Part shown: positions 1-64,000 of the stretch, piece by piece | Position numbering within the stretch: the stretch's first letter is position 1 | How the letters are laid out: each line of letters starts with the position of its first letter | From: an uncultured Candidatus Saccharibacteria bacterium | GTDB lineage: Bacteria; Patescibacteriota; Minisyncoccia; Phycocordibacterales; UBA9973 | Assembly: GCA_964527235.1 (NCBI GenBank) | Contig: CAZGNC010000003.1 | Span: forward strand, 47,809 to 111,808 | Direction of reading: 5' to 3' | Length of the DNA: 64,000 bases | The notes under the pieces: generated by a model | Seen by the model: only the letters and a program-made list of their open reading frames with translations | Told to the model about the DNA's origin: nothing | Database searches by the model: none | Translations under genes and position numbers: made by a program

Positions 1-9
1 TATTTTCAA

Positions 10-1191
10 ATGTCTACCGAGGATACAACTAAATGCAGTGCATGCGGTACTGGATTCGTAAATCATAAAATCTTATACGTTTTAAGTATCCTGGAAGAAA
101 CCGTGGGAAGATACGGGGATGTCTTTTTCCGTTTCGTAGTTAAGAAAAACCCACAGAAACTAACCTCTGCAGTAGAGAAAATTATTTTCAATGTATTATC
201 TTGGATTAAAATTGTGCGTTTTAGTGATGATGTCGAGAAAGCCACAACCGGACGCTCTAAGTTAATATGGGAAGAAGCCCAAAGACGCAATATCCCTATG
301 CAACAGATAATACTCTGGGGGAAATACATCGAGTATTACCGCGCACGGATTAATGGCAAAATGCTTTACTTTCAAAGCTTGCCAATCCCCCTTCATCTGC
401 CCCAAGAAGGCTACAAATGGCTAGATGAAAAGAACGAACTCTTTAAAAGACTATCTTCAGACAACATCCCCGTTCCAAAAACAAAAAAGGTTTCAAGCTG
501 GAAAGAAGCCCTATGTGCATTCAAAGAAATGCAAAAACCTGTAATTATAAAACCCAACCTAGGATCCCGAGGCCGACACACCACCACCAACATAAACACC
601 GAGGAAGAATTAAAGAGTGCATTTGACTTAGTAAGAGTCATAGCTCGTTCATGTGTAGTGCAAGAGCATCTGAAAGGTAGCGTCTGTAGAGCCACCGTAA
701 TAAATAATGAATTAGTGGGTTTCTTTAAGGCTGATCCCCCACAAGTCACTGGCGACGGATTTAGCTCGATAGAAGAATTGGTGAAATCCAAAAACAGCAA
801 CCTCCCAGATCGCCTGTCGGAGATAGTTATAAACGAAGATGTATTAAGTTTCATAAAGAGACTAGGATATACCCCCGAAAGTATCCCAAAGAAAGATGAG
901 CTAGTAAATTTATCTGCAAAAACTGGCAGAATGTATGGTGGTGTCACTGAAGAAATGCTCTCTAGTGTTCATCCTAAAATGCATTCAATATTCGCCAAGG
1001 CTGGGTCTCTCGTGCAAGCTCCCGTAGTTGGATTTGATCTCATAATAGAAGACCCAACACAAGACCCAGAAAAGGTAAGGTGGGGAATCATCGAATGCAA
1101 TTCTTTGCCATTTATTGATCTACACTACTTTGCTCTCAAAGGTCCCCAGAACAATCTCGCTGTAAATATTTGGGATTTGTGGAATAAGTAA
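10..1191 (+). CDS. ATP-grasp domain protein (cyanophycin-synthetase N-terminal-like / RimK-type ligase)
   Basis: Motifs VIIKPNLGSRGRHTTTNI...EEELKSAFDL...VVQEHLKG...VGDGFSSIEEL follow the ATP-grasp pattern of CphA N-domain and Ddl/RimK; adjacent to mur genes. Confidence 0.55.
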   Translation: MSTEDTTKCSACGTGFVNHKILYVLSILEETVGRYGDVFFRFVVKKNPQKLTSAVEKIIFNVLSWIKIVRFSDDVEKATTGRSKLIWEEAQRRNIPMQQIILWGKYIEYYRARINGKMLYFQSLPIPLHLPQEGYKWLDEKNELFKRLSSDNIPVPKTKKVSSWKEALCAFKEMQKPVIIKPNLGSRGRHTTTNINTEEELKSAFDLVRVIARSCVVQEHLKGSVCRATVINNELVGFFKADPPQVTGDGFSSIEELVKSKNSNLPDRLSEIVINEDVLSFIKRLGYTPESIPKKDELVNLSAKTGRMYGGVTEEMLSSVHPKMHSIFAKAGSLVQAPVVGFDLIIEDPTQDPEKVRWGIIECNSLPFIDLHYFALKGPQNNLAVNIWDLWNK

Positions 1192-1193
1192 AC

Positions 1194-1225
1194 AAAAATC
1201 CCCGCCATGTGCGGGGATTTTTGTT
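1194..1225. terminator. bidirectional rho-independent terminator (ATCCCCGC-catgt-GCGGGGAT + T-run) between convergent genes
   Basis: Perfect 8-bp GC stem with 5-nt loop, A-run before and T-run after. Confidence 0.7.
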
Positions 1226-1232
1226 ATTGTTA

Positions 1233-1934
1233 TTAGCTAGCAGTTTCTTTATCTATGTTTTCACCAGGTAAAGCTATTGAATCTTCTCCAATAACGTTCA
1301 TGATTGAGATAACCTGTTCAGCGTATTTAGGTACAACTGAAGGAGGGTTATAAGCACGTAGTATCTGAATAGTTGTCTTATCATCATAGTGATAAGCAGT
1401 ATTAGGGTTGTTACCACCAAGGTTGCGAGCTACTGTTTCGATGGCCTTTTCGTTAGACTCGAAACCTATCTTACAAGAACCCCATCCGAAAGGATTGTTT
1501 TCAACTCTTTTACATTCGAACTTTCCTCCTGTAGATTCTCGGACAGCAATAGCTGCGATAAGTCTCCAATCAAGGCCGTTCTTCTCAGCTTCGACAACCA
1601 TCTTCATACCCATACCTTCAAGTGGCATAGAACGCTCCCTGAAATAAGTGTCTATGGCTTCAGCCTTCATCTTCAAGATTAGGGCTTGTGGGTCTACTTT
1701 TTCCTCCTCCTTACGAGAGAAGAATCCGTTAGAACCAACATTGAACTTCTGTGACAATACAAACTCAGAAGTCGACAAGATGCTTGCGCCTGTTTGAGGC
1801 ATTGTAGAAGCAGCACCTAGGGAACCTGACATACTTATAACCGGAAACAAGATAAACGCTTGAGCTATACGTATTAATTTATTGTTTTGCATAATTGGCG
1901 ATTGTGCTTCGCCGAACCAGTGAAAGTGATACAA
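1233..1934 (-). CDS. secreted peptidoglycan hydrolase-like protein (glucosaminidase-like motif)
   Basis: N-terminal hydrophobic segment; AIAVRESTGGK...NNPFGWG resembles the Glucosaminidase (ESGWG...NLFG) pattern. Confidence 0.35.
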   Translation of the reverse strand: MYHFHWFGEAQSPIMQNNKLIRIAQAFILFPVISMSGSLGAASTMPQTGASILSTSEFVLSQKFNVGSNGFFSRKEEEKVDPQALILKMKAEAIDTYFRERSMPLEGMGMKMVVEAEKNGLDWRLIAAIAVRESTGGKFECKRVENNPFGWGSCKIGFESNEKAIETVARNLGGNNPNTAYHYDDKTTIQILRAYNPPSVVPKYAEQVISIMNVIGEDSIALPGENIDKETAS

Positions 1935-2104
1935 ACCGACTTAAAATTAAAAAATCCTTATTTAATAAAGCTTACGCGATACTACTAAGGACTTACGTAT
2001 ATGATAGCATAAACCAACCCAAAAGTCAATAGTTAGACAATAAATTTGCCGTCTGTCAAATCAAAAAAACCTTGCAAAATAAGGCTTTTTTAGCTATATA
2101 CCCT

Positions 2105-2133
2105 TGACAATATAGGCTATAAATCAGTATAAT
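2105..2133 (+). promoter_or_regulatory. perfect consensus sigma70 promoter TTGACA-17-TATAAT firing antisense into murC 3' end
   Basis: TTGACA at 2105-2110, 17-nt spacer, TATAAT at 2128-2133. Confidence 0.4.
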
Positions 2134-2140
2134 TTAGGTG

Positions 2141-3436
2141 TTATTTCAAGCCGAACACTTTGTTGGTAATCTTGTATGCCTCCCCCGCCCCCATAGTGAC
2201 AAAAACATCCCCTTTACCTAGGTGAAGACTAGCGACAAACTGCTCTAAATCCTCGAAACTGGCAAAAGATTGGGAGTTTTGACTGTACTCCTGTACTTTT
2301 TCTGATAATTTTTCACTAGAAATACTTGGGTCCGGATCTTCCCTGGCAAAGTATATAGGTAAAAATAGTACCTGATCAGCATCGCTGAAGCTCTGACTAA
2401 ACTCATCGAAGAAGGCCCGAGTGCGACTGTATAGATGTGGTTGAAAGACCACGGTCAGCTTTTTGTCCCCCTTTGGGTAAATTCCCCTAAGAGCCCTGAG
2501 GCTCGCCCGGACTTCGGTCGGATGGTGAGCATAATCGTCGTAGATAATGAGCCCATTCGGGAGCTCGGCCCTCTTTTCAAGGCGTCTCCAAGTACCAGCG
2601 AACTCTGCCAGAGAATCCTGGGCGACTTTTTCATCTACACCAAGTACATCTGCCACCGCAAGTGCTACTGCAGCATCCATGCGGTTGTGCTCACCAGGAA
2701 CTTTGAGCTCTGGGACCTTTTGTAAAAAATTAGAATATTCAGTAATCTTGTATTCGCTTTGATCTAGGAATTTATTAAATGCGTCTTTGATATCATCTAG
2801 GTCTTTATAGCAGTCCAAGTGGTCGGCTTCGATGTTGGTAATAGCCCCGACAAACGGATGGAAGTTGAGCATGTGTCTGTTGTACTCGTCTGCTTCAACT
2901 ACAAGATATTCACTTTTACCTGCACGAAAATTACTACCGAATTTCTTCACAAACGACCCTACGATAACTGTCGGGTCAAGTCCTGCGTCCGCCAGAATTC
3001 CCGCGACCATAGCGGTCGTGGTAGTTTTACCATGAGTACCTGAAATCGCGATAACTTTGTATTCTTTCGCGACCTCACCAAGTGCTTCGAAGTAGCTAAG
3101 CACTGGTTTGCCAGTACGCCTCGCTTCTTCTAGAATCTCTGGCCCGCGATACAGCCACGCATCAGAATAGATATACAAATCTGCTTCGGGTAGAGAAGTA
3201 AACTTCTGCGAATGGTCGACGTTGCCAAGCAGGAGATCCTGAGCAGGAGTTTGCTTCTCTTTTAAAAAAACTTTGATTCCGGCACTTCTTAACAAATTTA
3301 CAGTGTCCCCCTCTTCATCATTTAACCCGAGAACTTCTACACCCCTACTCTGAAACATCTGAGCCAAAGCCGAAATACCGATACCACCTATACCTATACA
3401 GAACACTTTTTTAATTTTTGAAATTTCTAATTGCAT
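2141..3436 (-). CDS. murC: UDP-N-acetylmuramate--L-alanine ligase
   Basis: N-terminal FCIGIGGIGISALA Rossmann motif typical of MurC; P-loop GTHGKTTTTAM; Mur ligase C-terminal region. Confidence 0.9.
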   Translation of the reverse strand: MQLEISKIKKVFCIGIGGIGISALAQMFQSRGVEVLGLNDEEGDTVNLLRSAGIKVFLKEKQTPAQDLLLGNVDHSQKFTSLPEADLYIYSDAWLYRGPEILEEARRTGKPVLSYFEALGEVAKEYKVIAISGTHGKTTTTAMVAGILADAGLDPTVIVGSFVKKFGSNFRAGKSEYLVVEADEYNRHMLNFHPFVGAITNIEADHLDCYKDLDDIKDAFNKFLDQSEYKITEYSNFLQKVPELKVPGEHNRMDAAVALAVADVLGVDEKVAQDSLAEFAGTWRRLEKRAELPNGLIIYDDYAHHPTEVRASLRALRGIYPKGDKKLTVVFQPHLYSRTRAFFDEFSQSFSDADQVLFLPIYFAREDPDPSISSEKLSEKVQEYSQNSQSFASFEDLEQFVASLHLGKGDVFVTMGAGEAYKITNKVFGLK

Positions 3437-4741
3437 TTATTTCAGTTTTTTAACCAAATTCATAAACTTCTCTCCCCTGTCATATTCATTTTTAAACATA
3501 TTAAAAGATGCAAAGGCTGGGCTAAATAATATAATATCCCCTGCTTTGGCGAATTTGTACGCTCTTTTAACGGCTTCGGCTAAATCTTTAACTTTTTCTA
3601 AATCTGCTTTCACATTCACCTTATCACTTCCCGCCCCTGGAGTAAGATATATCCTCTTGGTCCTTTCTGGGAGAATCTTCAGTAATTGCTCCAATGGCAA
3701 CTTCTTGTCCATACCACCCATTATCAAAATAACTTTCTCAGAAAAAGAATTTAGCGCAGCGATTGTCGCATCCGGGGTAGTAGAATTTGTATCATTAAAT
3801 ATTCTCACGCCGTTAAACTTGCGCGCTAATTCTAGCCTACCAGGCATGGTTTTAAACCCTTCTACCGCTTTACGGACCTTATCTTCATCTATATTTAAAA
3901 GCTTGGCAACTTCGATCGCACAAGCAATATTCTCTAAGTTGTGAGCCCCCGGAACTTTGATTTTCCAGTCTACGGGAACTTTATCAGGATCAGCTACCAG
4001 AGTCTTCTGTGGACCCTTCGGAATTTTATCCGCAAGATTTTTGCCAACAACCAATGCATCTCCCTTCTTCTGAAATTTATACACATAAGACTTGTCTAAG
4101 AAATATTGATTCATATCTTCACGGTAGTAATTCATATGATCTGGCATGAAGTTAGTGAAAACTGCAATGTTGGGTGAGATCATCGCCTCGCCGAAACCCT
4201 GCAACTGCCAAGAAGATAATTCAAATACTGCAATGTCTCCTGGCTTTACTTTTTTAAGCAGTGGTAGAGCTGCTGTACCTAAAACATTTCCTCCTAAATA
4301 CACCCGCACACCTGCGCTCTTTAAGATTTTATAAATTAGCGCAGTAGTAGTGCTCTTTCCACGAGTGCCAGTAATACCGATAATTTTGACTTCAGGTGCT
4401 AACTTTGCAAAAAGCGATTCATCCATCTCAACTGGAATGCCTTGCTCGCGTGCATGCGCGATATAGGGAGAATCAAGCGCTACTCCCTGGCCCTTTAGTA
4501 TAAAATCTTTATCTTCAAAGTCTTCAAATCTATGTTCGCCTAAAACATAAGTAATATTATCCTCGTACTTAGCTAATTTCTTTACAGAGGGTAGAAGCTC
4601 TTTTCTAGTCTTAAGATCAGTGACTGTGATATGCGCACCGCATTCCGCCATAAAAGCAATATCACCCAAGCGCTTACCCAGAAGCCCGAGCCCTACGACA
4701 GTAACATGCTTATCTTTGAAATATTTCTTATAATCAACCAT
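3437..4741 (-). CDS. murD: UDP-N-acetylmuramoylalanine--D-glutamate ligase
   Basis: VTVVGLGLLGK N-terminal motif, GITGTRGKSTTTALI P-loop, Mur ligase architecture; abuts murC. Confidence 0.9.
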   Translation of the reverse strand: MVDYKKYFKDKHVTVVGLGLLGKRLGDIAFMAECGAHITVTDLKTRKELLPSVKKLAKYEDNITYVLGEHRFEDFEDKDFILKGQGVALDSPYIAHAREQGIPVEMDESLFAKLAPEVKIIGITGTRGKSTTTALIYKILKSAGVRVYLGGNVLGTAALPLLKKVKPGDIAVFELSSWQLQGFGEAMISPNIAVFTNFMPDHMNYYREDMNQYFLDKSYVYKFQKKGDALVVGKNLADKIPKGPQKTLVADPDKVPVDWKIKVPGAHNLENIACAIEVAKLLNIDEDKVRKAVEGFKTMPGRLELARKFNGVRIFNDTNSTTPDATIAALNSFSEKVILIMGGMDKKLPLEQLLKILPERTKRIYLTPGAGSDKVNVKADLEKVKDLAEAVKRAYKFAKAGDIILFSPAFASFNMFKNEYDRGEKFMNLVKKLK

Positions 4742-4763
4742 TAAAATATACTACCATAACAAA

Positions 4764-4792
4764 TTGACAAATGTGAGGGATAATAATATCCT
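4764..4792 (+). promoter_or_regulatory. sigma70-like promoter TTGACA-17-TATCCT upstream of GC-rich cassette 1
   Basis: TTGACA 4764-4769, TATCCT 4787-4792. Confidence 0.45.
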
Positions 4793-4839
4793 CTTCGTTA
4801 GATAGCAACTTGCGCTGAAACCCGAACCGGGAGGGGCAC

Positions 4840-5253
4840 ATGAAGATCACCATAGCGATAACCATCGTGTTGTCTGCCATCTTGGTAGCAATGCCCAACC
4901 CGTTTGGGTTAAGAGAAGTAAGAACGCCTGATCCACGTGAAGGACGAATCGTGAATCCTGATTCGTCGGGAGGATGGAGTGCGTACGCCAAGGGCCACGC
5001 CAAGACTCGATGCGGCGTGTACTTCTTCCGCGAGAAAGAGGGGCTGCGATTCGTATTCAGTCGCCCAGACTCGGTACGAAGAAGCAATGGTGCGAGAGAT
5101 ACTGAAAGACTCGCACTTGCAAAGAGCTTCACCGCTCAAGGAGCAGAAGAAGACACGCCTAGCGCAATCGAGCTAGGAGGATGGAAGTTCGAAATACGAA
5201 TACCAGAGGAGGACACGAAGAGTATGTCGTGTCTCAAGCAACCCCCGCCGTGA
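4840..5253 (+). CDS. GC-rich cassette 1: small protein (137 aa) with N-terminal signal/TM segment, unknown function
   Basis: SD GGGAGGGG 5 nt upstream of ATG. N-terminus MKITIAITIVLSAILVAMP is hydrophobic. GC about 55 percent versus about 37 percent flanks. Stop codon lies inside the first of two terminator hairpins. Could alternatively be a structured ncRNA. Confidence 0.4.
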   Translation: MKITIAITIVLSAILVAMPNPFGLREVRTPDPREGRIVNPDSSGGWSAYAKGHAKTRCGVYFFREKEGLRFVFSRPDSVRRSNGARDTERLALAKSFTAQGAEEDTPSAIELGGWKFEIRIPEEDTKSMSCLKQPPP

Positions 5254-5315
5254 ATATAGCCGGCGGGGGAAGATCGAAAGCAACACACCAAAAAATATTT
5301 GGTGTGCTTTTATTT
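5242..5315 (+). terminator. tandem hairpin terminators (CCCCCGCCG..CGGCGGGGG then CACACC..GGTGTG + T-run); second also serves murE on the minus strand
   Basis: 9-bp GC stem then 6-bp stem followed by CTTTTATTT. Confidence 0.6.
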
Positions 5316-6570
5316 AGAATAACTTCTGAAACTCTTCAACATCATTGAAGTGGTGTTTAACCCCCTTGATGTCTTGATAATCTTCGTGACCCTTGCCGGC
5401 ACACAGAATAATATCCCCTTTCTCTGCTAAACGCATGCTTTCTTCGATAGCTTCGCGTCTGTTAGGAATAGCCTTTATGTTCTCAGAAGAACCAGGCAGA
5501 AGATCGGACTGCATTTCCCATATTATTTTCTCGGGATCTTCGTTGCGTGGATTGTCAGATGTGAAAATAGCTATATCAGAAAGTGTAGCTCCAATACGGC
5601 CCATCTTCGAACGCTTGAGCGGGTCACGGTCTCCCCCGCAACCAAAAACCGAAATTAATTTCTTACCCTCAGGTTTGATTTCGCGCGCGACCATTAGCAC
5701 TTTCTCTAAAGCGTCTGGAGTATGGGCATAATCAACGATAACCAGGACGCCCTTGGGTGAAGTGAAGTGCTCAAATCTGCCACGAGGAGGCTCGATAGTT
5801 TCTAGTATTTTATTCACTTTTGCCATATCAAAACCAAGTAAATTGCTAACAGACCAGACAGTAAGCAGGTTGTAGGCATTGAACTTCCCCAGAAGCTTTG
5901 ACTTTATATTAGTCTTTTCAAATCGCAGTTCTAAACCTGAAAAATCAGCTTTTACTAACTCTCCTCTGAAAGAATTATACAAAGTCGCGGTGCCGTCAAC
6001 GTTCGAAAATTCATAAAGATATTTTCTGGCTTGAATGCCTTCTAACATTTTCTTCCCGTACTCATCATCAGCATTAGAAAGGGCGAAGGCGCTCTCAGGA
6101 AGCATCTGGAAGAACTTCTTCTTGGCTTCAAAATATTTCTCAAATGTCTGATGATAGTCTAAGTGATCATGAGTAAGGTTGGTGAAAATCCCCCCAGCAA
6201 ACTTTATTCCTGCAACTCTATTCTGATCTACAGCGTGAGAAGAGACTTCCATAAATACATATTCGCAACCTTTTTCTACCATTTCGTCTAGAAGTTTAGT
6301 TAAAGTCACCGAATCCGGTGTGGTGTGAGTCACACCCCTAACTTCCCCAGCTATTATATTTTCTACGGTCCCAATAAGCCCTGCTTTGTATCCCAAGGCA
6401 GTTGTGATTCGATACAGAAGTGTCGCGGTAGTGGTCTTACCATTCGTACCTGTAACACCAACAACTTTCAACTTTCTAGAAGGATTGCCGAAATAGTGCC
6501 TTGCCGAAAAAGACTTTACCCTCCACCAAATCTTCTTTAGATTTTTGATAATTGGTTTCATTTTATTCAC
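5314..6570 (-). CDS. murE: UDP-N-acetylmuramoyl-L-alanyl-D-glutamate--2,6-diaminopimelate (or L-Lys) ligase
   Basis: VVGVTGTNGKTTTA P-loop, MEVSSHA motif, DYAHTPDALEKVL and GDRD motifs. The listed start is GTG; an internal ATG at about 6561 is equally plausible. Confidence 0.85.
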   Translation of the reverse strand: MNKMKPIIKNLKKIWWRVKSFSARHYFGNPSRKLKVVGVTGTNGKTTTATLLYRITTALGYKAGLIGTVENIIAGEVRGVTHTTPDSVTLTKLLDEMVEKGCEYVFMEVSSHAVDQNRVAGIKFAGGIFTNLTHDHLDYHQTFEKYFEAKKKFFQMLPESAFALSNADDEYGKKMLEGIQARKYLYEFSNVDGTATLYNSFRGELVKADFSGLELRFEKTNIKSKLLGKFNAYNLLTVWSVSNLLGFDMAKVNKILETIEPPRGRFEHFTSPKGVLVIVDYAHTPDALEKVLMVAREIKPEGKKLISVFGCGGDRDPLKRSKMGRIGATLSDIAIFTSDNPRNEDPEKIIWEMQSDLLPGSSENIKAIPNRREAIEESMRLAEKGDIILCAGKGHEDYQDIKGVKHHFNDVEEFQKLF

Positions 6571-6781
6571 CTAAAAATTCAAAACGATGCATTTTCTTCC
6601 CCTCAAATTCTACTTCTTCTAGAAACATACCAATAGGTCTAACCCACATAGAGTAGTCATCGTAAAGCTTTCGATAAACTACTAAATCCTCACCAGTCTC
6701 AGAATGCTCTGCCACGCCCAACACTTGATACTCTTTACCCTTATAATGCCTATATCTACCAAGTTTTATATTGTTTCTCAT
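6563..6781 (-). CDS. DUF1653 family small protein
   Basis: YRHYKGKEYQVLGVAEHSETGEDLVVYRKLY...WVRPIGMFLE matches the DUF1653 signature. Confidence 0.7.
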   Translation of the reverse strand: MRNNIKLGRYRHYKGKEYQVLGVAEHSETGEDLVVYRKLYDDYSMWVRPIGMFLEEVEFEGKKMHRFEFLGE

Positions 6782-8013
6782 TTACTAATTCTAGCACTTT
6801 TGACCTTATATATGAAAACAAGGCCTGCGGAGAAAACGACTAGGGAACCAAATATAATAGGCACGAAAGATGCCGTTGCCGCAGCAATTACTCCAGCAAA
6901 TATTGGAGGGATGGCCTGGCCCAAAGAAGCCACCGACGAGCTGATACCCATGACTTCTCCGCGCATTTTGGGCTCAGTCTCCTTAGTCAGGAAAGATGAA
7001 AAATTTGCCATTTGCACACCATTCGGAATAGAAGCAAAAGGAACAATTATTAGTAAGTACCAGGCCTTACTTGGAAGTAAATACAGCAAAACCCCTAAAG
7101 CATTCAAAATATATGCAGGGCCTAGTATGTCGACTTCTTTATATTTCTTGGCAAGATACCTAACCACAACCACTTGCGTCACGATAATCCATACTCCGAT
7201 ATATGCAAAGAAATTCCCTATTTCTGCCGGAGAAAGACTGAATTTATTAGTTAGATACACGTTAAAGAATGAATAGAAGAAAGCACTCCCGGCATTAAAC
7301 AGGAAACCACACAAGAGAAGCATCCTTATTTCTTTTGGGAATTTCTGCGTACTGATTATATTTTTGACAGCACTAAGCATGTCCACCTTTCGCTCATGAT
7401 CTTTGTGTTCAATACTTTCTTTAAAGAAGAAATAAATCGAAAATGCATTAAACAAAGAAAAAAGTCCTGAAAATATAAATGGCGTAGATGCATTAAAGAA
7501 TGGCAAAACCGACGGAGTAGAAAGTACCCCTCCTAAAAATGGACCAACAATAAAACCCAAACCAAATGCTGCACCCATAGCGCCAAATGCTTTCGCTCTG
7601 TGCTCGTGATGTGCTGAGTCTGCGATAGCAGCTTGCGCCACTGAGATGTTCCCTCCCGTTACCCCATCAACCAATCTTGAGGCGAAGAGTAAGAAAATAT
7701 TCTTGGTAAGAATAGCGTAGGCAAAAATAAAATACGATATTGCAGTACCTAGTATAGAGATAAATAGTACTGGCTTGCGACCATATTTATCTGACATCGC
7801 TCCCAAGACAGGCGCCATGAAGAACACCGCAAAGGGATAAATCGCCATTAAAATACCAAGCAAAATCAAGCCTAAATCTACCTGGGAAGCCTGCAATAGG
7901 TAATATGGCGAATTCGGCTCACCTAGAAGTTGAGGAATAACTGGAATCAGAATACCCACTCCCAGCATGTCTAGAAAAATTGTCAGAAATAAAAACCACA
8001 GTTTTTTATTCAT
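6778..8013 (-). CDS. MFS transporter
   Basis: About 12 TM helices; MFS motif A-like GAMSDKYGRKPVL. Confidence 0.8.
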   Translation of the reverse strand: MNKKLWFLFLTIFLDMLGVGILIPVIPQLLGEPNSPYYLLQASQVDLGLILLGILMAIYPFAVFFMAPVLGAMSDKYGRKPVLFISILGTAISYFIFAYAILTKNIFLLFASRLVDGVTGGNISVAQAAIADSAHHEHRAKAFGAMGAAFGLGFIVGPFLGGVLSTPSVLPFFNASTPFIFSGLFSLFNAFSIYFFFKESIEHKDHERKVDMLSAVKNIISTQKFPKEIRMLLLCGFLFNAGSAFFYSFFNVYLTNKFSLSPAEIGNFFAYIGVWIIVTQVVVVRYLAKKYKEVDILGPAYILNALGVLLYLLPSKAWYLLIIVPFASIPNGVQMANFSSFLTKETEPKMRGEVMGISSSVASLGQAIPPIFAGVIAAATASFVPIIFGSLVVFSAGLVFIYKVKSARISK

Positions 8014-8032
8014 AGGCTATAAAGAACAAAAT

Positions 8033-10573
8033 TTAATTTATTAAAGACTTCCTGTGCTGTGGGGCGTTGATCATTCCGCATTTCTTCCATTTATAGACTT
8101 CCCCTGTTGCAGGATTTATAGCACCACATGGGCAAGGATCATTGCGACCGACTGTCTCACCAGAATGTGCTGGGGTATTAACTGTATTTTCGATATTTGA
8201 TGACTCACTTTGATTGGTAACTAGAGTTTGCTTGGGAAGGTTTGTGGCTTCTTGCGCCTGACTACGAGTAGCTTCTTCAACATTGAGTGTCTTGATAAGA
8301 GAGAAAACTTGGTCTTTAAAGGTTTCTTCCATCTCTTTGAACATAGCTAACCCATCTTTCTTGTATTCAACTATCGGCTCACGCTGACCATACGCACGAA
8401 GATTTACAGAACTACGCAAGTAATCCATAGCTTCTAGGTGTTCCATCCATAGATTGTCTGTAGTATACAGAGCGATTCTGCGTACTGTTTCTAAGAAAGC
8501 AGATTCACCTAATTTCTCCCTCTTTTCTTTGATTATTTGTTCTGCCCCCTCTACTCCCAGAGAAACTTTATCAAGAATTTCTTCGATACCTGCTTTATCA
8601 GCATGGAGCATTTTCTGACGACGTTCATATATAATCTTACGCTGATGATTCATCACATCGTCATACTCTAGAGTATGCTTACGTGCATCGAAATGAAATC
8701 CTTCGATCTTAGACTGTGCACCTTCGAGAGTTTTATTTACGAAACGATTCTCGATAGGCATATCTTCAGGAATACCAAATCTACCCATCATGCTCTTCAA
8801 CCTATCAGAGCCGAATACTCGCATAAGATCATCCTCGAGAGACACATAAAACTGAGTTTCTCCAGGGTCTCCCTGACGGCCTGCGCGACCGCGAAGCTGG
8901 TTGTCGATACGACGAGCTTCGTGTCTTTCAGTACCTATAACATATAGACCACCAGCATTTTTTACAAATTCATACTCTTCTTTAGTGTGAGGATTACCTC
9001 CGAGCTTTATGTCGATTCCGCGACCAGCCATGTTGGTAGCGATGGTTACTGCCCCACGCTTACCAGCTTGGGCAATAATCTCACCTTCCTTTTCATGATT
9101 TTTAGCGTTAAGTATTGTATGTTGCACTCCTTCTTGGCGCAGATATACCGAAAGAAGTTCATTCTTCTCAATAGAAATAGTACCCACAAGCACAGGCTGG
9201 CCTTTGAGGTTGAGCTCTTTTATCTTTTTAGCAATAGCCTGAAATTTACCCTTCTCAGTTTGAAAAATTAAATCTGAATGATCAATACGCACTACTGGAG
9301 TATTGGTTGGAACTACGATGACATCTAGACCATAAACTTTCAAAAATTCTTCTGCAGAAGTATCAGCAGTACCAGTCATACCAGAAAGCTTCTTGTAGAA
9401 TCTAAAGTAGTTCTGGAAGGTTATCGAACCCGAAGAACGAGTCTCTTTCTCGATTTTTACTCCTTCTTTCGCCTCTATAGCTTGATGTATACCCTCACTC
9501 CAGCGTCTTCCTGGTTGGAGACGTCCAGTAAAAGGATCAACGATGACGACTTCACCGTCTTTGACCACATAATCCTTATCACGCTCAAATATCGCCTGTG
9601 CTTTCACCGCAGTTTCTAAATGATGCACATATTTTATGCCTTTTTCTGTATATATATTATCTACACCCAACAATTGCTCAGCTTTACTGATACCGTCATC
9701 TGTAAGAGTAATAGCGCGAAGCTTCTCATCTACAGTATAGTCTGTATCTTTCTTTAATTGTTTAGCAATTTGGTAAAACCTAACATAAAAATCTTCAGAA
9801 TCTCCTGAAGCTGATGAAATAATCAGCGGAGTACGCGCCTCATCTATAAGAATAGAGTCGACTTCGTCCACAATAGCGTAATGGTGCTCTCGCTGAACCA
9901 GGCCTTCTGGCATCGTTGCCAAATTATCGCGTAGGTAATCAAAGCCAAATTCATGGTTCGTTCCATATGTAATATCTGCATGATATGCTTCTTTTCTTGT
10001 GCAAGGCTTCAGGAAATCATATATAACCTTGAATTCTCCGACTTCATCACGCTCTTTATCTTCCTCGACGTGTTTAGGATCATATAGATAAGAAACATTC
10101 TGAGAATTGATAACTCCAACCGAAAGCCCAAGAGAATTATAAATCTGCCCCATCAACACTGCACCCAGGCGCGCTAAATAATCATTGACTGTAATCAAAT
10201 GCGCACCTTTACCTGATATTGCATTGAGATAAAGAGGAAGAGTCGCAACTAAAGTCTTACCCTCTCCTGTTTTCATTTCGGCAATTTTACCTTTATGTAG
10301 TGCTAAACCTCCTATAAGTTGCACATCGTAGTGACGCTCACCTAGATTCCTCTTAGCTACCTCACGCACTACGGCAAAAGCCTCAGGCAAGATGTCGTCC
10401 AGACTCTCCCCCTTAGCCAATCTATCCTTAAATTCTTGGGTCTTTTTCGGGAAATCCTCGTCTTTTAGCTTAGAAATATCTGCCTCTAGGGCGTTTATTT
10501 TAGCAACGGTCTTTTTAGCCTCATTTACAAATGAAGTGCTTGTATCACCAAATATCTTACTAAAAATACTCAT
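8033..10573 (-). CDS. secA: preprotein translocase ATPase SecA
   Basis: Conserved DEAD-like motor motifs along 846 aa. C-terminal Cys-rich zinc-binding tail DPCPCG...KWKKCG. Confidence 0.95.
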   Translation of the reverse strand: MSIFSKIFGDTSTSFVNEAKKTVAKINALEADISKLKDEDFPKKTQEFKDRLAKGESLDDILPEAFAVVREVAKRNLGERHYDVQLIGGLALHKGKIAEMKTGEGKTLVATLPLYLNAISGKGAHLITVNDYLARLGAVLMGQIYNSLGLSVGVINSQNVSYLYDPKHVEEDKERDEVGEFKVIYDFLKPCTRKEAYHADITYGTNHEFGFDYLRDNLATMPEGLVQREHHYAIVDEVDSILIDEARTPLIISSASGDSEDFYVRFYQIAKQLKKDTDYTVDEKLRAITLTDDGISKAEQLLGVDNIYTEKGIKYVHHLETAVKAQAIFERDKDYVVKDGEVVIVDPFTGRLQPGRRWSEGIHQAIEAKEGVKIEKETRSSGSITFQNYFRFYKKLSGMTGTADTSAEEFLKVYGLDVIVVPTNTPVVRIDHSDLIFQTEKGKFQAIAKKIKELNLKGQPVLVGTISIEKNELLSVYLRQEGVQHTILNAKNHEKEGEIIAQAGKRGAVTIATNMAGRGIDIKLGGNPHTKEEYEFVKNAGGLYVIGTERHEARRIDNQLRGRAGRQGDPGETQFYVSLEDDLMRVFGSDRLKSMMGRFGIPEDMPIENRFVNKTLEGAQSKIEGFHFDARKHTLEYDDVMNHQRKIIYERRQKMLHADKAGIEEILDKVSLGVEGAEQIIKEKREKLGESAFLETVRRIALYTTDNLWMEHLEAMDYLRSSVNLRAYGQREPIVEYKKDGLAMFKEMEETFKDQVFSLIKTLNVEEATRSQAQEATNLPKQTLVTNQSESSNIENTVNTPAHSGETVGRNDPCPCGAINPATGEVYKWKKCGMINAPQHRKSLIN

Positions 10574-10610
10574 TAGAACATATTAGCATAAAATCGAATT
10601 TTCTCCGAAC

Positions 10611-10638
10611 ACAAAAAGAAAAACCCCCTTGCGGGGGC
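10611..10638 (-). terminator. rho-independent terminator (GGCCCCCGCAAGGGGG + T-run on minus strand) downstream of the micro-ORF and upstream of secA
   Basis: 5-bp G/C stem with TTGC loop followed by TTTTTCTTTTTGT on the minus strand. Confidence 0.6.
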
Positions 10639-10655
10639 CTTTCTGAAAGATAAGA

Positions 10656-10733
10656 CTAAGCTCGCTTCTTTTTTGAAGCCTTCTTTGTTGTCTTTTTCTT
10701 TGCTGCCTTCTTTGCTTTCTTTTTTGCTGCCAT
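10656..10733 (-). CDS. candidate 25-aa lysine-rich micro-protein (MAAKKKAKKAAKKKTTKKASKKKRA)
   Basis: ATG..TAG ORF below the 60-aa track cutoff, with its own downstream terminator. No SD, but no native gene here has one. Confidence 0.3.
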   Translation of the reverse strand: MAAKKKAKKAAKKKTTKKASKKKRA

Positions 10734-10768
10734 AATAGTTTTTAAGAACTTAATTTTTTAATTGTGAT

Positions 10769-10815
10769 TTGCAATAATCACGACCTTGAAAATATTTTTC
10801 AAAATAATTATTGCA
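10769..10815. promoter_or_regulatory. nested palindrome: TTGCAATAAT ... TTGAAAATATTTTTCAA ... ATTATTGCAA
   Basis: 10-bp outer inverted repeat enclosing a perfect 17-bp palindrome, in the AT-rich intergenic region between tRNA-Ala and the secA leader. Confidence 0.35.
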
Positions 10816-11095
10816 AGGAACAACTTAATTATCTCGCATATTAAAATTTATTACAATACTTTTTTCACAAAACTGTGGATAACTTTTTTATTTTCAAAAA
10901 TAAAAATATAAAATATTTTTTAAAAAAATTAATTATTTACTTAAAATAAAAAATTCTCGACCTTTCGATCAAGAATTCTTTATTATTATTTTCATTTGAG
11001 GCGAGTGATGGCGAAACTCCAACATATGTGCCTATGTGAGTGCGACCACTCGCCACAGATGAAAACAATATAACCATTATATCATACTATTCTCG

Positions 11096-11166
11096 TGGAC
11101 CCACGGGGAATCGGACCCCGGCCTCGTCCATGCCATGGACGCGTAATACCATTTTACTATGGGCCC
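11096..11166 (-). tRNA. tRNA-Ala (anticodon GGC)
   Basis: Manual fold: acceptor GGGCCCA/TGGGTCC with the G3:U70 alanine identity pair, U8 A9, D-loop with GG, anticodon loop AU-GGC-AU, discriminator A. No encoded CCA. The T-loop is an atypical UCCGAUU. Confidence 0.65.
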
Positions 11167-11192
11167 AGAATGAGATAAATCTATTATATAAG

Positions 11193-11552
11193 TTACAAAT
11201 TGGCAACAATAAAACCAATTAAAACAAACACGAAACCAATGAGTACGTTCCCCTCAGGAGCTGTTTTAAACACTACTTTTGCAATGATTATCTCGGCCAC
11301 AACTAAAGCCGTCCAGCTTGTAAGTGTTACCAACCAGATATTGTTATTAAAAACCTTTATCCCATATAGATAACCTCCTAATAATGCAAAAACTCCAACA
11401 ATAGATACCCATATATACCAATTGTTTAATTTAAATATTTGCAGGACGCTTGCCCCTGATGCACTAACTTTAGCACCGAACACCTGAGCAAGAATCATGA
11501 GAGACTCCCCTAGTGCAATCATTGATAGAGTTAATATTTTTTGCCAAAGCAT
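11193..11552 (-). CDS. small integral membrane protein (4 TM, SMR/EamA-half-like)
   Basis: 119 aa, four hydrophobic helices. Confidence 0.45.
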   Translation of the reverse strand: MLWQKILTLSMIALGESLMILAQVFGAKVSASGASVLQIFKLNNWYIWVSIVGVFALLGGYLYGIKVFNNNIWLVTLTSWTALVVAEIIIAKVVFKTAPEGNVLIGFVFVLIGFIVANL

Positions 11553-11567
11553 GTTGCTGGGTTAATC

Positions 11568-12458
11568 TTATATTCTCTCTAATATATGTTCTACCACATG
11601 ACTCATACGAGCACCGACGGATTCACAAGATTGATGAAAATGAGAGCCATTCTCTAAGTTAGGCAAGAAACTAACATCTGTAAGATATATACCGAATTTA
11701 GGATGCATCGTGAAATGCGTATTTAAATAAAACTTAGCATCTAAATGCCCAAATAAATCTTTAACTAAAGCATAAATCTTCTCTTTTTCGTGTCTAGCTA
11801 GACCAATAATCGGCATAATATATACATCCTCTCCCCGAAACCCAGCAATACTATGCACTTCAGTACTCTTACCTGGTACAAGTTCTTCTACTAGAACACT
11901 TCCCCCATAAGATGAGATATCATCAATAGCCCCAGCTAATTCGTTGAAAGTTTTCGCCACATATACGCCGACATTTGGATTCTCAGGGAAAGATCTAATA
12001 ATCCAAGGTGAACCGAACTTCTCGAAGGTTTCTTTCGCTTTCTTTATCGCATATCTCTCTCGCGGACCATCGAAGTCTTCTTGATATTGAGGGAAGATAA
12101 TATGTCGAGGTAAACTTACCCCCATCTTTTGCATGTGCTCTCGCAACATCTCTCTACTATTCACTAATAAACTAGAAAAGGGCGAGGAGTTAACATGCGG
12201 AATAGAAAAATTATGCAAAACTTGCGTAACTTCAGGTGGCAACGTGCTCCAAACCACATCTACCTTCTCAGCTAGATTTGGTAATGATATCGGCATTCCT
12301 CCCATATGCCACACACCCTCGCGATCTACAAATATATCAACGGGTTTATATTTATGAGAAAGTTGCTCTGATATGAGCGACAAAATATCACCACCTTTTT
12401 TCAAAGAAGATTCATAATGATTCCCTGTCCCGCCACGAAGCACACCGACTCGTTTCAT
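11568..12458 (-). CDS. ddl: D-alanine--D-alanine ligase-like ATP-grasp enzyme
   Basis: N-terminal VGVLRGGTGNHYESSLKKG resembles the Ddl N-domain; ATP-grasp region LVEELVPGKSTEVHSIAG. A TATAAT sits 9 nt upstream of the ATG, so possibly leaderless. Confidence 0.5.
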   Translation of the reverse strand: MKRVGVLRGGTGNHYESSLKKGGDILSLISEQLSHKYKPVDIFVDREGVWHMGGMPISLPNLAEKVDVVWSTLPPEVTQVLHNFSIPHVNSSPFSSLLVNSREMLREHMQKMGVSLPRHIIFPQYQEDFDGPRERYAIKKAKETFEKFGSPWIIRSFPENPNVGVYVAKTFNELAGAIDDISSYGGSVLVEELVPGKSTEVHSIAGFRGEDVYIMPIIGLARHEKEKIYALVKDLFGHLDAKFYLNTHFTMHPKFGIYLTDVSFLPNLENGSHFHQSCESVGARMSHVVEHILERI

Positions 12459-12473
12459 ATCTATAGATTATAA

Positions 12474-12498
12474 CAAAAAAAACCCCGCAAATGCGAGG
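12474..12498 (-). terminator. rho-independent terminator ending the 16S transcription unit (CCTCGCAtttGCGGGG + T8 on minus strand)
   Basis: Hairpin followed by eight T on the minus strand, between the 16S trailer and the ddl start. Confidence 0.6.
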
Positions 12499-12528
12499 TG
12501 TTTTTTGAAAGTCCGCTGTAAAAGCGGT

Positions 12529-12556
12529 TTGCTGTTCTATGTTTTGTTTCGTTCTA
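12529..12556 (-). repeat. 16S trailer half of pre-rRNA processing stem (pairs with leader at 14264-14291)
   Basis: TTGCTGTTCTATGTTTTGTTTCGTTCTA here is near-perfectly complementary to TAGAACGAAACAAAACACAAAACAGCAA at 14264-14291. Confidence 0.7.
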
Positions 12557-12685
12557 TTTTAACTCCAGACCTTTCTCTGGCGTCAGATTCTTTTTAGGAT
12601 ATGAAATCATTATCCATTGTGTCGTCAATTGAGCGACACAACACCGACTCACTAGACTACAATCTTCCGAAGAAGATCGTAGCGT

Positions 12686-14250
<1,565 letters not shown>

Positions 14251-14263
14251 ATTAAAAGTATTA

Positions 14264-14291
14264 GAACGAAACAAAACACAAAACAGCAATG
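14264..14291 (-). repeat. 16S leader half of pre-rRNA processing stem
   Basis: Complementary to 12529-12556; a typical RNase III processing helix bracketing 16S. Confidence 0.7.
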
Positions 14292-14525
14292 TATTTGTAT
14301 TTTTACTTTTAACCCTAGCTCTAAAAATTATTTAATCGAAACAAACTTGAGACTTGCGTCCCCGATTTTACTCGGGGGTTCTCAATCTTACCCCGCACTC
14401 AGATCTTTCAGTTTGAGGCGGGGCTTATTCAATTTTCAAGATACAGTGAAACAAAAACGCCATACCCAAACGGATAGACGTGCTAGGGAGAAGTATATAC
14501 GAAGCCGAATAGCAAGTCAAGCGCT

Positions 14526-14554
14526 AAAAATGCCCTATTTTATAGGGCATTTTT
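14526..14554. terminator. perfect palindromic bidirectional terminator AAAAATGCCCTAT-ttt-ATAGGGCATTTTT
   Basis: 13-bp perfect inverted repeat with flanking A/T runs; downstream of the SWIB gene and upstream of the 16S promoter region. Confidence 0.7.
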
Positions 14555-14657
14555 AGCTTTATTCTATTTATTTCTTTTTTGCTTTCTTAGGCTTTTTTAC
14601 GTCCTTGCGATAAGCGTTATTTCCTTTTCCCATAATTTATATGATTTTTGTTATTAA

Positions 14658-14915
14658 TTAGGAAAGATGCTTAGAGACAAGCTTGGTCATCTCGAACATA
14701 CTGACGGTAGCCTTACCACCGAAAACCTTCTTTAGGTTCTCATCAGCATTGATGTTACGCTTGTTCTTTTGATCTTGTAGACCATTCTTTTTAATGTAAA
14801 CCCACAAAGCCTTAACAACCTCTGATCGAGGCATAGGCCCCTTGCCTACTACTTCAGCAAGCTCAGCGCTTATATTCATAGGCTTCATAAATGCGGAAAC
14901 TTTTTTGTCTGCCAT
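14658..14915 (-). CDS. SWIB/MDM2 domain protein
   Basis: ISAELAEVVGKGPMPRSEVVKALWVYIKKNGLQD...LKKVFG matches the SWIB domain. Confidence 0.8.
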   Translation of the reverse strand: MADKKVSAFMKPMNISAELAEVVGKGPMPRSEVVKALWVYIKKNGLQDQKNKRNINADENLKKVFGGKATVSMFEMTKLVSKHLS

Positions 14916-14977
14916 ATTTTTCTTTTACTTAAATTATTAACTATTAATCTATCCCTGGTATTATACCATATACTTAA

Positions 14978-16468
14978 TTATTTCTCTAAGTCTAGTATCT
15001 CGTCAATGCGAATCTGTGAGACGAAGTCTGGAACGTGGGAGACCAATATCATCGCCCCTTCGTATTGGTCAAGTGCCTTGGCTATAATCGGCAAGTGACG
15101 AAAGTTGATGTGGTTCGTCGGCTCATCTAGTATAAGTAGTCCCGGGCGTTGCAATACTAGAGTCGCAAAAGCGACCAGCCCCTTCTGCCCTTCTGAAAGG
15201 TCACGAATCTTGGTGTGAATAATATCGCTTGTTATAAGAAAGTTAGCAGCCACACTTCGCATATACTCTTCATCTATTTTCCCGGTTACTTCTTTAAGGA
15301 CTTTCGTAAGAGCCGCATGCACAGACTCATCGAAGTTAAGCGTCGAGAAATCCTGCCTATAGTAGCCCACTCTGACACCTTCCATTATTTTCGCACCTTT
15401 TGCGTGCCCTTTAGCCAGAGATTCTAATAATGTGCTTTTACCGATACCGTTTGGGCCAGACAGAAGTAAATGCATCTTCTTCCTCAAGTTTATCTTTGCC
15501 TTTTTCGCCACGATCTTGTGGGAATGTGGATCCATGATATCAAGCGAGGTGATACTAACGATATCTCCTAGAAGTTCTGGTTGATTTGGAATAGTGAATT
15601 GCCTGATTGTTTTGTCTTCTTTACGCACGTCCACCATTTCTTCTTCGAGTTCTTCAGCTTTCTCGCGCATACGACGAGCAACCAGACGCAGGCGTCCACC
15701 TTTATAAGCGAATTCGTTGGCCTGATCTTTCTTAGCTTGAATTTCTTTAGCGAGTTGGGCGTTCTTCATGTTTTCTTTCTCCACTCGTGCAGAAATTTGT
15801 TCAACCACATTGAAATAGTTACCTACATACTGCTCCACATGAAGAGTATAGATATCTAGATAAAACACCGCTTCAGTGAAAGCATTTAAGAATTCCGCAT
15901 CGTGAGAAATAACCAAAACTGTTTTCTTGTAATTCACCAAGAACTCAGTTAGGTGTGAGATACCTGCTTTGTCTAAGTTATTAGTCGGCTCATCAAGTAG
16001 AAGAATATCTGGCTCTTGAATCAAAGCTGACGCGAGAAGTAGTCTTGCTTGCTGGCCTCCAGAGAAAGTACGAATAACTCTATCGTGAACTTTCTGGTGA
16101 CCTTTAAGATTCACAACTTCTAAAACATCATCTATCTTGGGGTCTATATCGTAAACTTTCTTTTCTGTGACATTCGCGAGAGCCTTCTCGAAAAATTCTC
16201 GCACAGTTAAATCTAAATCTTCTCTTGGAATAACTTGTCGAGAAAGCGCGATGGTTGTACGAGGAGAAATATGTATCTGACCATCCTCGGGCTCGCGCTC
16301 GCCGGTGATAAGCGAAAATATAGTACTTTTCCCTGCGCCGTTCTGTCCCATAAGTGTTGCTTTCATGCCACGACGCACCGAAAGATCCACTTCTTCTAAA
16401 ATTGGTTTGTTGTGCCCGTAGTTAAACGACACCTTATCAAATCTTATTATTGTTTCAGCTTGAGCCAT
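14978..16468 (-). CDS. ABC-F family ATPase (tandem ABC domains, no TMD)
   Basis: Two Walker A motifs (GQNGAGKST, GPNGIGKST) and two ABC signatures (SGGQQARL.., SEGQKG..). Confidence 0.8.
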   Translation of the reverse strand: MAQAETIIRFDKVSFNYGHNKPILEEVDLSVRRGMKATLMGQNGAGKSTIFSLITGEREPEDGQIHISPRTTIALSRQVIPREDLDLTVREFFEKALANVTEKKVYDIDPKIDDVLEVVNLKGHQKVHDRVIRTFSGGQQARLLLASALIQEPDILLLDEPTNNLDKAGISHLTEFLVNYKKTVLVISHDAEFLNAFTEAVFYLDIYTLHVEQYVGNYFNVVEQISARVEKENMKNAQLAKEIQAKKDQANEFAYKGGRLRLVARRMREKAEELEEEMVDVRKEDKTIRQFTIPNQPELLGDIVSITSLDIMDPHSHKIVAKKAKINLRKKMHLLLSGPNGIGKSTLLESLAKGHAKGAKIMEGVRVGYYRQDFSTLNFDESVHAALTKVLKEVTGKIDEEYMRSVAANFLITSDIIHTKIRDLSEGQKGLVAFATLVLQRPGLLILDEPTNHINFRHLPIIAKALDQYEGAMILVSHVPDFVSQIRIDEILDLEK

Positions 16469-16542
16469 ACAGAGTATTACTTTACATTACTTTTACCAAA
16501 ATAGAAAGAAAAAATATCATATTAATGCTATACTCGAATCCT

Positions 16543-17271
16543 ATGACCCAATCAGAGTCCGCAGACTACCCTATGCGCATAAACAAATATCTAGCTCTCA
16601 AAAAGCACTCAACCCGTCGTGGAGCCGACGAACTCATTAAAGATAAGAAGGTTTTTATCAATGGGCGCCTCGCTGTACTAGGAGACAAGGTCAATGAAAC
16701 CGATCAAGTCGACGTGCGTTTTAGAGGTAAGATGAAACCCTATAATTACGTCGCCTACAACAAGCCAAAAGGCGTAATAACCCACTCAGCAGAGGAAGGT
16801 GAAGAAGACATAAAGAGCGCGCTTTCGAAAGATAAGACAATGCAGGGACTGTTCCCTGTTGGGCGTCTGGATAAGGATTCTCATGGGCTTATCATTCTAA
16901 CTGATGATGGACGAATCACCGAGAGACTGCTCGGGCCAAAGTATTTTCACGAGAAAGAATATCTAGTGAAGACTAAGACACCACTACGTGCAAACTTCAA
17001 AGAAAAAATGGAAGCTGGTGTAAAGATAGAAAATGAGCAAACCACGAAATGCAAAGTGCGCATCATAAATGCAAGAACTTTTAAAGTTACCCTAACCGAG
17101 GGTAAGAAACACCAGATCAGACGAATGTGTGTAGCTCTCTTCACTGAAGTCGAGGATCTCAAAAGAATTCGTGTGATGAATATCGAACTCGGTAAATTAG
17201 CTTCCGGGGCGTTCAGAAAAATTGAAGGAGAAGAACTCAAGAAATTCCTAGAAGCATTAGAGCTGGCTTAG
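16543..17271 (+). CDS. rRNA pseudouridine synthase, RsuA/RluB family (S4 domain + catalytic domain)
   Basis: S4-like RINKYLALKKHSTRRGADELI; catalytic GRLDKDSHGLIILTDDG with the conserved Asp. ATG at 16543 chosen because the 16450 start overlaps the ABC-F gene. Confidence 0.75.
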   Translation: MTQSESADYPMRINKYLALKKHSTRRGADELIKDKKVFINGRLAVLGDKVNETDQVDVRFRGKMKPYNYVAYNKPKGVITHSAEEGEEDIKSALSKDKTMQGLFPVGRLDKDSHGLIILTDDGRITERLLGPKYFHEKEYLVKTKTPLRANFKEKMEAGVKIENEQTTKCKVRIINARTFKVTLTEGKKHQIRRMCVALFTEVEDLKRIRVMNIELGKLASGAFRKIEGEELKKFLEALELA

Positions 17272-17339
17272 TTTGTGCTCAACAACTATCCTGTTATAAT
17301 AATAAGATTATTAGGTTAGTATAAAATTAAATAAAGATA

Positions 17340-17780
17340 ATGAAAAAAATCATATTAGGTTTGTTTGCTTTTGCTTTACTCGTTGCACCTGTTGCCTTCG
17401 CAGAACGTGGCAGTGAAAGTGCTCGTGTAAAGACGACTAAAACAGTTAACACTACTTGTGTAGGTACAGCTGTAGGGGTAAGAGAAGATGCAGTCATGAC
17501 TGCATGGAGTAAGTTTGATGACGCAGTAACTGCTGTGCTTACAGCGCGAAAAACTGCATTAGTAAGTGCTTGGTCTTTGACTGACGCTACTGCTCGAAAA
17601 GCAGCTGTTAAAGCCGCATGGGCAACTGCAAAGAAAGATCGAAAAGCAGCAGCAAGTACATACAAGACAGAAAGAAAAGCAGCTTGGAGTGCTTTTAAGA
17701 CTGCAGTTAAGGCTTGCGGAGGTAGTGATGCAAGTGAGGCTGAAGACGAGAAGGATTCTGGCACTTCTGTAGACCTATAG
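17340..17780 (+). CDS. secreted Ala/Lys-rich protein, unknown function
   Basis: Signal peptide MKKIILGLFAFALLVAPVAFA; the antisense ORF 17327-17764 is a shadow; followed by a terminator. Confidence 0.5.
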   Translation: MKKIILGLFAFALLVAPVAFAERGSESARVKTTKTVNTTCVGTAVGVREDAVMTAWSKFDDAVTAVLTARKTALVSAWSLTDATARKAAVKAAWATAKKDRKAAASTYKTERKAAWSAFKTAVKACGGSDASEAEDEKDSGTSVDL

Positions 17781-17800
17781 AAAACAAAAGTCCTAAATTT

Positions 17801-17826
17801 AAAAACCCCGGTCTCCCGGGGTTTTT
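17801..17826. terminator. bidirectional terminator AAAAACCCCGG-tctc-CCGGGGTTTTT
   Basis: Perfect stem with flanking A5/T5. Confidence 0.7.
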
Positions 17827-17832
17827 AAATTT

Positions 17833-18108
17833 CTATTCTTCTGATTTACCTAGATCAGACATCTGTAGTGGGCTCACTACTTTAGGAGGATTCATGTCGA
17901 TGATCCCGAACTGACTTTCATAATTCTCGATTTGTTTATTCATCCAGACAGCGATACTTTTCATTTTTTGTGGAGTAGTTGCATAAGCATCTAAGTTGTT
18001 GCCTGAAGTTAGGGCGAAGCCAAAGAAGTCTTTACCGAAAGCACCTATAGCGCCATCGATAAATTTCTTCGGCAGTTGATTCATATTAACTTTCGTTGGA
18101 TCTATCAT
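17833..18108 (-). CDS. hypothetical protein
   Basis: ORF only; no recognisable motif. Confidence 0.3.
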   Translation of the reverse strand: MIDPTKVNMNQLPKKFIDGAIGAFGKDFFGFALTSGNNLDAYATTPQKMKSIAVWMNKQIENYESQFGIIDMNPPKVVSPLQMSDLGKSEE

Positions 18109-18109
18109 T

Positions 18110-18892
18110 TTATTTTATAGTTAGATTTTTAATTACGCCTTGTGCGTCTGTAGAGTAAGTATAGTTCCTCTTTTCTTGTACGTGGCCATCTTCATAGATA
18201 ACTACGCCAGAATTATCATTGGTGTTAATAGTCGCCGAAACATAGTACCATTGCCCTCCCAGCACCGGCTTGGTAGGAGAAAGTTTAGCCAAATTGTCTT
18301 TCAAGTATTCTTCGACGTTAGATCTCTCAGTAAAGTCCGAACAAGCAACATCGGTAAGATCTAATGTGTAATTTATTTTCGCACCCTTTTTGTAAACATA
18401 CACACCATCTCCTCTATCAACCATTTCTGCAAATCCAATACTAGCAGTGCCTTCACCGAAAATTATTTTCAACTCCTCCTGCACGCTCATGCCTTCTCCT
18501 TGTGAATACCACCAGAGGTTAGCAGTACGCGCCATCATTGTCTTATCAACAGGACCAACTGTACCCTTGATCTCGCCCACCTTACTGTCTTTTTCTGCTG
18601 GTAGGAAATTTAATTCTCCAGTGACCTTTTCCCCGTCGAGCAACATGCGCAATGTATAACGATCATAGAAACCAGTTTCATTTGGTGTGCTAAATTTAGC
18701 AAAGCAAAGCTCTATAGGCTTCGTAATGCCTTCTAGTTCACCTCCCTGCTCTCCTGGAACTTCTTCTGTGGGAACTGGGGTGGGAACATATTCTATGTTG
18801 GATTTCTTGCTTACTAACCAGAAAATTAGCCCGAAAAAGCAAATCAATATTAGTACATACTTTAGAGTTTTCATACCCCCATTATACCACAA
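18110..18892 (-). CDS. membrane-anchored hypothetical protein
   Basis: N-terminal TM LKYVLILICFFGLIFWLV; no recognisable domain. Confidence 0.35.
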   Translation of the reverse strand: MWYNGGMKTLKYVLILICFFGLIFWLVSKKSNIEYVPTPVPTEEVPGEQGGELEGITKPIELCFAKFSTPNETGFYDRYTLRMLLDGEKVTGELNFLPAEKDSKVGEIKGTVGPVDKTMMARTANLWWYSQGEGMSVQEELKIIFGEGTASIGFAEMVDRGDGVYVYKKGAKINYTLDLTDVACSDFTERSNVEEYLKDNLAKLSPTKPVLGGQWYYVSATINTNDNSGVVIYEDGHVQEKRNYTYSTDAQGVIKNLTIK

Positions 18893-18894
18893 AA

Positions 18895-21800
18895 CTACAC
18901 CACTAATTGCTTAGCTATGAATCCTCTCCTGGAGGTAAACTTACCCGTCGAAAGAATTTTTGTATAAGTACCATCAGGGTTTCTTCTTTCAACTACCATA
19001 TGGTATTCACCAGGTGGAACCAAACAACAATAACGCCCATACTGATCTGTCACGGTACGTCGTATTTCTAAATTAACATTTGAATGGAATAGGCGAACTA
19101 GTGCAAATGCCAAAGGAGCCCCATCTGCCTTAAATTTCACAACACCGTACTTACTTGTTTTTGCTACACTTCTAAGACCCAAGAGGGCAAATTGCAAAGC
19201 CATGATAGTAACATTAAGTGATGACGGATTAATATAGACGTTAGCTAAGGAAAATACTAAGCCTGCGTAGAACAAGAACCCAGTAATGTGAACCCAGAAA
19301 ATCTCATGCTTCGAGAAAAAATACATACCCTTTTTGGTAACTTTATAGTATTGATTCTGGTCGAAATTTTCTTGATCCATTGGTATATCCATACTAACGA
19401 ACGCTTTGTCTGGCGTAACGGTAAATGAATTCCCGAAATAAAGATTGTCATAAATAATATCTTTACCTGTTGGTGAAATTTTCTTAGAAGGAAATGAGAA
19501 ATTTTCTTTTCTAACTTCCAAAACATATTCTCCTGGAGGTGCCACAAACCCATACCTACCATCGATATCTGTAACTGTAGAAGCAATTTCTTTACCTGAT
19601 AAATCCTTCAAAACAACGAGCACAGGATCAAGCGGTTGCTTGGTTTCGCTATCATATACTGTGCCCCAATTTCTCCTTCTCTTTCTAGTGCCAAAAATAG
19701 AGATTGTATCAAGCCAAGATCTCTTGAAACTCAAAACTGAAAATAATGCTGGATATGTGAAGGTCTCCAAAGCCACCAAACCACCTGCTGTAGCCATACC
19801 TACCACAGGTACAATAATCATAACTTCTTCTCCAGCCTCCCGTGCAACATTTAAAACCAAGCCAGAGGCCTTTCTTAAGGCTTTAGCGCCTGTACTTAAC
19901 ACACTGCGTATACTTTCTTCTAGGGATACCTGTAGGGTGATGACTTCATCCTCAGGAGTAGTAAGTGGTACCACAGGATCTTCTACAACACTAGGTGAAT
20001 TTTCAGTAGAATCTTCAGGTGAAGTGGGCGGTGTATCGACTACAGGTGGAGTAGGTTTCTTGTCTTCTTTTTTGGATTTATTTTTATCTGGGTTAGTTAA
20101 TCGTGAATTTAAAGGAGCTGGAGAATCTACCGGCATTGATAATAATTCTGTAAGTGCCCTTAGTGTTCGAGTGCTCCTGCTTCCGCTAGAACCACCCCCA
20201 GAAGGAGCTGGTGTGTAGTAAATAACAACTGCTTTGTTGGCAGCTAGATTGGTGGCTGGTGTGAAATCTGACATAGCATTGCCATACTCATCGTTTATTG
20301 TTCCAGATATCGATAGAACTTCTAAGTCTGAAGAAATATCTCCAGTTTGTGCAGTATAGTTGCATGTACCAGTTGTAGAACTAGTTACAGTAAAAGTACA
20401 GGTCCTGTCAGTTGCCCCAGTTTCTAAAGTTACAGTTACAACCCCCACAGAAGTTACCGCTTCGGAAAAAGTAACATCAATGTCTATAACTTCGCCGACA
20501 GTATAAGATCCATCTGCCTTGTCTGAAGATACATTTGTTATTGTTGGCGCTGTTGTATCTATAACAAATGCGACAGCACCTCCATTCGCAGTGGAGTACG
20601 ATGATGTCGCTCCCGAGTTGTCTTCGGTGCGAACTCTCCAGTAGTACGAACCGCCACTTAAAGTCTGCCCAGCTGTTCCTGTTGAATAAGACCCAGACCC
20701 AGCTGCTTGACCAACAGTGAAAGAGAAAGCTCCTTGAGCTGCTAATGCAGATGTGTAATCCACCACCAAGCTACCGAAGTTAGAAGAATCATCTATTTCG
20801 ATTTTGTATTTTACGGTGTCAGATCCATCGCTATCACTCAAAGAGAAAGTAAGCGTAGGTGTGGTGTCACCTGTAGTAGAACCATCTACATAACCTGCCC
20901 CACCTAGAGACGAGGGCGCGTCAGGATTACTGTTGAATCCCCAACCAGTATTATTGCCACCATTAGTAATGTTAAGTCCAGACACAGGTATAGTGGTAAC
21001 ATTTATGTTGTTCGAGTCTGTGACACTAAGATATGATATTGTGCGAGTGCCCTGTGGATCTAGCTCCCATTGATTAGTAGGCGAATTAGATACTAGAGAA
21101 AGCAGAGAGCCACTTTGACCATTTAGAGTCATCGTGCCCGTGATGGTTTGCGTACCGTTGTTTGCAAAAGTTAGAGTGTCTGCAGAAGAAACCGATTTGG
21201 TTAAATTTCGAAAAGTTGTAGAGCCAAGTATCGACTGCGAAGTTCCGTCGAGAGTTACGGTGCCCGTGCGAGGAGTGAATGTCCCAGAGTTACTCCAGTT
21301 GCCTCCAACAGTCATGTTGTAAGGAGTTGCTGTGGCGTCTAGGGTGCCTGCAGTAATTGTTAAGTTACCATTGATATCAAGTGTAGCAGGCAGAGAAAAT
21401 GTGTCGGTAGCGCCGTCAGTACTATTTATAGTTAAGTGATGATACGCATAGTTTTTAAGAGTGTATGAATCTGCACCAGCGTCACCGTCACCTGTATAGA
21501 GAACAGTAGACCCAGAAGCGAGTGAAGGATAAGTCGCGTTAGCTGTGATGGTTTCATTGCCTCTTAATTTCAATGTTCCAGAAGCGCCGACTGTAAATAC
21601 CCCAGAAGATCCATTCACTGTCACACTGTTACCATTCAAATTTAAAGTTCCCTGTGTTAAAACTAAATCCTGATTCGCGGCATCTAGGGTAAAGGTAGAA
21701 AGAAGTTGCACTTCTCCACTCGACTTATTTATCGTCATGTCACCATTAAAGACTGTTGCGGATGCGGAAGAAAAAGTTTGCGTAGAAGCAGACCCGAGAA

Positions 21801-23328
21801 ATCTGATAGGTGCATTTAATGTACTTATTGTAGTAATAACAGCATTACCGTATAAATCTATCGTACCTGTTGAAGCAATTGAGGAAATAGTTGCATTAGC
21901 AGTAAATGTGCCATTAACCACGATAGTGTCCCCAGCAGCTATGGTAAGCGTACTTGCTGTCGCATCAAAAGTAAAGTTATAAAAATCTTCGCTAGTAACA
22001 ACGTCCAAGGTGCAATCAGAACTAATAGAAGTAGTACCAGTGCCTTCGTTAAAAGTACCACCAGATTTAGTAAAGTTTCCAGATACACTAAAGTTCCCAG
22101 TCGGTGCATTAAATGTTCCGTCAGTTAAAGTAAACTTCGATGCAGAAAGTGTCGACGTAGAAACATTCACAATCTGAGAAGCATTATTAATTCTTAGCTC
22201 GGGCATACGTCCACTCGTGTGACTTATGCTCTGTGTCGCAGCTTGATCGAACAACACAACAGCAGTTCCACCACTTCCGTTGGTCACGACGACATTTCCT
22301 CTTGGGTTAATAGTACCAGTACTAACAGACATACTAGTACCATTAAATGTTAGGGTGCCATTCACAACCAAAGTATCTCCACTGGCAACGATAACATTAC
22401 TTGCGTTTGCTTCGAAAGATAGATTATAGAAATCTTCACTAGTTACAACGTCAACTGTAGAGTCGGAAGTTATTGTAACTGTGCCTGTGCCCTCATTAAA
22501 TGTGCCTCCAGATTTAGTGAAATTTCCAGACACATTAAAAACTCCCGTCGGCGCGTTGAATGTTCCAGTGGTTAAAGTAAATTTCGAGGCAGAAAGAGTG
22601 GAAGTCGAAACGTTCACCACTTGCGAAGCGTTGTTGATTCGCAATTCGGGCATTCTTCCACCGGTGTGGCTGATACTCTGAGTCGCAGCCTGATCGAAGA
22701 GAACTATCGCAGTTCCACCACTTCCGTTGGTTACGACAACGTTTCCTTTAGGGTTAATGGTGCCTGTACTTACCGACATACTCGTACCATTAAACGTTAG
22801 AGTACCATTTGCTACTATCGTGTCCCCGCTAGCTACAGTTACGTTACTAGCAGAAGCCTCGAAAGATATGTTATAGAAATCCTCACTCGTCGCCACGTCG
22901 ATGGTGCCATCTGTATAGAATCTAAGAGTTCCAGTACCCTCAGTGAAAGTACCTCCTGATTTTGTAAAATTTCTAACTGATAAAGTATTAGAACCTTGAG
23001 CAAATGTCCCAGCTGCTTGAGTATATGCTGTAGTCACAGTAAGGCTTCTATCTTGTGTAATAGTACCTGTATAACCACTATTTATATTTAAGTTTGTAAC
23101 TGACCCAGCAAATCCAGCATCAATAGTTGCATCTTTGGTGCTAAGACCTTCGAATGTCGCGATATCAGAAGATGTTGGACATATGTCAGGCCCATCCCAG
23201 TTCGCACAAGTGCTCCAGTTGTTATCTCCACCGCCACCATCCCAAGTTCTTGTGGCAGCAAAGGCTTCTATAGAATAGAAAAGTTGAGTAAAAAATATTA
23301 GAGCTAAAATAAAGAGAAATTTCTTCAT
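18895..23328 (-). CDS. giant (1477 aa) secreted repetitive surface protein (beta-strand repeats, FN3-like region, two CarbopepD_reg-like domains, C-terminal TM)
   Basis: Signal peptide MKKFLFILALIFFTQLFYSIEAFA. TRTWDGGGGDNNWSTCANW N-terminal motif resembling the start of autotransporter-associated PATR-type repeats. Three roughly 135-aa tandem repeats. Gly/Ser linker. Two ...DGRYGF/YCC..PGEY carboxypeptidase-regulatory-like domains. Hydrophobic C-terminal segment. Confidence 0.7.
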   Translation of the reverse strand: MKKFLFILALIFFTQLFYSIEAFAATRTWDGGGGDNNWSTCANWDGPDICPTSSDIATFEGLSTKDATIDAGFAGSVTNLNINSGYTGTITQDRSLTVTTAYTQAAGTFAQGSNTLSVRNFTKSGGTFTEGTGTLRFYTDGTIDVATSEDFYNISFEASASNVTVASGDTIVANGTLTFNGTSMSVSTGTINPKGNVVVTNGSGGTAIVLFDQAATQSISHTGGRMPELRINNASQVVNVSTSTLSASKFTLTTGTFNAPTGVFNVSGNFTKSGGTFNEGTGTVTITSDSTVDVVTSEDFYNLSFEANASNVIVASGDTLVVNGTLTFNGTSMSVSTGTINPRGNVVVTNGSGGTAVVLFDQAATQSISHTSGRMPELRINNASQIVNVSTSTLSASKFTLTDGTFNAPTGNFSVSGNFTKSGGTFNEGTGTTSISSDCTLDVVTSEDFYNFTFDATASTLTIAAGDTIVVNGTFTANATISSIASTGTIDLYGNAVITTISTLNAPIRFLGSASTQTFSSASATVFNGDMTINKSSGEVQLLSTFTLDAANQDLVLTQGTLNLNGNSVTVNGSSGVFTVGASGTLKLRGNETITANATYPSLASGSTVLYTGDGDAGADSYTLKNYAYHHLTINSTDGATDTFSLPATLDINGNLTITAGTLDATATPYNMTVGGNWSNSGTFTPRTGTVTLDGTSQSILGSTTFRNLTKSVSSADTLTFANNGTQTITGTMTLNGQSGSLLSLVSNSPTNQWELDPQGTRTISYLSVTDSNNINVTTIPVSGLNITNGGNNTGWGFNSNPDAPSSLGGAGYVDGSTTGDTTPTLTFSLSDSDGSDTVKYKIEIDDSSNFGSLVVDYTSALAAQGAFSFTVGQAAGSGSYSTGTAGQTLSGGSYYWRVRTEDNSGATSSYSTANGGAVAFVIDTTAPTITNVSSDKADGSYTVGEVIDIDVTFSEAVTSVGVVTVTLETGATDRTCTFTVTSSTTGTCNYTAQTGDISSDLEVLSISGTINDEYGNAMSDFTPATNLAANKAVVIYYTPAPSGGGSSGSRSTRTLRALTELLSMPVDSPAPLNSRLTNPDKNKSKKEDKKPTPPVVDTPPTSPEDSTENSPSVVEDPVVPLTTPEDEVITLQVSLEESIRSVLSTGAKALRKASGLVLNVAREAGEEVMIIVPVVGMATAGGLVALETFTYPALFSVLSFKRSWLDTISIFGTRKRRRNWGTVYDSETKQPLDPVLVVLKDLSGKEIASTVTDIDGRYGFVAPPGEYVLEVRKENFSFPSKKISPTGKDIIYDNLYFGNSFTVTPDKAFVSMDIPMDQENFDQNQYYKVTKKGMYFFSKHEIFWVHITGFLFYAGLVFSLANVYINPSSLNVTIMALQFALLGLRSVAKTSKYGVVKFKADGAPLAFALVRLFHSNVNLEIRRTVTDQYGRYCCLVPPGEYHMVVERRNPDGTYTKILSTGKFTSRRGFIAKQLVV
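21850..23000. repeat. about 405-bp tandem repeat x ~2.8 (about 80-90 percent identity) inside the giant surface-protein gene
   Basis: Repeated blocks such as gcagttccaccacttccgttggt[c/t]acgac[g/a]ac[a/g]tttcct and ttatagaaatc[t/c]tcact[a/c]gt visible at about 22250, 22700 and 22900. Confidence 0.75.
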
Positions 23329-23446
23329 TAAGCTTTTTATTACCTTGTAAGGTCACTCCCGTCATGAGACCCACCGTATAATTTCATTATTATATTATAT
23401 AAAAATATAGACAGAAATCCAAAATTGCCACTAAGAAAGCACCCTC

Positions 23447-24409
23447 TTATTTCCAAGGGAATTCCCTACCGAAATGCCCCCAGGTGCAGGTGTCAGCGTA
23501 CTTAACTTCTTTGAGTTTGAGATATTCTCTGATACCTCGTGGGCTCAAGTCATAACCCACAATTTCCTCTTCGACGCCATCGACTACAACCACTGCCATG
23601 ACTGGTAGAGACTTACCTATAGCATAAGCAAGCTTCACAAATACTTCCCTCGGCTGTAGGCCTACGGACGAAGCCTTAGCTCCACGTGATTCTAAAATTT
23701 CAACCGCAATACGGCGCGCCATGTACGCACCAGAGCGATCTACCTTGGTATAATCTTTACCCGAGAAAGAGCCTCCGCCGATAGGCACCTCAGGCCCATA
23801 ATTATCTATCACGAGCTTCCTACCTGAGAGCCCGGTGTCCGCATCGAACCCTCCCTGGTTCCATTCTCCAGCAGGATTGATTAAATAATCTCTCGCAGGA
23901 ATTATGCTCTGCACGAGTTTGAGCAATTCTTCACTCTTTGTATTTTGGAAACTAGCAACAACGGTCGTGACTTCTCCATCCTCTACTGTGACCTGAGTCT
24001 TGCCGTCATACGGATACACTTCATAAATCTTCTGACATAAATTTCTCGCAAGCACATACTCGAGCGGTAGATGCTCTGGTGTCTCGCGCGTTGCATAGCC
24101 CTTCATAATGCCTTGATCCCCGGCACCACCTGCGTCTACACCTTTCGCAATCTCAGGACTCTGTAGAGCAATATTTGAAATAACTTTATACTCAGAACCA
24201 ACTATGTCTTTAACAATTTTTTCTATATCTATTTTTGCACTTGTTGTCACCTCACCGTTGATAGTAATCAAATTGTGCCCACCCATGACTTCTATCGCTA
24301 CTCGACTATCTACGTCTTGCGCGAGGTACGCATCCAAGATACTATCCGCGATAAAATCGCAGATTTTATCTGGATGCTTAGGGCTAACAAATTCTGCTGT
24401 CTTAATCAT
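23447..24409 (-). CDS. metK: S-adenosylmethionine synthetase (short form)
   Basis: HPDKICDFIADSILDA, GAGDQGIMKGYA and GGGSFSGKD motifs. Confidence 0.85.
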   Translation of the reverse strand: MIKTAEFVSPKHPDKICDFIADSILDAYLAQDVDSRVAIEVMGGHNLITINGEVTTSAKIDIEKIVKDIVGSEYKVISNIALQSPEIAKGVDAGGAGDQGIMKGYATRETPEHLPLEYVLARNLCQKIYEVYPYDGKTQVTVEDGEVTTVVASFQNTKSEELLKLVQSIIPARDYLINPAGEWNQGGFDADTGLSGRKLVIDNYGPEVPIGGGSFSGKDYTKVDRSGAYMARRIAVEILESRGAKASSVGLQPREVFVKLAYAIGKSLPVMAVVVVDGVEEEIVGYDLSPRGIREYLKLKEVKYADTCTWGHFGREFPWK

Positions 24410-24425
24410 AAATTAGAAATTTTAT

Positions 24426-24917
24426 TTACGCCTTCGGTGGCATATCTACTCCTGCCCAGAGATTACTAGTGCCGATAGATTCATTGCCGTTTGATTTAAT
24501 ATACAAGAAAAGTTGCATCTTGTAAGCCACAAGATTTTTAAGCACGCCGAGCAACTGCATCGCAAGTGGTGCGGTGCTTCCCCATATAGTAGACTCACGT
24601 GTCATATCTTCTTCTGCAAGTTCGCCAACTTTGTCTTTCAAGAAATCTGCCTGCTCATCCATCTTCGCTGAGAAATTTTCGAATGTTACTGTTTCTACAT
24701 TCTTTGCAAGTTCTATATATAAATTTTGATCTCCTGCGATGTATGCACTGACACTAGTGTGCACCACATGACCTAAGTATTGCATGAGCTCTAGAGTTGA
24801 ACGCTGTTTAGGTGTTGGGCGATATTCCAGCATACCTGGAGTTACTTTCTCTGCTAAGTGTTTGATAATATCTATCTCCTTGAGCGCACTCTTTATGTAT
24901 TGTTCTTTGGTAATCAT
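24426..24917 (-). CDS. hypothetical protein (DinB/YfiT-like four-helix bundle?)
   Basis: ORF only; weak resemblance to the DinB_2 family. Confidence 0.3.
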   Translation of the reverse strand: MITKEQYIKSALKEIDIIKHLAEKVTPGMLEYRPTPKQRSTLELMQYLGHVVHTSVSAYIAGDQNLYIELAKNVETVTFENFSAKMDEQADFLKDKVGELAEEDMTRESTIWGSTAPLAMQLLGVLKNLVAYKMQLFLYIKSNGNESIGTSNLWAGVDMPPKA

Positions 24918-25005
24918 AGAAATGATTATACTATGTATCTAACTAAAACAGAAAACCGCCCCAAAATGCAATATTGGACAGAAAACCATAACCCCTGACC
25001 CCCTA

Positions 25006-25033
25006 TTGACATTATTTGTGAATTGTGTAGAAT
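25006..25033 (+). promoter_or_regulatory. sigma70 promoter TTGACA-16-TAGAAT for cassette 2
   Basis: TTGACA 25006-25011, TAGAAT 25028-25033. Confidence 0.5.
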
Positions 25034-25106
25034 ACCAAAACTGCTCAAGGGGCCGGACGAGCGTCCGGAAGCCCGAAAGGCACAGCTCTTTCAGGAGGAT
25101 ACCAAC

Positions 25107-25304
25107 GTGAGCCAGCGCACCGAACCGCACAACCCGGCACAGGACCCGAACGTTTCCTCGCTTATCGCTCCGACCACTCCGACGACCTCCAGCGTGACCG
25201 GCGACAACTCGAGCGGCGACAACAACGGCGGCGGGCGCGACGACGCCGAGCGCGCGGCCGACCAGAGCGATCCGGCGACGAGCCCGGACAACGTCGGCGG
25301 CTGA
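25107..25304 (+). CDS. GC-rich cassette 2: 65-aa acidic low-complexity peptide ending VGG (GTG start)
   Basis: SD AGGAGG 25093-25098, 8 nt before GTG. 5' UTR hairpin CCGGACG/CGTCCGG. Product SQRTEPHNPAQDP...PTTPTTSSVTGDNSSGDNNGGG...PDNVGG. Confidence 0.35.
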   Translation: MSQRTEPHNPAQDPNVSSLIAPTTPTTSSVTGDNSSGDNNGGGRDDAERAADQSDPATSPDNVGG

Positions 25305-25360
25305 CCTCTCCCGAGGCGCCGAAGCAACATCGGGACGGAATACAACCCGTCCCACAAGAA

Positions 25361-25398
25361 GGGGCATCGCAAACATCGCGGTGCCCCTTTCCACGTTT
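25361..25398 (+). terminator. terminator GGGGCATCGC-aaacat-GCGGTGCCCC + TTTCCACGTTT (copy 1)
   Basis: 10-bp stem (one G.U) plus T-rich tail; nearly identical to the copy at 25699-25736. Confidence 0.7.
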
Positions 25399-25428
25399 AG
25401 ACCCAATCCTATTAACACAACTCTACCA

Positions 25429-25456
25429 TTGACATTCTGTCTTGGTAGTGTAGAAT
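25429..25456 (+). promoter_or_regulatory. sigma70 promoter TTGACA-16-TAGAAT for cassette 3
   Basis: TTGACA 25429-25434, TAGAAT 25451-25456; paralogous to the cassette-2 promoter. Confidence 0.5.
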
Positions 25457-25528
25457 ATACATTGAAAGTCCTGATTCCGACATCGATGATCGGAAGTCCG
25501 GGGCACCGTACAACCAAGGAGGCTCCTG

Positions 25529-25681
25529 ATGGCCTACATCCGCAGCACCGACCCAAGGCCCGTCGTTGATAAAGACGACAACAAGAAGGCCGGCCTCGGA
25601 GACAGAGACATCGTCACAGTCGACACCGCGCCAGCACACGACCCGGCAGCTAACGTCAACCTGGCGGCTGGCGGGTACTGA
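25529..25681 (+). CDS. GC-rich cassette 3: 50-aa acidic peptide MAYIRSTDPRPVVDKDDNKKAGLGDRDIVTVDTAPAHDPAANVNLAAGGY
   Basis: SD AAGGAGG 6 nt before ATG 25529; not in the ORF track (under 60 aa); diverged duplicate of cassette 2. Confidence 0.35.
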   Translation: MAYIRSTDPRPVVDKDDNKKAGLGDRDIVTVDTAPAHDPAANVNLAAGGY

Positions 25682-25698
25682 AGTTCGCATCCCACAGG

Positions 25699-25736
25699 GG
25701 GGCACCGCAACATCGCGGTGCCCCTTTCCACGTTTT
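25699..25736 (+). terminator. terminator GGGGCACCGC-aacatc-GCGGTGCCCC + TTTCCACGTTTT (copy 2)
   Basis: Perfect 10-bp stem with T tail. Confidence 0.75.
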
Positions 25737-25754
25737 ATACCAACTTTTTAAATT

Positions 25755-26267
25755 TTATTTTACGCAGGTCTCTGGAGTATATGTATACAGTGTAGGCTCA
25801 CCGACATAATCCGGCACGAGGATGTTCTCACCATTTATTTTCTTATCTTCTAGAACCCATCTTTTTTTAACTAAATTTTTATCTGCGAAAGTATAGACTT
25901 CTAACTCTTTACCTTGAGAGCCTTCGACTGTGTACGAGTAAGTGAGTTCCATTTCATTATCTATTGTATTACCAGAAAGTTTCCCCTCGAAGCCATTGCT
26001 CATATCCGGACCTACCTGAGTCCCCTTCTTAGTACCCGTAACTTGCGTACCATTGAAATCAAGCACCACGTGCTCCTCTGAGCTGTACGGTGCAACCTCT
26101 GTTGCTTGCTGTATGCGCACGAAACAATACTGCCCTGAGGTCGGGATACTAGAAGAAAGTTCTGGCACAACTTGCACCACTTCTGCTGATTTATTTTTAG
26201 TACTAAGATATACCACAGCCCCTACTCCTAGAACCAACACGATAAAAATTATTATTTTTGTTTTCAT
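25755..26267 (-). CDS. membrane-anchored or lipoprotein-like hypothetical protein
   Basis: N-terminal MKTKIIIFIVLVLGVGAVVYLS hydrophobic segment. Confidence 0.4.
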   Translation of the reverse strand: MKTKIIIFIVLVLGVGAVVYLSTKNKSAEVVQVVPELSSSIPTSGQYCFVRIQQATEVAPYSSEEHVVLDFNGTQVTGTKKGTQVGPDMSNGFEGKLSGNTIDNEMELTYSYTVEGSQGKELEVYTFADKNLVKKRWVLEDKKINGENILVPDYVGEPTLYTYTPETCVK

Positions 26268-26663
26268 TTATTTTTCAACTTTAAAAATATTTGGATAAGC
26301 TCCTAAGAATTTATCGAGTGCAGGAATGTCGCCAACAATACGCAAGACTTCAGCGAATATCGGCTGATCATCAACTAAAGTTGCATGCTTGAGGCCCGGA
26401 TTAAAATGTAAACGCAATACATCATACAGCGCGACGCGAATATCATTGCCTGATTTTAGTTCTATCCCAGCAATATTCATCATGCCTTGCGCTTGCCTTA
26501 AACTATATGGGTCTACTTTATCCAATCCTTGAGCTTTTGTCATTGCTTGTGTAAATTCATCCTCAGTTAGGACACCGCCGAGACTTTGATACTTTTCAAA
26601 GCCATTTTCTTCTATTTTGAGACTTGGTACTTGTTCTAAATGCATCAATACATTGTACTGCAA
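26268..26663 (-). CDS. hypothetical protein
   Basis: ORF only. Confidence 0.35.
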   Translation of the reverse strand: MQYNVLMHLEQVPSLKIEENGFEKYQSLGGVLTEDEFTQAMTKAQGLDKVDPYSLRQAQGMMNIAGIELKSGNDIRVALYDVLRLHFNPGLKHATLVDDQPIFAEVLRIVGDIPALDKFLGAYPNIFKVEK

Positions 26664-26692
26664 TATGGTAAGGATAGATAGGCAAAAGAAAA

Positions 26693-26732
26693 GCCCCGCC
26701 GAGAAAAGCGCGGGAGCTTTTCTCGGCGGGGC
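26693..26732. terminator. 17-bp perfect inverted repeat GCCCCGCCGAGAAAAGC-gcggga-GCTTTTCTCGGCGGGGC (bidirectional)
   Basis: A/T runs on both sides; terminates cassette 4 on the minus strand. Confidence 0.75.
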
Positions 26733-26750
26733 GATATCGCCCTACCATTG

Positions 26751-26885
26751 TTACTCATTGAAATCCTGATCCTCATCCTTGGGGAAAAGGATCATCTTCA
26801 TGGCAGCGGGGACACCCATCTTGTACCCCCACACCGCCAGAAATACAACACCAACAAGGACCAACACCCAAGAGAGCGTACTCAC
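26751..26885 (-). CDS. GC-rich cassette 4: 44-aa single-TM peptide with acidic tail (type I toxin-like) MSTLSWVLVLVGVVFLAVWGYKMGVPAAMKMILFPKDEDQDFNE
   Basis: GTG start 26885 with SD GGAGGTG (26891-26897) 5 nt upstream. Promoter TTGACT(26940-26945)-16-TAGAAA(26918-26923) on the minus strand. Terminator immediately downstream. Confidence 0.4.
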   Translation of the reverse strand: MSTLSWVLVLVGVVFLAVWGYKMGVPAAMKMILFPKDEDQDFNE

Positions 26886-26941
26886 GAGACCACCTCCAGT
26901 TGAGTGAGACTATAATATTTCTACTACAAAAAACACCAAAG

Positions 26942-27166
26942 TCAATCCTCAATGACTATGAGTTTCGATGGGCTATGATGCCCGTTCACTATGCGCACTT
27001 TATTTCTAGGAATTTCTAAACGCTCGGCGAGGATCTCGAGCACTCGAATATTTGCCATATTCCGCTCGGCTTCTTCTCGCACAGAAATTTCAAAGTGGTC
27101 ATCACTTTTCTGCAAGAAAATTTCTTTCTTCACCCCCGCGGTGACTTTGACGTGGATGTATCTCAC
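26942..27166 (-). CDS. DUF167 (YggU/UPF0235) family protein
   Basis: [74 protein letters not shown], a 74-aa ORF read as the YggU/DUF167 fold from this general pattern; no defining motif identified. Confidence 0.55.
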
Positions 27167-27651
27167 TTTAAGTAACTATCGAAATAAATAGCGTGGCAGG
27201 TGTATCCGCCAGGGTTTTTAACCAAGTAATCCTGATGATATTCTTCTGCGGGGTAAAAGGCTTTAAATGGCTCAAGCGTGGTAACGACAGGGTTATCCCA
27301 GCGCTGAGAGTCATTTACAATTTTTATAAATTCTTCGGCTTCTTTCTTCTCTTCGTCGTTACCGTAGAAAATAGCTGAACGATAAGAAGTCCCAACGTCG
27401 TTGCCTTGCTGGTTTAGGGTTGTCGGATTATGAATTTGAAAAAAGAAATCCAGCAACTTCTTGTAAGTTGTCTGCTCGGGGTCATACTCTATCTCTACCG
27501 CCTCGGCATGACCTGGATGATTTTCATATGTAGGATTGTCATTCTGCCCGCCAGTGTACCCCACTTGGGTCTTCACAACTCCAGGCTGTGAGCGTATCAG
27601 GTCCTGCAATCCCCAGAAGCACCCACCCGCAAAGTAAGCTTTCTTATGCAT
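27163..27651 (-). CDS. msrA: peptide methionine sulfoxide reductase A
   Basis: [11 protein letters not shown] active-site motif. Confidence 0.9.
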
Positions 27652-27705
27652 TGAATTATTATAACAAGGGTTCTAGATTAGTACCATTAGCAAGGACAGT
27701 CCTTG

Positions 27706-28620
27706 CTAGATAAGATCCGCAAACTTTATCGCTTTATTCTGACTCCAATCCATAATTTTGACATACCTTCCGTTATGTTTATTCGGTCTATTATATTTAC
27801 AACCTTCACACTCATATTTTTCAACAACTTCAGGTTTTTCTTCAAACAGTGTCGACAGGCCTTTGATGATTTTAGTTTCATGATGGCAACTCATAGGTAT
27901 AACATACTTTAAACCATCCATTTGGAAGATATTCCAGCTTATAATCTCTGCAAATTCTTGTTGTATCTTAAATGTTGGTATTCGCTTAAACTTAGCCTTG
28001 TAATAATCAATAAGTGTGTAAAGTAAATTCTCGCGCGCAAGCAACACGTTATCACCCTGCCATTCATATCCATAACTTGCCCTGAAAGATTCTTTTGCCC
28101 AAAAAATCCATTCTTTTTTAGAATTACAATACTTTGAAATGATACGTAATTTTTTATCCAAAAAACCAACACGATTGTTTAATTTAATTAATTTACCAGT
28201 ATGTGCCATCGGATTGTAACGACTGACAATAAAAGGTGCTTCTCCGCAAGTTATTTCTAATTTTAATTCACGTACATAATCTTGCCAATTATTTTTATTT
28301 GGCAACTTATCTATTGCTTTATTAATTTGATCAACAATTTTTATTGGTGTAAAAACTTCTGCCCTGTCTTTTGTACGATGACGTTGCTCTTCTAAACTTT
28401 TTGCAGCGCGTGGCTGAATAAGCAAATTATATTTGCTTGTGACTAATTTAGATGTAATATTTTTATCACACAAAAATTCTTTTCCAAACTTTTCATAAGA
28501 ATCTGTCGCCCAAATAATATTCTTTTTCGTCGTATGATCTAGAAGTAAGATACCAAGCAAATCACCATTTCGATGTAATGTATTTTCGAATATATCAATA
28601 TTTTTCCTCGAGGTATTCAT
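27706..28620 (-). CDS. defence-operon gene Z: protein with gamma-class MTase motif X/I-like N-terminus (AEVFTPIKIVDQI...LEITCGEAPF) and C-terminal Cys-rich zinc ribbon; no NPPY
   Basis: Start ATG lies 4 nt after the stop of gene Y (translational coupling). CHHETK...YECEGCKYNRP cysteine cluster. Confidence 0.45.
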   Translation of the reverse strand: MNTSRKNIDIFENTLHRNGDLLGILLLDHTTKKNIIWATDSYEKFGKEFLCDKNITSKLVTSKYNLLIQPRAAKSLEEQRHRTKDRAEVFTPIKIVDQINKAIDKLPNKNNWQDYVRELKLEITCGEAPFIVSRYNPMAHTGKLIKLNNRVGFLDKKLRIISKYCNSKKEWIFWAKESFRASYGYEWQGDNVLLARENLLYTLIDYYKAKFKRIPTFKIQQEFAEIISWNIFQMDGLKYVIPMSCHHETKIIKGLSTLFEEKPEVVEKYECEGCKYNRPNKHNGRYVKIMDWSQNKAIKFADLI

Positions 28621-28624
28621 GTTT

Positions 28625-31600
28625 TTATGACATTGCTTTTAGATGAGTCTCAATAAAGTCAATTTCTTTCTTATCTAGACCATACTTTTTATATAGCTGA
28701 TGATCAATTTCGGCAATTGATTTTGACCAATTGATGTCTGAGTTGTTTGTGAAATCTTGAATCGGAACGTTTCTCCACACCTTTCCTGGATTATGTTGTG
28801 TAACTTTTAGTGTTTGAAGTAAAGTTCTACAAAATTTTGTTTTTAAATAAGAAACGCAATTGACGGCTTCTGTTTTTTTTACAAAAGAACCGATTCCGAT
28901 ATAGCTTTGTGTATAACCTACTAATTTATCACCTATAAATGGTGTGGATAAAATTTCGCCAAATTTACCTGAACCACTTGATTTTGGTAGTATCACTTTA
29001 AAGTTATCGACATTGGTGTGAGCATCTAAATACTTCTTATTAATATACTTTGAGACTCTTTTATTATTGATCAAGCCAAAAATTTTTACATTATTAGCTT
29101 TGTCACTACTTTCAGTAAATACTTTTAGTTGTTCAAATATTGGTGTAGTTAAACGTTTTTCTTGACCTCCACTTCCTATTATTTTTTTATAATTTGGGTA
29201 ATCTGCATATAGGGCATCTAAATTAAACTTGCTTTGTGTATATATAATTAGCGATAGATCAGAAAACATTATGCCCTTTTTCACTTTGTTTAGAATTGAG
29301 TTTAATTCATGGTAACTTGTAAACGATCCTATCGGACCAATATCAGCATTTGCGTCACGATACGTTATCGCTACACCCCCTTTAATATCAGTATTTGGAA
29401 ATATAGTGGATGAATTTTGCTCATAATATATAACTGATACATGTATATCTGCGAGCATTTTCTCATTCCATTCCTTTGGGGTTTTACCTGCTTTAAACAG
29501 AAAACGAGCAGGATGAATCAATGCCACCTTATCTGCCAGTTTGTATGATTCATCAATAAACAGATGATAGATCGGATTATCACTCGTGTCTTTTGTTTGG
29601 ATTTGGTATGGTGGGTTTCCTACAACTGCTGTGAATTTCATATCTTTATCTCTTAAATTAAATTTTTCTAATAATTCTACTTTCAGGTTGTAATCTTTAT
29701 AATTTTCTTTCTGCTGCAGTTTCTGAATTAAATCTTCAATATAAACAATGTTAGTTTTTGCACCTTTATTATACCCAGCTAAAGTTCTTTGCGTAATACT
29801 TTGCGCCATTGGACTTTTACAAAGCACGTATATGTTATCTTTCAATAAATCACCCCATATCTTTTGAGATATTTTCTCTTCAGGCTTTTTAATCTTTATA
29901 AGCTGCCTTGAGTACACGTTGTAAGCGGCTAATAATGGATAAAGTCCGGATTTCGAGTTTATTTCCAGTATCTTTGTGTCGTCCTGCGACCAAACACTTG
30001 TGTCAGCATCGTGACTTTTCCATTCTGGTTTTCCTGTTTTATCTGTAACTCCACTACAAAAATCATGCCCTCCAAACGCTAGCGTTAAATGTTTATTTAC
30101 AACACTCCACGGGGTGAGCACCGTCTCTTTATCAGGATTTTTAAAAGTACTGAATATTTCAGCAATTGCTTGTACTCTTTCGGTTGGCAAAAGATCATCG
30201 CAATCAAAAGCTTTAGCGCGAATACTATGAGCAACTCCTTTGAAAACATCTTCATCATAATACTTAGTAAACTCTGTAAATTTATCTTTTGATAAACCAG
30301 TTGGCATGAATTCCTTCCAAGAATCTTCGTCAACAAGATCAATAAACCTTTGAAGTGTTATAATTTCTCGCACCGACACATCAGCGCCGTACACCAACAT
30401 AGGCATACGAATACTTACTGCACGCAATATATTAATAGCATTTTTCTTTTGTTCGAAAGCTTCTTTTTTCTTTTTTAAATTTTCTTTTTCCTCCTCTGAT
30501 AACTCTAAATTTTTCTTTTTCTTACGTTCAGCCTCCTCTGCTTTCTGTAACTGAAGATCATCCATTCCAAGTTCATTAATCTTAATCTCATTTATTTTTT
30601 CGCTTGATGATGTCCCGATGATAGATTTAAGTTCATTAAATTTAGACATCTCCATTTCATCAAGCTTTAATAATTCATCGTTGTATAGCTTAGGATCATC
30701 AAAGCCATTTCGACTTACACGTTCAATAATAGCTTTTTTGAGTTGACCCAACATTACCTCAACATCATATGGTTTCATTACTCCGCCCTTGGCGGCGAGA
30801 ATTGGACAGAAGTTTAAAAATTCTCTCATCGCATCTTTTTGCTCAGGTGAATTAATTTTTCCTGATTTATGATTAAGCTCTATTGCTTCAGCTACTAATT
30901 TCAAGGTGCGATCCGGTGCAAAATCAAACACATATCCTTGAGTTTTTAGTTTACCGTCTATTTTTGCAGGGGTTTGGCAACGAAATGCTGTCTGTAAATA
31001 AGTTGTTGCGGAACTAGTATCAGACATCATAAAAACTGCTGTCCATTCAGGAACAGATGCCCCAGTAGTCAAACGTTGACCTGTAAGCGTAATGGTATAT
31101 TCATGATTTTTAATTGCCTTAGTAACACGATCTTTGGCAATTTTATCCTCCTCATCGTCACGACTATCTCCAGAAATATTTACCACACCGAACCCGCTGG
31201 AGCCAAAAACTGAATGGTCTTTGAGCAACTTCTCCATCGCCTCGATAACCTTAACCCTATTAGGTAAAAGCCACAGAGAGTGTTTATTGTAATTACGATA
31301 TTCTTTTGTTGCGTAAGGGAATTTAGTCTGTAATTTTTCATCTACTAGTAAATCTAAGAATCTTTTGACCATTGGCTCGTGAACAAATTCAGCCGTATCT
31401 TTACCCTCATCGTCCTTACGCACACGAAAAAACTCATGAAACCTAAAAGCCCCATCAAGAGAGTCGTGAAAATTTTCACCCAGACTGCCGATATGGCTGG
31501 CAAATGTATCTACATCATATGTAAATATACTAAGGGACGGCAATTCCGCGTATGGGTTTGGTATTCCGGGGTTGCGCTCGTCCCAATTTAACTTTTCTTC

Positions 31601-32650
31601 CTGTTCCATTACATAATCCCAAGTGAAAATATCTTCTTCTTCGTGCTTATGTAGAATATTGAATGGGGTTCCAGAAAGTTGTAGTACAAAATTTGCTGGT
31701 ATTTTTAAAAAAGTAGCATCCCCAAGAGCACTTTGTGTTCCCTCGTGAGCCTCATCAACAATCAACATATCCCAAGCGGTATCAAAAACTTCATCGTTTT
31801 TATCAAAACCTCTCGCCTGAGACCCAGCTGACTTATCTTCTACTACTCGTTTCGACAGTCGTAGGTCTTGTAGTGAAGCAAAGTAAACAAAAGGTTTTTT
31901 ACCCTTACTCAGAGTATTAATGTGTTCTCCTATTGTTGTTGAAGAAAATTCATAATTTGCACCAGCTAGCACCTTATTGTAATCATCGTACCAATCACTA
32001 CTAACACTAGGACGGTGAGTCACAATCAGCACTTTCTTCATTTCATTTTCTTTGGCCACCTGCATCGCTGCAGATGTTTTACCGAAACGCATTTTTGCAT
32101 TCCAAAGAAAATGCTTACGTTTTTTCTTAATAGCCTGAGTTGTCTTTTTTATGGCCTCAAGCTGATTGGGGCGAAATTGAAATTCAGAAACTGCTGAGAC
32201 TGTTCTCTCCATATTAGATAATGCCACCCTGCCTTCTTTTACAGCTTGAATTGCCTTTTTTGCAATATCCAAACTAACTTCAAACCACTCAGAATGTGAA
32301 TTTTTAATATTTTCAGCCTTGCGTTTATAACCAGAACGCTTAAGTACTTCATGCACATCATGGTCAGAAAAATATTTGTTTTCGTTAGTAATGGCAATTT
32401 CCGCATGTTCAAGAATGTAAGGGATGTCTGCCGTTTTAGTTTGCTGTATTATGCGCTTGTGAGCTGCTAAATCGATTTCTTCTCGTGTTGAATTTAAGGA
32501 TACTGTAGTCGCACTACCAATTTTTAACCGGCCCTTATGTTGTTCTCCCGGAACAGAATAAATGTAAATTACACCATATGAGAAAGTTTCATTTATTTCG
32601 CTAGATTTGTAAGGGTTATTTTCTGCTTCCGGTTTTATAATCTTGTTCAT
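28625..32650 (-). CDS. defence-operon gene Y: T5orf172/MUG113 (GIY-YIG-like)-SF2 DEAH helicase-N6-adenine DNA methyltransferase fusion (Type ISP-like)
   Basis: N-terminal YGVIYIYSV...GRLKIGSATT...EWFEV (T5orf172-like). Walker A RFGKTSAAM and DEAH box LIVDEAHEG. Helicase C motifs. VVGNPPYQ (MTase motif IV) at about 29603-29626. ATG at 32650 chosen over 32740 to avoid overlap with gene X. Confidence 0.7.
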   Translation of the reverse strand: MNKIIKPEAENNPYKSSEINETFSYGVIYIYSVPGEQHKGRLKIGSATTVSLNSTREEIDLAAHKRIIQQTKTADIPYILEHAEIAITNENKYFSDHDVHEVLKRSGYKRKAENIKNSHSEWFEVSLDIAKKAIQAVKEGRVALSNMERTVSAVSEFQFRPNQLEAIKKTTQAIKKKRKHFLWNAKMRFGKTSAAMQVAKENEMKKVLIVTHRPSVSSDWYDDYNKVLAGANYEFSSTTIGEHINTLSKGKKPFVYFASLQDLRLSKRVVEDKSAGSQARGFDKNDEVFDTAWDMLIVDEAHEGTQSALGDATFLKIPANFVLQLSGTPFNILHKHEEEDIFTWDYVMEQEEKLNWDERNPGIPNPYAELPSLSIFTYDVDTFASHIGSLGENFHDSLDGAFRFHEFFRVRKDDEGKDTAEFVHEPMVKRFLDLLVDEKLQTKFPYATKEYRNYNKHSLWLLPNRVKVIEAMEKLLKDHSVFGSSGFGVVNISGDSRDDEEDKIAKDRVTKAIKNHEYTITLTGQRLTTGASVPEWTAVFMMSDTSSATTYLQTAFRCQTPAKIDGKLKTQGYVFDFAPDRTLKLVAEAIELNHKSGKINSPEQKDAMREFLNFCPILAAKGGVMKPYDVEVMLGQLKKAIIERVSRNGFDDPKLYNDELLKLDEMEMSKFNELKSIIGTSSSEKINEIKINELGMDDLQLQKAEEAERKKKKNLELSEEEKENLKKKKEAFEQKKNAINILRAVSIRMPMLVYGADVSVREIITLQRFIDLVDEDSWKEFMPTGLSKDKFTEFTKYYDEDVFKGVAHSIRAKAFDCDDLLPTERVQAIAEIFSTFKNPDKETVLTPWSVVNKHLTLAFGGHDFCSGVTDKTGKPEWKSHDADTSVWSQDDTKILEINSKSGLYPLLAAYNVYSRQLIKIKKPEEKISQKIWGDLLKDNIYVLCKSPMAQSITQRTLAGYNKGAKTNIVYIEDLIQKLQQKENYKDYNLKVELLEKFNLRDKDMKFTAVVGNPPYQIQTKDTSDNPIYHLFIDESYKLADKVALIHPARFLFKAGKTPKEWNEKMLADIHVSVIYYEQNSSTIFPNTDIKGGVAITYRDANADIGPIGSFTSYHELNSILNKVKKGIMFSDLSLIIYTQSKFNLDALYADYPNYKKIIGSGGQEKRLTTPIFEQLKVFTESSDKANNVKIFGLINNKRVSKYINKKYLDAHTNVDNFKVILPKSSGSGKFGEILSTPFIGDKLVGYTQSYIGIGSFVKKTEAVNCVSYLKTKFCRTLLQTLKVTQHNPGKVWRNVPIQDFTNNSDINWSKSIAEIDHQLYKKYGLDKKEIDFIETHLKAMS

Positions 32651-32654
32651 AAAA

Positions 32655-33629
32655 TTATTCTTTAAACTCTCTAAAATGCCTACCGAACACGTTTTGGAAA
32701 AGAATTGCCTTTTCGTATAGCCACATGAAATATTTTTCATTTTCCGAAGGATCAGATATGTTTGCTACTTTTTTCTCAATAACAATCCTAGAGGCTACTG
32801 GTGCATCGATACATTCAATTGTTTCACCAATCTCCTTTTCGATCTCTGTTTTTTTGTCACATAAAAATTTAAATAATTCCTTATCTCTATTTATATATAT
32901 TTCACAACCCAATATATTTTCACTAAAAAGAGCGCGGAGGGAGATATGCCCTGCAGAACTACCCATGCTTACATCATACCAATGCTGAGGCCTTGGCGTC
33001 CTCAGACGAATCTGAGTGTCAATTTTTTGAACAAAATCTCTGAATTTATTCCAAAATTCTAACTGTTGTAATTTAGTATCCGTAAGCGATCCACTTACAG
33101 CACTTGTCTTTACTGTCTTTGCCCATTCGTTTGGACTGACCATTATTTCAAATTTTGGAGCAGGGTTTGAGCCCTCTATCTGCCATAGTTCAAGTTTAAT
33201 TAAAAAGAAACCAATATTCTCATCGGTGTGATCATTTAACCAATCTATCGCTTTTTGGTGTTCGTCGCGCAAATCTCTAACAATCCAAATAATAATCTCT
33301 GCGTCGTAGCCAGAGGCATAAGTAATAATCTTGCCTAGATGGTCGTGATTTGCATCTTCTAACTGGTTTTCGATTATTATTTTTCTACCCGACATTTCCT
33401 CCTCAGCTAAAATATCGACGCTGAACTTACCAACACTTGCCTCAGTTTTAATTAATTTTATGTCGACACCTATTTCTTCACTCAAAATTTCCAAATTATC
33501 TTCTTGCGATAGCCATTTTGTAAAATCTGGTTCTAGCGACCATACATCTCTCGGGTCAACTTTTGTTATTCTTGATAGATCCTTTTTTGTGTACATTTTA
33601 TTTCTTCCAATCCTTAATTTGTAACCCAC
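32655..33629 (-). CDS. defence-operon gene X: PD-(D/E)xK-like N-terminal region + DUF4268-like C-terminal region
   Basis: VGKFSVDILAEEE...GRKIIIENQL resembles a D..(D/E)xK nuclease core. Stop is 4 nt before the start of Y. Confidence 0.4.
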   Translation of the reverse strand: MGYKLRIGRNKMYTKKDLSRITKVDPRDVWSLEPDFTKWLSQEDNLEILSEEIGVDIKLIKTEASVGKFSVDILAEEEMSGRKIIIENQLEDANHDHLGKIITYASGYDAEIIIWIVRDLRDEHQKAIDWLNDHTDENIGFFLIKLELWQIEGSNPAPKFEIMVSPNEWAKTVKTSAVSGSLTDTKLQQLEFWNKFRDFVQKIDTQIRLRTPRPQHWYDVSMGSSAGHISLRALFSENILGCEIYINRDKELFKFLCDKKTEIEKEIGETIECIDAPVASRIVIEKKVANISDPSENEKYFMWLYEKAILFQNVFGRHFREFKE

Positions 33630-33771
33630 CGCGGATCTTTTTAACGACCACTTTTTGTTTTTCCCTCCAACCGAGTTCTTTTAAAATTTCAACCGGAATA
33701 GAAACAGAATGACTAGTGCCATTTTTGGTAATTTTCCTTATATTCCTGTCGTTATAAGCTCTGTCGGCCAT
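33598..33771 (-). CDS. AbrB/MazE/SpoVT-type looped-hinge-helix DNA-binding protein (57 aa)
   Basis: SHSVSIPVEILKELGWREKQKVVVKK..GGLQIK. Start taken at the ATG at 33771; the longer 33846 reading runs through a poly-C tract and encodes low-complexity sequence. Confidence 0.55.
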   Translation of the reverse strand: MADRAYNDRNIRKITKNGTSHSVSIPVEILKELGWREKQKVVVKKIRGGLQIKDWKK

Positions 33772-33788
33772 ACGTATTCGTATACGTA
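33771..33788. promoter_or_regulatory. near-palindrome TACGTATTCGTATACGTA abutting the AbrB-like start codon (candidate operator)
   Basis: 18-nt inverted repeat. Confidence 0.35.
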
Positions 33789-33825
33789 TGATACCCCCAA
33801 TCCCACAATTTGTAAATTTTGAAAA

Positions 33826-33834
33826 ATCCCCCCC
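33826..33834. repeat. poly-C(9)/poly-G homopolymer tract in the promoter region of the AbrB-like gene / defence operon
   Basis: ccccccccc followed by aacccc. Confidence 0.8.
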
Positions 33835-33851
33835 CCAACCCCTCATAAAAC

Positions 33852-34208
33852 TTACTTCCCTGGCACAAATTTCATTGATATAGAATTCACGCAGTGGCGT
33901 ATATCCTTCTCAGTAAATCCTTCCCCGGTAAAAAGGTGCCCGAGGTGCCCGCCACAACGTGCGCAAGTTATCTCAGTCCGTACCCCATCAGCATCGAGAG
34001 TTTTCTTCACAGCCCCAGGCAACTCATCGTCGAAAGACGGCCAGCCACAATGCGACTCGAACTTACTCTTAGAATCATACAGCGGTGCGTCGCACTGCCT
34101 GCAGACATACACGCCAGTCGCTTTGTTGTTCACGTACTCACCCGTGAAAGGCGCTTCGGTGCCCTTGTCTATTATTACCCTACGCTCTTCTTCGGTTAGA
34201 TTATTCAC
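33852..34208 (-). CDS. msrB: peptide methionine sulfoxide reductase B
   Basis: CxxC...CGWPSF...[12 protein letters not shown] zinc and active-site motifs of SelR/MsrB. Confidence 0.9.
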
Positions 34209-34247
34209 ACATACATATTACCATGCTCTGCAATAAAAATATTAAAA

Positions 34248-34538
34248 GTGTATAATCGTATAATGACACAAGTTTTAGAATTGGTATTTTACCTACCGGG
34301 AATATTTTTCCTTATTTCAGGCGTACCACAGACGATAAAATTACTAAAGACCAAAAGTTCTGAAGATATCAGCATCTCTATGTATGTACTCACCTGTCTC
34401 GGCATAGCTATAGTGGTGGTAAATGCATACATGTCGAAAAACACGAGTATCCTCGTATCGAACTTGGCGAGCCTGGCAATAACCGCCACAAATACATTTC
34501 TCGTAATAAAATACCAAAAAGAAAAACCGCTCGACTAA
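34248..34538 (+). CDS. SemiSWEET / PQ-loop sugar transporter (3 TM)
   Basis: 96 aa, three helices, PQ motif GVPQTIKLLKTKSSEDIS. Confidence 0.7.
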   Translation: MYNRIMTQVLELVFYLPGIFFLISGVPQTIKLLKTKSSEDISISMYVLTCLGIAIVVVNAYMSKNTSILVSNLASLAITATNTFLVIKYQKEKPLD

Positions 34539-34560
34539 ATAAATAGTGAGCGGTTTTTCT
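34523..34560. terminator. bidirectional terminator AAAAACCGCTC...GAGCGGTTTTT
   Basis: 11-bp arms between convergent SemiSWEET and csp genes. Confidence 0.65.
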
Positions 34561-34587
34561 TTGTCTCTGAGTTCCCTCTTGCAAATA

Positions 34588-34788
34588 TTATGCGCGAGAT
34601 ACTTGAGTAGCAGCTGGACCTTTCTCAGTATCAACTACTGTGAAAGATACAGTGTCGCCAACTTTCAACTCGTCGAAAGTGACGTCAACTAATTCCTTTG
34701 AGTGAAAGAAAAGGTCCTTCGCCTCGCCTTCGCGAGAGATAAATCCAAATCCTTTATCAGTAAGAGTCTTGATTGTTCCTGTCATCAT
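34588..34788 (-). CDS. cold-shock protein (CspA family)
   Basis: GTIKTLTDKGFGFISREG...DLFFH RNP motifs. Confidence 0.9.
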   Translation of the reverse strand: MMTGTIKTLTDKGFGFISREGEAKDLFFHSKELVDVTFDELKVGDTVSFTVVDTEKGPAATQVSRA

Positions 34789-34908
34789 ATGATTGTTTTG
34801 ATTATTTTAATTTTTACTCGAAACCTCGACGTTTGTTCCTGTGCCCGTCTGCCCAATAGGCAGACTTTACACCAAGCTAGTATATCTTATAAAACAATAA
34901 ATAGCGAA

Positions 34909-35889
34909 TTATTTCAATACTTCACTATTGCAAATGCTACGCAACGCAGCTAGGTCTGAGCTGTTGGGAGTTGCGCCTAGGCCTACGTTTAATGCATACA
35001 TTATCGCCTTTGGGTCATCAAGGTGCGCTATGTTTAATGCATGTCCGAACTCATGCGCAAGCAATCGCACGAGCTTTGACCTACTACTGAACTCAAAAAC
35101 GTCTATTTCTCTTATTCTCCCATCACTACGATATACTCCTTCTTCGAAAGTCTCGCCACGCTCTACGCCTATAGTCTTGTTGTATTTCTCTACAGATAAA
35201 TTTAGATCAGCAGCCATTTTGTTTAATGGTTCTACTAGAGCATTCACTTCATTAGCTAGAGTATTTAATTCTTGTGCATCTTCTGATACAGAACTAGAGA
35301 GAGCTTCTAGGGCGAGTCGCTCTTTTTCTAATCTATTAAATTCATTCTGTGGAGCACCACCTTTATCGTTCCAATATTTTATTTCTGATTGCAACTTTGC
35401 CCATTTTTGATTTAGAGATAAAACCCTAGAGTCGTAGCTACTCTTCGCCTCGGTGTACCTTGCTTTCAAGGCCAAGAACTCTGCTTGTAGTCTGTCGTAC
35501 GAGGCTTTATCGTTTTTCACATCAGTATTTAAAGTCTTAAGCTTCTCCGTCACCTGCTGACGATAGTCATACTCGAGATTAACAGCTAAAACATCATAAT
35601 CATCATTATCTGGCGCGTAAGCAAAAAGATCAAGCCCCATAGGCTTCTCCCACACTGCTTCAGCTTCGGCGATAGCCTTCAAGAAATATTCCTTAGAAAT
35701 ACCGAACTCGGTGTTGAAATTCCCAATTTTATAAGGTATCGGCTCGGCACATGGTATGTCTTTGATAAATAGCCCGCTGATGTTGTTAAGTAACGGTAGT
35801 ATGTGCGGATTCTTTACAAAATATGCCTCATACCACACGGCTCCACCGATAAGTCCGAGCATTATGAGAATTTGTATAAATTGTTTCAA
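34909..35889 (-). CDS. membrane-anchored metzincin-type zinc metalloprotease with coiled-coil region
   Basis: HEFGHALNIAH zinc-binding motif; N-terminal TM; long helical or coiled-coil middle. Confidence 0.6.
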   Translation of the reverse strand: MKQFIQILIMLGLIGGAVWYEAYFVKNPHILPLLNNISGLFIKDIPCAEPIPYKIGNFNTEFGISKEYFLKAIAEAEAVWEKPMGLDLFAYAPDNDDYDVLAVNLEYDYRQQVTEKLKTLNTDVKNDKASYDRLQAEFLALKARYTEAKSSYDSRVLSLNQKWAKLQSEIKYWNDKGGAPQNEFNRLEKERLALEALSSSVSEDAQELNTLANEVNALVEPLNKMAADLNLSVEKYNKTIGVERGETFEEGVYRSDGRIREIDVFEFSSRSKLVRLLAHEFGHALNIAHLDDPKAIMYALNVGLGATPNSSDLAALRSICNSEVLK

Positions 35890-35902
35890 AGCAAAAAATA
35901 TT

Positions 35903-36670
35903 TTACTCTTGAATATTTTCTAGGTTTTCAATCGGATTAGACTTGGGATCTTTAATTAGTTTCAGAGAAAAATCTTTTTCCTCTGCTGAAACAGCAACAT
36001 CGAAATAAGCATACACTGAGGAATATGGTTCTATTGTACGATCAAACTTCCACTGCTTTAAAACTTTTTCTTTCCCTATTAGCTGTAGAAAACTAGGAGG
36101 CAATACTAAATCTTCTGAAGTATTATTTACAAATTCGATATTAACAACGATTTTCGCTTGATTCTCAGGCAAGCCACCATAACTATACCCACACGATTTA
36201 TTCTCGCAGAAAGGTAAAACTATACCATCATAAGATGACGAAGGGACATATCTACCAATACTCAATACAATAAAGTCATCATTAGACACAATTCCTTCTT
36301 CTATTACAATTAAATTTTCTGCATCTTTTTCATTAAATTCTAAACCATTAACTTCAGTTTCCCCTTTTTTAGCATAAGTTGGGACTAGATTAGCAATGAA
36401 TGGTCGATGGTCCTGATCAACAACACTTGCATCTTCGAATTGAAAGGTGTTTTTAACATTCAATACTTTCTTGGCACCTTCTGGTAAACTAGACTCAACT
36501 AAAATTTTCTTGCCAGCCTTGCTAAAAAAATAAAAATACAATCCTACGCTATTAACCAAAACAGAGAATATCAGAGCAACAACTAAGAACAACTGCCAAC
36601 CACTTTGGGTGTTATTATTCGCACTCACTTCTGTTGTGGTATTTGGTTTTTGTGGAATATTTTGTTCCAT
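35903..36670 (-). CDS. membrane-anchored hypothetical protein
   Basis: TM at residues about 25-48; no motif. Confidence 0.35.
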   Translation of the reverse strand: MEQNIPQKPNTTTEVSANNNTQSGWQLFLVVALIFSVLVNSVGLYFYFFSKAGKKILVESSLPEGAKKVLNVKNTFQFEDASVVDQDHRPFIANLVPTYAKKGETEVNGLEFNEKDAENLIVIEEGIVSNDDFIVLSIGRYVPSSSYDGIVLPFCENKSCGYSYGGLPENQAKIVVNIEFVNNTSEDLVLPPSFLQLIGKEKVLKQWKFDRTIEPYSSVYAYFDVAVSAEEKDFSLKLIKDPKSNPIENLENIQE

Positions 36671-36683
36671 ATATTTTATATAT

Positions 36684-37694
36684 TTATTTTTCGCTTATGG
36701 TGTATCTATCGAGCACAGCTTCGAACATTAAAGGTGCGATAATTGTCGCGTCAGACTCTATGACGAACATCGGAGTTTCTTTAGTAAGCTTGTCCCAAGT
36801 AATCTTCTCATTCGGAGTAGCTCCAGAGTATGAACCATATGAAGTAGTAGAGTCTGAAATCTGACAGAAATATCCCCAAGGCCTAACTTCTTTCTTGAGG
36901 TCATACTTTATCGAAGGCACTACACATATAGGGAAATCCCCAGAGATACCTCCACCGATCTGGAAGAATCCTAATCCTGGGCCATCTTTCGCTAATTCTG
37001 GATACCAATCATAAAGCGCGTTCATGTATTCAACTCCGCTTTTCATTATCGTGGCACTCACTTCACCAGACTTCACATACCCAGCAAAAATATTCCCCAA
37101 AGTTGAGTCCTCCCAGCCTGGCACCACTATCGGCAAGTTCGCCTTCGCAGCTTCGAGTAGCCAGCATGCATTAGGGTCGCCTTCGTATTTACCCTTGAGC
37201 TCATCTGAGAGAAGAATTTGATAGAAATATTCATGAGGGAAATATCTCTCACCTTTAGCTTCAGCTTCTTTCCAGCGTTTTAGTATTATAGGTTCAACTA
37301 CGCGAAATGCTTCTTCTTCAGGGATAGAAGTATCGGTAACACGGCGTTCGCCACGCTCGAGGATTTTCTCATCATCTTCTTTGGTGAAATATCGATAATC
37401 AGGATAGTCCTTGTAACTATCGTGAGCTACAAGTCTAAATACTGATTCTTCGAGGTTGGCACCTGTGCAAGAAATAATATGAATCTTCTTTTCCTTGATC
37501 ATCGGCGCGAGAGTCACTCCCATCTGAGCAGAAGACATGGCACCACCCATAGCGAGCAACATTTTGCCTCCGTCGTCTAAATGTTTCTTGAAAGCGATAG
37601 TCGCGTCTTTCATCTGGCGCGAATTGAAGTTATGAAATAATTTTTTAAACAAATCTAAAACAGTTATGTTGTTGGACATGAGTACATTATACAA
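36684..37694 (-). CDS. deoxyhypusine synthase-like protein
   Basis: DHS-family pattern ...HIISCTGANLEE...FQIGGGISGDFP... and length about 336 aa. Confidence 0.6.
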   Translation of the reverse strand: MYNVLMSNNITVLDLFKKLFHNFNSRQMKDATIAFKKHLDDGGKMLLAMGGAMSSAQMGVTLAPMIKEKKIHIISCTGANLEESVFRLVAHDSYKDYPDYRYFTKEDDEKILERGERRVTDTSIPEEEAFRVVEPIILKRWKEAEAKGERYFPHEYFYQILLSDELKGKYEGDPNACWLLEAAKANLPIVVPGWEDSTLGNIFAGYVKSGEVSATIMKSGVEYMNALYDWYPELAKDGPGLGFFQIGGGISGDFPICVVPSIKYDLKKEVRPWGYFCQISDSTTSYGSYSGATPNEKITWDKLTKETPMFVIESDATIIAPLMFEAVLDRYTISEK

Positions 37695-37717
37695 ATTTAT
37701 AGAGAAAAAGAAAAAGT

Positions 37718-37746
37718 TTGACGAAAGAGCGAAAATGTGCTATACT
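37718..37746 (+). promoter_or_regulatory. sigma70 promoter TTGACG-17-TATACT for cassette 6
   Basis: TTGACG 37718-37723, TATACT 37741-37746. Confidence 0.5.
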
Positions 37747-37763
37747 GTATGTAGTAGTGTCCA

Positions 37764-38084
37764 ATGGGCACCGTGTCCTTTGGAAACCCAACCCCGACCG
37801 GGCGGAGAATAATGCTTGTAAAGATTCGCTGGAACACAAAGGTGCTGAGACTGTGTCTCAAGCACGCCAAGATCACCCGTCACGAGAAAAATGTCATCGG
37901 AAAAGCGATGACTACGGGTGAAGGGCTGGTGAATGCATTACGCATACTGGCCCAAATCCTCGCCTTCGTGGCAATGTCCATGGAGGCAAAGGAGGAAGTA
38001 ACTCACGTTGTCGTCGAACGTCATCGTGAGGCATCTGGTGCCGACCTTATCGAAGAAGAGGTTGGCGTCGGAATCGCCGCCTAG
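37764..38084 (+). CDS. GC-rich cassette 6: 106-aa (or 90-aa from ATG 37812) small protein, unknown function
   Basis: GC-rich ORF immediately after the promoter; the alternative start at 37812 has GGCGGAG upstream; shares its terminator with cassette 7. Confidence 0.35.
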   Translation: MGTVSFGNPTPTGRRIMLVKIRWNTKVLRLCLKHAKITRHEKNVIGKAMTTGEGLVNALRILAQILAFVAMSMEAKEEVTHVVVERHREASGADLIEEEVGVGIAA

Positions 38085-38090
38085 CGGTCA

Positions 38091-38138
38091 TCGCCGCCGA
38101 GGAGCCGCCAACCGCGCTCTCCGGCGGCTCTTTCGTTC
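38091..38138 (+). terminator. terminator CGCCGCCGAGGAGCCGCCaACCGCGCTCtCCGGCGGCTC + TTT (copy 1)
   Basis: 8-bp GAGCCGCC/GGCGGCTC stem; duplicated at 38375-38420. Confidence 0.6.
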
Positions 38139-38158
38139 AATAACTTAGGTGAAAAACC

Positions 38159-38371
38159 ATGAAAGAAGAAGAACGGAAAGAGCTTGAAAAGGCACTGAGA
38201 GACATCAAGCATCTAGCAATCAGATGTACGACCGATGCCTCGGGACACCTCAAGCTCTCAGAAGGAGACAGGGCCTTGATGGCAAAATACGCAGAAGCGG
38301 TCATCCAGATATTGAGCACAGCGCTCGCGACCGCAAGAAGTTTCAGGAAGAAGAAGCGAAAGAAGAAGTAA
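38159..38371 (+). CDS. GC-rich cassette 7: 70-aa helical protein with poly-Lys/Arg tail (…FRKKKRKKK)
   Basis: SD AGGTGA 7 nt upstream of ATG; followed by the second terminator copy. Confidence 0.4.
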   Translation: MKEEERKELEKALRDIKHLAIRCTTDASGHLKLSEGDRALMAKYAEAVIQILSTALATARSFRKKKRKKK

Positions 38372-38374
38372 CAC

Positions 38375-38420
38375 GCCGCCGAGGAGCCGCCGACCGCGCT
38401 CCCGGCGGCTTTTCAGTTGT
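38375..38420 (+). terminator. terminator copy 2 (CGCCGCCGAGGAGCCGCCgACCGCGCTCCCGGCGGCT + TTT)
   Basis: Near-identical to 38091-38138. Confidence 0.6.
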
Positions 38421-38458
38421 GGGTTGCCTTAAAACCTTAAATATGCAATAATAGAGCA

Positions 38459-38701
38459 ATGAATTTAGTCATAGAAATTCTGCCTTATGTGCAGATTATT
38501 CTTTCAGTAGTATTAGTGCTCGCAATACTTCTCCAGCAAACAGGTGCCGGAGTAGGCGGAGCGTTGGGTGGTGGAGAGAGCGAATCATTCAGTCACACTC
38601 GACGTGGTTTTGAGAAATTTCTTTTTTATCTATCCATTGTGTGTGGAATTCTTTTTGCTTTATCTGCATTTCTATCTATAATATTAGGAGCGAGAAGCTA
38701 A
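38459..38701 (+). CDS. secG: preprotein translocase subunit SecG
   Basis: 80 aa, two TM helices flanking Gly-rich LLQQTGAGVGGALGGGESESFS. Confidence 0.8.
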   Translation: MNLVIEILPYVQIILSVVLVLAILLQQTGAGVGGALGGGESESFSHTRRGFEKFLFYLSIVCGILFALSAFLSIILGARS

Positions 38702-38758
38702 TCCCTGCGTCCAAGAGACGCCACCTTGTATTGATTTCGTATTGCATAAAATTTTTTT

Positions 38759-40519
38759 ATGGAAAATTTATTTAGTCCTAAGCGCAATTTTAAATTGCCA
38801 AACAAATCAGAGATAAGTTTGGTGTTTTCTTCGTTTTCTAAGAAAGAATGGATGTTTTTTATCCTACTTGTACTCATGCTATTCGGTAGTACGCTAGCTA
38901 TACTACAAAGTATAAATAAGAATTTCATGGTGAAGGTTCCAATGCGAGGTGGCGAACTGTCTGAAGGCATCATCGGCACTCCCCGCTTCGTGAACCCAGT
39001 ACTTGCATTCTCAGACCCAGACCGCGATTTGGTTTCACTTATCTACTCTGGATTAATGCGAAAAGACGCCTCAGGTGTCCTAGTTCCTGACCTTGCAGAA
39101 AACTACGAAGTCTCAGAAAATGGGCTGTCTTACACTTTCACCCTAAAAGAAAAAGCATTCTTCCATGATGACACCCCAGTCACAGCAGACGACATCGTAT
39201 TTACTATAACTAAAATCAAGGATCCGATAATCAAGAGTCCACGTAAAGGCAACTGGGACGGCGTCAGTGTCGCGAAAGTAGATGACCGCACAGTCGTCTT
39301 TAACCTTCAGCAACCATATACATCATTCCTAGAAAATGCGACCTTGGGAATCCTACCGGAGCACGTATGGGCAAACTCACCTATAGAACTAAATGACGCC
39401 AACATCAACGCCATAGGTTCGGGTCCTTATATGGTTAAAGATGTAAGCAAGCAATCTTCTGGTACTATAAATTTCTACGAGCTAGAAGCTTTCAAGAAAT
39501 TCAGTATCTCTAGGCCTTATATCAAAAAGATAATGGTAAGGTTCTACCAAAACGAAAGCGATCTAATTACTGCCTTAGAAGAAAATAAAGTGGATCAAGC
39601 AAGCTCTGTAACTCCAGCCAACGCCGAGACACTAAGAGAGAAAGGCTATCGCGTAGAATCCTCTACCCTACCTAGAATATTCGGGCTATTTTTCAATCAA
39701 AGTCAAAACCAAATTTTCATAGACAAGGCTGTAGTACGAGCGATAGACCAAGCCATTGATAAAGATCGCATAATCAGCGAAGTTCTGTTCGGTTATGGAG
39801 TAGCAATCGAAGACCCTATACCACCAAACATGATCGGTTATCAAAAACTTACAGAAGAAAGAAACACTAATCACGCAGAGATGGTAGAGAAAGTAAAAGC
39901 TGATTTGGCGAAAAGTGGATGGGCAATAGGTGAAAGTGGTTTCTTAGAGAAGACAGTTACCGAGAATAAGAAGAAAACCACGAAAGTTCTCGAATTCTCT
40001 ATCTCAACAGGCAACGCTCCAGAATTAGCGAAATCCGCAGCTCTTATACAAGAAGACCTAGCTAGTGTGGGAATGAAGGTAGAAGTTAAAACCTTCGATG
40101 TGGGAAATCTAAACCAATCTGTTATTCGCCCTAGAAAATACGACGCCTTGCTCTTCGGACAAATAATCAACAACGAATCAGATTTATTTGCTTTCTGGCA
40201 CTCTTCTCAGAGAAAAGACCCAGGCCTAAACGTCGCAATGTACACCAACGCAAAAGTAGACAAAATCCTTGAAGATTCATTTATCACCACAGACGCCAAC
40301 GAGAGAGTAAAGAAATACGCACAATTCGAAGATGAAATAAAGAAAGATATGCCTGCGGTATTCTTATATAGCCCGAACTTTATATATGTAGTATCAAAAG
40401 ACGTTCAAGGACTTTCAATCGATCACGTGGTCTCCCCTGCAGCTAGGTTTATAAATTCATACTTATGGTACATTGATACTGATAATGTATGGAAAGTATT
40501 CTCTAAGTATCAGTACTAA
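38759..40519 (+). CDS. ABC transporter substrate-binding protein, family 5 (peptide/nickel-type SBP), membrane-anchored
   Basis: Size, N-terminal TM anchor and overall SBP_bac_5-like pattern; no catalytic motifs. Confidence 0.55.
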   Translation: MENLFSPKRNFKLPNKSEISLVFSSFSKKEWMFFILLVLMLFGSTLAILQSINKNFMVKVPMRGGELSEGIIGTPRFVNPVLAFSDPDRDLVSLIYSGLMRKDASGVLVPDLAENYEVSENGLSYTFTLKEKAFFHDDTPVTADDIVFTITKIKDPIIKSPRKGNWDGVSVAKVDDRTVVFNLQQPYTSFLENATLGILPEHVWANSPIELNDANINAIGSGPYMVKDVSKQSSGTINFYELEAFKKFSISRPYIKKIMVRFYQNESDLITALEENKVDQASSVTPANAETLREKGYRVESSTLPRIFGLFFNQSQNQIFIDKAVVRAIDQAIDKDRIISEVLFGYGVAIEDPIPPNMIGYQKLTEERNTNHAEMVEKVKADLAKSGWAIGESGFLEKTVTENKKKTTKVLEFSISTGNAPELAKSAALIQEDLASVGMKVEVKTFDVGNLNQSVIRPRKYDALLFGQIINNESDLFAFWHSSQRKDPGLNVAMYTNAKVDKILEDSFITTDANERVKKYAQFEDEIKKDMPAVFLYSPNFIYVVSKDVQGLSIDHVVSPAARFINSYLWYIDTDNVWKVFSKYQY

Positions 40520-40587
40520 AGATCTCATTAGAAAAATTATAAAATTTATTAATACCCGCCTGTCGGGACAAACAAGAAAAAACAAAA

Positions 40588-42570
40588 ATGATTAAAAAGA
40601 ACAGACTGTCTTTCAGCTCAGTAAGTGTCGAGGATAAAAAGCCCGCTCGCAGTACCACGCATGGTCATCATGGCGGAGATACTCGAGGCCATTCACATGG
40701 GCACCACAATACACCTCACGCCCCACACACTGCAGGTGGACACAAATCCCCTGAGAAAAGACGCCCAGTAAAAAATTCTACCTATCAGTATTCTAAGAAA
40801 AACTTCGGCCGAGGCGGAGCTGGTGGACGCCCTTACCCTAATAAAGGCCAGTACAACATGTCTGGTGACGGCAAGATACCCCCACCAGAGCCAGGAGTAA
40901 TCCGAATAATTCCCCTAGGAGGAGTAGAGGAAATCGGCAAGAACATGACTGCAATCGAAATCGATGACGATATCGTAGTCATCGACGCAGGTATGCACTT
41001 CTCTACCGAAGAAACTCCGGGTGTAGACTACGTGATCCCGAACACGACTTATCTAGAAGAAAGAAAAGAAAAAATTCGCGCTCTCATAATCACTCACGGT
41101 CACCTAGATCATATCGGTGGTGTGCCTTTAGTGCTTTCTCGTATCGGCAACCCTCCGGTATATTCAAGAAATCTTACTGCCCTACTCATGAGAAAAAGAG
41201 CGGCAGAATTCCCTCAGCTACCAGCAATGAAAGAAAACATCGTCGAGAAAGACGAAGTCATAACTTGCGGGAAAATAAGAATTCGATTCTGGGGAGTAAC
41301 TCATACTATCCCTGACTCTATGGGAGTAATTATAGAAACCAAGCATGGATGGATCGTTAACCCTGGTGACTACAAGCTCGACCAAGTCGACGGCGTTGTT
41401 TCAGATCGTGAAGAAGAAGAATATAAAATTTTCGACAAAGCCAAGACTCTGCTATTAATGACAGACTCTACCAACATCGAGAACGAAGGCTTTGCGCTTC
41501 CAGAAATAAAAGTACACCAAGGATTAGAGAACCTAATCAGGAAAAACAGTGGCAGACTCATCATCGCTGCTTTCGCATCACACATAAGTCGCTTGGTGAA
41601 AGTTATTCAAATAGCAGAAATGCTCGGTAAGAAAGTCGCACTCAATGGACGTTCGATGAAAACCAACATGGATGTGGTGTTCGAGGCTGGATTATTTAGC
41701 CCAAAGAAAGGCACAATCATACCTATGGAAGAAGTAGACAGCTACCCTCCAAACAAAGTCATAATACTTACAACTGGCGGACAAGGTGAAGAATTCTCAG
41801 GACTTAACCGCGCAGCGAATAAAACTGACAAAAAATTCTCGATCAAAAAAGGAGACACTGTTATTCTCTCTGCTTCTATCGTCCCAGGCAACGAACGCCA
41901 AGTTCAGAAAATGAAAGACGGCCTATCACGACAAGGCGTGAAGATAATAAGTTACCGCACCCCAGGTGAAGACTTCGTGCATGCGACTGGTCACGGCAAC
42001 AAAGAAGACATCAAATGGCTTCACAGAAAAGTAAAATCTAAATTCTTTATCCCAATACACGGTCATCATTACCACCTAGAACTTCACAAAGAACTTGCTC
42101 TCGAGCTCGGAATGCCAGAATCAAACGTAGTCGTACCAGACAATGGTTCTATCATAGAAATATCTCCCGATGGAGAAAAAATATCTGTTCGTAAGGAGAA
42201 AGCTCCAAGTGGAGCGATGATGGTTGATGGAGTATCTGTTGGAGACACTCAAGACGTAGTCATACGCGACCGTATGATGCTAGCGCAAGACGGAATGTTC
42301 GTGATACTTGCTATCGTCGACCAGAAAACTGGTAAATTGAAGAAATCCCCAGACCTTATATCTCGCGGATTCGTATACCTCAAAGAAAACCAGGAGCTTC
42401 TACGCCAAGTAAGAATCCTAATTAAGAAAAGCGTAGAAGACGCTACTGCCAAGATGAACCCTATTGATTTCGATTACATAAAAAATGATTTAGGCGAAAC
42501 TGTATCAAAGTACCTTTACCAAAAAACAGCTAAAAGACCTCTCGTAATACCTGTAGTACTCAGCGTATAA
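40588..42570 (+). CDS. rnj: ribonuclease J with N-terminal His/Gly-rich low-complexity extension
   Basis: Metallo-beta-lactamase motif ITHGHLDHIGG, beta-CASP region, RNase J C-terminal domain. First about 100 aa are HGHHGGDTRGHSHGHHNTPHAPHTAGGH-rich. Confidence 0.85.
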   Translation: MIKKNRLSFSSVSVEDKKPARSTTHGHHGGDTRGHSHGHHNTPHAPHTAGGHKSPEKRRPVKNSTYQYSKKNFGRGGAGGRPYPNKGQYNMSGDGKIPPPEPGVIRIIPLGGVEEIGKNMTAIEIDDDIVVIDAGMHFSTEETPGVDYVIPNTTYLEERKEKIRALIITHGHLDHIGGVPLVLSRIGNPPVYSRNLTALLMRKRAAEFPQLPAMKENIVEKDEVITCGKIRIRFWGVTHTIPDSMGVIIETKHGWIVNPGDYKLDQVDGVVSDREEEEYKIFDKAKTLLLMTDSTNIENEGFALPEIKVHQGLENLIRKNSGRLIIAAFASHISRLVKVIQIAEMLGKKVALNGRSMKTNMDVVFEAGLFSPKKGTIIPMEEVDSYPPNKVIILTTGGQGEEFSGLNRAANKTDKKFSIKKGDTVILSASIVPGNERQVQKMKDGLSRQGVKIISYRTPGEDFVHATGHGNKEDIKWLHRKVKSKFFIPIHGHHYHLELHKELALELGMPESNVVVPDNGSIIEISPDGEKISVRKEKAPSGAMMVDGVSVGDTQDVVIRDRMMLAQDGMFVILAIVDQKTGKLKKSPDLISRGFVYLKENQELLRQVRILIKKSVEDATAKMNPIDFDYIKNDLGETVSKYLYQKTAKRPLVIPVVLSV

Positions 42571-42571
42571 A

Positions 42572-43723
42572 ATGATTGCTCATAATCGCAAAATCATCTA
42601 CATAGCAGGGTTCCTCTTCTCCATACCGATGGCCCTGACGTCTTACATAAACTCAAGCTTCTTAGAAAATTACATAAATGCGTACAATGTTAGTATCACT
42701 TACATTGTGTCTTCGGTGTTGTCGATTCTGCTTATGCTCAAGATGCCAGACTTGCTGACCAAAATTGGCAATCGCCTCACCACCCTCGTATTCGGTGTCT
42801 TAACTTTACTATCCTACCTAGGACTTGCCTTCAGTAGCAATCCTGCGGTCATAGTTGGAGCTTTCATATTGTATTTCGTCTCAACCAACTTTATCCTGGC
42901 TTCACTTGATATATTTATCGAAGATTTCTCACCCAAAAGAAACATCGGCAGTGCCCGTGGCATGTATCTCATGATCATAAACTCAGCTTGGGTAATCTCA
43001 CAAATAATCTCAGGATCAATTATAGCCAAAAGCTCATTTAAGGGTATTTATTTATTCTCGGCAGGATTTATTTTCTTATTCTCTGTAATTTTTGTCTTGT
43101 TTTTGAAAAATTTCAAAGACCCAAAGTACAAGAAGGTCCCAGTTATCAAAACTGCGCGAGTTTTCATCAACAACAAAAACATCTCAAGGATTTATTTATT
43201 GAATTTTATTCTTAGATTCTTTTTTGCCTGGATGATAATATACACACCTATCTATCTAGTTAACTACATGAATTTCGGCTGGGCAGAAATAGGGGGAATG
43301 TTCAGTATAATGCTTTTACCTTTTGTATTTTTAGGTTTTCCTTTAGGGAAATTGTCAGACAAGATAGGCGAGAAGAAAATACTCACAATAGGTTTTCTAG
43401 TAAGTGCTTTTTCTGTAGCCCTGATTCCATTCTTTGTTCTGCCGAATTTCTGGCTTTGGGCTGGAATATTATTCACGACACGTGTAGGTGCTGCGACCAT
43501 CGAGGTAATGAGCGAAACATATTTCTTTAAATCAGTGAGCGAAGAAGACGATGACGAGATCAGTTTCTTCCGCAACACCATGCCACTGTCATTCATAATC
43601 GCTCCACTAGTGGCGATACCTGTGCTTTATTTCGTGCCATCTTTTAAATATATTTTCTTTGTACTTAGTGCAGTTTTATTCTTCGGCGTATTTGTATCAC
43701 TGAGACTTAAGGACGTGAGATAA
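42572..43723 (+). CDS. MFS-like transporter
   Basis: 383 aa, 10-12 TM helices. Confidence 0.6.
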   Translation: MIAHNRKIIYIAGFLFSIPMALTSYINSSFLENYINAYNVSITYIVSSVLSILLMLKMPDLLTKIGNRLTTLVFGVLTLLSYLGLAFSSNPAVIVGAFILYFVSTNFILASLDIFIEDFSPKRNIGSARGMYLMIINSAWVISQIISGSIIAKSSFKGIYLFSAGFIFLFSVIFVLFLKNFKDPKYKKVPVIKTARVFINNKNISRIYLLNFILRFFFAWMIIYTPIYLVNYMNFGWAEIGGMFSIMLLPFVFLGFPLGKLSDKIGEKKILTIGFLVSAFSVALIPFFVLPNFWLWAGILFTTRVGAATIEVMSETYFFKSVSEEDDDEISFFRNTMPLSFIIAPLVAIPVLYFVPSFKYIFFVLSAVLFFGVFVSLRLKDVR

Positions 43724-43725
43724 AC

Positions 43726-45024
43726 CTACTTAGCCGGTTCAAGCACAACAGATACTGTCTTCTCTTCTCCGCGGTGTAATATTTTCAACTTCACCAAATC
43801 CCCTACATTTTTATTTCGAATCTCTAGTGCCAGACTAGTATCCTCATCTAACTTCACCCCATCTATCTCTAGAATAATATCATTCTCGACAATTCCCGCC
43901 TTATCAGCTGGGGAACCTGGGATCACAGCTAGCTCATTTTTATTTTCACCTGCTTTAACTATCACACCATAATCTACCGACAAATCATTCTTCTCTTTCA
44001 TTTCTGCATTGATTGCAACATAGCGCACACCCAAATAAGGACGAATTATCTTACCAGTAGTTTTCACTGATTCAATAGCTCCCTTTACGCTATTTATAGG
44101 CAAGGCAAAACCAATGCTTTGTGAACCTTGTGCGACAGCAACATTGACACCAACTACCCTACCAGATAAATCCAACAGTGGACCACCAGAGTTCCCAGGA
44201 TTAATTGCCGCATCGGTCTGTATCACATGATCCAGAAGTTCAGTCTTTCCAGAAGAATCACCAGCAGTGATAGAACGAGACAACCCCGATACTACCCCTA
44301 CAGAAACTGTATTACGAAATTCAGCTAAAGCATTACCTATCGCAATAACACTCTGCCCAACCTCGAGCGAGTCAGAATTGCCCAAAGAAAGAAATGGGAA
44401 ATCAGAACCATCTATTTTAATCAGAGCAATATCGAGTACTGGGTCGAGAGCTATAACTTTCGCCTGATGTTTCTTGCCATCATTTGTGAAAACGGTATAT
44501 TCAACGTCTTTTTGATCAACAACATGTTTATTAGTGACAATCAGCCCATCTTTAGAAACAAAGAATCCTGACCCTCCTCCTATCTCCTTTTTTTCTGTGC
44601 CATTCTGACGATACTGCGGGAAATTAAACAAGAACCCTGGGAACATATCACCGAACGGACTATCATTGTTCGGATTTACGTAAGTTTCATATTTAGGTAC
44701 TTCTTTAGATATAACAATAGACACAACAGCTGGATTGGTCTTCTTCACCGCACCTACTACAAAAGATTCCTGAGAAAACACAGCCTGCTTATCTAGAAAT
44801 TTCTCTCCAGTGCCACTAGTTTCATTCTTAAGAGAGATGTCTTGAATGTTCTGTAAATATTCGGTAGCAAAATATTCGAACAAGTTCGCTCTAAAATACC
44901 ACGCGAATGCTCCTAACAATACGAGCAATGATAAAAAAGAAAGGAAACTTATAAAAAATATACGTGCGAATTCGCCACGATGAAATATCTTACTAAATAA
45001 TTCTTTAATATTTATCTTTTCCAT
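43726..45024 (-). CDS. HtrA/DegP family serine protease (trypsin domain + PDZ), membrane-anchored
   Basis: GNSGGPLLDLSGRVVGVN catalytic-Ser motif; His/Asp upstream; C-terminal PDZ. Confidence 0.85.
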   Translation of the reverse strand: MEKINIKELFSKIFHRGEFARIFFISFLSFLSLLVLLGAFAWYFRANLFEYFATEYLQNIQDISLKNETSGTGEKFLDKQAVFSQESFVVGAVKKTNPAVVSIVISKEVPKYETYVNPNNDSPFGDMFPGFLFNFPQYRQNGTEKKEIGGGSGFFVSKDGLIVTNKHVVDQKDVEYTVFTNDGKKHQAKVIALDPVLDIALIKIDGSDFPFLSLGNSDSLEVGQSVIAIGNALAEFRNTVSVGVVSGLSRSITAGDSSGKTELLDHVIQTDAAINPGNSGGPLLDLSGRVVGVNVAVAQGSQSIGFALPINSVKGAIESVKTTGKIIRPYLGVRYVAINAEMKEKNDLSVDYGVIVKAGENKNELAVIPGSPADKAGIVENDIILEIDGVKLDEDTSLALEIRNKNVGDLVKLKILHRGEEKTVSVVLEPAK

Positions 45025-45061
45025 ATTGGTTAAAATTAAATATTACCGATAATATTATTTA

Positions 45062-45502
45062 TTATATTTTTCTTTTTCCTCTTAGCAAGCTGTTTTTATA
45101 TATCTTATGCTTGAAGGGTTTTAAGCGAACAATTTTCACGTTTAAACCCTTATTTTTCAAGTCTTTTTTAAGATTCTCGACATAATGCGTCTGGTCATAT
45201 CCCAAGGCGATTATGTCTGGACGTTCTTTCAAGATATGAGGAATGTGATCTCGCACCCCAGAGAGCACTACTTTATCTACTAATTCACAGTTTTTAAGCA
45301 ATGCCATCCTCGCCTTTTCGTTTAGGTGAGGTATATGATGCTTAATCTTAAAAACATTTTTATCTCGGGCAATCGAAACAATCAAAAAAGCTTGGTCTCG
45401 AGCAAGCTCTCTTGCTTGTCTAAAGAAATCCAAATGCCCCGGATGCAATCCATCGAAAGTCCCAAAAAGCATAACTTTTTTTATGTTGTTTGTCTTTGCC
45501 AT
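45062..45502 (-). CDS. cytidylyltransferase-like nucleotidyltransferase (RibL/FAD-synthetase or TagD-like)
   Basis: LFGTFDGLHPGHLDFF (H/T)xGH motif. Confidence 0.6.
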   Translation of the reverse strand: MAKTNNIKKVMLFGTFDGLHPGHLDFFRQARELARDQAFLIVSIARDKNVFKIKHHIPHLNEKARMALLKNCELVDKVVLSGVRDHIPHILKERPDIIALGYDQTHYVENLKKDLKNKGLNVKIVRLKPFKHKIYKNSLLRGKRKI

Positions 45503-45505
45503 AAA

Positions 45506-46117
45506 TTACTTTTTATACTCTACTATCTTCCCTGCTTCTATTTCTATAGCGTCTGCCTTTCGTAAATTTTTAAATTTTTCATCTCTGGCGATATCGTAAT
45601 GCTTAACCCTATCGAGCTCTTCATCTATGCCCCAGAGATTCTCATATGAAGTCGGCCAGTCGTGTTCGAAAGTAGTTAGATTCAAAGGCTTAGAATATTT
45701 GCGCAAGGTCTTCTTGCCATTATCTAAGAAGTATTCATGAAAATACGACATCACAAGCTCGCGTAGATCTTTATAGACTGGCTCACGATAACGCAGTACC
45801 GCGTGATTGGTTTTAGACAATGCACCCCAAAGACCATCAACTTTAAAAGGTGCTATAACATGATCGAAGTCACCCTTGGTCGCCTCGAGGTGTAGCACCA
45901 ATGGCTCAAATCCATGCAGAGATAAAATATACGCCCCCAAGATAGCTCCTTCTATACAATGCGCGCTACCAGTACGTAACACCTGCATGGGGGATTTCAG
46001 TGTTGGTCGGCCGTCTTCTTCAAAGTTAAAATTCAAACTATTCAGAAAGTCCTGCACTTTGGCTGGAGTGTTCAGCTTGTTCATCAAAGATATTTCTTTT
46101 TTTGTAAATTCAAGCAT
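45506..46117 (-). CDS. hypothetical protein (transglutaminase/cysteine-protease-like Cys-His-Asp?)
   Basis: GSAHCIEGAILGAYIL ... HLE ... FDHV; weak. Confidence 0.3.
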   Translation of the reverse strand: MLEFTKKEISLMNKLNTPAKVQDFLNSLNFNFEEDGRPTLKSPMQVLRTGSAHCIEGAILGAYILSLHGFEPLVLHLEATKGDFDHVIAPFKVDGLWGALSKTNHAVLRYREPVYKDLRELVMSYFHEYFLDNGKKTLRKYSKPLNLTTFEHDWPTSYENLWGIDEELDRVKHYDIARDEKFKNLRKADAIEIEAGKIVEYKK

Positions 46118-46122
46118 AAATT

Positions 46123-47673
46123 CTATTCGAATTCTGTGGTCGCTGGAGGTTTAGGTGTGAAATCGAAAAACACTCTAACCACCTTAGGATGCCGTGCGAG
46201 TGTGCTTATTATTTCTTCGCACACTTCTTGAGGTAGATAAAATCCTTTAACTGTCATAAAGTCAGTAGTTTCTACTGTGCGCACTACCATAGAATAACCA
46301 TACACTCTACCATCGCCTTTGACCCCTACGGTCTTAGTGCCTAAAAGTGCGACTATTGTCTGCGAAATCTTTTCATATAAATTATGTTTCTTTAATATCT
46401 CCATAACAGCATCATCGGCTTCTCGTACGATTTCTAACAACTCTGCTGTCACTGGTACGCCCAACACCCGCAAATAAAGCCCAGGGCCCGGGAAAGGCTG
46501 ACGTTTCGATACAAGTTCGTCTAGGCCAAATTCATGTGCAAAACCTCGAACCTCAAATTTAAAATAATCAGCCAGAGGAGTAATTTCCTTAAACCCTAAA
46601 TCAAGGTCAACATTATGATGAGTTTTTATCAAAGCGCTCTTGCCGAGACTCCCCGACTCTATCAAGTCAGTAGCGAGCGTGCCCTGAATCATGTGAGTCG
46701 CCCCGTAAGACTTGGCTACATCTTTAAAGACTTCTCCGTAGACTTCTCGAAATCTGGCGCGCTTCTCCTCAGCATCTACGGTGGTGCCGATACTCTGGAT
46801 AAATTTATCTTTGTACTTGCTGATAACCTCTAGATTTATCTTTGCTTTCTTGGCGATAGCCTGCACCTTCTCTACTTCGCCCTTACGCATGCCACCAGTA
46901 TCAATAAAAAATGCTTTGAGTCTTTCACCTAGAGCTGGGGTAAGTATTGCCGCGAGCGCGGTAGAGTCCACCCCACCAGAAACTCCGATAATAGCCACTC
47001 CATCACCTAAAACATTTTTAGCATTCTCTTGAATTTCTTTTATAGCATCCTTGGTGAAATAATCTTTTTCACATCCACAAATAGTACTGACAAAATTATT
47101 TAAAATAATATTTTCATCCCTAGTTTCCTCCACCTCAGGGTGAAATTGCACTGCATACAGCTTGCGCTCACTAGATTCTATTGCTTCGATCACACTACCT
47201 TCTTTTGAAGTTGCAGTAACGACAAACCCTGCTGGAGGCTTCTTAACTGAATCCCCGTGAGAAGACCAAGCGTCTATCTTGTCTTTCAGCCCTAGAAAAA
47301 GCTCACTAGATTGATCTTGCGCAAAATTAACTTCTACTGGACCGTATGATTTACCAGAGAGTTCTTTGTGCACTGTATCTTTTTCATGCACATACGCCAT
47401 CCACTGCATGCCATAACAAATGCCGAAAATAGGCACGTTTAGGTTTAAAATTTCTTTATTTATTTCTGGCGCATCTGCATCATACACACTAGAGCTACCT
47501 CCAGAGAGAATTATACCCTTAGGTGTATATTCAGTAATTGCAGACATCAACTCGGCTGGTGGAACAATAGTCGAATGAAAACCCAAATACCGCAAACTTC
47601 GTCTGATAATTTGCGTGTATTGAGAGCCTAGATCAACTATTAGTATTTGTGCTCTCGGCTTTGCTTCTGACAT
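46123..47673 (-). CDS. guaA: GMP synthase (glutamine-hydrolysing)
   Basis: N-terminal class-I GATase (Cys in GICYGMQ, HPE), PP-loop GVSGGVDS, C-terminal dimerisation domain. Confidence 0.9.
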   Translation of the reverse strand: MSEAKPRAQILIVDLGSQYTQIIRRSLRYLGFHSTIVPPAELMSAITEYTPKGIILSGGSSSVYDADAPEINKEILNLNVPIFGICYGMQWMAYVHEKDTVHKELSGKSYGPVEVNFAQDQSSELFLGLKDKIDAWSSHGDSVKKPPAGFVVTATSKEGSVIEAIESSERKLYAVQFHPEVEETRDENIILNNFVSTICGCEKDYFTKDAIKEIQENAKNVLGDGVAIIGVSGGVDSTALAAILTPALGERLKAFFIDTGGMRKGEVEKVQAIAKKAKINLEVISKYKDKFIQSIGTTVDAEEKRARFREVYGEVFKDVAKSYGATHMIQGTLATDLIESGSLGKSALIKTHHNVDLDLGFKEITPLADYFKFEVRGFAHEFGLDELVSKRQPFPGPGLYLRVLGVPVTAELLEIVREADDAVMEILKKHNLYEKISQTIVALLGTKTVGVKGDGRVYGYSMVVRTVETTDFMTVKGFYLPQEVCEEIISTLARHPKVVRVFFDFTPKPPATTEFE

Positions 47674-47676
47674 AAT

Positions 47677-47886
47677 TTATATGCCTAAATCATTAAGTGT
47701 GCTGTTATAACTACTGAGGAAAGATGGTATAACAAAAATCAAACCTATCAAGGGCAGCACCACAGCTATCACTGTAACCCATATAATCGTTAGGAAATAT
47801 TTTCGAGTTTTCTCTACTGATTTGTATATTGCATCGAGCTTGGCATCTTGCTCGGCTAACTTTTGTTGTAATTCTGCATCTATCAT
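47677..47886 (-). CDS. small membrane protein
   Basis: 69 aa, one TM. Confidence 0.35.
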   Translation of the reverse strand: MIDAELQQKLAEQDAKLDAIYKSVEKTRKYFLTIIWVTVIAVVLPLIGLIFVIPSFLSSYNSTLNDLGI

Positions 47887-47887
47887 T

Positions 47888-48436
47888 TTAGTCTTCTTTG
47901 TTATAGAAATGCGCTACAAGAGCAACAGTAATAAGCCCAACAAACATAGTTAGTGCAAGCATTGGCAATGATATATAACCACCGAATTCATGCACTAGTT
48001 GCTGGTAACATGAAACTCCTGACGCATCACAAGGTTTGTTTGACATATCTCCCCCAAAGTAATACACAAAGTTCTGATACACCGAAACCAGGAATCCAGC
48101 AGAAAGTATTGGCAAAACATACTTAACTATCTTTCTATCTTTCACCCAAATAGCCGTACCGAAAATAAATACTAGAGGGAAAGAAAATACTCTCTGATAC
48201 CAACACAAATAACAAGGTACAAAGCCAACTATCTCTGAATAAACTAACGAGAAAAGAGATGACGTTAGAGTAATAATAAAACCAAGATTAAGATAATGCT
48301 TGTCGATGAAAGCCAAGTAGGCATTTTTCTTTGGACCGATGAAGAGCAAGAATAGTGCAATAACTGAAAGCACTTGCAAAATAATCGCCCCACTTCCTAG
48401 TAAAACGTTGAGATAATGTACTGTAGTTGGTGTCAT
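47888..48436 (-). CDS. dsbB: disulfide bond formation protein B (BdbC-like)
   Basis: Four TM helices; PCYLCWYQR and CxxC-like Cys pairs. Confidence 0.7.
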   Translation of the reverse strand: MTPTTVHYLNVLLGSGAIILQVLSVIALFLLFIGPKKNAYLAFIDKHYLNLGFIITLTSSLFSLVYSEIVGFVPCYLCWYQRVFSFPLVFIFGTAIWVKDRKIVKYVLPILSAGFLVSVYQNFVYYFGGDMSNKPCDASGVSCYQQLVHEFGGYISLPMLALTMFVGLITVALVAHFYNKED

Positions 48437-48440
48437 AGAT

Positions 48441-48833
48441 TTATTCTGGCAATGTACAACCAGTTTTAGTTGCTAATTCTGCTAACTCAATTTCCCCAGT
48501 TGCACGTGTGCCATCTGGGAATTCCCAAGTTGGGTAACTAGATACACCTTTAGTAGTACATTCAGGTAGCTGAGACTTACCATCAAGAGTAGAACACTCT
48601 ACGTAAGGTAGAAGCTTCGCTGAAGATCCGAACATTTTCTTTTGGGCTTGGCAGTGAGGACACCAGAAAGCTCCATAAAACACTGCGCCCTTGTCTTTGA
48701 GACATTGAGCCAAAACATCATACTTACCAGGAGTAGAGGTCCTGCCTTCGTTAGCCCGCAATACCACCATCCCTACGACACCCAAAATCAGAATACCTAT
48801 GACACTAATGAAAATCTTTACATTATTATCCAT
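48441..48833 (-). CDS. membrane-anchored thioredoxin-fold thiol-disulfide oxidoreductase
   Basis: FWCPHCQ active site; adjacent to dsbB. Confidence 0.7.
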   Translation of the reverse strand: MDNNVKIFISVIGILILGVVGMVVLRANEGRTSTPGKYDVLAQCLKDKGAVFYGAFWCPHCQAQKKMFGSSAKLLPYVECSTLDGKSQLPECTTKGVSSYPTWEFPDGTRATGEIELAELATKTGCTLPE

Positions 48834-48914
48834 AATTTAAGAATTAATTTGATAAAAACCACCCCCGCTTATAACCTCAAAGCGGGACTTATAAACCCAG
48901 TATATCACAAGATT

Positions 48915-49286
48915 CTAGAAAATCCTTGGTAGAAAAATGATGGCTCCAATGACAACGGCTACTATGGTGGAGATCAGAACAGCAGCAGCAGCCACGTCCT
49001 TGGTATCACGTGCATAAGGGTGAAATTCAGGTGAAGTTAAGTCTATGTCTATCTCTATCGCGGTATTCAGAGTTTCAGTGATAATGACCAAACCAATAGC
49101 GAAAACCAACAACACCCATTCAATACTAGTGATACGAAGGATGACACCTAGATAGATAGCTAGTAGACCAAAGAATATATGCCCCCACATATTGTGAGTA
49201 GTCTTAAGCAGAACGCCCAAACCTCGCCAAGCATGCGTTGCGCTTTTTATCCTAGCTATAATTGAAAATCTCTTGTCGTCTTTCAA
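48915..49286 (-). CDS. dgkA: diacylglycerol / undecaprenol kinase (DgkA family)
   Basis: Three TM helices; ETLNTAIE motif. Confidence 0.75.
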   Translation of the reverse strand: MKDDKRFSIIARIKSATHAWRGLGVLLKTTHNMWGHIFFGLLAIYLGVILRITSIEWVLLVFAIGLVIITETLNTAIEIDIDLTSPEFHPYARDTKDVAAAAVLISTIVAVVIGAIIFLPRIF

Positions 49287-49295
49287 GGCAGTATT

Positions 49296-49766
49296 CTATT
49301 CAACAACTAAAGTACCCTTCATTCCCATAGCTCGGTGAGAACCGACTGAGCAGTAGTATTCGAAGCTTCCAACTTTATCTGCTGTAAATTCTAATACTTC
49401 TGTGGTTGGTGCATTTGTCTGCTTGGTTGCTACTCCGTATTCATCTATAACCCAATCATGAAAACCTTGAGTGTTATTGAAAGTAATTTTAACCTTATCT
49501 CCTTTTTTAACTTTTATTGAAGATGGATTGAAAGCATAGTTAGAACCTGAAACAGTAAATTCTTTCACCTCTTGTGTTGAGCTTGTTTCGGCAGTGGTTT
49601 TAAGAGATACATTAGCATCAACTAAACCAACATCATCATTAGGCTCTAATTCTAGACTCTTAGTATCTACTACTGGGGCTTCAACTTTCTCTTCACCTTG
49701 CATAAAAAACCAACCACCCGCCACAAGTAAAACCAAAACTATTACAAATATAAGTAGATTTTTCAT
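49296..49766 (-). CDS. cupredoxin (blue copper) domain protein, membrane-anchored
   Basis: H...C..H..M ligand pattern (FEYYCSVGSHRAMGM). Confidence 0.65.
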   Translation of the reverse strand: MKNLLIFVIVLVLLVAGGWFFMQGEEKVEAPVVDTKSLELEPNDDVGLVDANVSLKTTAETSSTQEVKEFTVSGSNYAFNPSSIKVKKGDKVKITFNNTQGFHDWVIDEYGVATKQTNAPTTEVLEFTADKVGSFEYYCSVGSHRAMGMKGTLVVE

Positions 49767-49834
49767 ATGATTTATCTTAAAAATTTAACCTAATAAACAC
49801 TGTAGAAATTATACCACAACACAGCACAAACAAC

Positions 49835-51052
49835 CTATTGGTACTGTATATAGCTCGGCTGGGGTCTGAGCTTGAGAAGCTCCTCTGGAGTCATCATAGG
49901 TATACTAGGGTTAACTGTTTTAGTACCAGGACCCCATAGATCATTCTTATAGAACAATTTGAAACCTGTAAATTGCACTGGCTCTTTGTACACGAACTGC
50001 TGATATGTATTCTTCTTCTTAGCGGCTCCTCCCCAACCATCCATATGCATAACTATCTGCACTTCAGGAAGTGGCTTTATCAGCTCTGAATTAGTGAGCA
50101 TCTTTTGGGTATAGCGATGAACTACGAGAATCTTCGGTGTTAAATTATTTTCTTTAACAATTTTCGCCAAGTATTCTGCCGCGAAGTTCACGTCTGATGC
50201 ATCATAAGTACCGACAACTTTCCCAGGACGAATACCAGTCTTCATTGAAAATTCTGGGTCCATACCAAAATGCACGTTTGGTAATTTTAAATATTTCTCA
50301 AGTAGTGGTAGCTCAGCTTGAATAGTAGAGAAGCCCACCTGCACATCTAAAAAGACAAGTGCATTATGCCTCTCGGCCATCGCGATAACTTTATTTATTT
50401 CACTCTCAGGCATGCGTGCACGATACTTGCCGTCAGCACCAGCGCTTCCCTGCGCCACTACTGCTATGTAGTGTAATGCCGGTATCGCAGGAGTCTTAGG
50501 GTCTGCGGTGTTCCATTTCAGAACTTCAGCATCAAGCCTTCGCAACATTTCGTCTTCTTCATACTCTCCAAGAACACCCATTTTCTTAGAGTATAAATTC
50601 CCGTAGTAAGCAATAATTCTATTGAAGGGCAGAAGCGCTCCAGCATTGGGATAGACTTGTTTTACTGGCCAGAGGTTAGGTGGTAGGGGCTTAGGCTCTA
50701 CAGTCACTGTGGTTTCTACTCCTGTCTGCGGGTCTTTAACTACCTTTGTTACTGGTGGTGGCGGAGGTGGATTGTTTGCCATCTCGAGCATTTTCTTGTC
50801 ATAAGCAACTTTATCTAGCGGAGGAATAGTTTTCTTCTCAGGCTCTATTATTTTCTTCACTACTTCCTTACCCTGCTCGTAGGTAACCTTGCCAATCCCG
50901 AACATACTAGTGAAAAAGAAAAAGAATACGAAAAAAATAAAAAACCAAAAATGCGGAGTTCTGATAACCTGTTTAAATTCTTGGTGTATATGTTTAGGCA
51001 TTTTATGATTTTGCTTCTGGATAAGTATAGAGATAAAACCCTCGAAGCGCAA
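49835..51052 (-). CDS. membrane-anchored hypothetical protein (possible TIM-barrel glycosidase-like domain)
   Basis: N-terminal TM, Pro-rich linker; weak resemblance only. Confidence 0.3.
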   Translation of the reverse strand: MRFEGFISILIQKQNHKMPKHIHQEFKQVIRTPHFWFFIFFVFFFFFTSMFGIGKVTYEQGKEVVKKIIEPEKKTIPPLDKVAYDKKMLEMANNPPPPPPVTKVVKDPQTGVETTVTVEPKPLPPNLWPVKQVYPNAGALLPFNRIIAYYGNLYSKKMGVLGEYEEDEMLRRLDAEVLKWNTADPKTPAIPALHYIAVVAQGSAGADGKYRARMPESEINKVIAMAERHNALVFLDVQVGFSTIQAELPLLEKYLKLPNVHFGMDPEFSMKTGIRPGKVVGTYDASDVNFAAEYLAKIVKENNLTPKILVVHRYTQKMLTNSELIKPLPEVQIVMHMDGWGGAAKKKNTYQQFVYKEPVQFTGFKLFYKNDLWGPGTKTVNPSIPMMTPEELLKLRPQPSYIQYQ

Positions 51053-51077
51053 TCAAGATCTTCGGGTAAAAAAATAT

Positions 51078-52406
51078 TTACATTTTTAGCACCTCGCTTG
51101 CTGAGATACCTTTAGGATAAATGACTAAATCATCTTTATGCTTTTCGAAATAATTCTGCACCACATCTAGAATTCGCCAAGTCTCTATCACCTCCTCACT
51201 TGAAGTAAATAAATTGTGATCCCCTCTAATAGCGTTGAAAAGCACCTGCTCATACGCCTCAGGTAAATTCTCATAATATTCTTTAAAGTGGAAATGCAGT
51301 TTATGCTTGCTGACTTGGTGCTCGAGCCCAGGCTTCTTCGCCCACATGCTGAACTCTATCCCGGCATCAGGCTGGATACGAAGAAGTAGTTCGTTGGATT
51401 CGTTTTCTTGGTCTTTTTTATAACAAATCCTGATAGCAGTAAGTCGCTCGTCGAGAGCCTTACCTGTAGAGAGCGTTATCGGCACACCCACCCATCTCGG
51501 GTCACTAGAAGAAACTTTCAAAGAAATAAAAGTCTCTACCATGCTTCTCGGATTATCGACTTCTTCTCGGTAGCCTTCGTACTGCCCACGAGTGATGCAT
51601 TCTTTATTATTTAAATCACAAACTATCTGCATCTGACTCAATGCTCGAGCGCGAAGCTTGGGTACTTCATTTAAGTCCTCTGTGAGCTCCATCAGCGTCA
51701 GCGCTGCGAGCTGAAGCAGGTGGCTCTGCACCACGTCACGCAGAGCTCCTGTCTGCTCATAGAAATTCCCCCGACCTTCGACGCCGACTTTCTCGCTTGC
51801 GATGATTTCGATGCTTTCGATAAAATCTTTATTCCAAGTTTTCTTGAACAATGAATTACCAGCACGAAACACTATGATGTTCTGCGCTATCTCTTTAGCC
51901 ATGTAGTGATCTACTCGATACACCTGATCTCCCGAAAAGTACTGGTCTACATGTCTTGCGAGATCTACCGCACTTCCTAGATTCGTACCGAATGGTTTCT
52001 CGAGGAGAAGCTTGGTGTTGGGCACTTTCGATAGGTTTGATTTCCCGAGGAATCCTACTATTGATTTCGCCACCAAGGGTGGAGTAGAAAGATAGAACAC
52101 TCTATCTCCCGGTGCACCAAACTTGCCTTCTAACTCCTCTAGATACTTGCCGAGCTTTTCATATGCTTGGGAATCTTCTACGTCCATCGAATAGAGATGC
52201 ATCTTTTCTGTTAGATATTTCTTGTTGTTAGTTTTGCCGAGCAAGCTATCAATCTCAATGCCAGACTGACGAGTGATGCCAACTATTTCGAAATGCTCTG
52301 GCAACATGCCGGCCTGTGCTATCTCACCTATCGCAGGCAAAAGATAGCGCTTGCTTAGGTCGCCTGAGACTCCGAAGATTATAAGTATTGCTGGTTGTGT
52401 GTTCAT
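51078..52406 (-). CDS. zwf: glucose-6-phosphate 1-dehydrogenase
   Basis: IFGVSGDLSKRYLLPAI NADP-binding motif; DHYMAKE active-site motif. Confidence 0.9.
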   Translation of the reverse strand: MNTQPAILIIFGVSGDLSKRYLLPAIGEIAQAGMLPEHFEIVGITRQSGIEIDSLLGKTNNKKYLTEKMHLYSMDVEDSQAYEKLGKYLEELEGKFGAPGDRVFYLSTPPLVAKSIVGFLGKSNLSKVPNTKLLLEKPFGTNLGSAVDLARHVDQYFSGDQVYRVDHYMAKEIAQNIIVFRAGNSLFKKTWNKDFIESIEIIASEKVGVEGRGNFYEQTGALRDVVQSHLLQLAALTLMELTEDLNEVPKLRARALSQMQIVCDLNNKECITRGQYEGYREEVDNPRSMVETFISLKVSSSDPRWVGVPITLSTGKALDERLTAIRICYKKDQENESNELLLRIQPDAGIEFSMWAKKPGLEHQVSKHKLHFHFKEYYENLPEAYEQVLFNAIRGDHNLFTSSEEVIETWRILDVVQNYFEKHKDDLVIYPKGISASEVLKM

Positions 52407-52410
52407 GAAA

Positions 52411-53313
52411 TTATTTATTTATTTTATGTCCGCCAAATGCGTTACGCATCGCTGCAAGAAGCTTGGTCGCGAAATTCGTTTTACCTTTTTGTGATTCTAT
52501 ACGCACATCAAATGCCGACTGCATGGCTGGAGTTTCTATATTGAACTCTTTCGCAACTTCGAGCGCCCAGCGAGCCTCGCCCGACTCTGCGACGAAACCA
52601 TCGATACCTTCGAGTTCGGGATTGTCTTTCAATGCATCGCGAGTAAGCTCGTTGAGCCAAGAAGTCACCACGCTGTGATGTTGCCAGACATCGCCGGCTT
52701 TGTATAAATCTATATTCTTGTATGGACCTTCTTTGAGAAGTCTGTAACCTTCAGCCAGAGACTCCATCATGCCGTACTCGATGGCATTGTGTGTCATCTT
52801 TACGAAGTGGCCTGCGCCACTCTCCCCAAAGTGATGATATGCGCCTTCTGGGAGAGACAATGTTTGGAAAACTTTTTCTACTTTTTGGAAAGACGCTTGG
52901 TCCCCGCCTATCATCATCGCGAAACCATTCTGATATCCCCAGACACCGCCACTAGTACCGACGTCTAGATAATTCACTCCTTTAGCTTTTGCCTTTTTCT
53001 CTCGCTCTTGGGTCAAACGAAAATCAGAATTACCACCATCAATTATGATACCGCCTGGTGGCACCAAGCCAAGCCAGAGATCAAGCTCTGTATCCATACT
53101 CTCAGCAGGTAGCATGAGCCATAGAACAACGGGGTCGCCGTTGAATGCAGATATTACTTCTTCTTTAGTATAAGCGCCTTGTGCACCTAAAGCCGTAACC
53201 GCATCTGTCGTTTCTTTCGTGCGACTATGCGCGATAACTTCAAAGCCCCCTTCTTGAAGCTTCTGTGCTATCTGCTTGCCCATCTTACCTAACCCTACAA
53301 CTGCTATTTTCAT
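52411..53313 (-). CDS. gnd: 6-phosphogluconate dehydrogenase (decarboxylating), short YqeC/GntZ-like form
   Basis: MKIAVVGLGKMGKQIAQ Rossmann; 6PGDH C-terminal pattern. Confidence 0.8.
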   Translation of the reverse strand: MKIAVVGLGKMGKQIAQKLQEGGFEVIAHSRTKETTDAVTALGAQGAYTKEEVISAFNGDPVVLWLMLPAESMDTELDLWLGLVPPGGIIIDGGNSDFRLTQEREKKAKAKGVNYLDVGTSGGVWGYQNGFAMMIGGDQASFQKVEKVFQTLSLPEGAYHHFGESGAGHFVKMTHNAIEYGMMESLAEGYRLLKEGPYKNIDLYKAGDVWQHHSVVTSWLNELTRDALKDNPELEGIDGFVAESGEARWALEVAKEFNIETPAMQSAFDVRIESQKGKTNFATKLLAAMRNAFGGHKINK

Positions 53314-53315
53314 AA

Positions 53316-53978
53316 TTATTTATTGTGATCACTAAAAATTGTTAATACTGGGACCTTCTTCAACACTTGCGCGGGCTGTATGCTGATGCTCTCTTCATTT
53401 TGCAAGCTCTCTATCACAGGCCACTTATCTTCACCAAATGCGAACACAACTGCTTCATCTAACTTCTCTATAGCTTTCGGCGTCATGGTGATGCGTTCGA
53501 ACTTCTCGCTCTTGTAGTAACACGCGTAGTCAGTAGAATCTACCGCAATACTTCCCGGCAATATCCCCGCAGTATGACCATCAGTACCAACACCGAACAA
53601 CCCTAGCTTGTAAGAATCTTTCGCAAACTCTGTCTCAAGTATAGTATTAAATTTTTGCACTGTCATTGCCTCATTCTCACCGGCGAGCACGGGAACAAGA
53701 TTGGCCCCAGGAAGCGAAAAATCTTTCCCTACAAGCTGTTGCCAGTTTGAATCTGAGTGCCCAAATTCACCGTACCTTTCGTCAGTTAGGGTGACTGTTA
53801 AATTTTCTAGATCTTTCCCTTGTAGAAGCTCGGCTACTCGCACCCCAACTAAAATCGAAGAACCTCCAGCTAGGAAAAGAAGTACAGGCTTACCAGCACT
53901 CAGATTGCTAGTTATAGAATGAGCAACGAATGTCGCCGTGTCTTCAATGCTCGAGCCAGTACGTATATCTAAATTCAT
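53316..53978 (-). CDS. pgl: 6-phosphogluconolactonase
   Basis: NagB/Pgl fold; FLAGGSS motif; clustered with zwf and gnd. Confidence 0.75.
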   Translation of the reverse strand: MNLDIRTGSSIEDTATFVAHSITSNLSAGKPVLLFLAGGSSILVGVRVAELLQGKDLENLTVTLTDERYGEFGHSDSNWQQLVGKDFSLPGANLVPVLAGENEAMTVQKFNTILETEFAKDSYKLGLFGVGTDGHTAGILPGSIAVDSTDYACYYKSEKFERITMTPKAIEKLDEAVVFAFGEDKWPVIESLQNEESISIQPAQVLKKVPVLTIFSDHNK

Positions 53979-54018
53979 AAAGGAATTCTAACACGGAAAG
54001 TGTTTTTAAATATTGATA

Positions 54019-54046
54019 TTGAAATTTTAGAGAAAATATGTATAAT
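54019..54046 (+). promoter_or_regulatory. sigma70 promoter TTGAAA-16-TATAAT for cassette 8
   Basis: TTGAAA 54019-54024, TATAAT 54041-54046. Confidence 0.5.
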
Positions 54047-54092
54047 AATAATTAGCCACAGTTCCCCAACCCGCACATCGGAGGACGCGTTC

Positions 54093-54362
54093 ATGAAGGT
54101 CGCATTCCAAACAAACCGCGGAGTCAAGGCTGGAGATAGAGTCCAGGTCATTGACGCAGGAAAAGTCGTTGATACTGGAAGAGTCCTCGGTGTCGACCAA
54201 GCAAAACTCAGACTACAGAGCGACACAGGATCGACAACCGAGTTCGGCTGGTTCCAAACCCTCGGCAAGTGGAAGATGTTATTCGAGGACGAGGAGAAGG
54301 GTCAGTGGTTCGACCCCGATGCTTTCAACTACGACATCGTGCCTGAAACCACGGCCGTCTGA
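54093..54362 (+). CDS. GC-rich cassette 8: 89-aa small protein MKVAFQTNRGVKAGDRVQVIDAGKVVDTGRVLGVD...
   Basis: SD GGAGGA 8 nt upstream of ATG 54093; terminator 54384-54430. Confidence 0.45.
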   Translation: MKVAFQTNRGVKAGDRVQVIDAGKVVDTGRVLGVDQAKLRLQSDTGSTTEFGWFQTLGKWKMLFEDEEKGQWFDPDAFNYDIVPETTAV

Positions 54363-54383
54363 TCAAGACGTCGCATCGCCCCA

Positions 54384-54430
54384 GAGCCCCCGCCGGCACC
54401 AGCCAGCGGGGGCTCGAATTCTTTTATTTC
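54384..54430 (+). terminator. terminator GAGCCCCCGC...GCGGGGGCTC + T-run
   Basis: 10-bp GC stem followed by gaattcttttatttc. Confidence 0.7.
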
Positions 54431-54849
54431 AAATTTTTATTATATCTTTCGATACAATCATTCAGCATACCCAACTGCTCTTCACTCAGATCTCCTGTCG
54501 CGTGAGCTTCTACTATTTTATGAATAGTTAAATCTCTGTTGAAACTAACATCTAATTTAAATCCCTGCCCCGCTTGAACCAAAGAATCTGGGACATCACC
54601 AATATTACCCCATCCTATAATTTTCCCCGTGCTATCCATATAGCCCTTGGCTGTAGCACAAATATAAATACCTCCTGATTCGGTTTGGGCATGACCGGCA
54701 TTCCCGCCCATGGATTCTTTCAACAACAACTCTTGCATCTCCCCAGCCATCATTTGTAAATTATGAGCAACCAGAGCATCCTTGTTCCCTCTTTCTAAAC
54801 TTCTTGATCCTTCATGCATATGATCATTATAGCAAGAAATCAGAATCAT
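54424..54849 (-). CDS. hypothetical protein
   Basis: 141-aa ORF with native (low-GC) composition, lying between cassettes 8 and 5. Confidence 0.35.
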   Translation of the reverse strand: MILISCYNDHMHEGSRSLERGNKDALVAHNLQMMAGEMQELLLKESMGGNAGHAQTESGGIYICATAKGYMDSTGKIIGWGNIGDVPDSLVQAGQGFKLDVSFNRDLTIHKIVEAHATGDLSEEQLGMLNDCIERYNKNLK

Positions 54850-54905
54850 TTACTTAGCTATACAAAAGTGGTAATTTTATAAACGAACCCGTTCCCGGAG
54901 GAGTT

Positions 54906-55058
54906 ATGGCTGCGAAGAAGAAGACCGTGCCTTACTGGCGCCGTCTGCAACTGAGGCGTCAGGCGGAATTGACCAGAAAGAAGGCCAAGGCCAAGCCGAA
55001 GAAACGTAAACCACAGCGCCGACTCGTCGCCGTGATCTACGTGTACGAGTACCGCTGA
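54906..55058 (+). CDS. GC-rich cassette 5: 50-aa highly basic peptide MAAKKKTVPYWRRLQLRRQAELTRKKAKAKPKKRKPQRRLVAVIYVYEYR
   Basis: SD GGAGG 5 nt before ATG; terminator at 55083-55119; not in the ORF track (under 60 aa). Confidence 0.4.
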   Translation: MAAKKKTVPYWRRLQLRRQAELTRKKAKAKPKKRKPQRRLVAVIYVYEYR

Positions 55059-55082
55059 ACACCGCGGTATTCGATGAGGGAA

Positions 55083-55119
55083 GAGGGGGCGCTCCGCGTC
55101 CCCTCTCTTTGTTTGATTT
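55083..55119 (+). terminator. terminator GAGGGGG-cgctccgcgt-CCCCTC + CTTTGTTTGATTT
   Basis: GC hairpin plus T-rich tail. Confidence 0.6.
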
Positions 55120-55243
55120 AAAGAGAAATTTGTATTATTGTAATGAGACCATGGTTAACTAGTCTAATGGTGGGAATGAAAATTAATCTGCTTTAATTTT
55201 CATCCGGTTCTGTAAGAAATTGCTGTTATTTTGTAAGCAAAGC

Positions 55244-55314
55244 TGGGAGATCGTCTAATGGTAGGACATATCCCTCTGGAGGATATTATCTTGGTTCGAG
55301 TCCAAGTCTCCCAG
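55244..55314 (+). tRNA. tRNA-Gln (anticodon CUG)
   Basis: Manual fold: acceptor UGGGAGA/UCUCCCA with the U1:A72 typical of bacterial tRNA-Gln, U8, D-stem GUCU/GGAC, anticodon stem UAUCC/GGAUA with loop CU-CUG-GA, T-arm CUUGG-UUCGAGU-CCAAG, discriminator G. Confidence 0.75.
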
Positions 55315-55353
55315 CTTTGGCTATAAAATTAGCAATAGGAGAAGGAATCTGGA

Positions 55354-55376
55354 GGATGAACTCCAAGTCTCCCAGC
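55354..55376 (+). repeat. direct repeat of the tRNA-Gln 3' end (TCCAAGTCTCCCAGC) 40 nt downstream of the tRNA
   Basis: 15-nt exact match to 55300-55314, preceded by similar gagga context; att-like remnant. Confidence 0.6.
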
Positions 55377-55414
55377 AGTTTAGTAAAGTATTGAAGGACC
55401 TAGAGAGGTTATAT

Positions 55415-57232
55415 ATGAAATTTAAATCATTCAAAATTAAAAATTATAAATCAATAGTTGATACTGGAGAAGTTATTCTTTCAGGTCACGACAACATTAC
55501 TGTTTTTGCCGGCCAAAATGAATCCGGGAAAAGCTCTGTTTTAGAAGCTTTGAATTCATTTGAAACTGGTAAATTTGATGCAGATTCGAAGCCTTTTACT
55601 ACCAAAGGCACACTTGTTCAAAGTGTGAGTTGCACATTTGAAGTTGATGATAATAAATTATTACTTGAGCAACTGACTCAAGGAATGAGAGACGAGTATG
55701 AGCCTGAGATTGGTGAAGACGATCCTATCTTTGATGATAAAAAGATAAAAAATATAAAAGAGTTTACTCTAACTCGCACATATCCAAACTCCACGGGCAA
55801 ATCTCAACTCGATATAACGCCTGATGTTTTTGAAATTGTTAAGGCAGCTATTCTCGATCGAGAAGTTGAAGAAGAGGCAACAAGAGAAGACGGAACCATT
55901 GAAAAAAAGATTGCCAAAGAAAAGATTATAGATATTGGTGATGATAATTCCAACATGGCGTCTATTTTTTGGAATAATGTTGCCCCAAAGATAATACTTT
56001 TTAATGATTTTTGTGACTTGCTTCCTGATAGGATAACTCTTGCTGATCTTAAAGCAAAAAAGACTGATGTAAAAGGATATCAAGCAGTGAAGAATCTCGA
56101 AAAAATACTCAAACTTAATTTTGTTGATCTTTATGAAAAAGATGACCTAGAACGTGAGGCAATAAGAGATGAACATAATAATACGTTCTCAGTAGATTTC
56201 CAGCAAGCATGGGGACAAAAAATTCACAACGATAATAAAATCGAGGTTAAATATGATTTTGAAAAGAGAGATACCGATGATACCTCTTATGTTAACTTTT
56301 ATACCGAAACTAAAGATCGCCAGAAACTAAAACCTCATCAGAGAAGTAAGGGTTTAATCTGGTTTCTTTCATTTTGGATAGAGTTAAATGCTCAAAATTC
56401 AAGTGACCAACAGCTTGTTCTTTTAGCAGATGAACCCGGATTGTATTTACATGTAAAGGCACAAGCAGACATTCTAAAACTCTTTAAGAAATTGTCCGGA
56501 GAGGGGCATCAAATCTTATATACAACACATTCTCCTAATCTCATTGAGTCAGAAAAACTTAATCGAATTAAACTTGTACTTAATGACCCTAAGGAAGGAA
56601 CAATTCTTGAATCAGTTACAACTTCAAAAATTGATTCTCAGAATAAACAAGACGCTCTTCAACCGGTTGCAAATGCGATTGGATTTTCGATTAGCGATTT
56701 TGCTCTCTCAAGTCCTAAAAATGTAATACTTGAGGGCGTATCTGATTATTTTTACTACCTAGGAATGAGAAAAATACTTGGAAGAAAAGAAGGTTATTCC
56801 TTCGTTCCTGGTATTGGAGTAAGGAAGCAAAATACCCTTGTTTCGTTCTGTGTTGGATATGGGATCGACTGGGTAGCTGTATTTGATGATGATTCGACAA
56901 GAGGACAGGATTCTCAAAAAACCTTCACTGATATAAAGGAAAATTTATTTAATGGTGATGATGTTACGGCCAAACTAAAAATGTATACAACGACGGGTAT
57001 CTCAAGTGTTGAGAATATGTTTACTGTTAATGACATGAAATTAGTTGACGATAAGCTTGCAGTAAAAGCGGATTCCGCAAAATCAGTTGGCGATAAACGA
57101 AAAGTTGTATTCGCTAAATCTTTCTATGAAAAAGTTGAGGGCAACCAAATTACTAAGAAGAAATTAGATGCGGCGACCGTGGCTAATTTTAATAAAGTAT
57201 TTGACTGGATTGAAACAAGTTTAAATTTATAA
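55415..57232 (+). CDS. OLD-family ATP-dependent endonuclease (N-terminal ABC/AAA_15-like ATPase + C-terminal Toprim), stand-alone
   Basis: N-terminal FKSFKIKNYKSI, Walker A GQNESGKSS, Walker B LLADEPGLYLH, Toprim VILEGVSDYFYY...GIDWVAVFDDD. Start could be 55391 or 55415. Confidence 0.75.
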   Translation: MKFKSFKIKNYKSIVDTGEVILSGHDNITVFAGQNESGKSSVLEALNSFETGKFDADSKPFTTKGTLVQSVSCTFEVDDNKLLLEQLTQGMRDEYEPEIGEDDPIFDDKKIKNIKEFTLTRTYPNSTGKSQLDITPDVFEIVKAAILDREVEEEATREDGTIEKKIAKEKIIDIGDDNSNMASIFWNNVAPKIILFNDFCDLLPDRITLADLKAKKTDVKGYQAVKNLEKILKLNFVDLYEKDDLEREAIRDEHNNTFSVDFQQAWGQKIHNDNKIEVKYDFEKRDTDDTSYVNFYTETKDRQKLKPHQRSKGLIWFLSFWIELNAQNSSDQQLVLLADEPGLYLHVKAQADILKLFKKLSGEGHQILYTTHSPNLIESEKLNRIKLVLNDPKEGTILESVTTSKIDSQNKQDALQPVANAIGFSISDFALSSPKNVILEGVSDYFYYLGMRKILGRKEGYSFVPGIGVRKQNTLVSFCVGYGIDWVAVFDDDSTRGQDSQKTFTDIKENLFNGDDVTAKLKMYTTTGISSVENMFTVNDMKLVDDKLAVKADSAKSVGDKRKVVFAKSFYEKVEGNQITKKKLDAATVANFNKVFDWIETSLNL

Positions 57233-57419
57233 TTAATTTTCAGATAGAGACTACTTTTTCTTCTATATATCCTTCCTTGCAATTGATATCTCTTGCTCTA
57301 GTACATCCATAAACAAATATATTTGTACGGATCCATCTTTAAGATTTTTATATTTTTCTTCGGCCGTGACTCCTGATCCCCCTTTTCACCTCCCCAAACT
57401 ATTATGATACTATTAAACC

Positions 57420-57896
57420 ATGACCCACAAAAATACAATTTGTCTCTGGTTTGATAAGGACGCCGAAAGTGCAGCGAACTTTTATGCTGCGACTTTTCCT
57501 GATAGTAAAGTAAATAATGTTTTTCGTGCACCTAGTGATTTCCCAGGTGGCAAGAAGGGCGATGCGCTCACGGTATTATTCACAGTCTGTGGTATTCCCT
57601 GCATGGGGCTTAACGGTGGGCCTACATTTAAGCAAAGTGAAGCATTTTCTTTTCAGATAGAAACAGAAGACCAAGAAGAAACAGACCGCTACTGGAACGC
57701 AATAGTTGGCAACGGTGGCCAAGAAAGCGAGTGTGGCTGGTGCAAGGACAAGTGGGGCCTCTCATGGCAGATCACTCCTCGTGCACTAACTGAGGCCCTA
57801 GCCGCTGGCGGAGAAGAATCTAAGCGCGCATTTGACGCAATGATGACGATGAAGAAGATAGACGTCGCTGCTATAGAAGCCGCCCGCCGAGGATAA
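57420..57896 (+). CDS. PhnB-like / VOC-superfamily protein (COG2764-type)
   Basis: ICLWFDKDAESAANFYAATFPDS N-terminal signature; GC-elevated. Confidence 0.6.
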   Translation: MTHKNTICLWFDKDAESAANFYAATFPDSKVNNVFRAPSDFPGGKKGDALTVLFTVCGIPCMGLNGGPTFKQSEAFSFQIETEDQEETDRYWNAIVGNGGQESECGWCKDKWGLSWQITPRALTEALAAGGEESKRAFDAMMTMKKIDVAAIEAARRG

Positions 57897-57912
57897 TTTG
57901 TAATACTTTTCG

Positions 57913-57941
57913 TTGACATTTCGTGTAAAAAATGTTATTAA
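57913..57941 (+). promoter_or_regulatory. sigma70 promoter TTGACA-17-TATTAA for cassette 9
   Basis: TTGACA 57913-57918, TATTAA 57936-57941. Confidence 0.45.
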
Positions 57942-57975
57942 AATAAACAGAATCTAACCCTTGCCGGAGGTTCCC

Positions 57976-58548
57976 GTGCGTGACTCTTTAGCAGTACTCG
58001 CAGGTGTCCTCGGAGTTATGGGGTTCGTTGTTTACATAGCGTCTATGTTTCGGCGCGTGAACCCCACTCGCCCATCGAGGTCGAGCTGGACAACCTGGGC
58101 CATCTTGAACTTAGAGATCCTGGCGGGTATGCTCAAGTCAGGAACAGCGACTTTACAGATGGCAGGAATAACTCTAGGGTCTCTGTTCGCTGCGGTATTT
58201 TCTTTGCTCTACGGCAAGAAATCCGCATGGAGCCCTCTTGAGAAATTCGTCATGCTAGGCTGCGTCCTGGGGCTGTGCTTCATGATTTACAACCCGACAT
58301 GGGGCATCGCCGTTAGTGTACTCGTCGGTCCAGTCTGCGGTTGTGTGCCAGGGCTTGTAGAGGCCTGGAAAAATCCGAACAAGGAGAACAAGCTCTCTTG
58401 GGCAACTTGGGCAACATCATCGCTAATCAGCGTGATACTGTTGCCCAGTTGGAGCATCGAGAATGCAGCACAACCGGTCAGCTTCTTGGCTAACCAAGTG
58501 GCAATGCTGGTCGTGATATTTACCAGCCCGCACCGGAGACAGCAGTAA
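57976..58548 (+). CDS. GC-rich cassette 9: about 190-aa polytopic membrane protein, unknown function
   Basis: GTG start with SD GGAGG (57966-57970) 5 nt upstream. Five or six hydrophobic helices. Followed by a strong terminator. Confidence 0.5.
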   Translation: MRDSLAVLAGVLGVMGFVVYIASMFRRVNPTRPSRSSWTTWAILNLEILAGMLKSGTATLQMAGITLGSLFAAVFSLLYGKKSAWSPLEKFVMLGCVLGLCFMIYNPTWGIAVSVLVGPVCGCVPGLVEAWKNPNKENKLSWATWATSSLISVILLPSWSIENAAQPVSFLANQVAMLVVIFTSPHRRQQ

Positions 58549-58570
58549 CCACATAGCCTGACAAACCACA

Positions 58571-58625
58571 TCGCCTGACAAAAGGGATCGCCAGATGCCT
58601 ACTTGTGTCAGGCGATTTCTTTTTG
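58571..58625 (+). terminator. terminator ATCGCCTGACA...TGTCAGGCGAT + TTCTTTTTG
   Basis: 11-bp stem, T-run. Confidence 0.65.
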
Positions 58626-58702
58626 ACTTCTTTATAATCCAAGCTTTATGCTACTTTTTCTAAAAGTGATATTATTACAAATAAGTAAAAGATGATATTT
58701 AA

Positions 58703-59062
58703 ATGAAATCCTACGAGAACATAAATGAATACATGAAGGATGTGCCGAAAGATTTCCTTCCCAAGCTAAAGGAAATCCGATCTTTAGCAAACAAGCTCAT
58801 ACCTAGGGGCGTAGAGTCTATAAAATACGGCATGCCGACGGTAGAGCTCAACGGTAAGAATTTTATTCACTATGCTTCGATGAAGGGGCACCTGGGTTTC
58901 TACCCAGCACCCTCGGGAGTGAAGGCATATGAGAGTGAGCTACAAAAGAAAGAAATAAGTTTCTCGAAAGGTTGCATCAGGTTCCCATATGACAAACCTC
59001 TGCCTATCCCTCTAATTACAAAAATAATAAAATTCAGACTCAAAGAAGAGTCTGGGAAATAG
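58703..59062 (+). CDS. DUF1801 (YdhG-like) domain protein
   Basis: 119-aa ORF read as the YdhG/DUF1801 family from overall pattern; ...IKYGMPT... is the only conserved-looking stretch picked out. Confidence 0.5.
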   Translation: MKSYENINEYMKDVPKDFLPKLKEIRSLANKLIPRGVESIKYGMPTVELNGKNFIHYASMKGHLGFYPAPSGVKAYESELQKKEISFSKGCIRFPYDKPLPIPLITKIIKFRLKEESGK

Positions 59063-59132
59063 AATAATTATATGGGAAAAATGAGAGAATTAAAAATACC
59101 TCTATAATCAATTATTCTGTTATAATTACCCT

Positions 59133-59522
59133 ATGAACAAAGTCACACATTTTGAATTCCCTTGGGACGACAAAGAGCGAGCGAAAGCTTTTTACCAAAA
59201 CGTTTTTGATTGGAAGCCTTTCGAATGGGAGCAGTTTGGCTATACTAGCTGGCAGACTGGTCCAGTAAATGAAAAGATGCAACCAACTGAGCCAGGTTTC
59301 ATAAATGGTGGCTCTAGTAAGCGCGACCCAAGCATGCCACATCCGATGTTCTATATAGATGTCGATGATATTGATTTAGCGTTAAGTAAAATCAAAGAAA
59401 GCGGTGGCGCAGTTGTAAAAGACAAAACTCCATTGGGAGAAAACGGCTCAATGGGTTTCTTGGCTTGGTTCAAAGATTCTGAGGGTAACATTCTTGGACT
59501 TTCTCAGTATAAAAAATCTTAG
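59133..59522 (+). CDS. glyoxalase/bleomycin-resistance (VOC) family protein
   Basis: 129-aa ORF MNKVTHFEFPWDDKERAKAFYQNVFDWKP... read as a VOC/glyoxalase fold (two beta-alpha-beta-beta-beta modules); no defining motif identified. Confidence 0.55.
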   Translation: MNKVTHFEFPWDDKERAKAFYQNVFDWKPFEWEQFGYTSWQTGPVNEKMQPTEPGFINGGSSKRDPSMPHPMFYIDVDDIDLALSKIKESGGAVVKDKTPLGENGSMGFLAWFKDSEGNILGLSQYKKS

Positions 59523-59538
59523 TAATTAAATTAATCCT

Positions 59539-59835
59539 ATGAAAAAACCATTCTTACATGCACTAGGCGCAGTTTTATACATAGTGGTAATAGTATTCTT
59601 TATCCACACGGCTACGACCAACCTAAGCGACAAGCCAGACACGATATTTGCCCCGATGGCTATGCTTAGTCTGTTCGTGTTATCCGCAGCAGTTATGGGG
59701 TTCCTGTTCCTATCCCAGCCACTCCAGCTCCTCGTCGCTAACCAGAAGAAAGAAGCCCTCACCTTCTTTGGGCAGACTGTAGGGTTCTTCGCAGGCTTTG
59801 TATTACTTTTTGTAATTTTACTCTTCTTATATTAA
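59539..59835 (+). CDS. small membrane protein (3 TM)
   Basis: Three hydrophobic helices in a 98-aa ORF. Confidence 0.4.
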   Translation: MKKPFLHALGAVLYIVVIVFFIHTATTNLSDKPDTIFAPMAMLSLFVLSAAVMGFLFLSQPLQLLVANQKKEALTFFGQTVGFFAGFVLLFVILLFLY

Positions 59836-59847
59836 AATACTGAATAT

Positions 59848-60609
59848 ATGAAAAACAATATAATAATAATTTTAGCGTTGCTTGTTTTATTAGGTGGTTT
59901 TCTTTATTTTACTAAAAACCAAAAAGAGCCTGCTAGTACCACAGCAGTATATTCGAGCCAAGAACTAGGCTTTGAGTTCACTCACAACACAGGACCTAAC
60001 GGCTACGTAGTCTCAGATGCTACCCCTGCCAACAAAGAGGGAGATCTATTGAGTACAGTTGTCCTAATGCAAACAAAAGACAAAGAAAATCTAGACAAGA
60101 ACGGCGCTCCAGTCGGCGGTGAAGGACCTGCGACAATCGCAGTAAATGTTTTCAAAAATACCAAGAACCGACAGCCTAGCGTCTGGGCTATGGAGAATCC
60201 TACTCTTAGTAACTACAACCTCAAACTCACTGAACCCGCAGAAACAGTAGTAGGTGGTGCTAACGCCGTAAGCTACAAGGCAGACGGTCTGTATGCTTCG
60301 AACAACGTCGTGGTAGCACACGGAGGCTACATATACGTCTTTACAGGCATGTACCTAGATGAGAATTCTAATCTCAGCCGAGACTTCCTACCGCTTATAA
60401 ATTCAGTGAAATTTATCCCGACATCATCAGGCGCAGTAAGTGGGAAAATAAATATCGATGAAGTTTGCCAGAACGCTCTAATATATATGTCATTCCCTGA
60501 CAGTAAAGCTGCAGATAAATTCGTCCAGGATTGTAAAGATGGCAAACACCCAGAAGTAATCGAGAAATTCAAAAAAGATATGGGTCTCGGAGATGGCGCA
60601 GCTATCTAA
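59848..60609 (+). CDS. secreted hypothetical protein
   Basis: Signal/TM anchor IIIILALLVLLGGFLYF. Confidence 0.4.
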   Translation: MKNNIIIILALLVLLGGFLYFTKNQKEPASTTAVYSSQELGFEFTHNTGPNGYVVSDATPANKEGDLLSTVVLMQTKDKENLDKNGAPVGGEGPATIAVNVFKNTKNRQPSVWAMENPTLSNYNLKLTEPAETVVGGANAVSYKADGLYASNNVVVAHGGYIYVFTGMYLDENSNLSRDFLPLINSVKFIPTSSGAVSGKINIDEVCQNALIYMSFPDSKAADKFVQDCKDGKHPEVIEKFKKDMGLGDGAAI

Positions 60610-60617
60610 CTGCATCA

Positions 60618-61052
60618 ATGCAAAAAGAAACACACATCAAATGCCGAGGCGTGATAACCCATGAAGGGAAATTGTTGTTGGTTAAGCATCCTCAAGATAC
60701 CAGCTTCGCCACCCTCCCTGGTGGGCATTTAGAGTGGGGTGAAGATTTACGAACTTGTCTAGAAAGAGAATTAGTAGAAGAGCTCGGCATAAAACCCCAG
60801 ATAGGCAGACTGCTGTACATACACAGCTTTGTAGATAAAACTGGCACCAATCATTTCCTAGAATTTTTCTTTGAAGTATTAAACGGCGAAGAATATGCGA
60901 ACTCTAACAATGCCCAAACTTCACATGCACACGAACTCGCAGAAAAGCTCTGGGTGTCGCCCGAAGATGACATCCGAATACTACCAGGAAAATTTGCAAA
61001 CGATTTCAAAGAAGGTGTAATGATTGCAGATACGGTTAGATACATTAGCTAG
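60618..61052 (+). CDS. NUDIX hydrolase
   Basis: Nudix box GGHLEWGEDLRTCLERELVEELGI. Confidence 0.85.
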   Translation: MQKETHIKCRGVITHEGKLLLVKHPQDTSFATLPGGHLEWGEDLRTCLERELVEELGIKPQIGRLLYIHSFVDKTGTNHFLEFFFEVLNGEEYANSNNAQTSHAHELAEKLWVSPEDDIRILPGKFANDFKEGVMIADTVRYIS

Positions 61053-61080
61053 AAAAAATAAATCTAGTATAATAATTTAT

Positions 61081-61818
61081 ATGCGAAAATTTTTAATTCC
61101 GTTTTTTGTTGTTGTATTCATCATTCTTTCTGCCACATTTTGGCTCAATCAAAAAGACCCCACCCCGAAAGTCACCGACCCATCAGCAGTAGCCTGTACT
61201 GAAGAGGCCCTGATGTGCCCTGACGGCTCGTACGTGGCCAGAGAGGGGCTAGACTGCTCTTTCAGAATGTGCCTAGGCGCAGGGCCATTTACAGGCAAGC
61301 TAATTCAGCAAGGCAATGGCTTCTTCCTGGTTATCGGCGCACCAGAAGACACAACCGAAGAAGTCAGCTATTCCCTACCCCTAACTATCAAAGTCTCAAA
61401 CCCTCTAGGTACTCTCGTAGGCAAATATGTATCAGTGCAAGGTAGCTTCATCTCAGGCAACACTTTCGAAGTCACTTCACTAGAAGAAATTCTTGGTAGC
61501 GACAACGGCGGTGAAATTGTAAAAATAAAAATGGGAGAATCTGGTTTCGCTAACGGCGTACGCATCACACTCCGCAAGGTAGATTCAGATAGTAGGTGTC
61601 CTAAAGATGTGAAATGCATAACTGCAGGGCTCGCATCTTTCGAAGTGGTACTCAAGAGCGACACCGATCAAGAAACAGTCACTCTCGCAAGCGACAAACC
61701 CGAGCACCCATTTGATGCATTCAAGGTCTCTATAGTAGACGTCACACCCGCACCCGTATCTACAAAAAAAATCCTCGAGTCTGAATACGAGGTAACTTTC
61801 AAAGTAGAGAATCTCTAA
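61081..61818 (+). CDS. membrane-anchored hypothetical protein
   Basis: Start MRKFLIPFFVVVFIILSATFWL is a TM anchor; the 61024 start overlaps the Nudix gene. Confidence 0.4.
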   Translation: MRKFLIPFFVVVFIILSATFWLNQKDPTPKVTDPSAVACTEEALMCPDGSYVAREGLDCSFRMCLGAGPFTGKLIQQGNGFFLVIGAPEDTTEEVSYSLPLTIKVSNPLGTLVGKYVSVQGSFISGNTFEVTSLEEILGSDNGGEIVKIKMGESGFANGVRITLRKVDSDSRCPKDVKCITAGLASFEVVLKSDTDQETVTLASDKPEHPFDAFKVSIVDVTPAPVSTKKILESEYEVTFKVENL

Positions 61819-61857
61819 AAGTTTCATAAAATATAAAATAGTTATACTATATATAGT

Positions 61858-62976
61858 ATGCGTAAATTCAGTAGAATTCTGTATATTCATGTTATAAAAC
61901 CCATACTTTTTTTATTCCCTGCCGATGATGTGCATGAGATGTTCCTGCGTTTTGGCGGCAAACTGGGTAAACACAAATGGGTCAGAAAATCCCTCCGGAC
62001 TATTTGGAGCTACGAAGATAAAATCCTAGAACAAAATATCCTGGGTATGAATTTCAAAAATCCCATAGGCCTCTCTGCCGGCTTTGACTACAATGCCGAC
62101 TTACCAGAAATACTGCCAAGCATAGGCTTCGGATTCCACACCATCGGCACACTCACCCATGATGCATACGGAGGCAACACTCCACCGATGCTCGCCAGAC
62201 TACCGAAATCAAATTCACTTCTAGTTAACAAAGGTTTCAAGAATAAAGGAGCCGAAGAAGTCCTCTCTCACCTAAAACCGCATACCCATGAGGCAGTCCG
62301 CGGGGTCAGCATCGGCGCTACCAATAAACCCTACCCAGACTTTCATGCCATGATTGCGAACCTAGTAGAGGGCTTTCGCGATGCAGAAAAATTTCACAAC
62401 TTTGATTTCTATGAGCTCAATATCAGTTGCCCCAATTTACAGAACCTACAAAACCTCAAAGAACAGATAGCTTCACCCACAGGACTAAGACAAGCTTTAG
62501 TGCTACTTGCGAAGCTCAATCTAGAACGACCTGTATTTATGAAAATGCCTCTAGAGAGAACTACGGACGAGATGAAAGAATTAATAGAAGTTGCAAGCGA
62601 CTTCCCTTTTATTAAAGGATTGATTTTCTCGAACTTAGCAAAAGATCGCAACAACCCGTCTTTCGACAAAGAAGAAGTGGCTAAAGCTGGCAAGGGTAAC
62701 TTCAGTGGTAAACCCGTAGAAGAAAAATCAAATGAGATTCTGCATTATGCATATCAAAAATACAAAAACAGATTTGTCTTGGTTGGAGTCGGTGGAGTGT
62801 TCACCGCAGAAGACGCTTATAAGAAAATCCAACTCGGCGCATCGTTGATCCAGTTAATAACTGGAATGGTATTCAACGGTCCTTCTCAAATCGGCATCAT
62901 CAACAAAGAATTAGCCGAGCTCCTACGCAAAGATAAATTTACAAACATACAAGACGCAGTAGGTTCGAAGGCTTAA
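61858..62976 (+). CDS. pyrD: dihydroorotate dehydrogenase (quinone), class 2
   Basis: NPIGLSAGFDYNAD, NISCPN and GVGGV motifs; N-terminal membrane-association segment. Confidence 0.8.
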   Translation: MRKFSRILYIHVIKPILFLFPADDVHEMFLRFGGKLGKHKWVRKSLRTIWSYEDKILEQNILGMNFKNPIGLSAGFDYNADLPEILPSIGFGFHTIGTLTHDAYGGNTPPMLARLPKSNSLLVNKGFKNKGAEEVLSHLKPHTHEAVRGVSIGATNKPYPDFHAMIANLVEGFRDAEKFHNFDFYELNISCPNLQNLQNLKEQIASPTGLRQALVLLAKLNLERPVFMKMPLERTTDEMKELIEVASDFPFIKGLIFSNLAKDRNNPSFDKEEVAKAGKGNFSGKPVEEKSNEILHYAYQKYKNRFVLVGVGGVFTAEDAYKKIQLGASLIQLITGMVFNGPSQIGIINKELAELLRKDKFTNIQDAVGSKA

Positions 62977-63009
62977 GCTTTACCAAACATCTGGTATAAT
63001 ACAAACACT

Positions 63010-63564
63010 ATGACAAAAATAATATCTTGGTTAGCTATCGCTGGATTAGTAGTAGTTGGAGGATATTTAGTAATGGAACCTAAGGCAACTGAAGAAAAAA
63101 CTCAAAACGAGTTGCAAGAAGTAGTGGTAGAAGACACCACAAAAGAAGAAGCGCCAACTACCGGTAAGAAAATGGCTTTCTCTCAATTTATCAAACAAGG
63201 TGGCGCATATAAATGCACCGTGAACCAAACCCTAAGTGGCATAGATACCACTGGAGTAACTTATATCAACGACTCTATGATTCGCGGAGAATTCAATACT
63301 AGAATCCAGAATATGAATATTGACTCAACTTTCATCGTGCGCGATGGATACACTTATAGCTGGAGTTCAGTCATGCCTACAGCAGGATTCAAAGTTAAGA
63401 TGACAGGCACAGCCACAACACCTGACACAACCACAGGCACAACTGGTTCTTATAGCTGGAATGCAGAACAAATCGGCGACTATGATTGCCAACCTTGGAC
63501 AGTTGACCAAGCTAAATTCACAGTACCTACTACTGTAACGTTCAAAGAAGTAAGTTCTAACTAA
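63010..63564 (+). CDS. secreted hypothetical protein
   Basis: Signal anchor ISWLAIAGLVVVGGYLV; Thr-rich. Confidence 0.4.
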   Translation: MTKIISWLAIAGLVVVGGYLVMEPKATEEKTQNELQEVVVEDTTKEEAPTTGKKMAFSQFIKQGGAYKCTVNQTLSGIDTTGVTYINDSMIRGEFNTRIQNMNIDSTFIVRDGYTYSWSSVMPTAGFKVKMTGTATTPDTTTGTTGSYSWNAEQIGDYDCQPWTVDQAKFTVPTTVTFKEVSSN

Positions 63565-63999
63565 CTATTTCTTTCTATTTTCTACCGCAGCTTTAATAAA
63601 AGCAGAGAAAAGCGGATGAGGAGAAAGTGGGTGTGCTAAAAATTCAGGATGAAACTGAGTACCCAGGAAAAACGGGTGCTCGCTCTTTGGTAGTTCAGCA
63701 ATCTCCATCAAAACATCGTCAGGAGACCTGCCAGAGAATACTAGCCCAGCATCTTCTAATTGTTTTATGTAATCAGGGTTAACTTCGTATCGATGTCGGT
63801 GACGCTCTAGGATTTCTTTGGCTCCGTAAGCTTCACTGGCGATACTTCCCTTCATAAGCACTGCGATGTACTCACCTAATCGCATACTACCTCCATAATC
63901 TTTATTCTTTATCTTGTCTACCTGGTCTGCCATTGTAATAATTACAGGATATTTAGAATCTGGATTTATTTCTTTTGTATTTGCTTCTTTAAGTCCCAA
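63565..63999 (-). CDS. pyrG: CTP synthase, C-terminal glutamine amidotransferase fragment (gene continues past the window end)
   Basis: GTQFHPEF and C-terminal tail typical of PyrG; the ORF runs to the window edge. Confidence 0.7.
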   Translation of the reverse strand: MGLKEANTKEINPDSKYPVIITMADQVDKIKNKDYGGSMRLGEYIAVLMKGSIASEAYGAKEILERHRHRYEVNPDYIKQLEDAGLVFSGRSPDDVLMEIAELPKSEHPFFLGTQFHPEFLAHPLSPHPLFSAFIKAAVENRKK

Positions 64000-64000
64000 C

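Follow-up and report, generated by a model that had tools for sequence, protein, structure and literature searches.

A repeated terminator-like hairpin at the boundaries of a variable small-ORF block between the DS and SecG genes of a Patescibacteria genome

Layout of the locus

The window analysed here is the whole 64-kb stretch of DNA. It has a GC content of 41% and carries a 16S rRNA gene and housekeeping genes; at the Rfam gathering score, the 16S rRNA and two tRNAs were the only matches in the entire window. The block of interest contains two small open reading frames and forms the spacer between two divergent genes, a deoxyhypusine-synthase-like gene (DS; 36684–37694, minus strand) and the SecG gene (38459–38701, plus strand). 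Along the plus strand the order is promoter-leader, ORF A, a hairpin element, ORF B, a second copy of the element and the SecG promoter. By relatives of its DS gene, the window falls within Patescibacteria, among MAGs deposited as Paceibacteria or 'Nomurabacteria'.

A promoter scan placed a sigma-70-type promoter, TTGACG-17-TATACT with a TG extension, at 37718–37746 (plus strand), where it matches 10 of the 12 consensus positions. It is conserved in L005, L006, L089, L090 and L091, and is the only promoter that the scan found upstream of either ORF. Nothing promoter-like was detected between ORF A and ORF B, which bears out the original prediction that the second cassette has no promoter of its own. 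The SecG promoter (TTGCCT-17-AATAAT with TG; 38424–38452, plus strand) was called by the same scan at the right-hand edge of the inserted block, and relatives with an empty site have this same promoter ~70 nt from the DS start.

The promoter is followed by a conserved 5' leader of ~59 nt (37753–37811, plus strand), consisting of an 11-bp hairpin, a C-rich stretch and the sequence GGAG. The arms of the leader hairpin (37760–37784) are UCCAAUGGGCA and UGUCCUUUGGA. They pair alike in three lineages, except for one U-U mismatch in the window, and show no covariation. The GGAG at 37804–37807 is the Shine-Dalgarno sequence of ORF A, so that the ribosome-binding site of the first ORF lies within the fixed leader.

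Two small ORFs

ORF A is an ORFan of 90 aa (37812–38084, plus strand) that starts at the ATG at 37812 and ends with TAG at 38082–38084. The original prediction described a first ORF of 106 aa, but the shorter frame is the better reading. L005 has AAG in place of the upstream ATG (window position 37764), and its extension is thrown out of frame by a 1-nt indel; the 90-aa start is also used by one public gene call. The L005 orthologue of ORF A shares 90% identity, with a dN/dS of 0.17, and the 23 substitutions between the two are distributed 6/2/15 over the three codon positions. The RNA of ORF A is unusually structured (fold z = −6.8). A solely non-coding structured RNA, which this value might suggest, was rejected in view of the codon-position pattern and the dN/dS. 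AlphaFold2 predicts an all-helical protein of five helices (pLDDT 69), and the model has no significant PDB match in Foldseek.

ORF B encodes 70 aa (38159–38371, plus strand) and ends with TAA at 38369–38371. Its Shine-Dalgarno sequence, read from the sequence as AGGTGA, lies at 38147–38152 (plus strand), 6 nt before the ATG; the matching place in L089 reads AAGGAA. The predicted fold consists of a helix, a short beta-hairpin, a long helix and a lysine-rich tail (AlphaFold2 pLDDT 86), again with no significant PDB match in Foldseek. The RKKKRKKK tail noted earlier is present, the C-terminus reading FRKKKRKKK. Among 1.84 billion representative proteins, the only relative of ORF B is B', a protein with 44% identity that is encoded at the same locus of a sister species. 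The neighbouring proteins, by comparison, are ~96% identical. The genes of B and B' share 59% DNA identity (dN 0.45, dS about 1.6), and the hydrophobic pattern and the lysine tail are conserved between the two proteins.

ORF A and ORF B show no similarity to each other. None of A, B, their counterparts A' and B' or the other cassette ORFs gave a credible family match in Pfam, PHROGs, PADLOC or NCBIfam. Neither word-indexed searches (5.8 billion proteins) nor a full phmmer scan (1.84 billion representatives) returned anything but same-locus proteins, and homologues from outside the lineage were not found. The GC content at third codon positions is 0.58–0.59 in ORF A and B and 0.54–0.88 over all cassette ORFs of the window, compared to 0.27–0.42 in host genes. 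Judged from these sequence comparisons, the cassette ORFs are real, fast-evolving, GC-rich ORFans. A toxin-antitoxin pair was considered and set aside, since A occurs without B, B' is paired with the unrelated A', and family matches are lacking.

The repeated hairpin element

Each ORF is directly followed by a copy of a nearly identical element, as originally described: the TAG of ORF A lies 8 nt before copy 1 and the TAA of ORF B lies 3 nt before copy 2. The 28-nt core, CGCCGCCGAGGAGCCGCC(A/G)ACCGCGCTC, occurs at exactly two sites in the 64-kb window (38092–38119 and 38374–38401), and was not matched in any of 100 dinucleotide shuffles. The two cores are one mismatch apart, and the copies lie in tandem at a distance of 282 nt.

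Copy 1, the internal type, spans 38093–38139 (plus strand), with a hairpin at 38093–38128 (−25.6 kcal/mol) and a tail, TCTTTCGTTCA, at 38129–38139. Within this hairpin we distinguish an outer arm GCCGCCG (38093–38099), an inner alternative arm GAGCCGCC (38102–38109) and a 3' arm CGGCGGC (38122–38128), all on the plus strand. Copy 2, the terminal type, spans 38375–38419 (plus strand), with a hairpin at 38375–38409 (−27.5 kcal/mol) and the tail TTTTCAGTTG at 38410–38419. In both copies the hairpin is GC-rich, has 12–14 bp and can be written as GCCGCCG-A-GGAGC-C-GC ... GC-GCUC(U/C)-(C)-CGGCGGC. This outer-arm hairpin forms in the isolated copies, in longer context and in the whole 673-nt transcript, and its energy ranges from −22.4 to −27.8 kcal/mol across six variants of the element.

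The U-rich tails, UCUUUCGUU in copy 1 and UUUUCAGUU in copy 2, are short, with 5 U in the first 8 nt. A U-rich tail directly 3' of the stem is conserved in all copies. The internal copies, in which the tail is interrupted by a C, have a T-score of 2.5 and the terminal copies of 3.4, where an ideal T8 would score 5.1; this distinction between the two types is conserved in the sister species. The internal-type tail also follows ORF A' in L089 and L006. The tail of copy 2 and its downstream flank are identical in L005 and L089, with 1–3 base differences in the hairpins.

The original prediction had suggested covariance analysis of homologous loci as a check. The six variants, which come from three allele types, were aligned by hand according to their structure. 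In this alignment three pairs of the outer-arm hairpin have compensatory changes on both sides, one from G-C to A-U at the outermost pair and two more in the second stem, while one pair is broken; this covariation rests on few events, since public data contain no more than three allele types and six element variants. Such both-side changes occur in the outer-arm hairpin only.

A stable GC hairpin followed by a U-rich tail gives the elements the appearance of terminators, as was originally proposed. The 12–14 bp stem followed directly by the tail suggests that they are most likely Rho-independent (intrinsic) terminators. A simple terminator scan, with rules that prescribe an unbroken stem and a loop of 3–8 nt, called neither copy, probably because such rules do not fit a bulged stem. 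The elements resemble intrinsic terminators in having a GC-rich hairpin followed by a U-rich tract just past a stop codon. They also resemble partial terminators within operons, in that an internal copy with a weaker tail precedes a promoterless gene and a terminal copy precedes the next promoter. They differ from known examples in that unrelated ORFs are followed by one and the same 45-nt sequence, and that the 5' arm is internally duplicated.

Two 5' arms for one 3' arm

The duplication of the 5' arm is real. GCCGCCGAG begins at 38093 and returns inside the inner arm at 38102–38109; likewise, GCCGCCGA is present twice, the second time 11 nt downstream within the inner arm. Because of this duplication the 3' arm CGGCGGC has two possible partners. 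The original prediction saw here a potential attenuator-like switch, in which the partner chosen by the 3' arm would decide between termination and read-through into ORF B. Both 5' arms are indeed present in six of six variants. We forced each fold in the six sequence variants, with RNA ending at the 3' arm representing the state at the termination decision. In this state the outer-arm fold reached −21 to −27 kcal/mol, compared to −8 to −15 kcal/mol for the inner-arm fold, so that the outer arm is favoured by 10–19 kcal/mol in the nascent RNA. If the U tail is available for pairing with the GA-rich spacer, the inner fold comes within 0–6 kcal/mol in four of the six variants and is even the minimum in two (copies 2 and 3 of L006), while in one internal copy the gap is still ~10 kcal/mol. 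The inner-arm fold is competitive only once the U tail is free, i.e. in released or read-through RNA.

The outer arm lies 0–8 nt from the stop codon, so close that it might be masked by a terminating ribosome, in which case only the weaker inner arm would be free to pair. In E. coli, ribosomes strongly repress a terminator that lies within a few bp downstream of the stop codon (PMC4824070). Both folds, however, set a GC stem against the same U tract and use the same 3' arm, and therefore neither is an antiterminator. Moreover, changes in the inner-arm fold are one-sided only. No sensor, leader peptide or Rfam motif was found in 37650–38500 (851 nt; no Rfam E-value below 0.2), and the sequence upstream of copy 1 is a full 90-aa ORF. 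The terminal copy, which has nothing downstream to regulate, has both arms as well. The shared 3' arm and U tract, the advantage of the outer arm, the one-sided inner changes and the lack of an Rfam family thus leave the switch interpretation not supported, and we consider it very unlikely. Most likely, the second 5' arm is simply a side effect of an internal repeat; at most, it might stand in for the outer arm while that arm is blocked by a ribosome on the stop codon.

Alleles in related genomes

Independent assemblies of the locus were reached by exact-protein look-ups and one homologue, and a genome scan with DS gave 80 loci; exact-protein look-ups with SecG and DS yielded no further strains. 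Three allele types were found, in which P denotes the promoter-leader and e the element. The window genome and identical Logan contigs, which are broken at the repeat, have P-A-e-B-e. L005, L090 and L091 have P-A-e, with one element copy and without ORF B. This allele is ~291 nt shorter, of which the repeat unit accounts for 282 nt. L089 and L006 have P-A'-e-B'-e, in which A' is a protein of 96 aa unrelated to A. In the co-assembly of L006, the tail of a further ORF and a third element variant lie behind an N10 gap; these are absent from L089 and probably represent another allele.

L005 and L006 are conspecific, with a nucleotide identity of 97% in the SBP gene and of 100% in SecG, and the window genome is ~85% identical to both. 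Hence, ORF A is common to both species at 90% identity, yet it has been replaced by A' within one of them. The replacement is precise. Homology between the alleles extends through DS, the promoter and the leader to GGAGAA and is lost 2–6 nt upstream of the start codon; it returns with the element, at the stop codon or just past it. Outside the coding sequences the locus is 93–96% identical, against a background of ~85%. Element sequences are ~85–96% identical between variants while the adjoining ORFs are replaced. Moreover, both species have exactly the same internal-type tail, CTCTTTCGTTCA, next to ORFs that are either unrelated (A and A') or share a DNA identity of only 59% (B and B').

By these alignments, the promoter-leader and the hairpin are the conserved boundaries of an ORF-level polymorphism. 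This is the main point that the original prediction missed: the duplicated element marks the boundary at which cassettes differ. Homologous recombination between the conserved flanks would be the simplest route. The single element of L005 has the copy-1 base (A) at the A/G site by which the two window copies differ, combined with the spacing and tail of copy 2, as would be expected after a crossover between these copies.

Proposed expression and exchange of the cassettes

Taken together, we consider it moderately probable that the locus holds two copies of one terminator module within a two-gene unit with one promoter, and that its ORFs are exchanged by homologous recombination between their flanks. 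Transcription from the single promoter would begin near 37753. The internal copy, with its C-interrupted U tail 8 nt past the stop codon of ORF A, would probably terminate only some of the transcripts, and ORF B would be made from the read-through RNA, at a level below that of ORF A. The terminal copy, with its better tail, would shield the SecG promoter just downstream.

Expression of ORF B by partial read-through of copy 1 is plausible. The ATG of ORF B lies 19 nt past the tail of copy 1, and ORF B and B' start 19–20 nt after the internal-type tail in their respective species. The lack of a promoter of its own, the poorer tail of the internal copy and the same arrangement in front of B' all point to dependence on read-through. 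Alternatively, B might have a promoter within the upstream ORF, but it is unlikely that such a promoter would be conserved inside two unrelated ORFs.

The promoter-leader and the repeated hairpin would act as fixed flanks, between which unrelated ORFs are gained, lost and replaced. The route would most likely be homologous recombination between these flanks, either by unequal crossing-over within a genome or by replacement of alleles from strain to strain. Some observations fit less comfortably. Recombination explains the shuffling of ORFs, but not how one leader and hairpin came to enclose unrelated ORFs in the first place. The U tails are short, and terminator requirements may be different in Patescibacteria. 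Furthermore, the window has a second pair of unrelated ORFs sharing one terminator, at 25007–25740, which hints at an insertion process more specific than chance.

Alternative explanations and known systems

Several features of the locus recall integron arrays (attI, Pc, attC): promoterless, co-oriented small ORFan cassettes behind a common fixed promoter, imperfect palindromes at the cassette ends and a cassette content that varies among close relatives. Possibly, therefore, the hairpins are attC-like sites for site-specific recombination, at which a recombinase encoded elsewhere moves ORF-plus-hairpin cassettes behind the fixed promoter-leader. The locus has one promoter, its ORFs are co-oriented, the second is promoterless, and each is followed by an imperfect inverted repeat with unpaired bases. 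ORF-precise replacement between conserved boundaries inside one species would fit such sites, as would the pair of ORFs with a common terminator elsewhere in the window and the further ORF tail followed by the same element in the co-assembled relative. The R boxes of attC sites read RYYYAAC ... GTTRRRY (PMC5027507). Five copies were examined together with their flanks, and four of them contain neither core motif in either orientation; in the fifth, copy 3 of L006, the 5' edge carries one match, ACCCAAC on the plus strand (GTTGGGT when read on the minus strand), without a partner box. Where an integron has an IntI tyrosine recombinase beside the array, the neighbours here are the DS-like gene and SecG. 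Pfam scans of 30 ORFs among the larger ones of the window (8–10 ORFs of 120–200 aa or more fell outside these scans) detected no integrase, transposase or recombinase domain, and the Pfam families precomputed for five further genes at 38.7–47.7 kb included no recombinase. The array is also short, with one to two cassettes and a possible third behind the gap in L006, and the Shine-Dalgarno sequence of its first ORF lies in the fixed leader. Known attC sites are, moreover, longer than the element (~37–47 nt), which is much shorter than the sites of integrons. In both the window and 497 kb of related loci the element occurs at this locus only, and among 86 loci it is limited to the three allele types. 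A covariance model of the element, run against 60 sources, recovered the known copies only, plus a weak match to another terminator. In metagenome contigs an exact-pattern scan matched once, by chance, within coding DNA of high GC content, and the element was found neither in viral contigs nor by phage and plasmid BLAST. We therefore regard attC-like sites as quite improbable. A broader proposal is about equally doubtful: the promoter-leader and hairpin might be the junction module of an undescribed Patescibacteria cassette system, whose GC-rich ORFan cassettes, each an ORF plus its hairpin, would enter, leave and replace one another at an expression site in the chromosome through a recombinase encoded elsewhere or through hairpin-directed replication or repair. 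This would be a functional analogue of the integron, unrelated to attC/IntI, and other GC-rich mini-genes, including the 25007–25740 pair, would stem from the same process. A dedicated cassette mechanism of some kind is conceivable but improbable.

The tandem arrangement of the copies, 282 nt apart, could also reflect an old duplication of an ORF plus its terminator, after which the ORFs diverged past recognition while the terminators stayed alike by function or gene conversion, with no ongoing exchange. The fast evolution of the cassette ORFs, as seen in B and B' relative to their neighbours, is in line with this idea. However, A and B show no similarity, and the replacement of A by A' within a species, while A is kept across species, would need exchange or long-lived alleles; we consider such a duplication rather unlikely. 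Another explanation might be that the hairpins mainly serve as stabilisers or processing sites of mRNA 3' ends, of the REP or intercistronic type, and not as terminators. Their stems are very stable and their U tails modest, a released 3' tail can pair back to the GA-rich spacer, the transcript has a conserved hairpin at its 5' end too, and the RNA of ORF A is unusually structured. REP and BIME elements are likewise short, GC-rich imperfect palindromes after stop codons, which could stabilise the upstream mRNA and offer homology for rearrangement, but they number tens to hundreds per genome and are associated with a RAYT transposase. Here, two copies lie at one locus in 64 kb, and no RAYT gene was found among the window ORFs checked against Pfam. 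The U-rich tail directly after the stem in all copies and the position of the terminal copy, exactly where the SecG promoter needs insulation, argue for termination, although both roles may coexist. A mainly stabilising role is, in our view, unlikely.

Wider context

Patescibacteria, whose genomes are very small, presumably live on other cells. To our knowledge, little is known of how they gain genes or control gene expression, and there are almost no experimental data. The locus described here is a compact unit: a near-consensus promoter and a 5' hairpin precede a small ORF with a strong ribosome-binding site, and a GC hairpin follows it. The coding part varies between close relatives while the control parts remain fixed. 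Should the hairpins do more than terminate transcription, the locus would be a simple system, found in nature, that swaps genes at an expression site. On the more ordinary reading, it still offers examples on which terminators and the graded expression of two genes can be tested in the phylum. The analysis also draws attention to small, GC-rich proteins that are specific to the lineage and possibly under diversifying pressure.

The site itself appears to be a hotspot. The DS-SecG spacer is 30–94 nt long in about nineteen relatives and 140–2,900 nt in about twenty-five others, where its cargo is unrelated, often GC-rich and in either orientation. From this comparison of spacers, the DS-SecG site is an insertion hotspot. 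It resembles other intergenic insertion hotspots with strain-specific ORFan islets in that a conserved gene pair, DS and SecG, encloses variable and unrelated cargo. It differs from these in that the cargo is modular here, built of promoter-leader, ORF and hairpin, with the edges of the modules kept and the ORFs changed.

Predicted RNA structure of ORF A and its leader

The coding RNA of ORF A, the 90-aa ORFan that precedes the first of the two GC-rich elements, is predicted to be extraordinarily structured. Six consecutive hairpins were predicted across its coding sequence (window 37812–38084), and the MFE was −112.7 versus −82.4 ± 4.4 for shuffled sequences (z = −6.8). The orthologue in L005, a relative that carries a single promoter, ORF A and element, gave z = −3.4, and host-gene controls ranged from −0.65 to +1. 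Comparison of the stems between the window and L005 revealed a compensatory change at one pair and six pairs that are broken in L005.

An 11-bp hairpin at 37760–37784 forms the extreme 5′ end of the predicted transcript, where it may act as a 5′ stabiliser. Its pairs are identical across three lineages, except for one U-U mismatch in the window, and it shows no covariation because it hardly varies.

Further cassettes in the window

The motif of a shared terminator behind different ORFs, as in the ORF A/B elements, recurs in another two GC-rich mini-cassettes, arranged in tandem on the forward strand (25007–25400 and 25430–25740). The two hairpins of this pair share 27 identical nt (25372–25398 and 25709–25735). 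Each mini-cassette has a separate TTGACA...TAGAAT promoter plus a Shine-Dalgarno sequence, and they encode small disordered ORFs of 65 and 50 aa (GC3 0.88 and 0.75, respectively). These ORFs are unrelated, and the terminator hairpin of ~40 nt is the only feature common to both cassettes.

Four solitary GC-rich cassettes were also found, which encode ORFans of 137 aa (4760–5310, forward strand), 44 aa (26960–26690, reverse strand), 89 aa (54010–54430, forward strand) and ~190 aa (57915–58600, forward strand). All four sit in AT-rich intergenic spots and combine the ORFan with a strong promoter, a GC hairpin and a C-rich leader that contains GGAGG. A family scan of the 137-, 89- and ~190-aa ORFs gave no match. 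The heptamer CCGCCGR is over-represented in the window (14 copies versus 4.7 expected); nine of these are located in terminator hairpins of cassettes, including six in the ORF A/B elements.

The DS-SecG spacer in relatives

DS, the deoxyhypusine-synthase-like gene, and SecG, the divergently oriented genes that flank the spacer with the two-ORF block, are conserved in the 'Nomurabacteria'-like MAGs (L007–L057), where the spacer ranges from 30 to ~2,900 nt. Examples of its cargo are GC-rich membrane proteins in L010 and L048, response-regulator-like genes in L053, a GC-rich mini-operon of two ORFs in L024, a micro-ORF of 11 codons whose promoter is perfect in L025, and a long inverted repeat, also GC-rich, in L043.

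In L006, a relative with the A′-B′ allele, MAG scaffold CAZUID010000016.1 contains an N10 gap (L006 3243–3252). The sequence GTGGGTTGCCTTAAAACC occurs directly before this gap and again ~100 nt past it, where it lies at the end of another, third copy of the element. Its presence on both sides suggests that two co-assembly alleles of the terminal cassette were joined.

Other features of the window

The 16S rRNA gene (12692–14256, reverse strand), which is followed by tRNA-Ala, is flanked by a 28-nt inverted repeat with 93% complementarity (12529–12556 and 14262–14289), probably a 16S rRNA processing stem. No 23S rRNA gene was found within the 64-kb window, and hence the rRNA genes appear unlinked.

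The GC content drops to 0.28–0.38 across 27600–33600, probably a restriction-modification or defence islet. One protein encoded in this stretch is a fusion of 1371 aa (28625–32740, reverse strand) that combines T5orf172, ResIII helicase and Eco57I-type methylase domains; another is a DUF4268 protein. Elsewhere, an AAA_15/AbiEii-like ATPase (55391–57232) adjoins tRNA-Gln. A 1477-aa ORF (18895–23328, reverse strand) contains a 300-nt direct repeat (21888–22187 and 22335–22634; 72% identity, period 447 nt), which probably corresponds to domain repeats in a large surface protein.

Follow-up and report, generated by a model that had tools for sequence, protein, structure and literature searches.

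In the window analysed here (a 64-kb stretch of DNA), the segment from 55316 to ~57419, directly behind a tRNA-Gln(CUG) gene, is probably an eroded defence island that was mobilised by a large serine recombinase (LSR) and whose cargo is a single-gene, class-1-like OLD effector. Three parts of the island would have survived: the left junction, one intact cargo gene and a 125-nt stump of the recombinase gene (Table 1). The tRNA-Gln gene is the left anchor of the variable region. The tRNA gene, the copy of its 3′ end and the OLD gene all lie within one low-GC segment of 2.1 kb, with a GC content of 0.33-0.37 in the islet and 0.43-0.50 in the flanks. The insert shows features by which islands are recognised: it lies directly 3′ of a tRNA gene, it deviates in composition and it varies among genomes that have this tRNA.

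Table 1. Features of the islet and its junctions (positions in the window)
Feature	Position	Strand	Evidence
tRNA-Gln (anticodon CUG), intact	55244-55315	+	ARAGORN; Rfam RF00005, 60.8 bits, E 1e-12
Spacer of 32 nt between tRNA-Gln and the 3′-half copy	55316-55347	+	Same-length homologous spacers in L152 and L157 (alignment)
Truncated copy of the tRNA-Gln 3′ half	55348-55376	+	TCTGGAGGAT, GAAC and the exact 15-mer TCCAAGTCTCCCAGC
Conserved left-end sequence AGTTTAGTAAAGTATTGAAGGACCTAGAGAGGTTATAT, including the ribosome-binding site of the OLD gene	55377-55414	+	Relatives in L008, L128, L013, L118 and L163
OLD-family ATPase-Toprim nuclease gene, 605 aa	55415-57232	+	Pfam, PADLOC, PDB profile, AF2/Foldseek
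LSR pseudogene fragment, 42 aa, one frameshift	57255-57379 (125 nt)	-	tblastn, blastn
Right boundary zone of the islet	57380-57419		GC rise from 0.34-0.37 to 0.46-0.49

The left junction of the islet is formed by the truncated copy of the tRNA 3′ half. Sequence related to AGTTTAGTAAAGTATTGAAGGACCTAGAGAGGTTATAT, which follows it, is also found behind the tRNA-Gln 3′ end or a remnant of it in L008 (3931-3995), L128, L013 (372-396), L118 and L163. Locus L163 suggests that this conserved sequence is the native flank of the tRNA; L128, where it occurs with a foreign-type remnant, suggests that it is the island's own end. On the right, the boundary zone adjoins a PhnB-like gene (57420-57896), and nucleotide homology to the PhnB-like gene of L098 and L148 begins at 57429. 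Between these junctions, similarity to the OLD relatives of 83-89% identity starts at the ATG and stops at the stop codon, which together with the low GC content points to a foreign origin of the OLD segment. A phage or a plasmid origin was considered and rejected, as identity was at most 34% to viral contigs and at most 33% to plasmids.

Contrary to the preliminary description, according to which no integrase remains, the islet still contains a trace of a recombinase, convergent with the OLD gene. The fragment represents the zinc-ribbon region (amino acids 303-344 of the L013 enzyme). In tblastn it is split over two frames (74% over 23 aa and 79% over 19 aa), in blastn it is 77% identical to positions 810-898 of L013, and its best matches are the LSR of L013 (76%) and the LSRs of L218 and L219 (67%). 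Of the recombinase gene that such islands have at one end, the window has a frameshifted stump of 42 codons, whereas the gene is intact in L013, L221, L223 and L020. The convergent layout of the window is found with both genes intact in L223 and L020. In L223, whose OLD protein is 74% identical to that of the window, the OLD gene ends at 9821 and the LSR gene follows at 9822-11132 on the minus strand; in L020 the OLD and LSR genes overlap tail to tail. Candidate crossover places of the LSR would be the T loop of the tRNA or the palindrome GCATACCTGCTGAGAGCAGTATCC.

The OLD gene runs from its ATG to its stop codon over 606 codons and is preceded by a ribosome-binding site (GAGAGG). The gene had been correctly recognised before, and its reported length of 606 aa counted the stop codon. 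The protein has an ABC-type ATPase with an inserted domain (~aa 1-405), a Toprim domain (~aa 433-565) and C-terminal helices. In the ATPase we located Walker A (GQNESGKS, aa 33-40), a signature-like RSKG (aa 310-313), Walker B (LLADEP, with D339/E340 in the DEP at aa 339-341) and THSP (aa 371-374); the Toprim residues are E440-x3-D444, D491-D-D493, E533 and K563. The Walker A, Walker B and Toprim motifs described earlier are all present, and in an alignment of 32 homologues (44-83% identical to the window protein) every listed motif of both domains is invariant, except for D492, which is conserved in at least 90%. The architecture, an N-terminal ABC-type ATPase followed by a C-terminal Toprim domain with the catalytic Glu and DxD, is that of the OLD family. 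Pfam matched AAA_15 (2e-22) and AAA_21 (7e-19), and the PADLOC classification that had been recommended matched Old (2e-27), AriA (3e-21, ATPase part) and GajA (5e-12). As Pfam OLD-like_TOPRIM stayed under its cut-off (E 0.088), the Toprim assignment rests on the profile alignment to PDB 6p74 (4e-10, spanning Walker B through the DxD motif, with LEGvSD and viDDD aligned to VEGYGD and VHDED of 6p74), on the invariant acidic residues and on the fold. The AF2 model of the protein (pLDDT 83.5) had 6p74 (1e-16), GajA and the retron Eco8 OLD as its top Foldseek matches, and its fold resembles OLD structures over the full length.

The reading frame has no internal stop codons, all conserved residues are there, and comparison to close relatives gave a pN of 0.05-0.10 against a saturated pS of 0.70-0.80; judged by its sequence, the OLD gene is intact and under strong purifying selection. 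Three sequencing runs yielded contigs bearing it, with the gene whole or cut at the contig end. The promoter scan returned 8 sigma-70-like sites where 8.1 were expected, none of them on the plus strand upstream of the OLD gene. The family comprises 474 representatives (50% clustering, E ≤ 1e-30) with a patchy distribution over Patescibacteria, Bacteroidota, Chloroflexota, Thermodesulfobacteriota and others. We consider the cargo most likely to be a single-gene (class-1-like) effector directed against phages or mobile elements. Its ABC-type ATPase would gate the predicted Toprim two-metal nuclease; on infection, the putative trigger, the ATPase module would turn the nuclease on, which would then nick or cut replicating invader DNA or, like P2 Old, sever the anticodon stems of tRNAs, and either outcome would halt phage growth.

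We then compared the surroundings of the gene with the defined OLD classes (PMC10568477, PMC12392090). An ORF for the GajB/UvrD helicase of class 2 (Gabija) is absent from 52000-64000, in agreement with the earlier statement that there is no partner helicase in the window, and the families most often seen among the 63 downstream neighbours of homologues do not include helicases of the UvrD/GajB type. The reverse transcriptase of class 3 (retron) was not found among the called neighbours, and Rfam gave no non-tRNA hit in 54900-55500. There is no AriB partner in the window, and instead of the separate AriA and AriB of class 4 (PARIS) the protein is a single fused polypeptide, of which AriA models match the ATPase part only. 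The neighbours of the OLD gene are the tRNA, the recombinase stump and the PhnB-like gene, a single-gene setting as in class 1; in contrast, six of the nearest locus types have the gene inside type I restriction-modification (R-M) operons. Of the two possibilities put forward in the preliminary description, a class 1 OLD or a degraded system, the second comes nearer, with the qualification that the lost partners would be type I R-M genes and/or the recombinase and not GajB.

The nearest OLD relatives (79-91% identical) mostly reside in type I R-M operons on recombinase-bearing islands, and two of these islands directly follow a tRNA-Gln(CUG). Among relatives of at least 73% identity there are six R-M-embedded locus types (L007, L010, L013, L218-L220, L221/L222 and L224/L225), and in all of them the OLD gene has hsdM or hsdS on one side and hsdR on the other, spaced by 4 nt or joined by stop/start overlaps. 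The L013 island consists of tRNA-Gln(CTG), the LSR gene on the minus strand, an HsdM/S fusion, OLD (87%), HsdR and YgjP, and ends ~11 kb away at a tRNA-Gln-like remnant that has no Rfam match. The L221 island, in a related genome that keeps the DsbB, thioredoxin-like and DAGK genes in the same order, has tRNA-Gln(CTG), LSR on the minus strand, HsdM, DUF2130, HsdS, OLD (83%) and HsdR. Across homologues, HsdS (11) and N6_Mtase (6) occur among 70 upstream neighbours and HsdR-type proteins (9-12) among 63 downstream neighbours. As the closest relatives are mostly found in R-M operons, the window copy has probably either lost its R-M neighbours or descended from a simpler module of OLD and recombinase such as L223 and L020. 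A single deletion does not produce the window's gene order from that of L013 or L221 (tRNA, recombinase, R-M with OLD); the layout of L223 and L020 therefore fits better, and any order of deletions is at present conjectural.

Across the clade, OLD genes are found embedded in R-M operons, together with HigB and an M78 peptidase, next to a recombinase only, and solo. It is possible, though less likely than not, that the clade represents a fifth genomic setting of OLD proteins, in which a full-length ATPase-Toprim protein acts as a guardian in type I R-M operons on LSR islands in Patescibacteria (several of them at tRNA-Gln) and of which the window copy has outlived its R-M system. Such a guardian would respond to stalled restriction or to anti-restriction proteins, in the manner of PrrC and PARIS, with cleavage of DNA or tRNA that kills or arrests the cell. 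The embedding of the gene in the six R-M locus types also means that the OLD protein may need R-M partners. In the strict form of this idea, the protein works only in physical association with HsdM/S/R, like PrrC with EcoprrI, and the window copy would be an inactive remainder that is yet to decay. The position of OLD between hsdM or hsdS and hsdR and the HsdS, N6_Mtase and HsdR-type neighbours of homologues speak for it, and so does the 64-kb window, which contains no hsd gene. We nevertheless regard it as unlikely: the family has many stand-alone copies (in L223, where a recombinase is the sole neighbour, in L022, 47% identical and directly after tRNA-Gln, and in most of 76 loci), the window gene is full length with intact catalytic residues, the low pN noted above and its own ribosome-binding site, and an hsd operon could sit elsewhere in the genome, beyond the 64 kb.

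Regarding the junction, the preliminary description placed tRNA-Gln(CUG) at 55244-55314, noted an exact 15-nt repeat of its 3′ end after a gap of 40 nt and read this repeat as the att-like scar of the islet's integration. The gene stands, with its end at 55315 according to ARAGORN, and so does the exact repeat: TCCAAGTCTCCCAGC occurs at 55301-55315, the 3′ end of the tRNA, and again at 55362-55376. The gap is 46 nt, however, and the copy is longer than was noted. The stretch TCTGGAGGAT at 55348-55357 equals tRNA positions 55275-55284, indicating that the entire 3′ half of the tRNA was copied; within the copy, 16 nt (ATTATCTTGGTTCGAG) are swapped for GAAC, a net loss of 12 nt. Three sequencing runs, each assembled on its own, gave contigs with this same sequence, which speaks against an error of assembly. 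Moreover, TCCAAGTCTCCCAGC is the sole 15-mer that recurs within 100 nt in the window, and any such 15-mer pair appeared in only 1 of 300 composition-preserving shuffles. An undeleted 3′ half of 41 nt follows the tRNA and a 32-nt spacer in L152, and a near-intact version is present in L157. As these two loci have the same tRNA/32-nt spacer/3′-half layout with different DNA behind it, the arrangement is evidently older than the OLD islet, which would start after the second copy.

It is therefore improbable that a tRNA-targeting integrase brought in the OLD gene and left the two 15-nt copies as its attL/attR scar. The repeat is real and non-random, it consists of a tRNA 3′ end, which is the classical integrase target, and in L118 a 22-nt direct repeat brackets a 3-kb insert at the equivalent tRNA. 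In the window, however, the OLD gene is not flanked by the copies, both of which lie upstream of it, towards the tRNA, and a third, downstream copy, the check proposed earlier, is absent from the 64 kb when up to 3 mismatches are allowed. Furthermore, the only recombinase trace is of the serine type and not the tyrosine integrase that the att argument implies.

The claim that tRNA-Gln is an integration hotspot was borne out. Among metagenome loci with this tRNA 3′ end, a second copy of the 3′ end is present in 18 of 120, and 9 loci have an LSR no more than 3 kb downstream; in 50 of the 120, the DNA available on that side measures 2.5 kb or more. Comparison of the locus across related genomes, as had been advised, showed that the downstream DNA differs between loci: the identical tRNA-Gln occurs in L128, L152 and L161, and identical or near-identical tRNAs are followed by unrelated DNA in these three loci and in L087. 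An exact same-species empty site was not found, as every contig with the exact flanking proteins also has the islet. The best substitutes are L087, which has upstream 6PGL and G6PD genes in common with the window, an MFS transporter downstream and no islet, and L161 and L152, with the identical tRNA and other DNA downstream. L098 and L148 were rejected as empty sites because they have only the PhnB-like gene in common with the window.

P2 Old cleaves tRNA anticodon stems (PMC12445682) and the PARIS effector AriB cleaves tRNA-Lys (PMC10802454, PMC12707154), so the adjacency of tRNA-Gln and OLD could in principle be functional, for example if the nuclease targeted the tRNA and the neighbouring tRNA gene or half-copy served as a spare, decoy or regulator. 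Of 54 loci scanned, 5 have a tRNA-Gln no more than 6 kb ahead of the OLD homologue (213 nt in L022). This reading is highly improbable: most loci have no tRNA nearby, a recombinase or other cargo usually separates tRNA and OLD (L013, L017, L221), tRNA-Gln is also a hotspot for unrelated cargo, and the spacer and half-copy region folds no better than shuffles (z -1.1). The debris upstream of the tRNA likewise folds no better than shuffles (z -0.9), and neither ARAGORN nor Rfam (54900-55500) revealed a further tRNA or known RNA around tRNA-Gln. A housekeeping repair ATPase of the SMC/RecF/SbcC type, raised in the preliminary description as the outcome that would overturn its reading, is effectively refuted, since the N-terminal matches to SMC_N, RecF and Rad50 are weak, span only the first ~50-80 residues around the P-loop and score far under the family cut-offs (RecF 20.3 versus 172 bits, Rad50 18 versus 700), and the protein has a C-terminal Toprim domain, a patchy distribution, a foreign GC content and a mobile gene context.

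The window contains an ordinary defence islet, and its OLD gene is a further member of a family known for anti-phage nucleases. If the solo gene is active, the candidate phyla radiation, in which defence systems are few, would gain an OLD nuclease resembling class 1. The comparative result on this well-conserved clade is of wider use than the window locus: its OLD genes are repeatedly wired into type I R-M systems on LSR islands, which makes a link between restriction enzyme and OLD testable, and its varied settings are natural variants for dissecting partner dependence. The tRNA-Gln locus, in turn, provides candidate att sites for a Patescibacteria serine recombinase family.

Islands of the SCCmec/CcrAB type are serine-recombinase islands with short target repeats. 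The islet resembles these and other tRNA-linked islands as a low-GC variable insert after a tRNA, with short repeats of the target 3′ end, tandem or nested remnants and a recombinase of the large serine family, but its repeats do not bracket the cargo and its recombinase is cut to 42 codons. From the R-M guardians (PrrC/EcoprrI, PARIS and Ronin; PMC12707154; preprint 10.1101/2023.04.06.535777) the window OLD differs in having no R-M neighbours. In its close relatives, OLD takes the position that prrC has in a type I operon, beside hsdS and hsdR, whereas the anticodon-nuclease domain of PrrC is missing from the window OLD. With PARIS it has in common the combination of an ABC ATPase and a Toprim nuclease, which are fused here and divided between AriA and AriB in most PARIS systems. 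With GajA of Gabija it shares the overall fold (Foldseek 3e-15 to 6e-15 for GajA chains), but GajA is absent from its sequence-level PDB hits at E ≤ 1 and a GajB/UvrD-type helicase does not adjoin the gene. The class 1 OLDs are P2 Old, Thermus scotoductus OLD (TsOLD, PDB 6P74) and Vibrio cholerae Vc OLD. The window protein is ~14% identical to TsOLD and ~80 aa longer, its host is a Patescibacteria-type bacterium, and the nearest members of its clade are mostly in or next to R-M systems, whereas class 1 OLDs are single genes away from other defence genes. Like them, however, the window OLD stands without a partner gene, and 6P74 is its best solved match both by profile and by fold.

The low-GC islet that follows tRNA-Gln(CTG) in the window is the remnant of a defence island, borne by a large serine recombinase (LSR), at a tRNA-Gln hotspot. 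The 15-mer TCCAAGTCTCCCAGC occurs in two exact copies, as in the preliminary description, and no other 15-mer of the window is repeated within 100 nt; such a pair arose in 1 of 300 composition-preserving shuffles. The duplication is longer than the 15 nt first reported: because TCTGGAGGAT also matches the tRNA, the downstream element copies the tRNA's entire 3' half (anticodon loop through 3' end), with GAAC in place of 16 nt. Contigs assembled from each of three sequencing runs showed the same arrangement of tRNA, copy and OLD-family ATPase-Toprim nuclease (OLD) gene. We found no third copy of the repeat in the window. The initial att-scar reading holds in part: the repeat is a genuine integration-type scar at tRNA-Gln, but it marks the left junction of the islet and does not bracket the OLD gene.

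Positions of features in and around the islet
Feature	Position	Strand	Remarks
tRNA-like debris	55148-55215		upstream of tRNA-Gln
Perfect 11-bp hairpin	55176-55203		after TAGTCTAATGGTGGGA; CTG in loop, then CCGGTTC
Inverted repeat TGAAAATTAAT	55177-55187		perfect, 11 nt
tRNA-Gln(CTG)	55244-55315	+	ARAGORN; Rfam 60.8 bits
TCCAAGTCTCCCAGC, first copy	55301-55315
TCTGGAGGAT	55348-55357		identical to tRNA positions 55275-55284
TCCAAGTCTCCCAGC, second copy	55362-55376
OLD ORF	55415-57232		ATG to stop; 605 aa
Inverted repeat ATTAATTTTCA	57232-57242		perfect, 11 nt
LSR stump	57255-57379	-
Stump piece	57379-57311	-	23 aa, 74% identity
Stump piece	57311-57255	-	19 aa, 79% identity
PhnB-like gene (PF06983)	57420-57896		just after islet

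The tRNA-Gln locus is a real hotspot. Metagenomes searched with the 3' end of the tRNA-Gln as query gave 120 loci (L-numbers here and below denote loci on other contigs). Of these, 18 had a second 3'-end copy within 400 nt downstream and 9 had an LSR within 3 kb downstream; downstream DNA of 2.5 kb or more was available for 50 of the 120. In L152 a tRNA identical to that of the window is followed by a 32-nt spacer, homologous to the window's, and by a 41-nt 3' half that is intact. L157 is built alike, its half being near-intact; beyond the half, the window and these two loci diverge completely. Therefore the duplicated half is older than the islet, and the variable DNA starts directly after it. 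The second copy, together with the 38 nt up to the OLD start codon, has a homologue at the left end of the L008 island, where a tRNA 3' remnant and this left-end sequence precede the HigB-like, M78 and OLD genes. A homologous left end is also present in L128, whose tRNA is identical to the window's and which likewise has a remnant and the HigB-like/M78 pair of L008. In L013 and L163 the intact tRNA is followed by left-end-related sequence; in L118 such sequence comes after a 22-nt direct repeat located 3 kb from the tRNA. L087, with upstream 6PGL and G6PD in common with the window and a near-identical tRNA, has an MFS transporter downstream and is without the islet.

The preliminary description held that no integrase remains; a trace of a serine recombinase does survive. 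When the LSR of L013 was compared with the window by tblastn, two minus-strand pieces in different frames were matched (see table). They correspond to aa 303-344 of that LSR, its zinc-ribbon region, with the flanking parts on either side gone, and DNA identity to the L013 LSR region is 77%. The stump and the OLD gene converge, with 22 nt separating the stump from the OLD stop codon. The LSRs closest to the stump are those of L013 (76%) and L218/L219 (67%), whose islands also hold the OLD genes most like that of the window. The same layout occurs with intact recombinases: in L223 (OLD 74% identical) OLD ends at 9821 and a 436-aa LSR occupies 9822-11132 on the opposite strand, and in L020 OLD and LSR overlap tail to tail. 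The recombinase involved was of the serine type. At L223 11712-14038, next to the intact OLD and LSR pair, Transposase_mut and RVT_1 (reverse-transcriptase) genes are followed by a methylase and Res pair of type III-like character; the whole resembles a compact cluster of mobile and defence genes.

GC content is 0.33-0.37 over about 55200-57400 versus 0.43-0.50 on both sides. In the OLD protein Pfam detected AAA_15 (2e-22) and AAA_21, with OLD-like_TOPRIM sub-threshold (E 0.088), and PADLOC ranked Old best (2e-27), followed by AriA, NsnB, AbiLi and GajA. Across 32 aligned sequences, all about 600 aa and 44-83% identical to the window protein, Walker A, RSKG, DEP, THSP, E440, D444, D491, D493, E533 and K563 were invariant, and D492 was at least 90% conserved. 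The best solved relative of the alignment profile was the class 1 Thermus scotoductus OLD (6p74, E 4e-10), matched from Walker B through the Toprim DxD; with the AlphaFold model (pLDDT 83.5), Foldseek also placed 6p74 on top (1e-16), then GajA and the retron Eco8 OLD. The initial assignment as an OLD-family ATPase-Toprim protein is borne out by these results. RecF and Rad50 were rejected as identities, both models scoring far under cut-offs. Against relatives 83-91% identical, pN was 0.05-0.10 versus a saturated pS of 0.70-0.80: strong purifying selection has acted on the gene, which is free of decay. Clustered at 50%, the family numbers 474 representatives at E<=1e-30, scattered over many phyla.

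Among OLD relatives at least 73% identical, L013 contains tRNA-Gln(CTG), LSR(-), an HsdM/S fusion, OLD, HsdR and YgjP, and, about 11 kb away, ends close to a remnant that resembles tRNA-Gln (Hsd denotes type I restriction-modification, R-M, subunits). L218/L219 have LSR(-), HsdM, HsdS, OLD, HsdR and YgjP. L221, from a related genome in which the DsbB, thioredoxin-like and DAGK genes stand in the same order as in the window, has tRNA-Gln(CTG), LSR(-), HsdM, DUF2130, HsdS, OLD and HsdR. The order is HsdM, OLD, HsdS, HsdR in L007, with similar contexts in L010 and L224/L225. L008 carries a HigB-like toxin, an HTH/M78 peptidase and OLD, L223 OLD plus LSR, and L009 two tRNA-Ser genes, LSR(-) and OLD about 3 kb beyond. 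HsdS (11), N6_Mtase (6) and Eco57I (4) were commonest among 70 upstream neighbours of homologues, and HsdR-type proteins (9-12) among 63 downstream; in these sets no UvrD/GajB-type helicase family ranked with the commonest, and reverse transcriptase and AriB did not recur. Similarity between the window OLD and its relatives begins at the ATG and ends at the stop codon, and therefore the gene moves as a cassette.

Further elements were observed near tRNA-Gln. The D-arm-like TAGTCTAATGGTGGGA in the upstream debris agrees with the tRNA at 13/14 positions, and similar pieces lie upstream of the L013 and L221 tRNA-Gln; neither ARAGORN nor Rfam called the window debris. The AT-rich inverted repeat around the tRNA plus OLD segment is probably a chance occurrence. 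tRNA-Gln-like pseudogenes (L013 11453-11615, and shortly after the tRNA-Gln in L122 and L150) have their T arm or T loop interrupted by inserts of 15 to about 105 nt, in L150 between GGTTC and GAGTCC, which suggests that crossover of some element at the hotspot takes place in the T-arm region. A conserved GC-rich hairpin, GGGGTCGGGGAA ... TTCCCCGTG, adjoins tRNA-Gln or remnants in three unrelated contigs (L013 11516, L108 1376, L137 9752(-)); an Rfam scan of the L013 copy gave no family. The conserved imperfect palindrome CTATTCCGTCATTGCATACCTGCTGAGAGCAGTATCCAGAA, at L013 424-466 between tRNA-Gln and the LSR 3' end, has matching or partial copies after tRNA-Gln in L124, L099 and L109; it may be an att site of the recombinase or a terminator. 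About 1 kb after a tRNA-Gln(TTG), L098/L148 have a gene with 86% (aa) and 80% (nt) identity to the window PhnB-like gene, and no other genes in common with the window; GC is uneven over 57400-59400, falling from 0.53 to 0.37. The PhnB-like gene may itself be tRNA-Gln-linked cargo.

Overall, the islet is well supported as a defence islet, of an ordinary and known type, which has kept its OLD gene intact and, judging by sequence, functional in appearance. The protein is class-1-like by architecture and nearest structure, and its ancestry places it in a clade whose members are usually built into type I R-M operons. This R-M-embedded setting is the most interesting lead, and it bears on the relatives more than on the window locus. 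Published OLD-type Toprim nucleases include a DNA nickase (Vc OLD, PMC12392090), a nuclease of tRNA anticodon stems (P2 Old, PMC12445682) and a tRNA nuclease set free on sensing an anti-restriction protein (PARIS, PMC10802454), while R-M guardians such as PrrC are located inside type I operons (PMC12707154); on sequence, the window protein may work in any of these ways.
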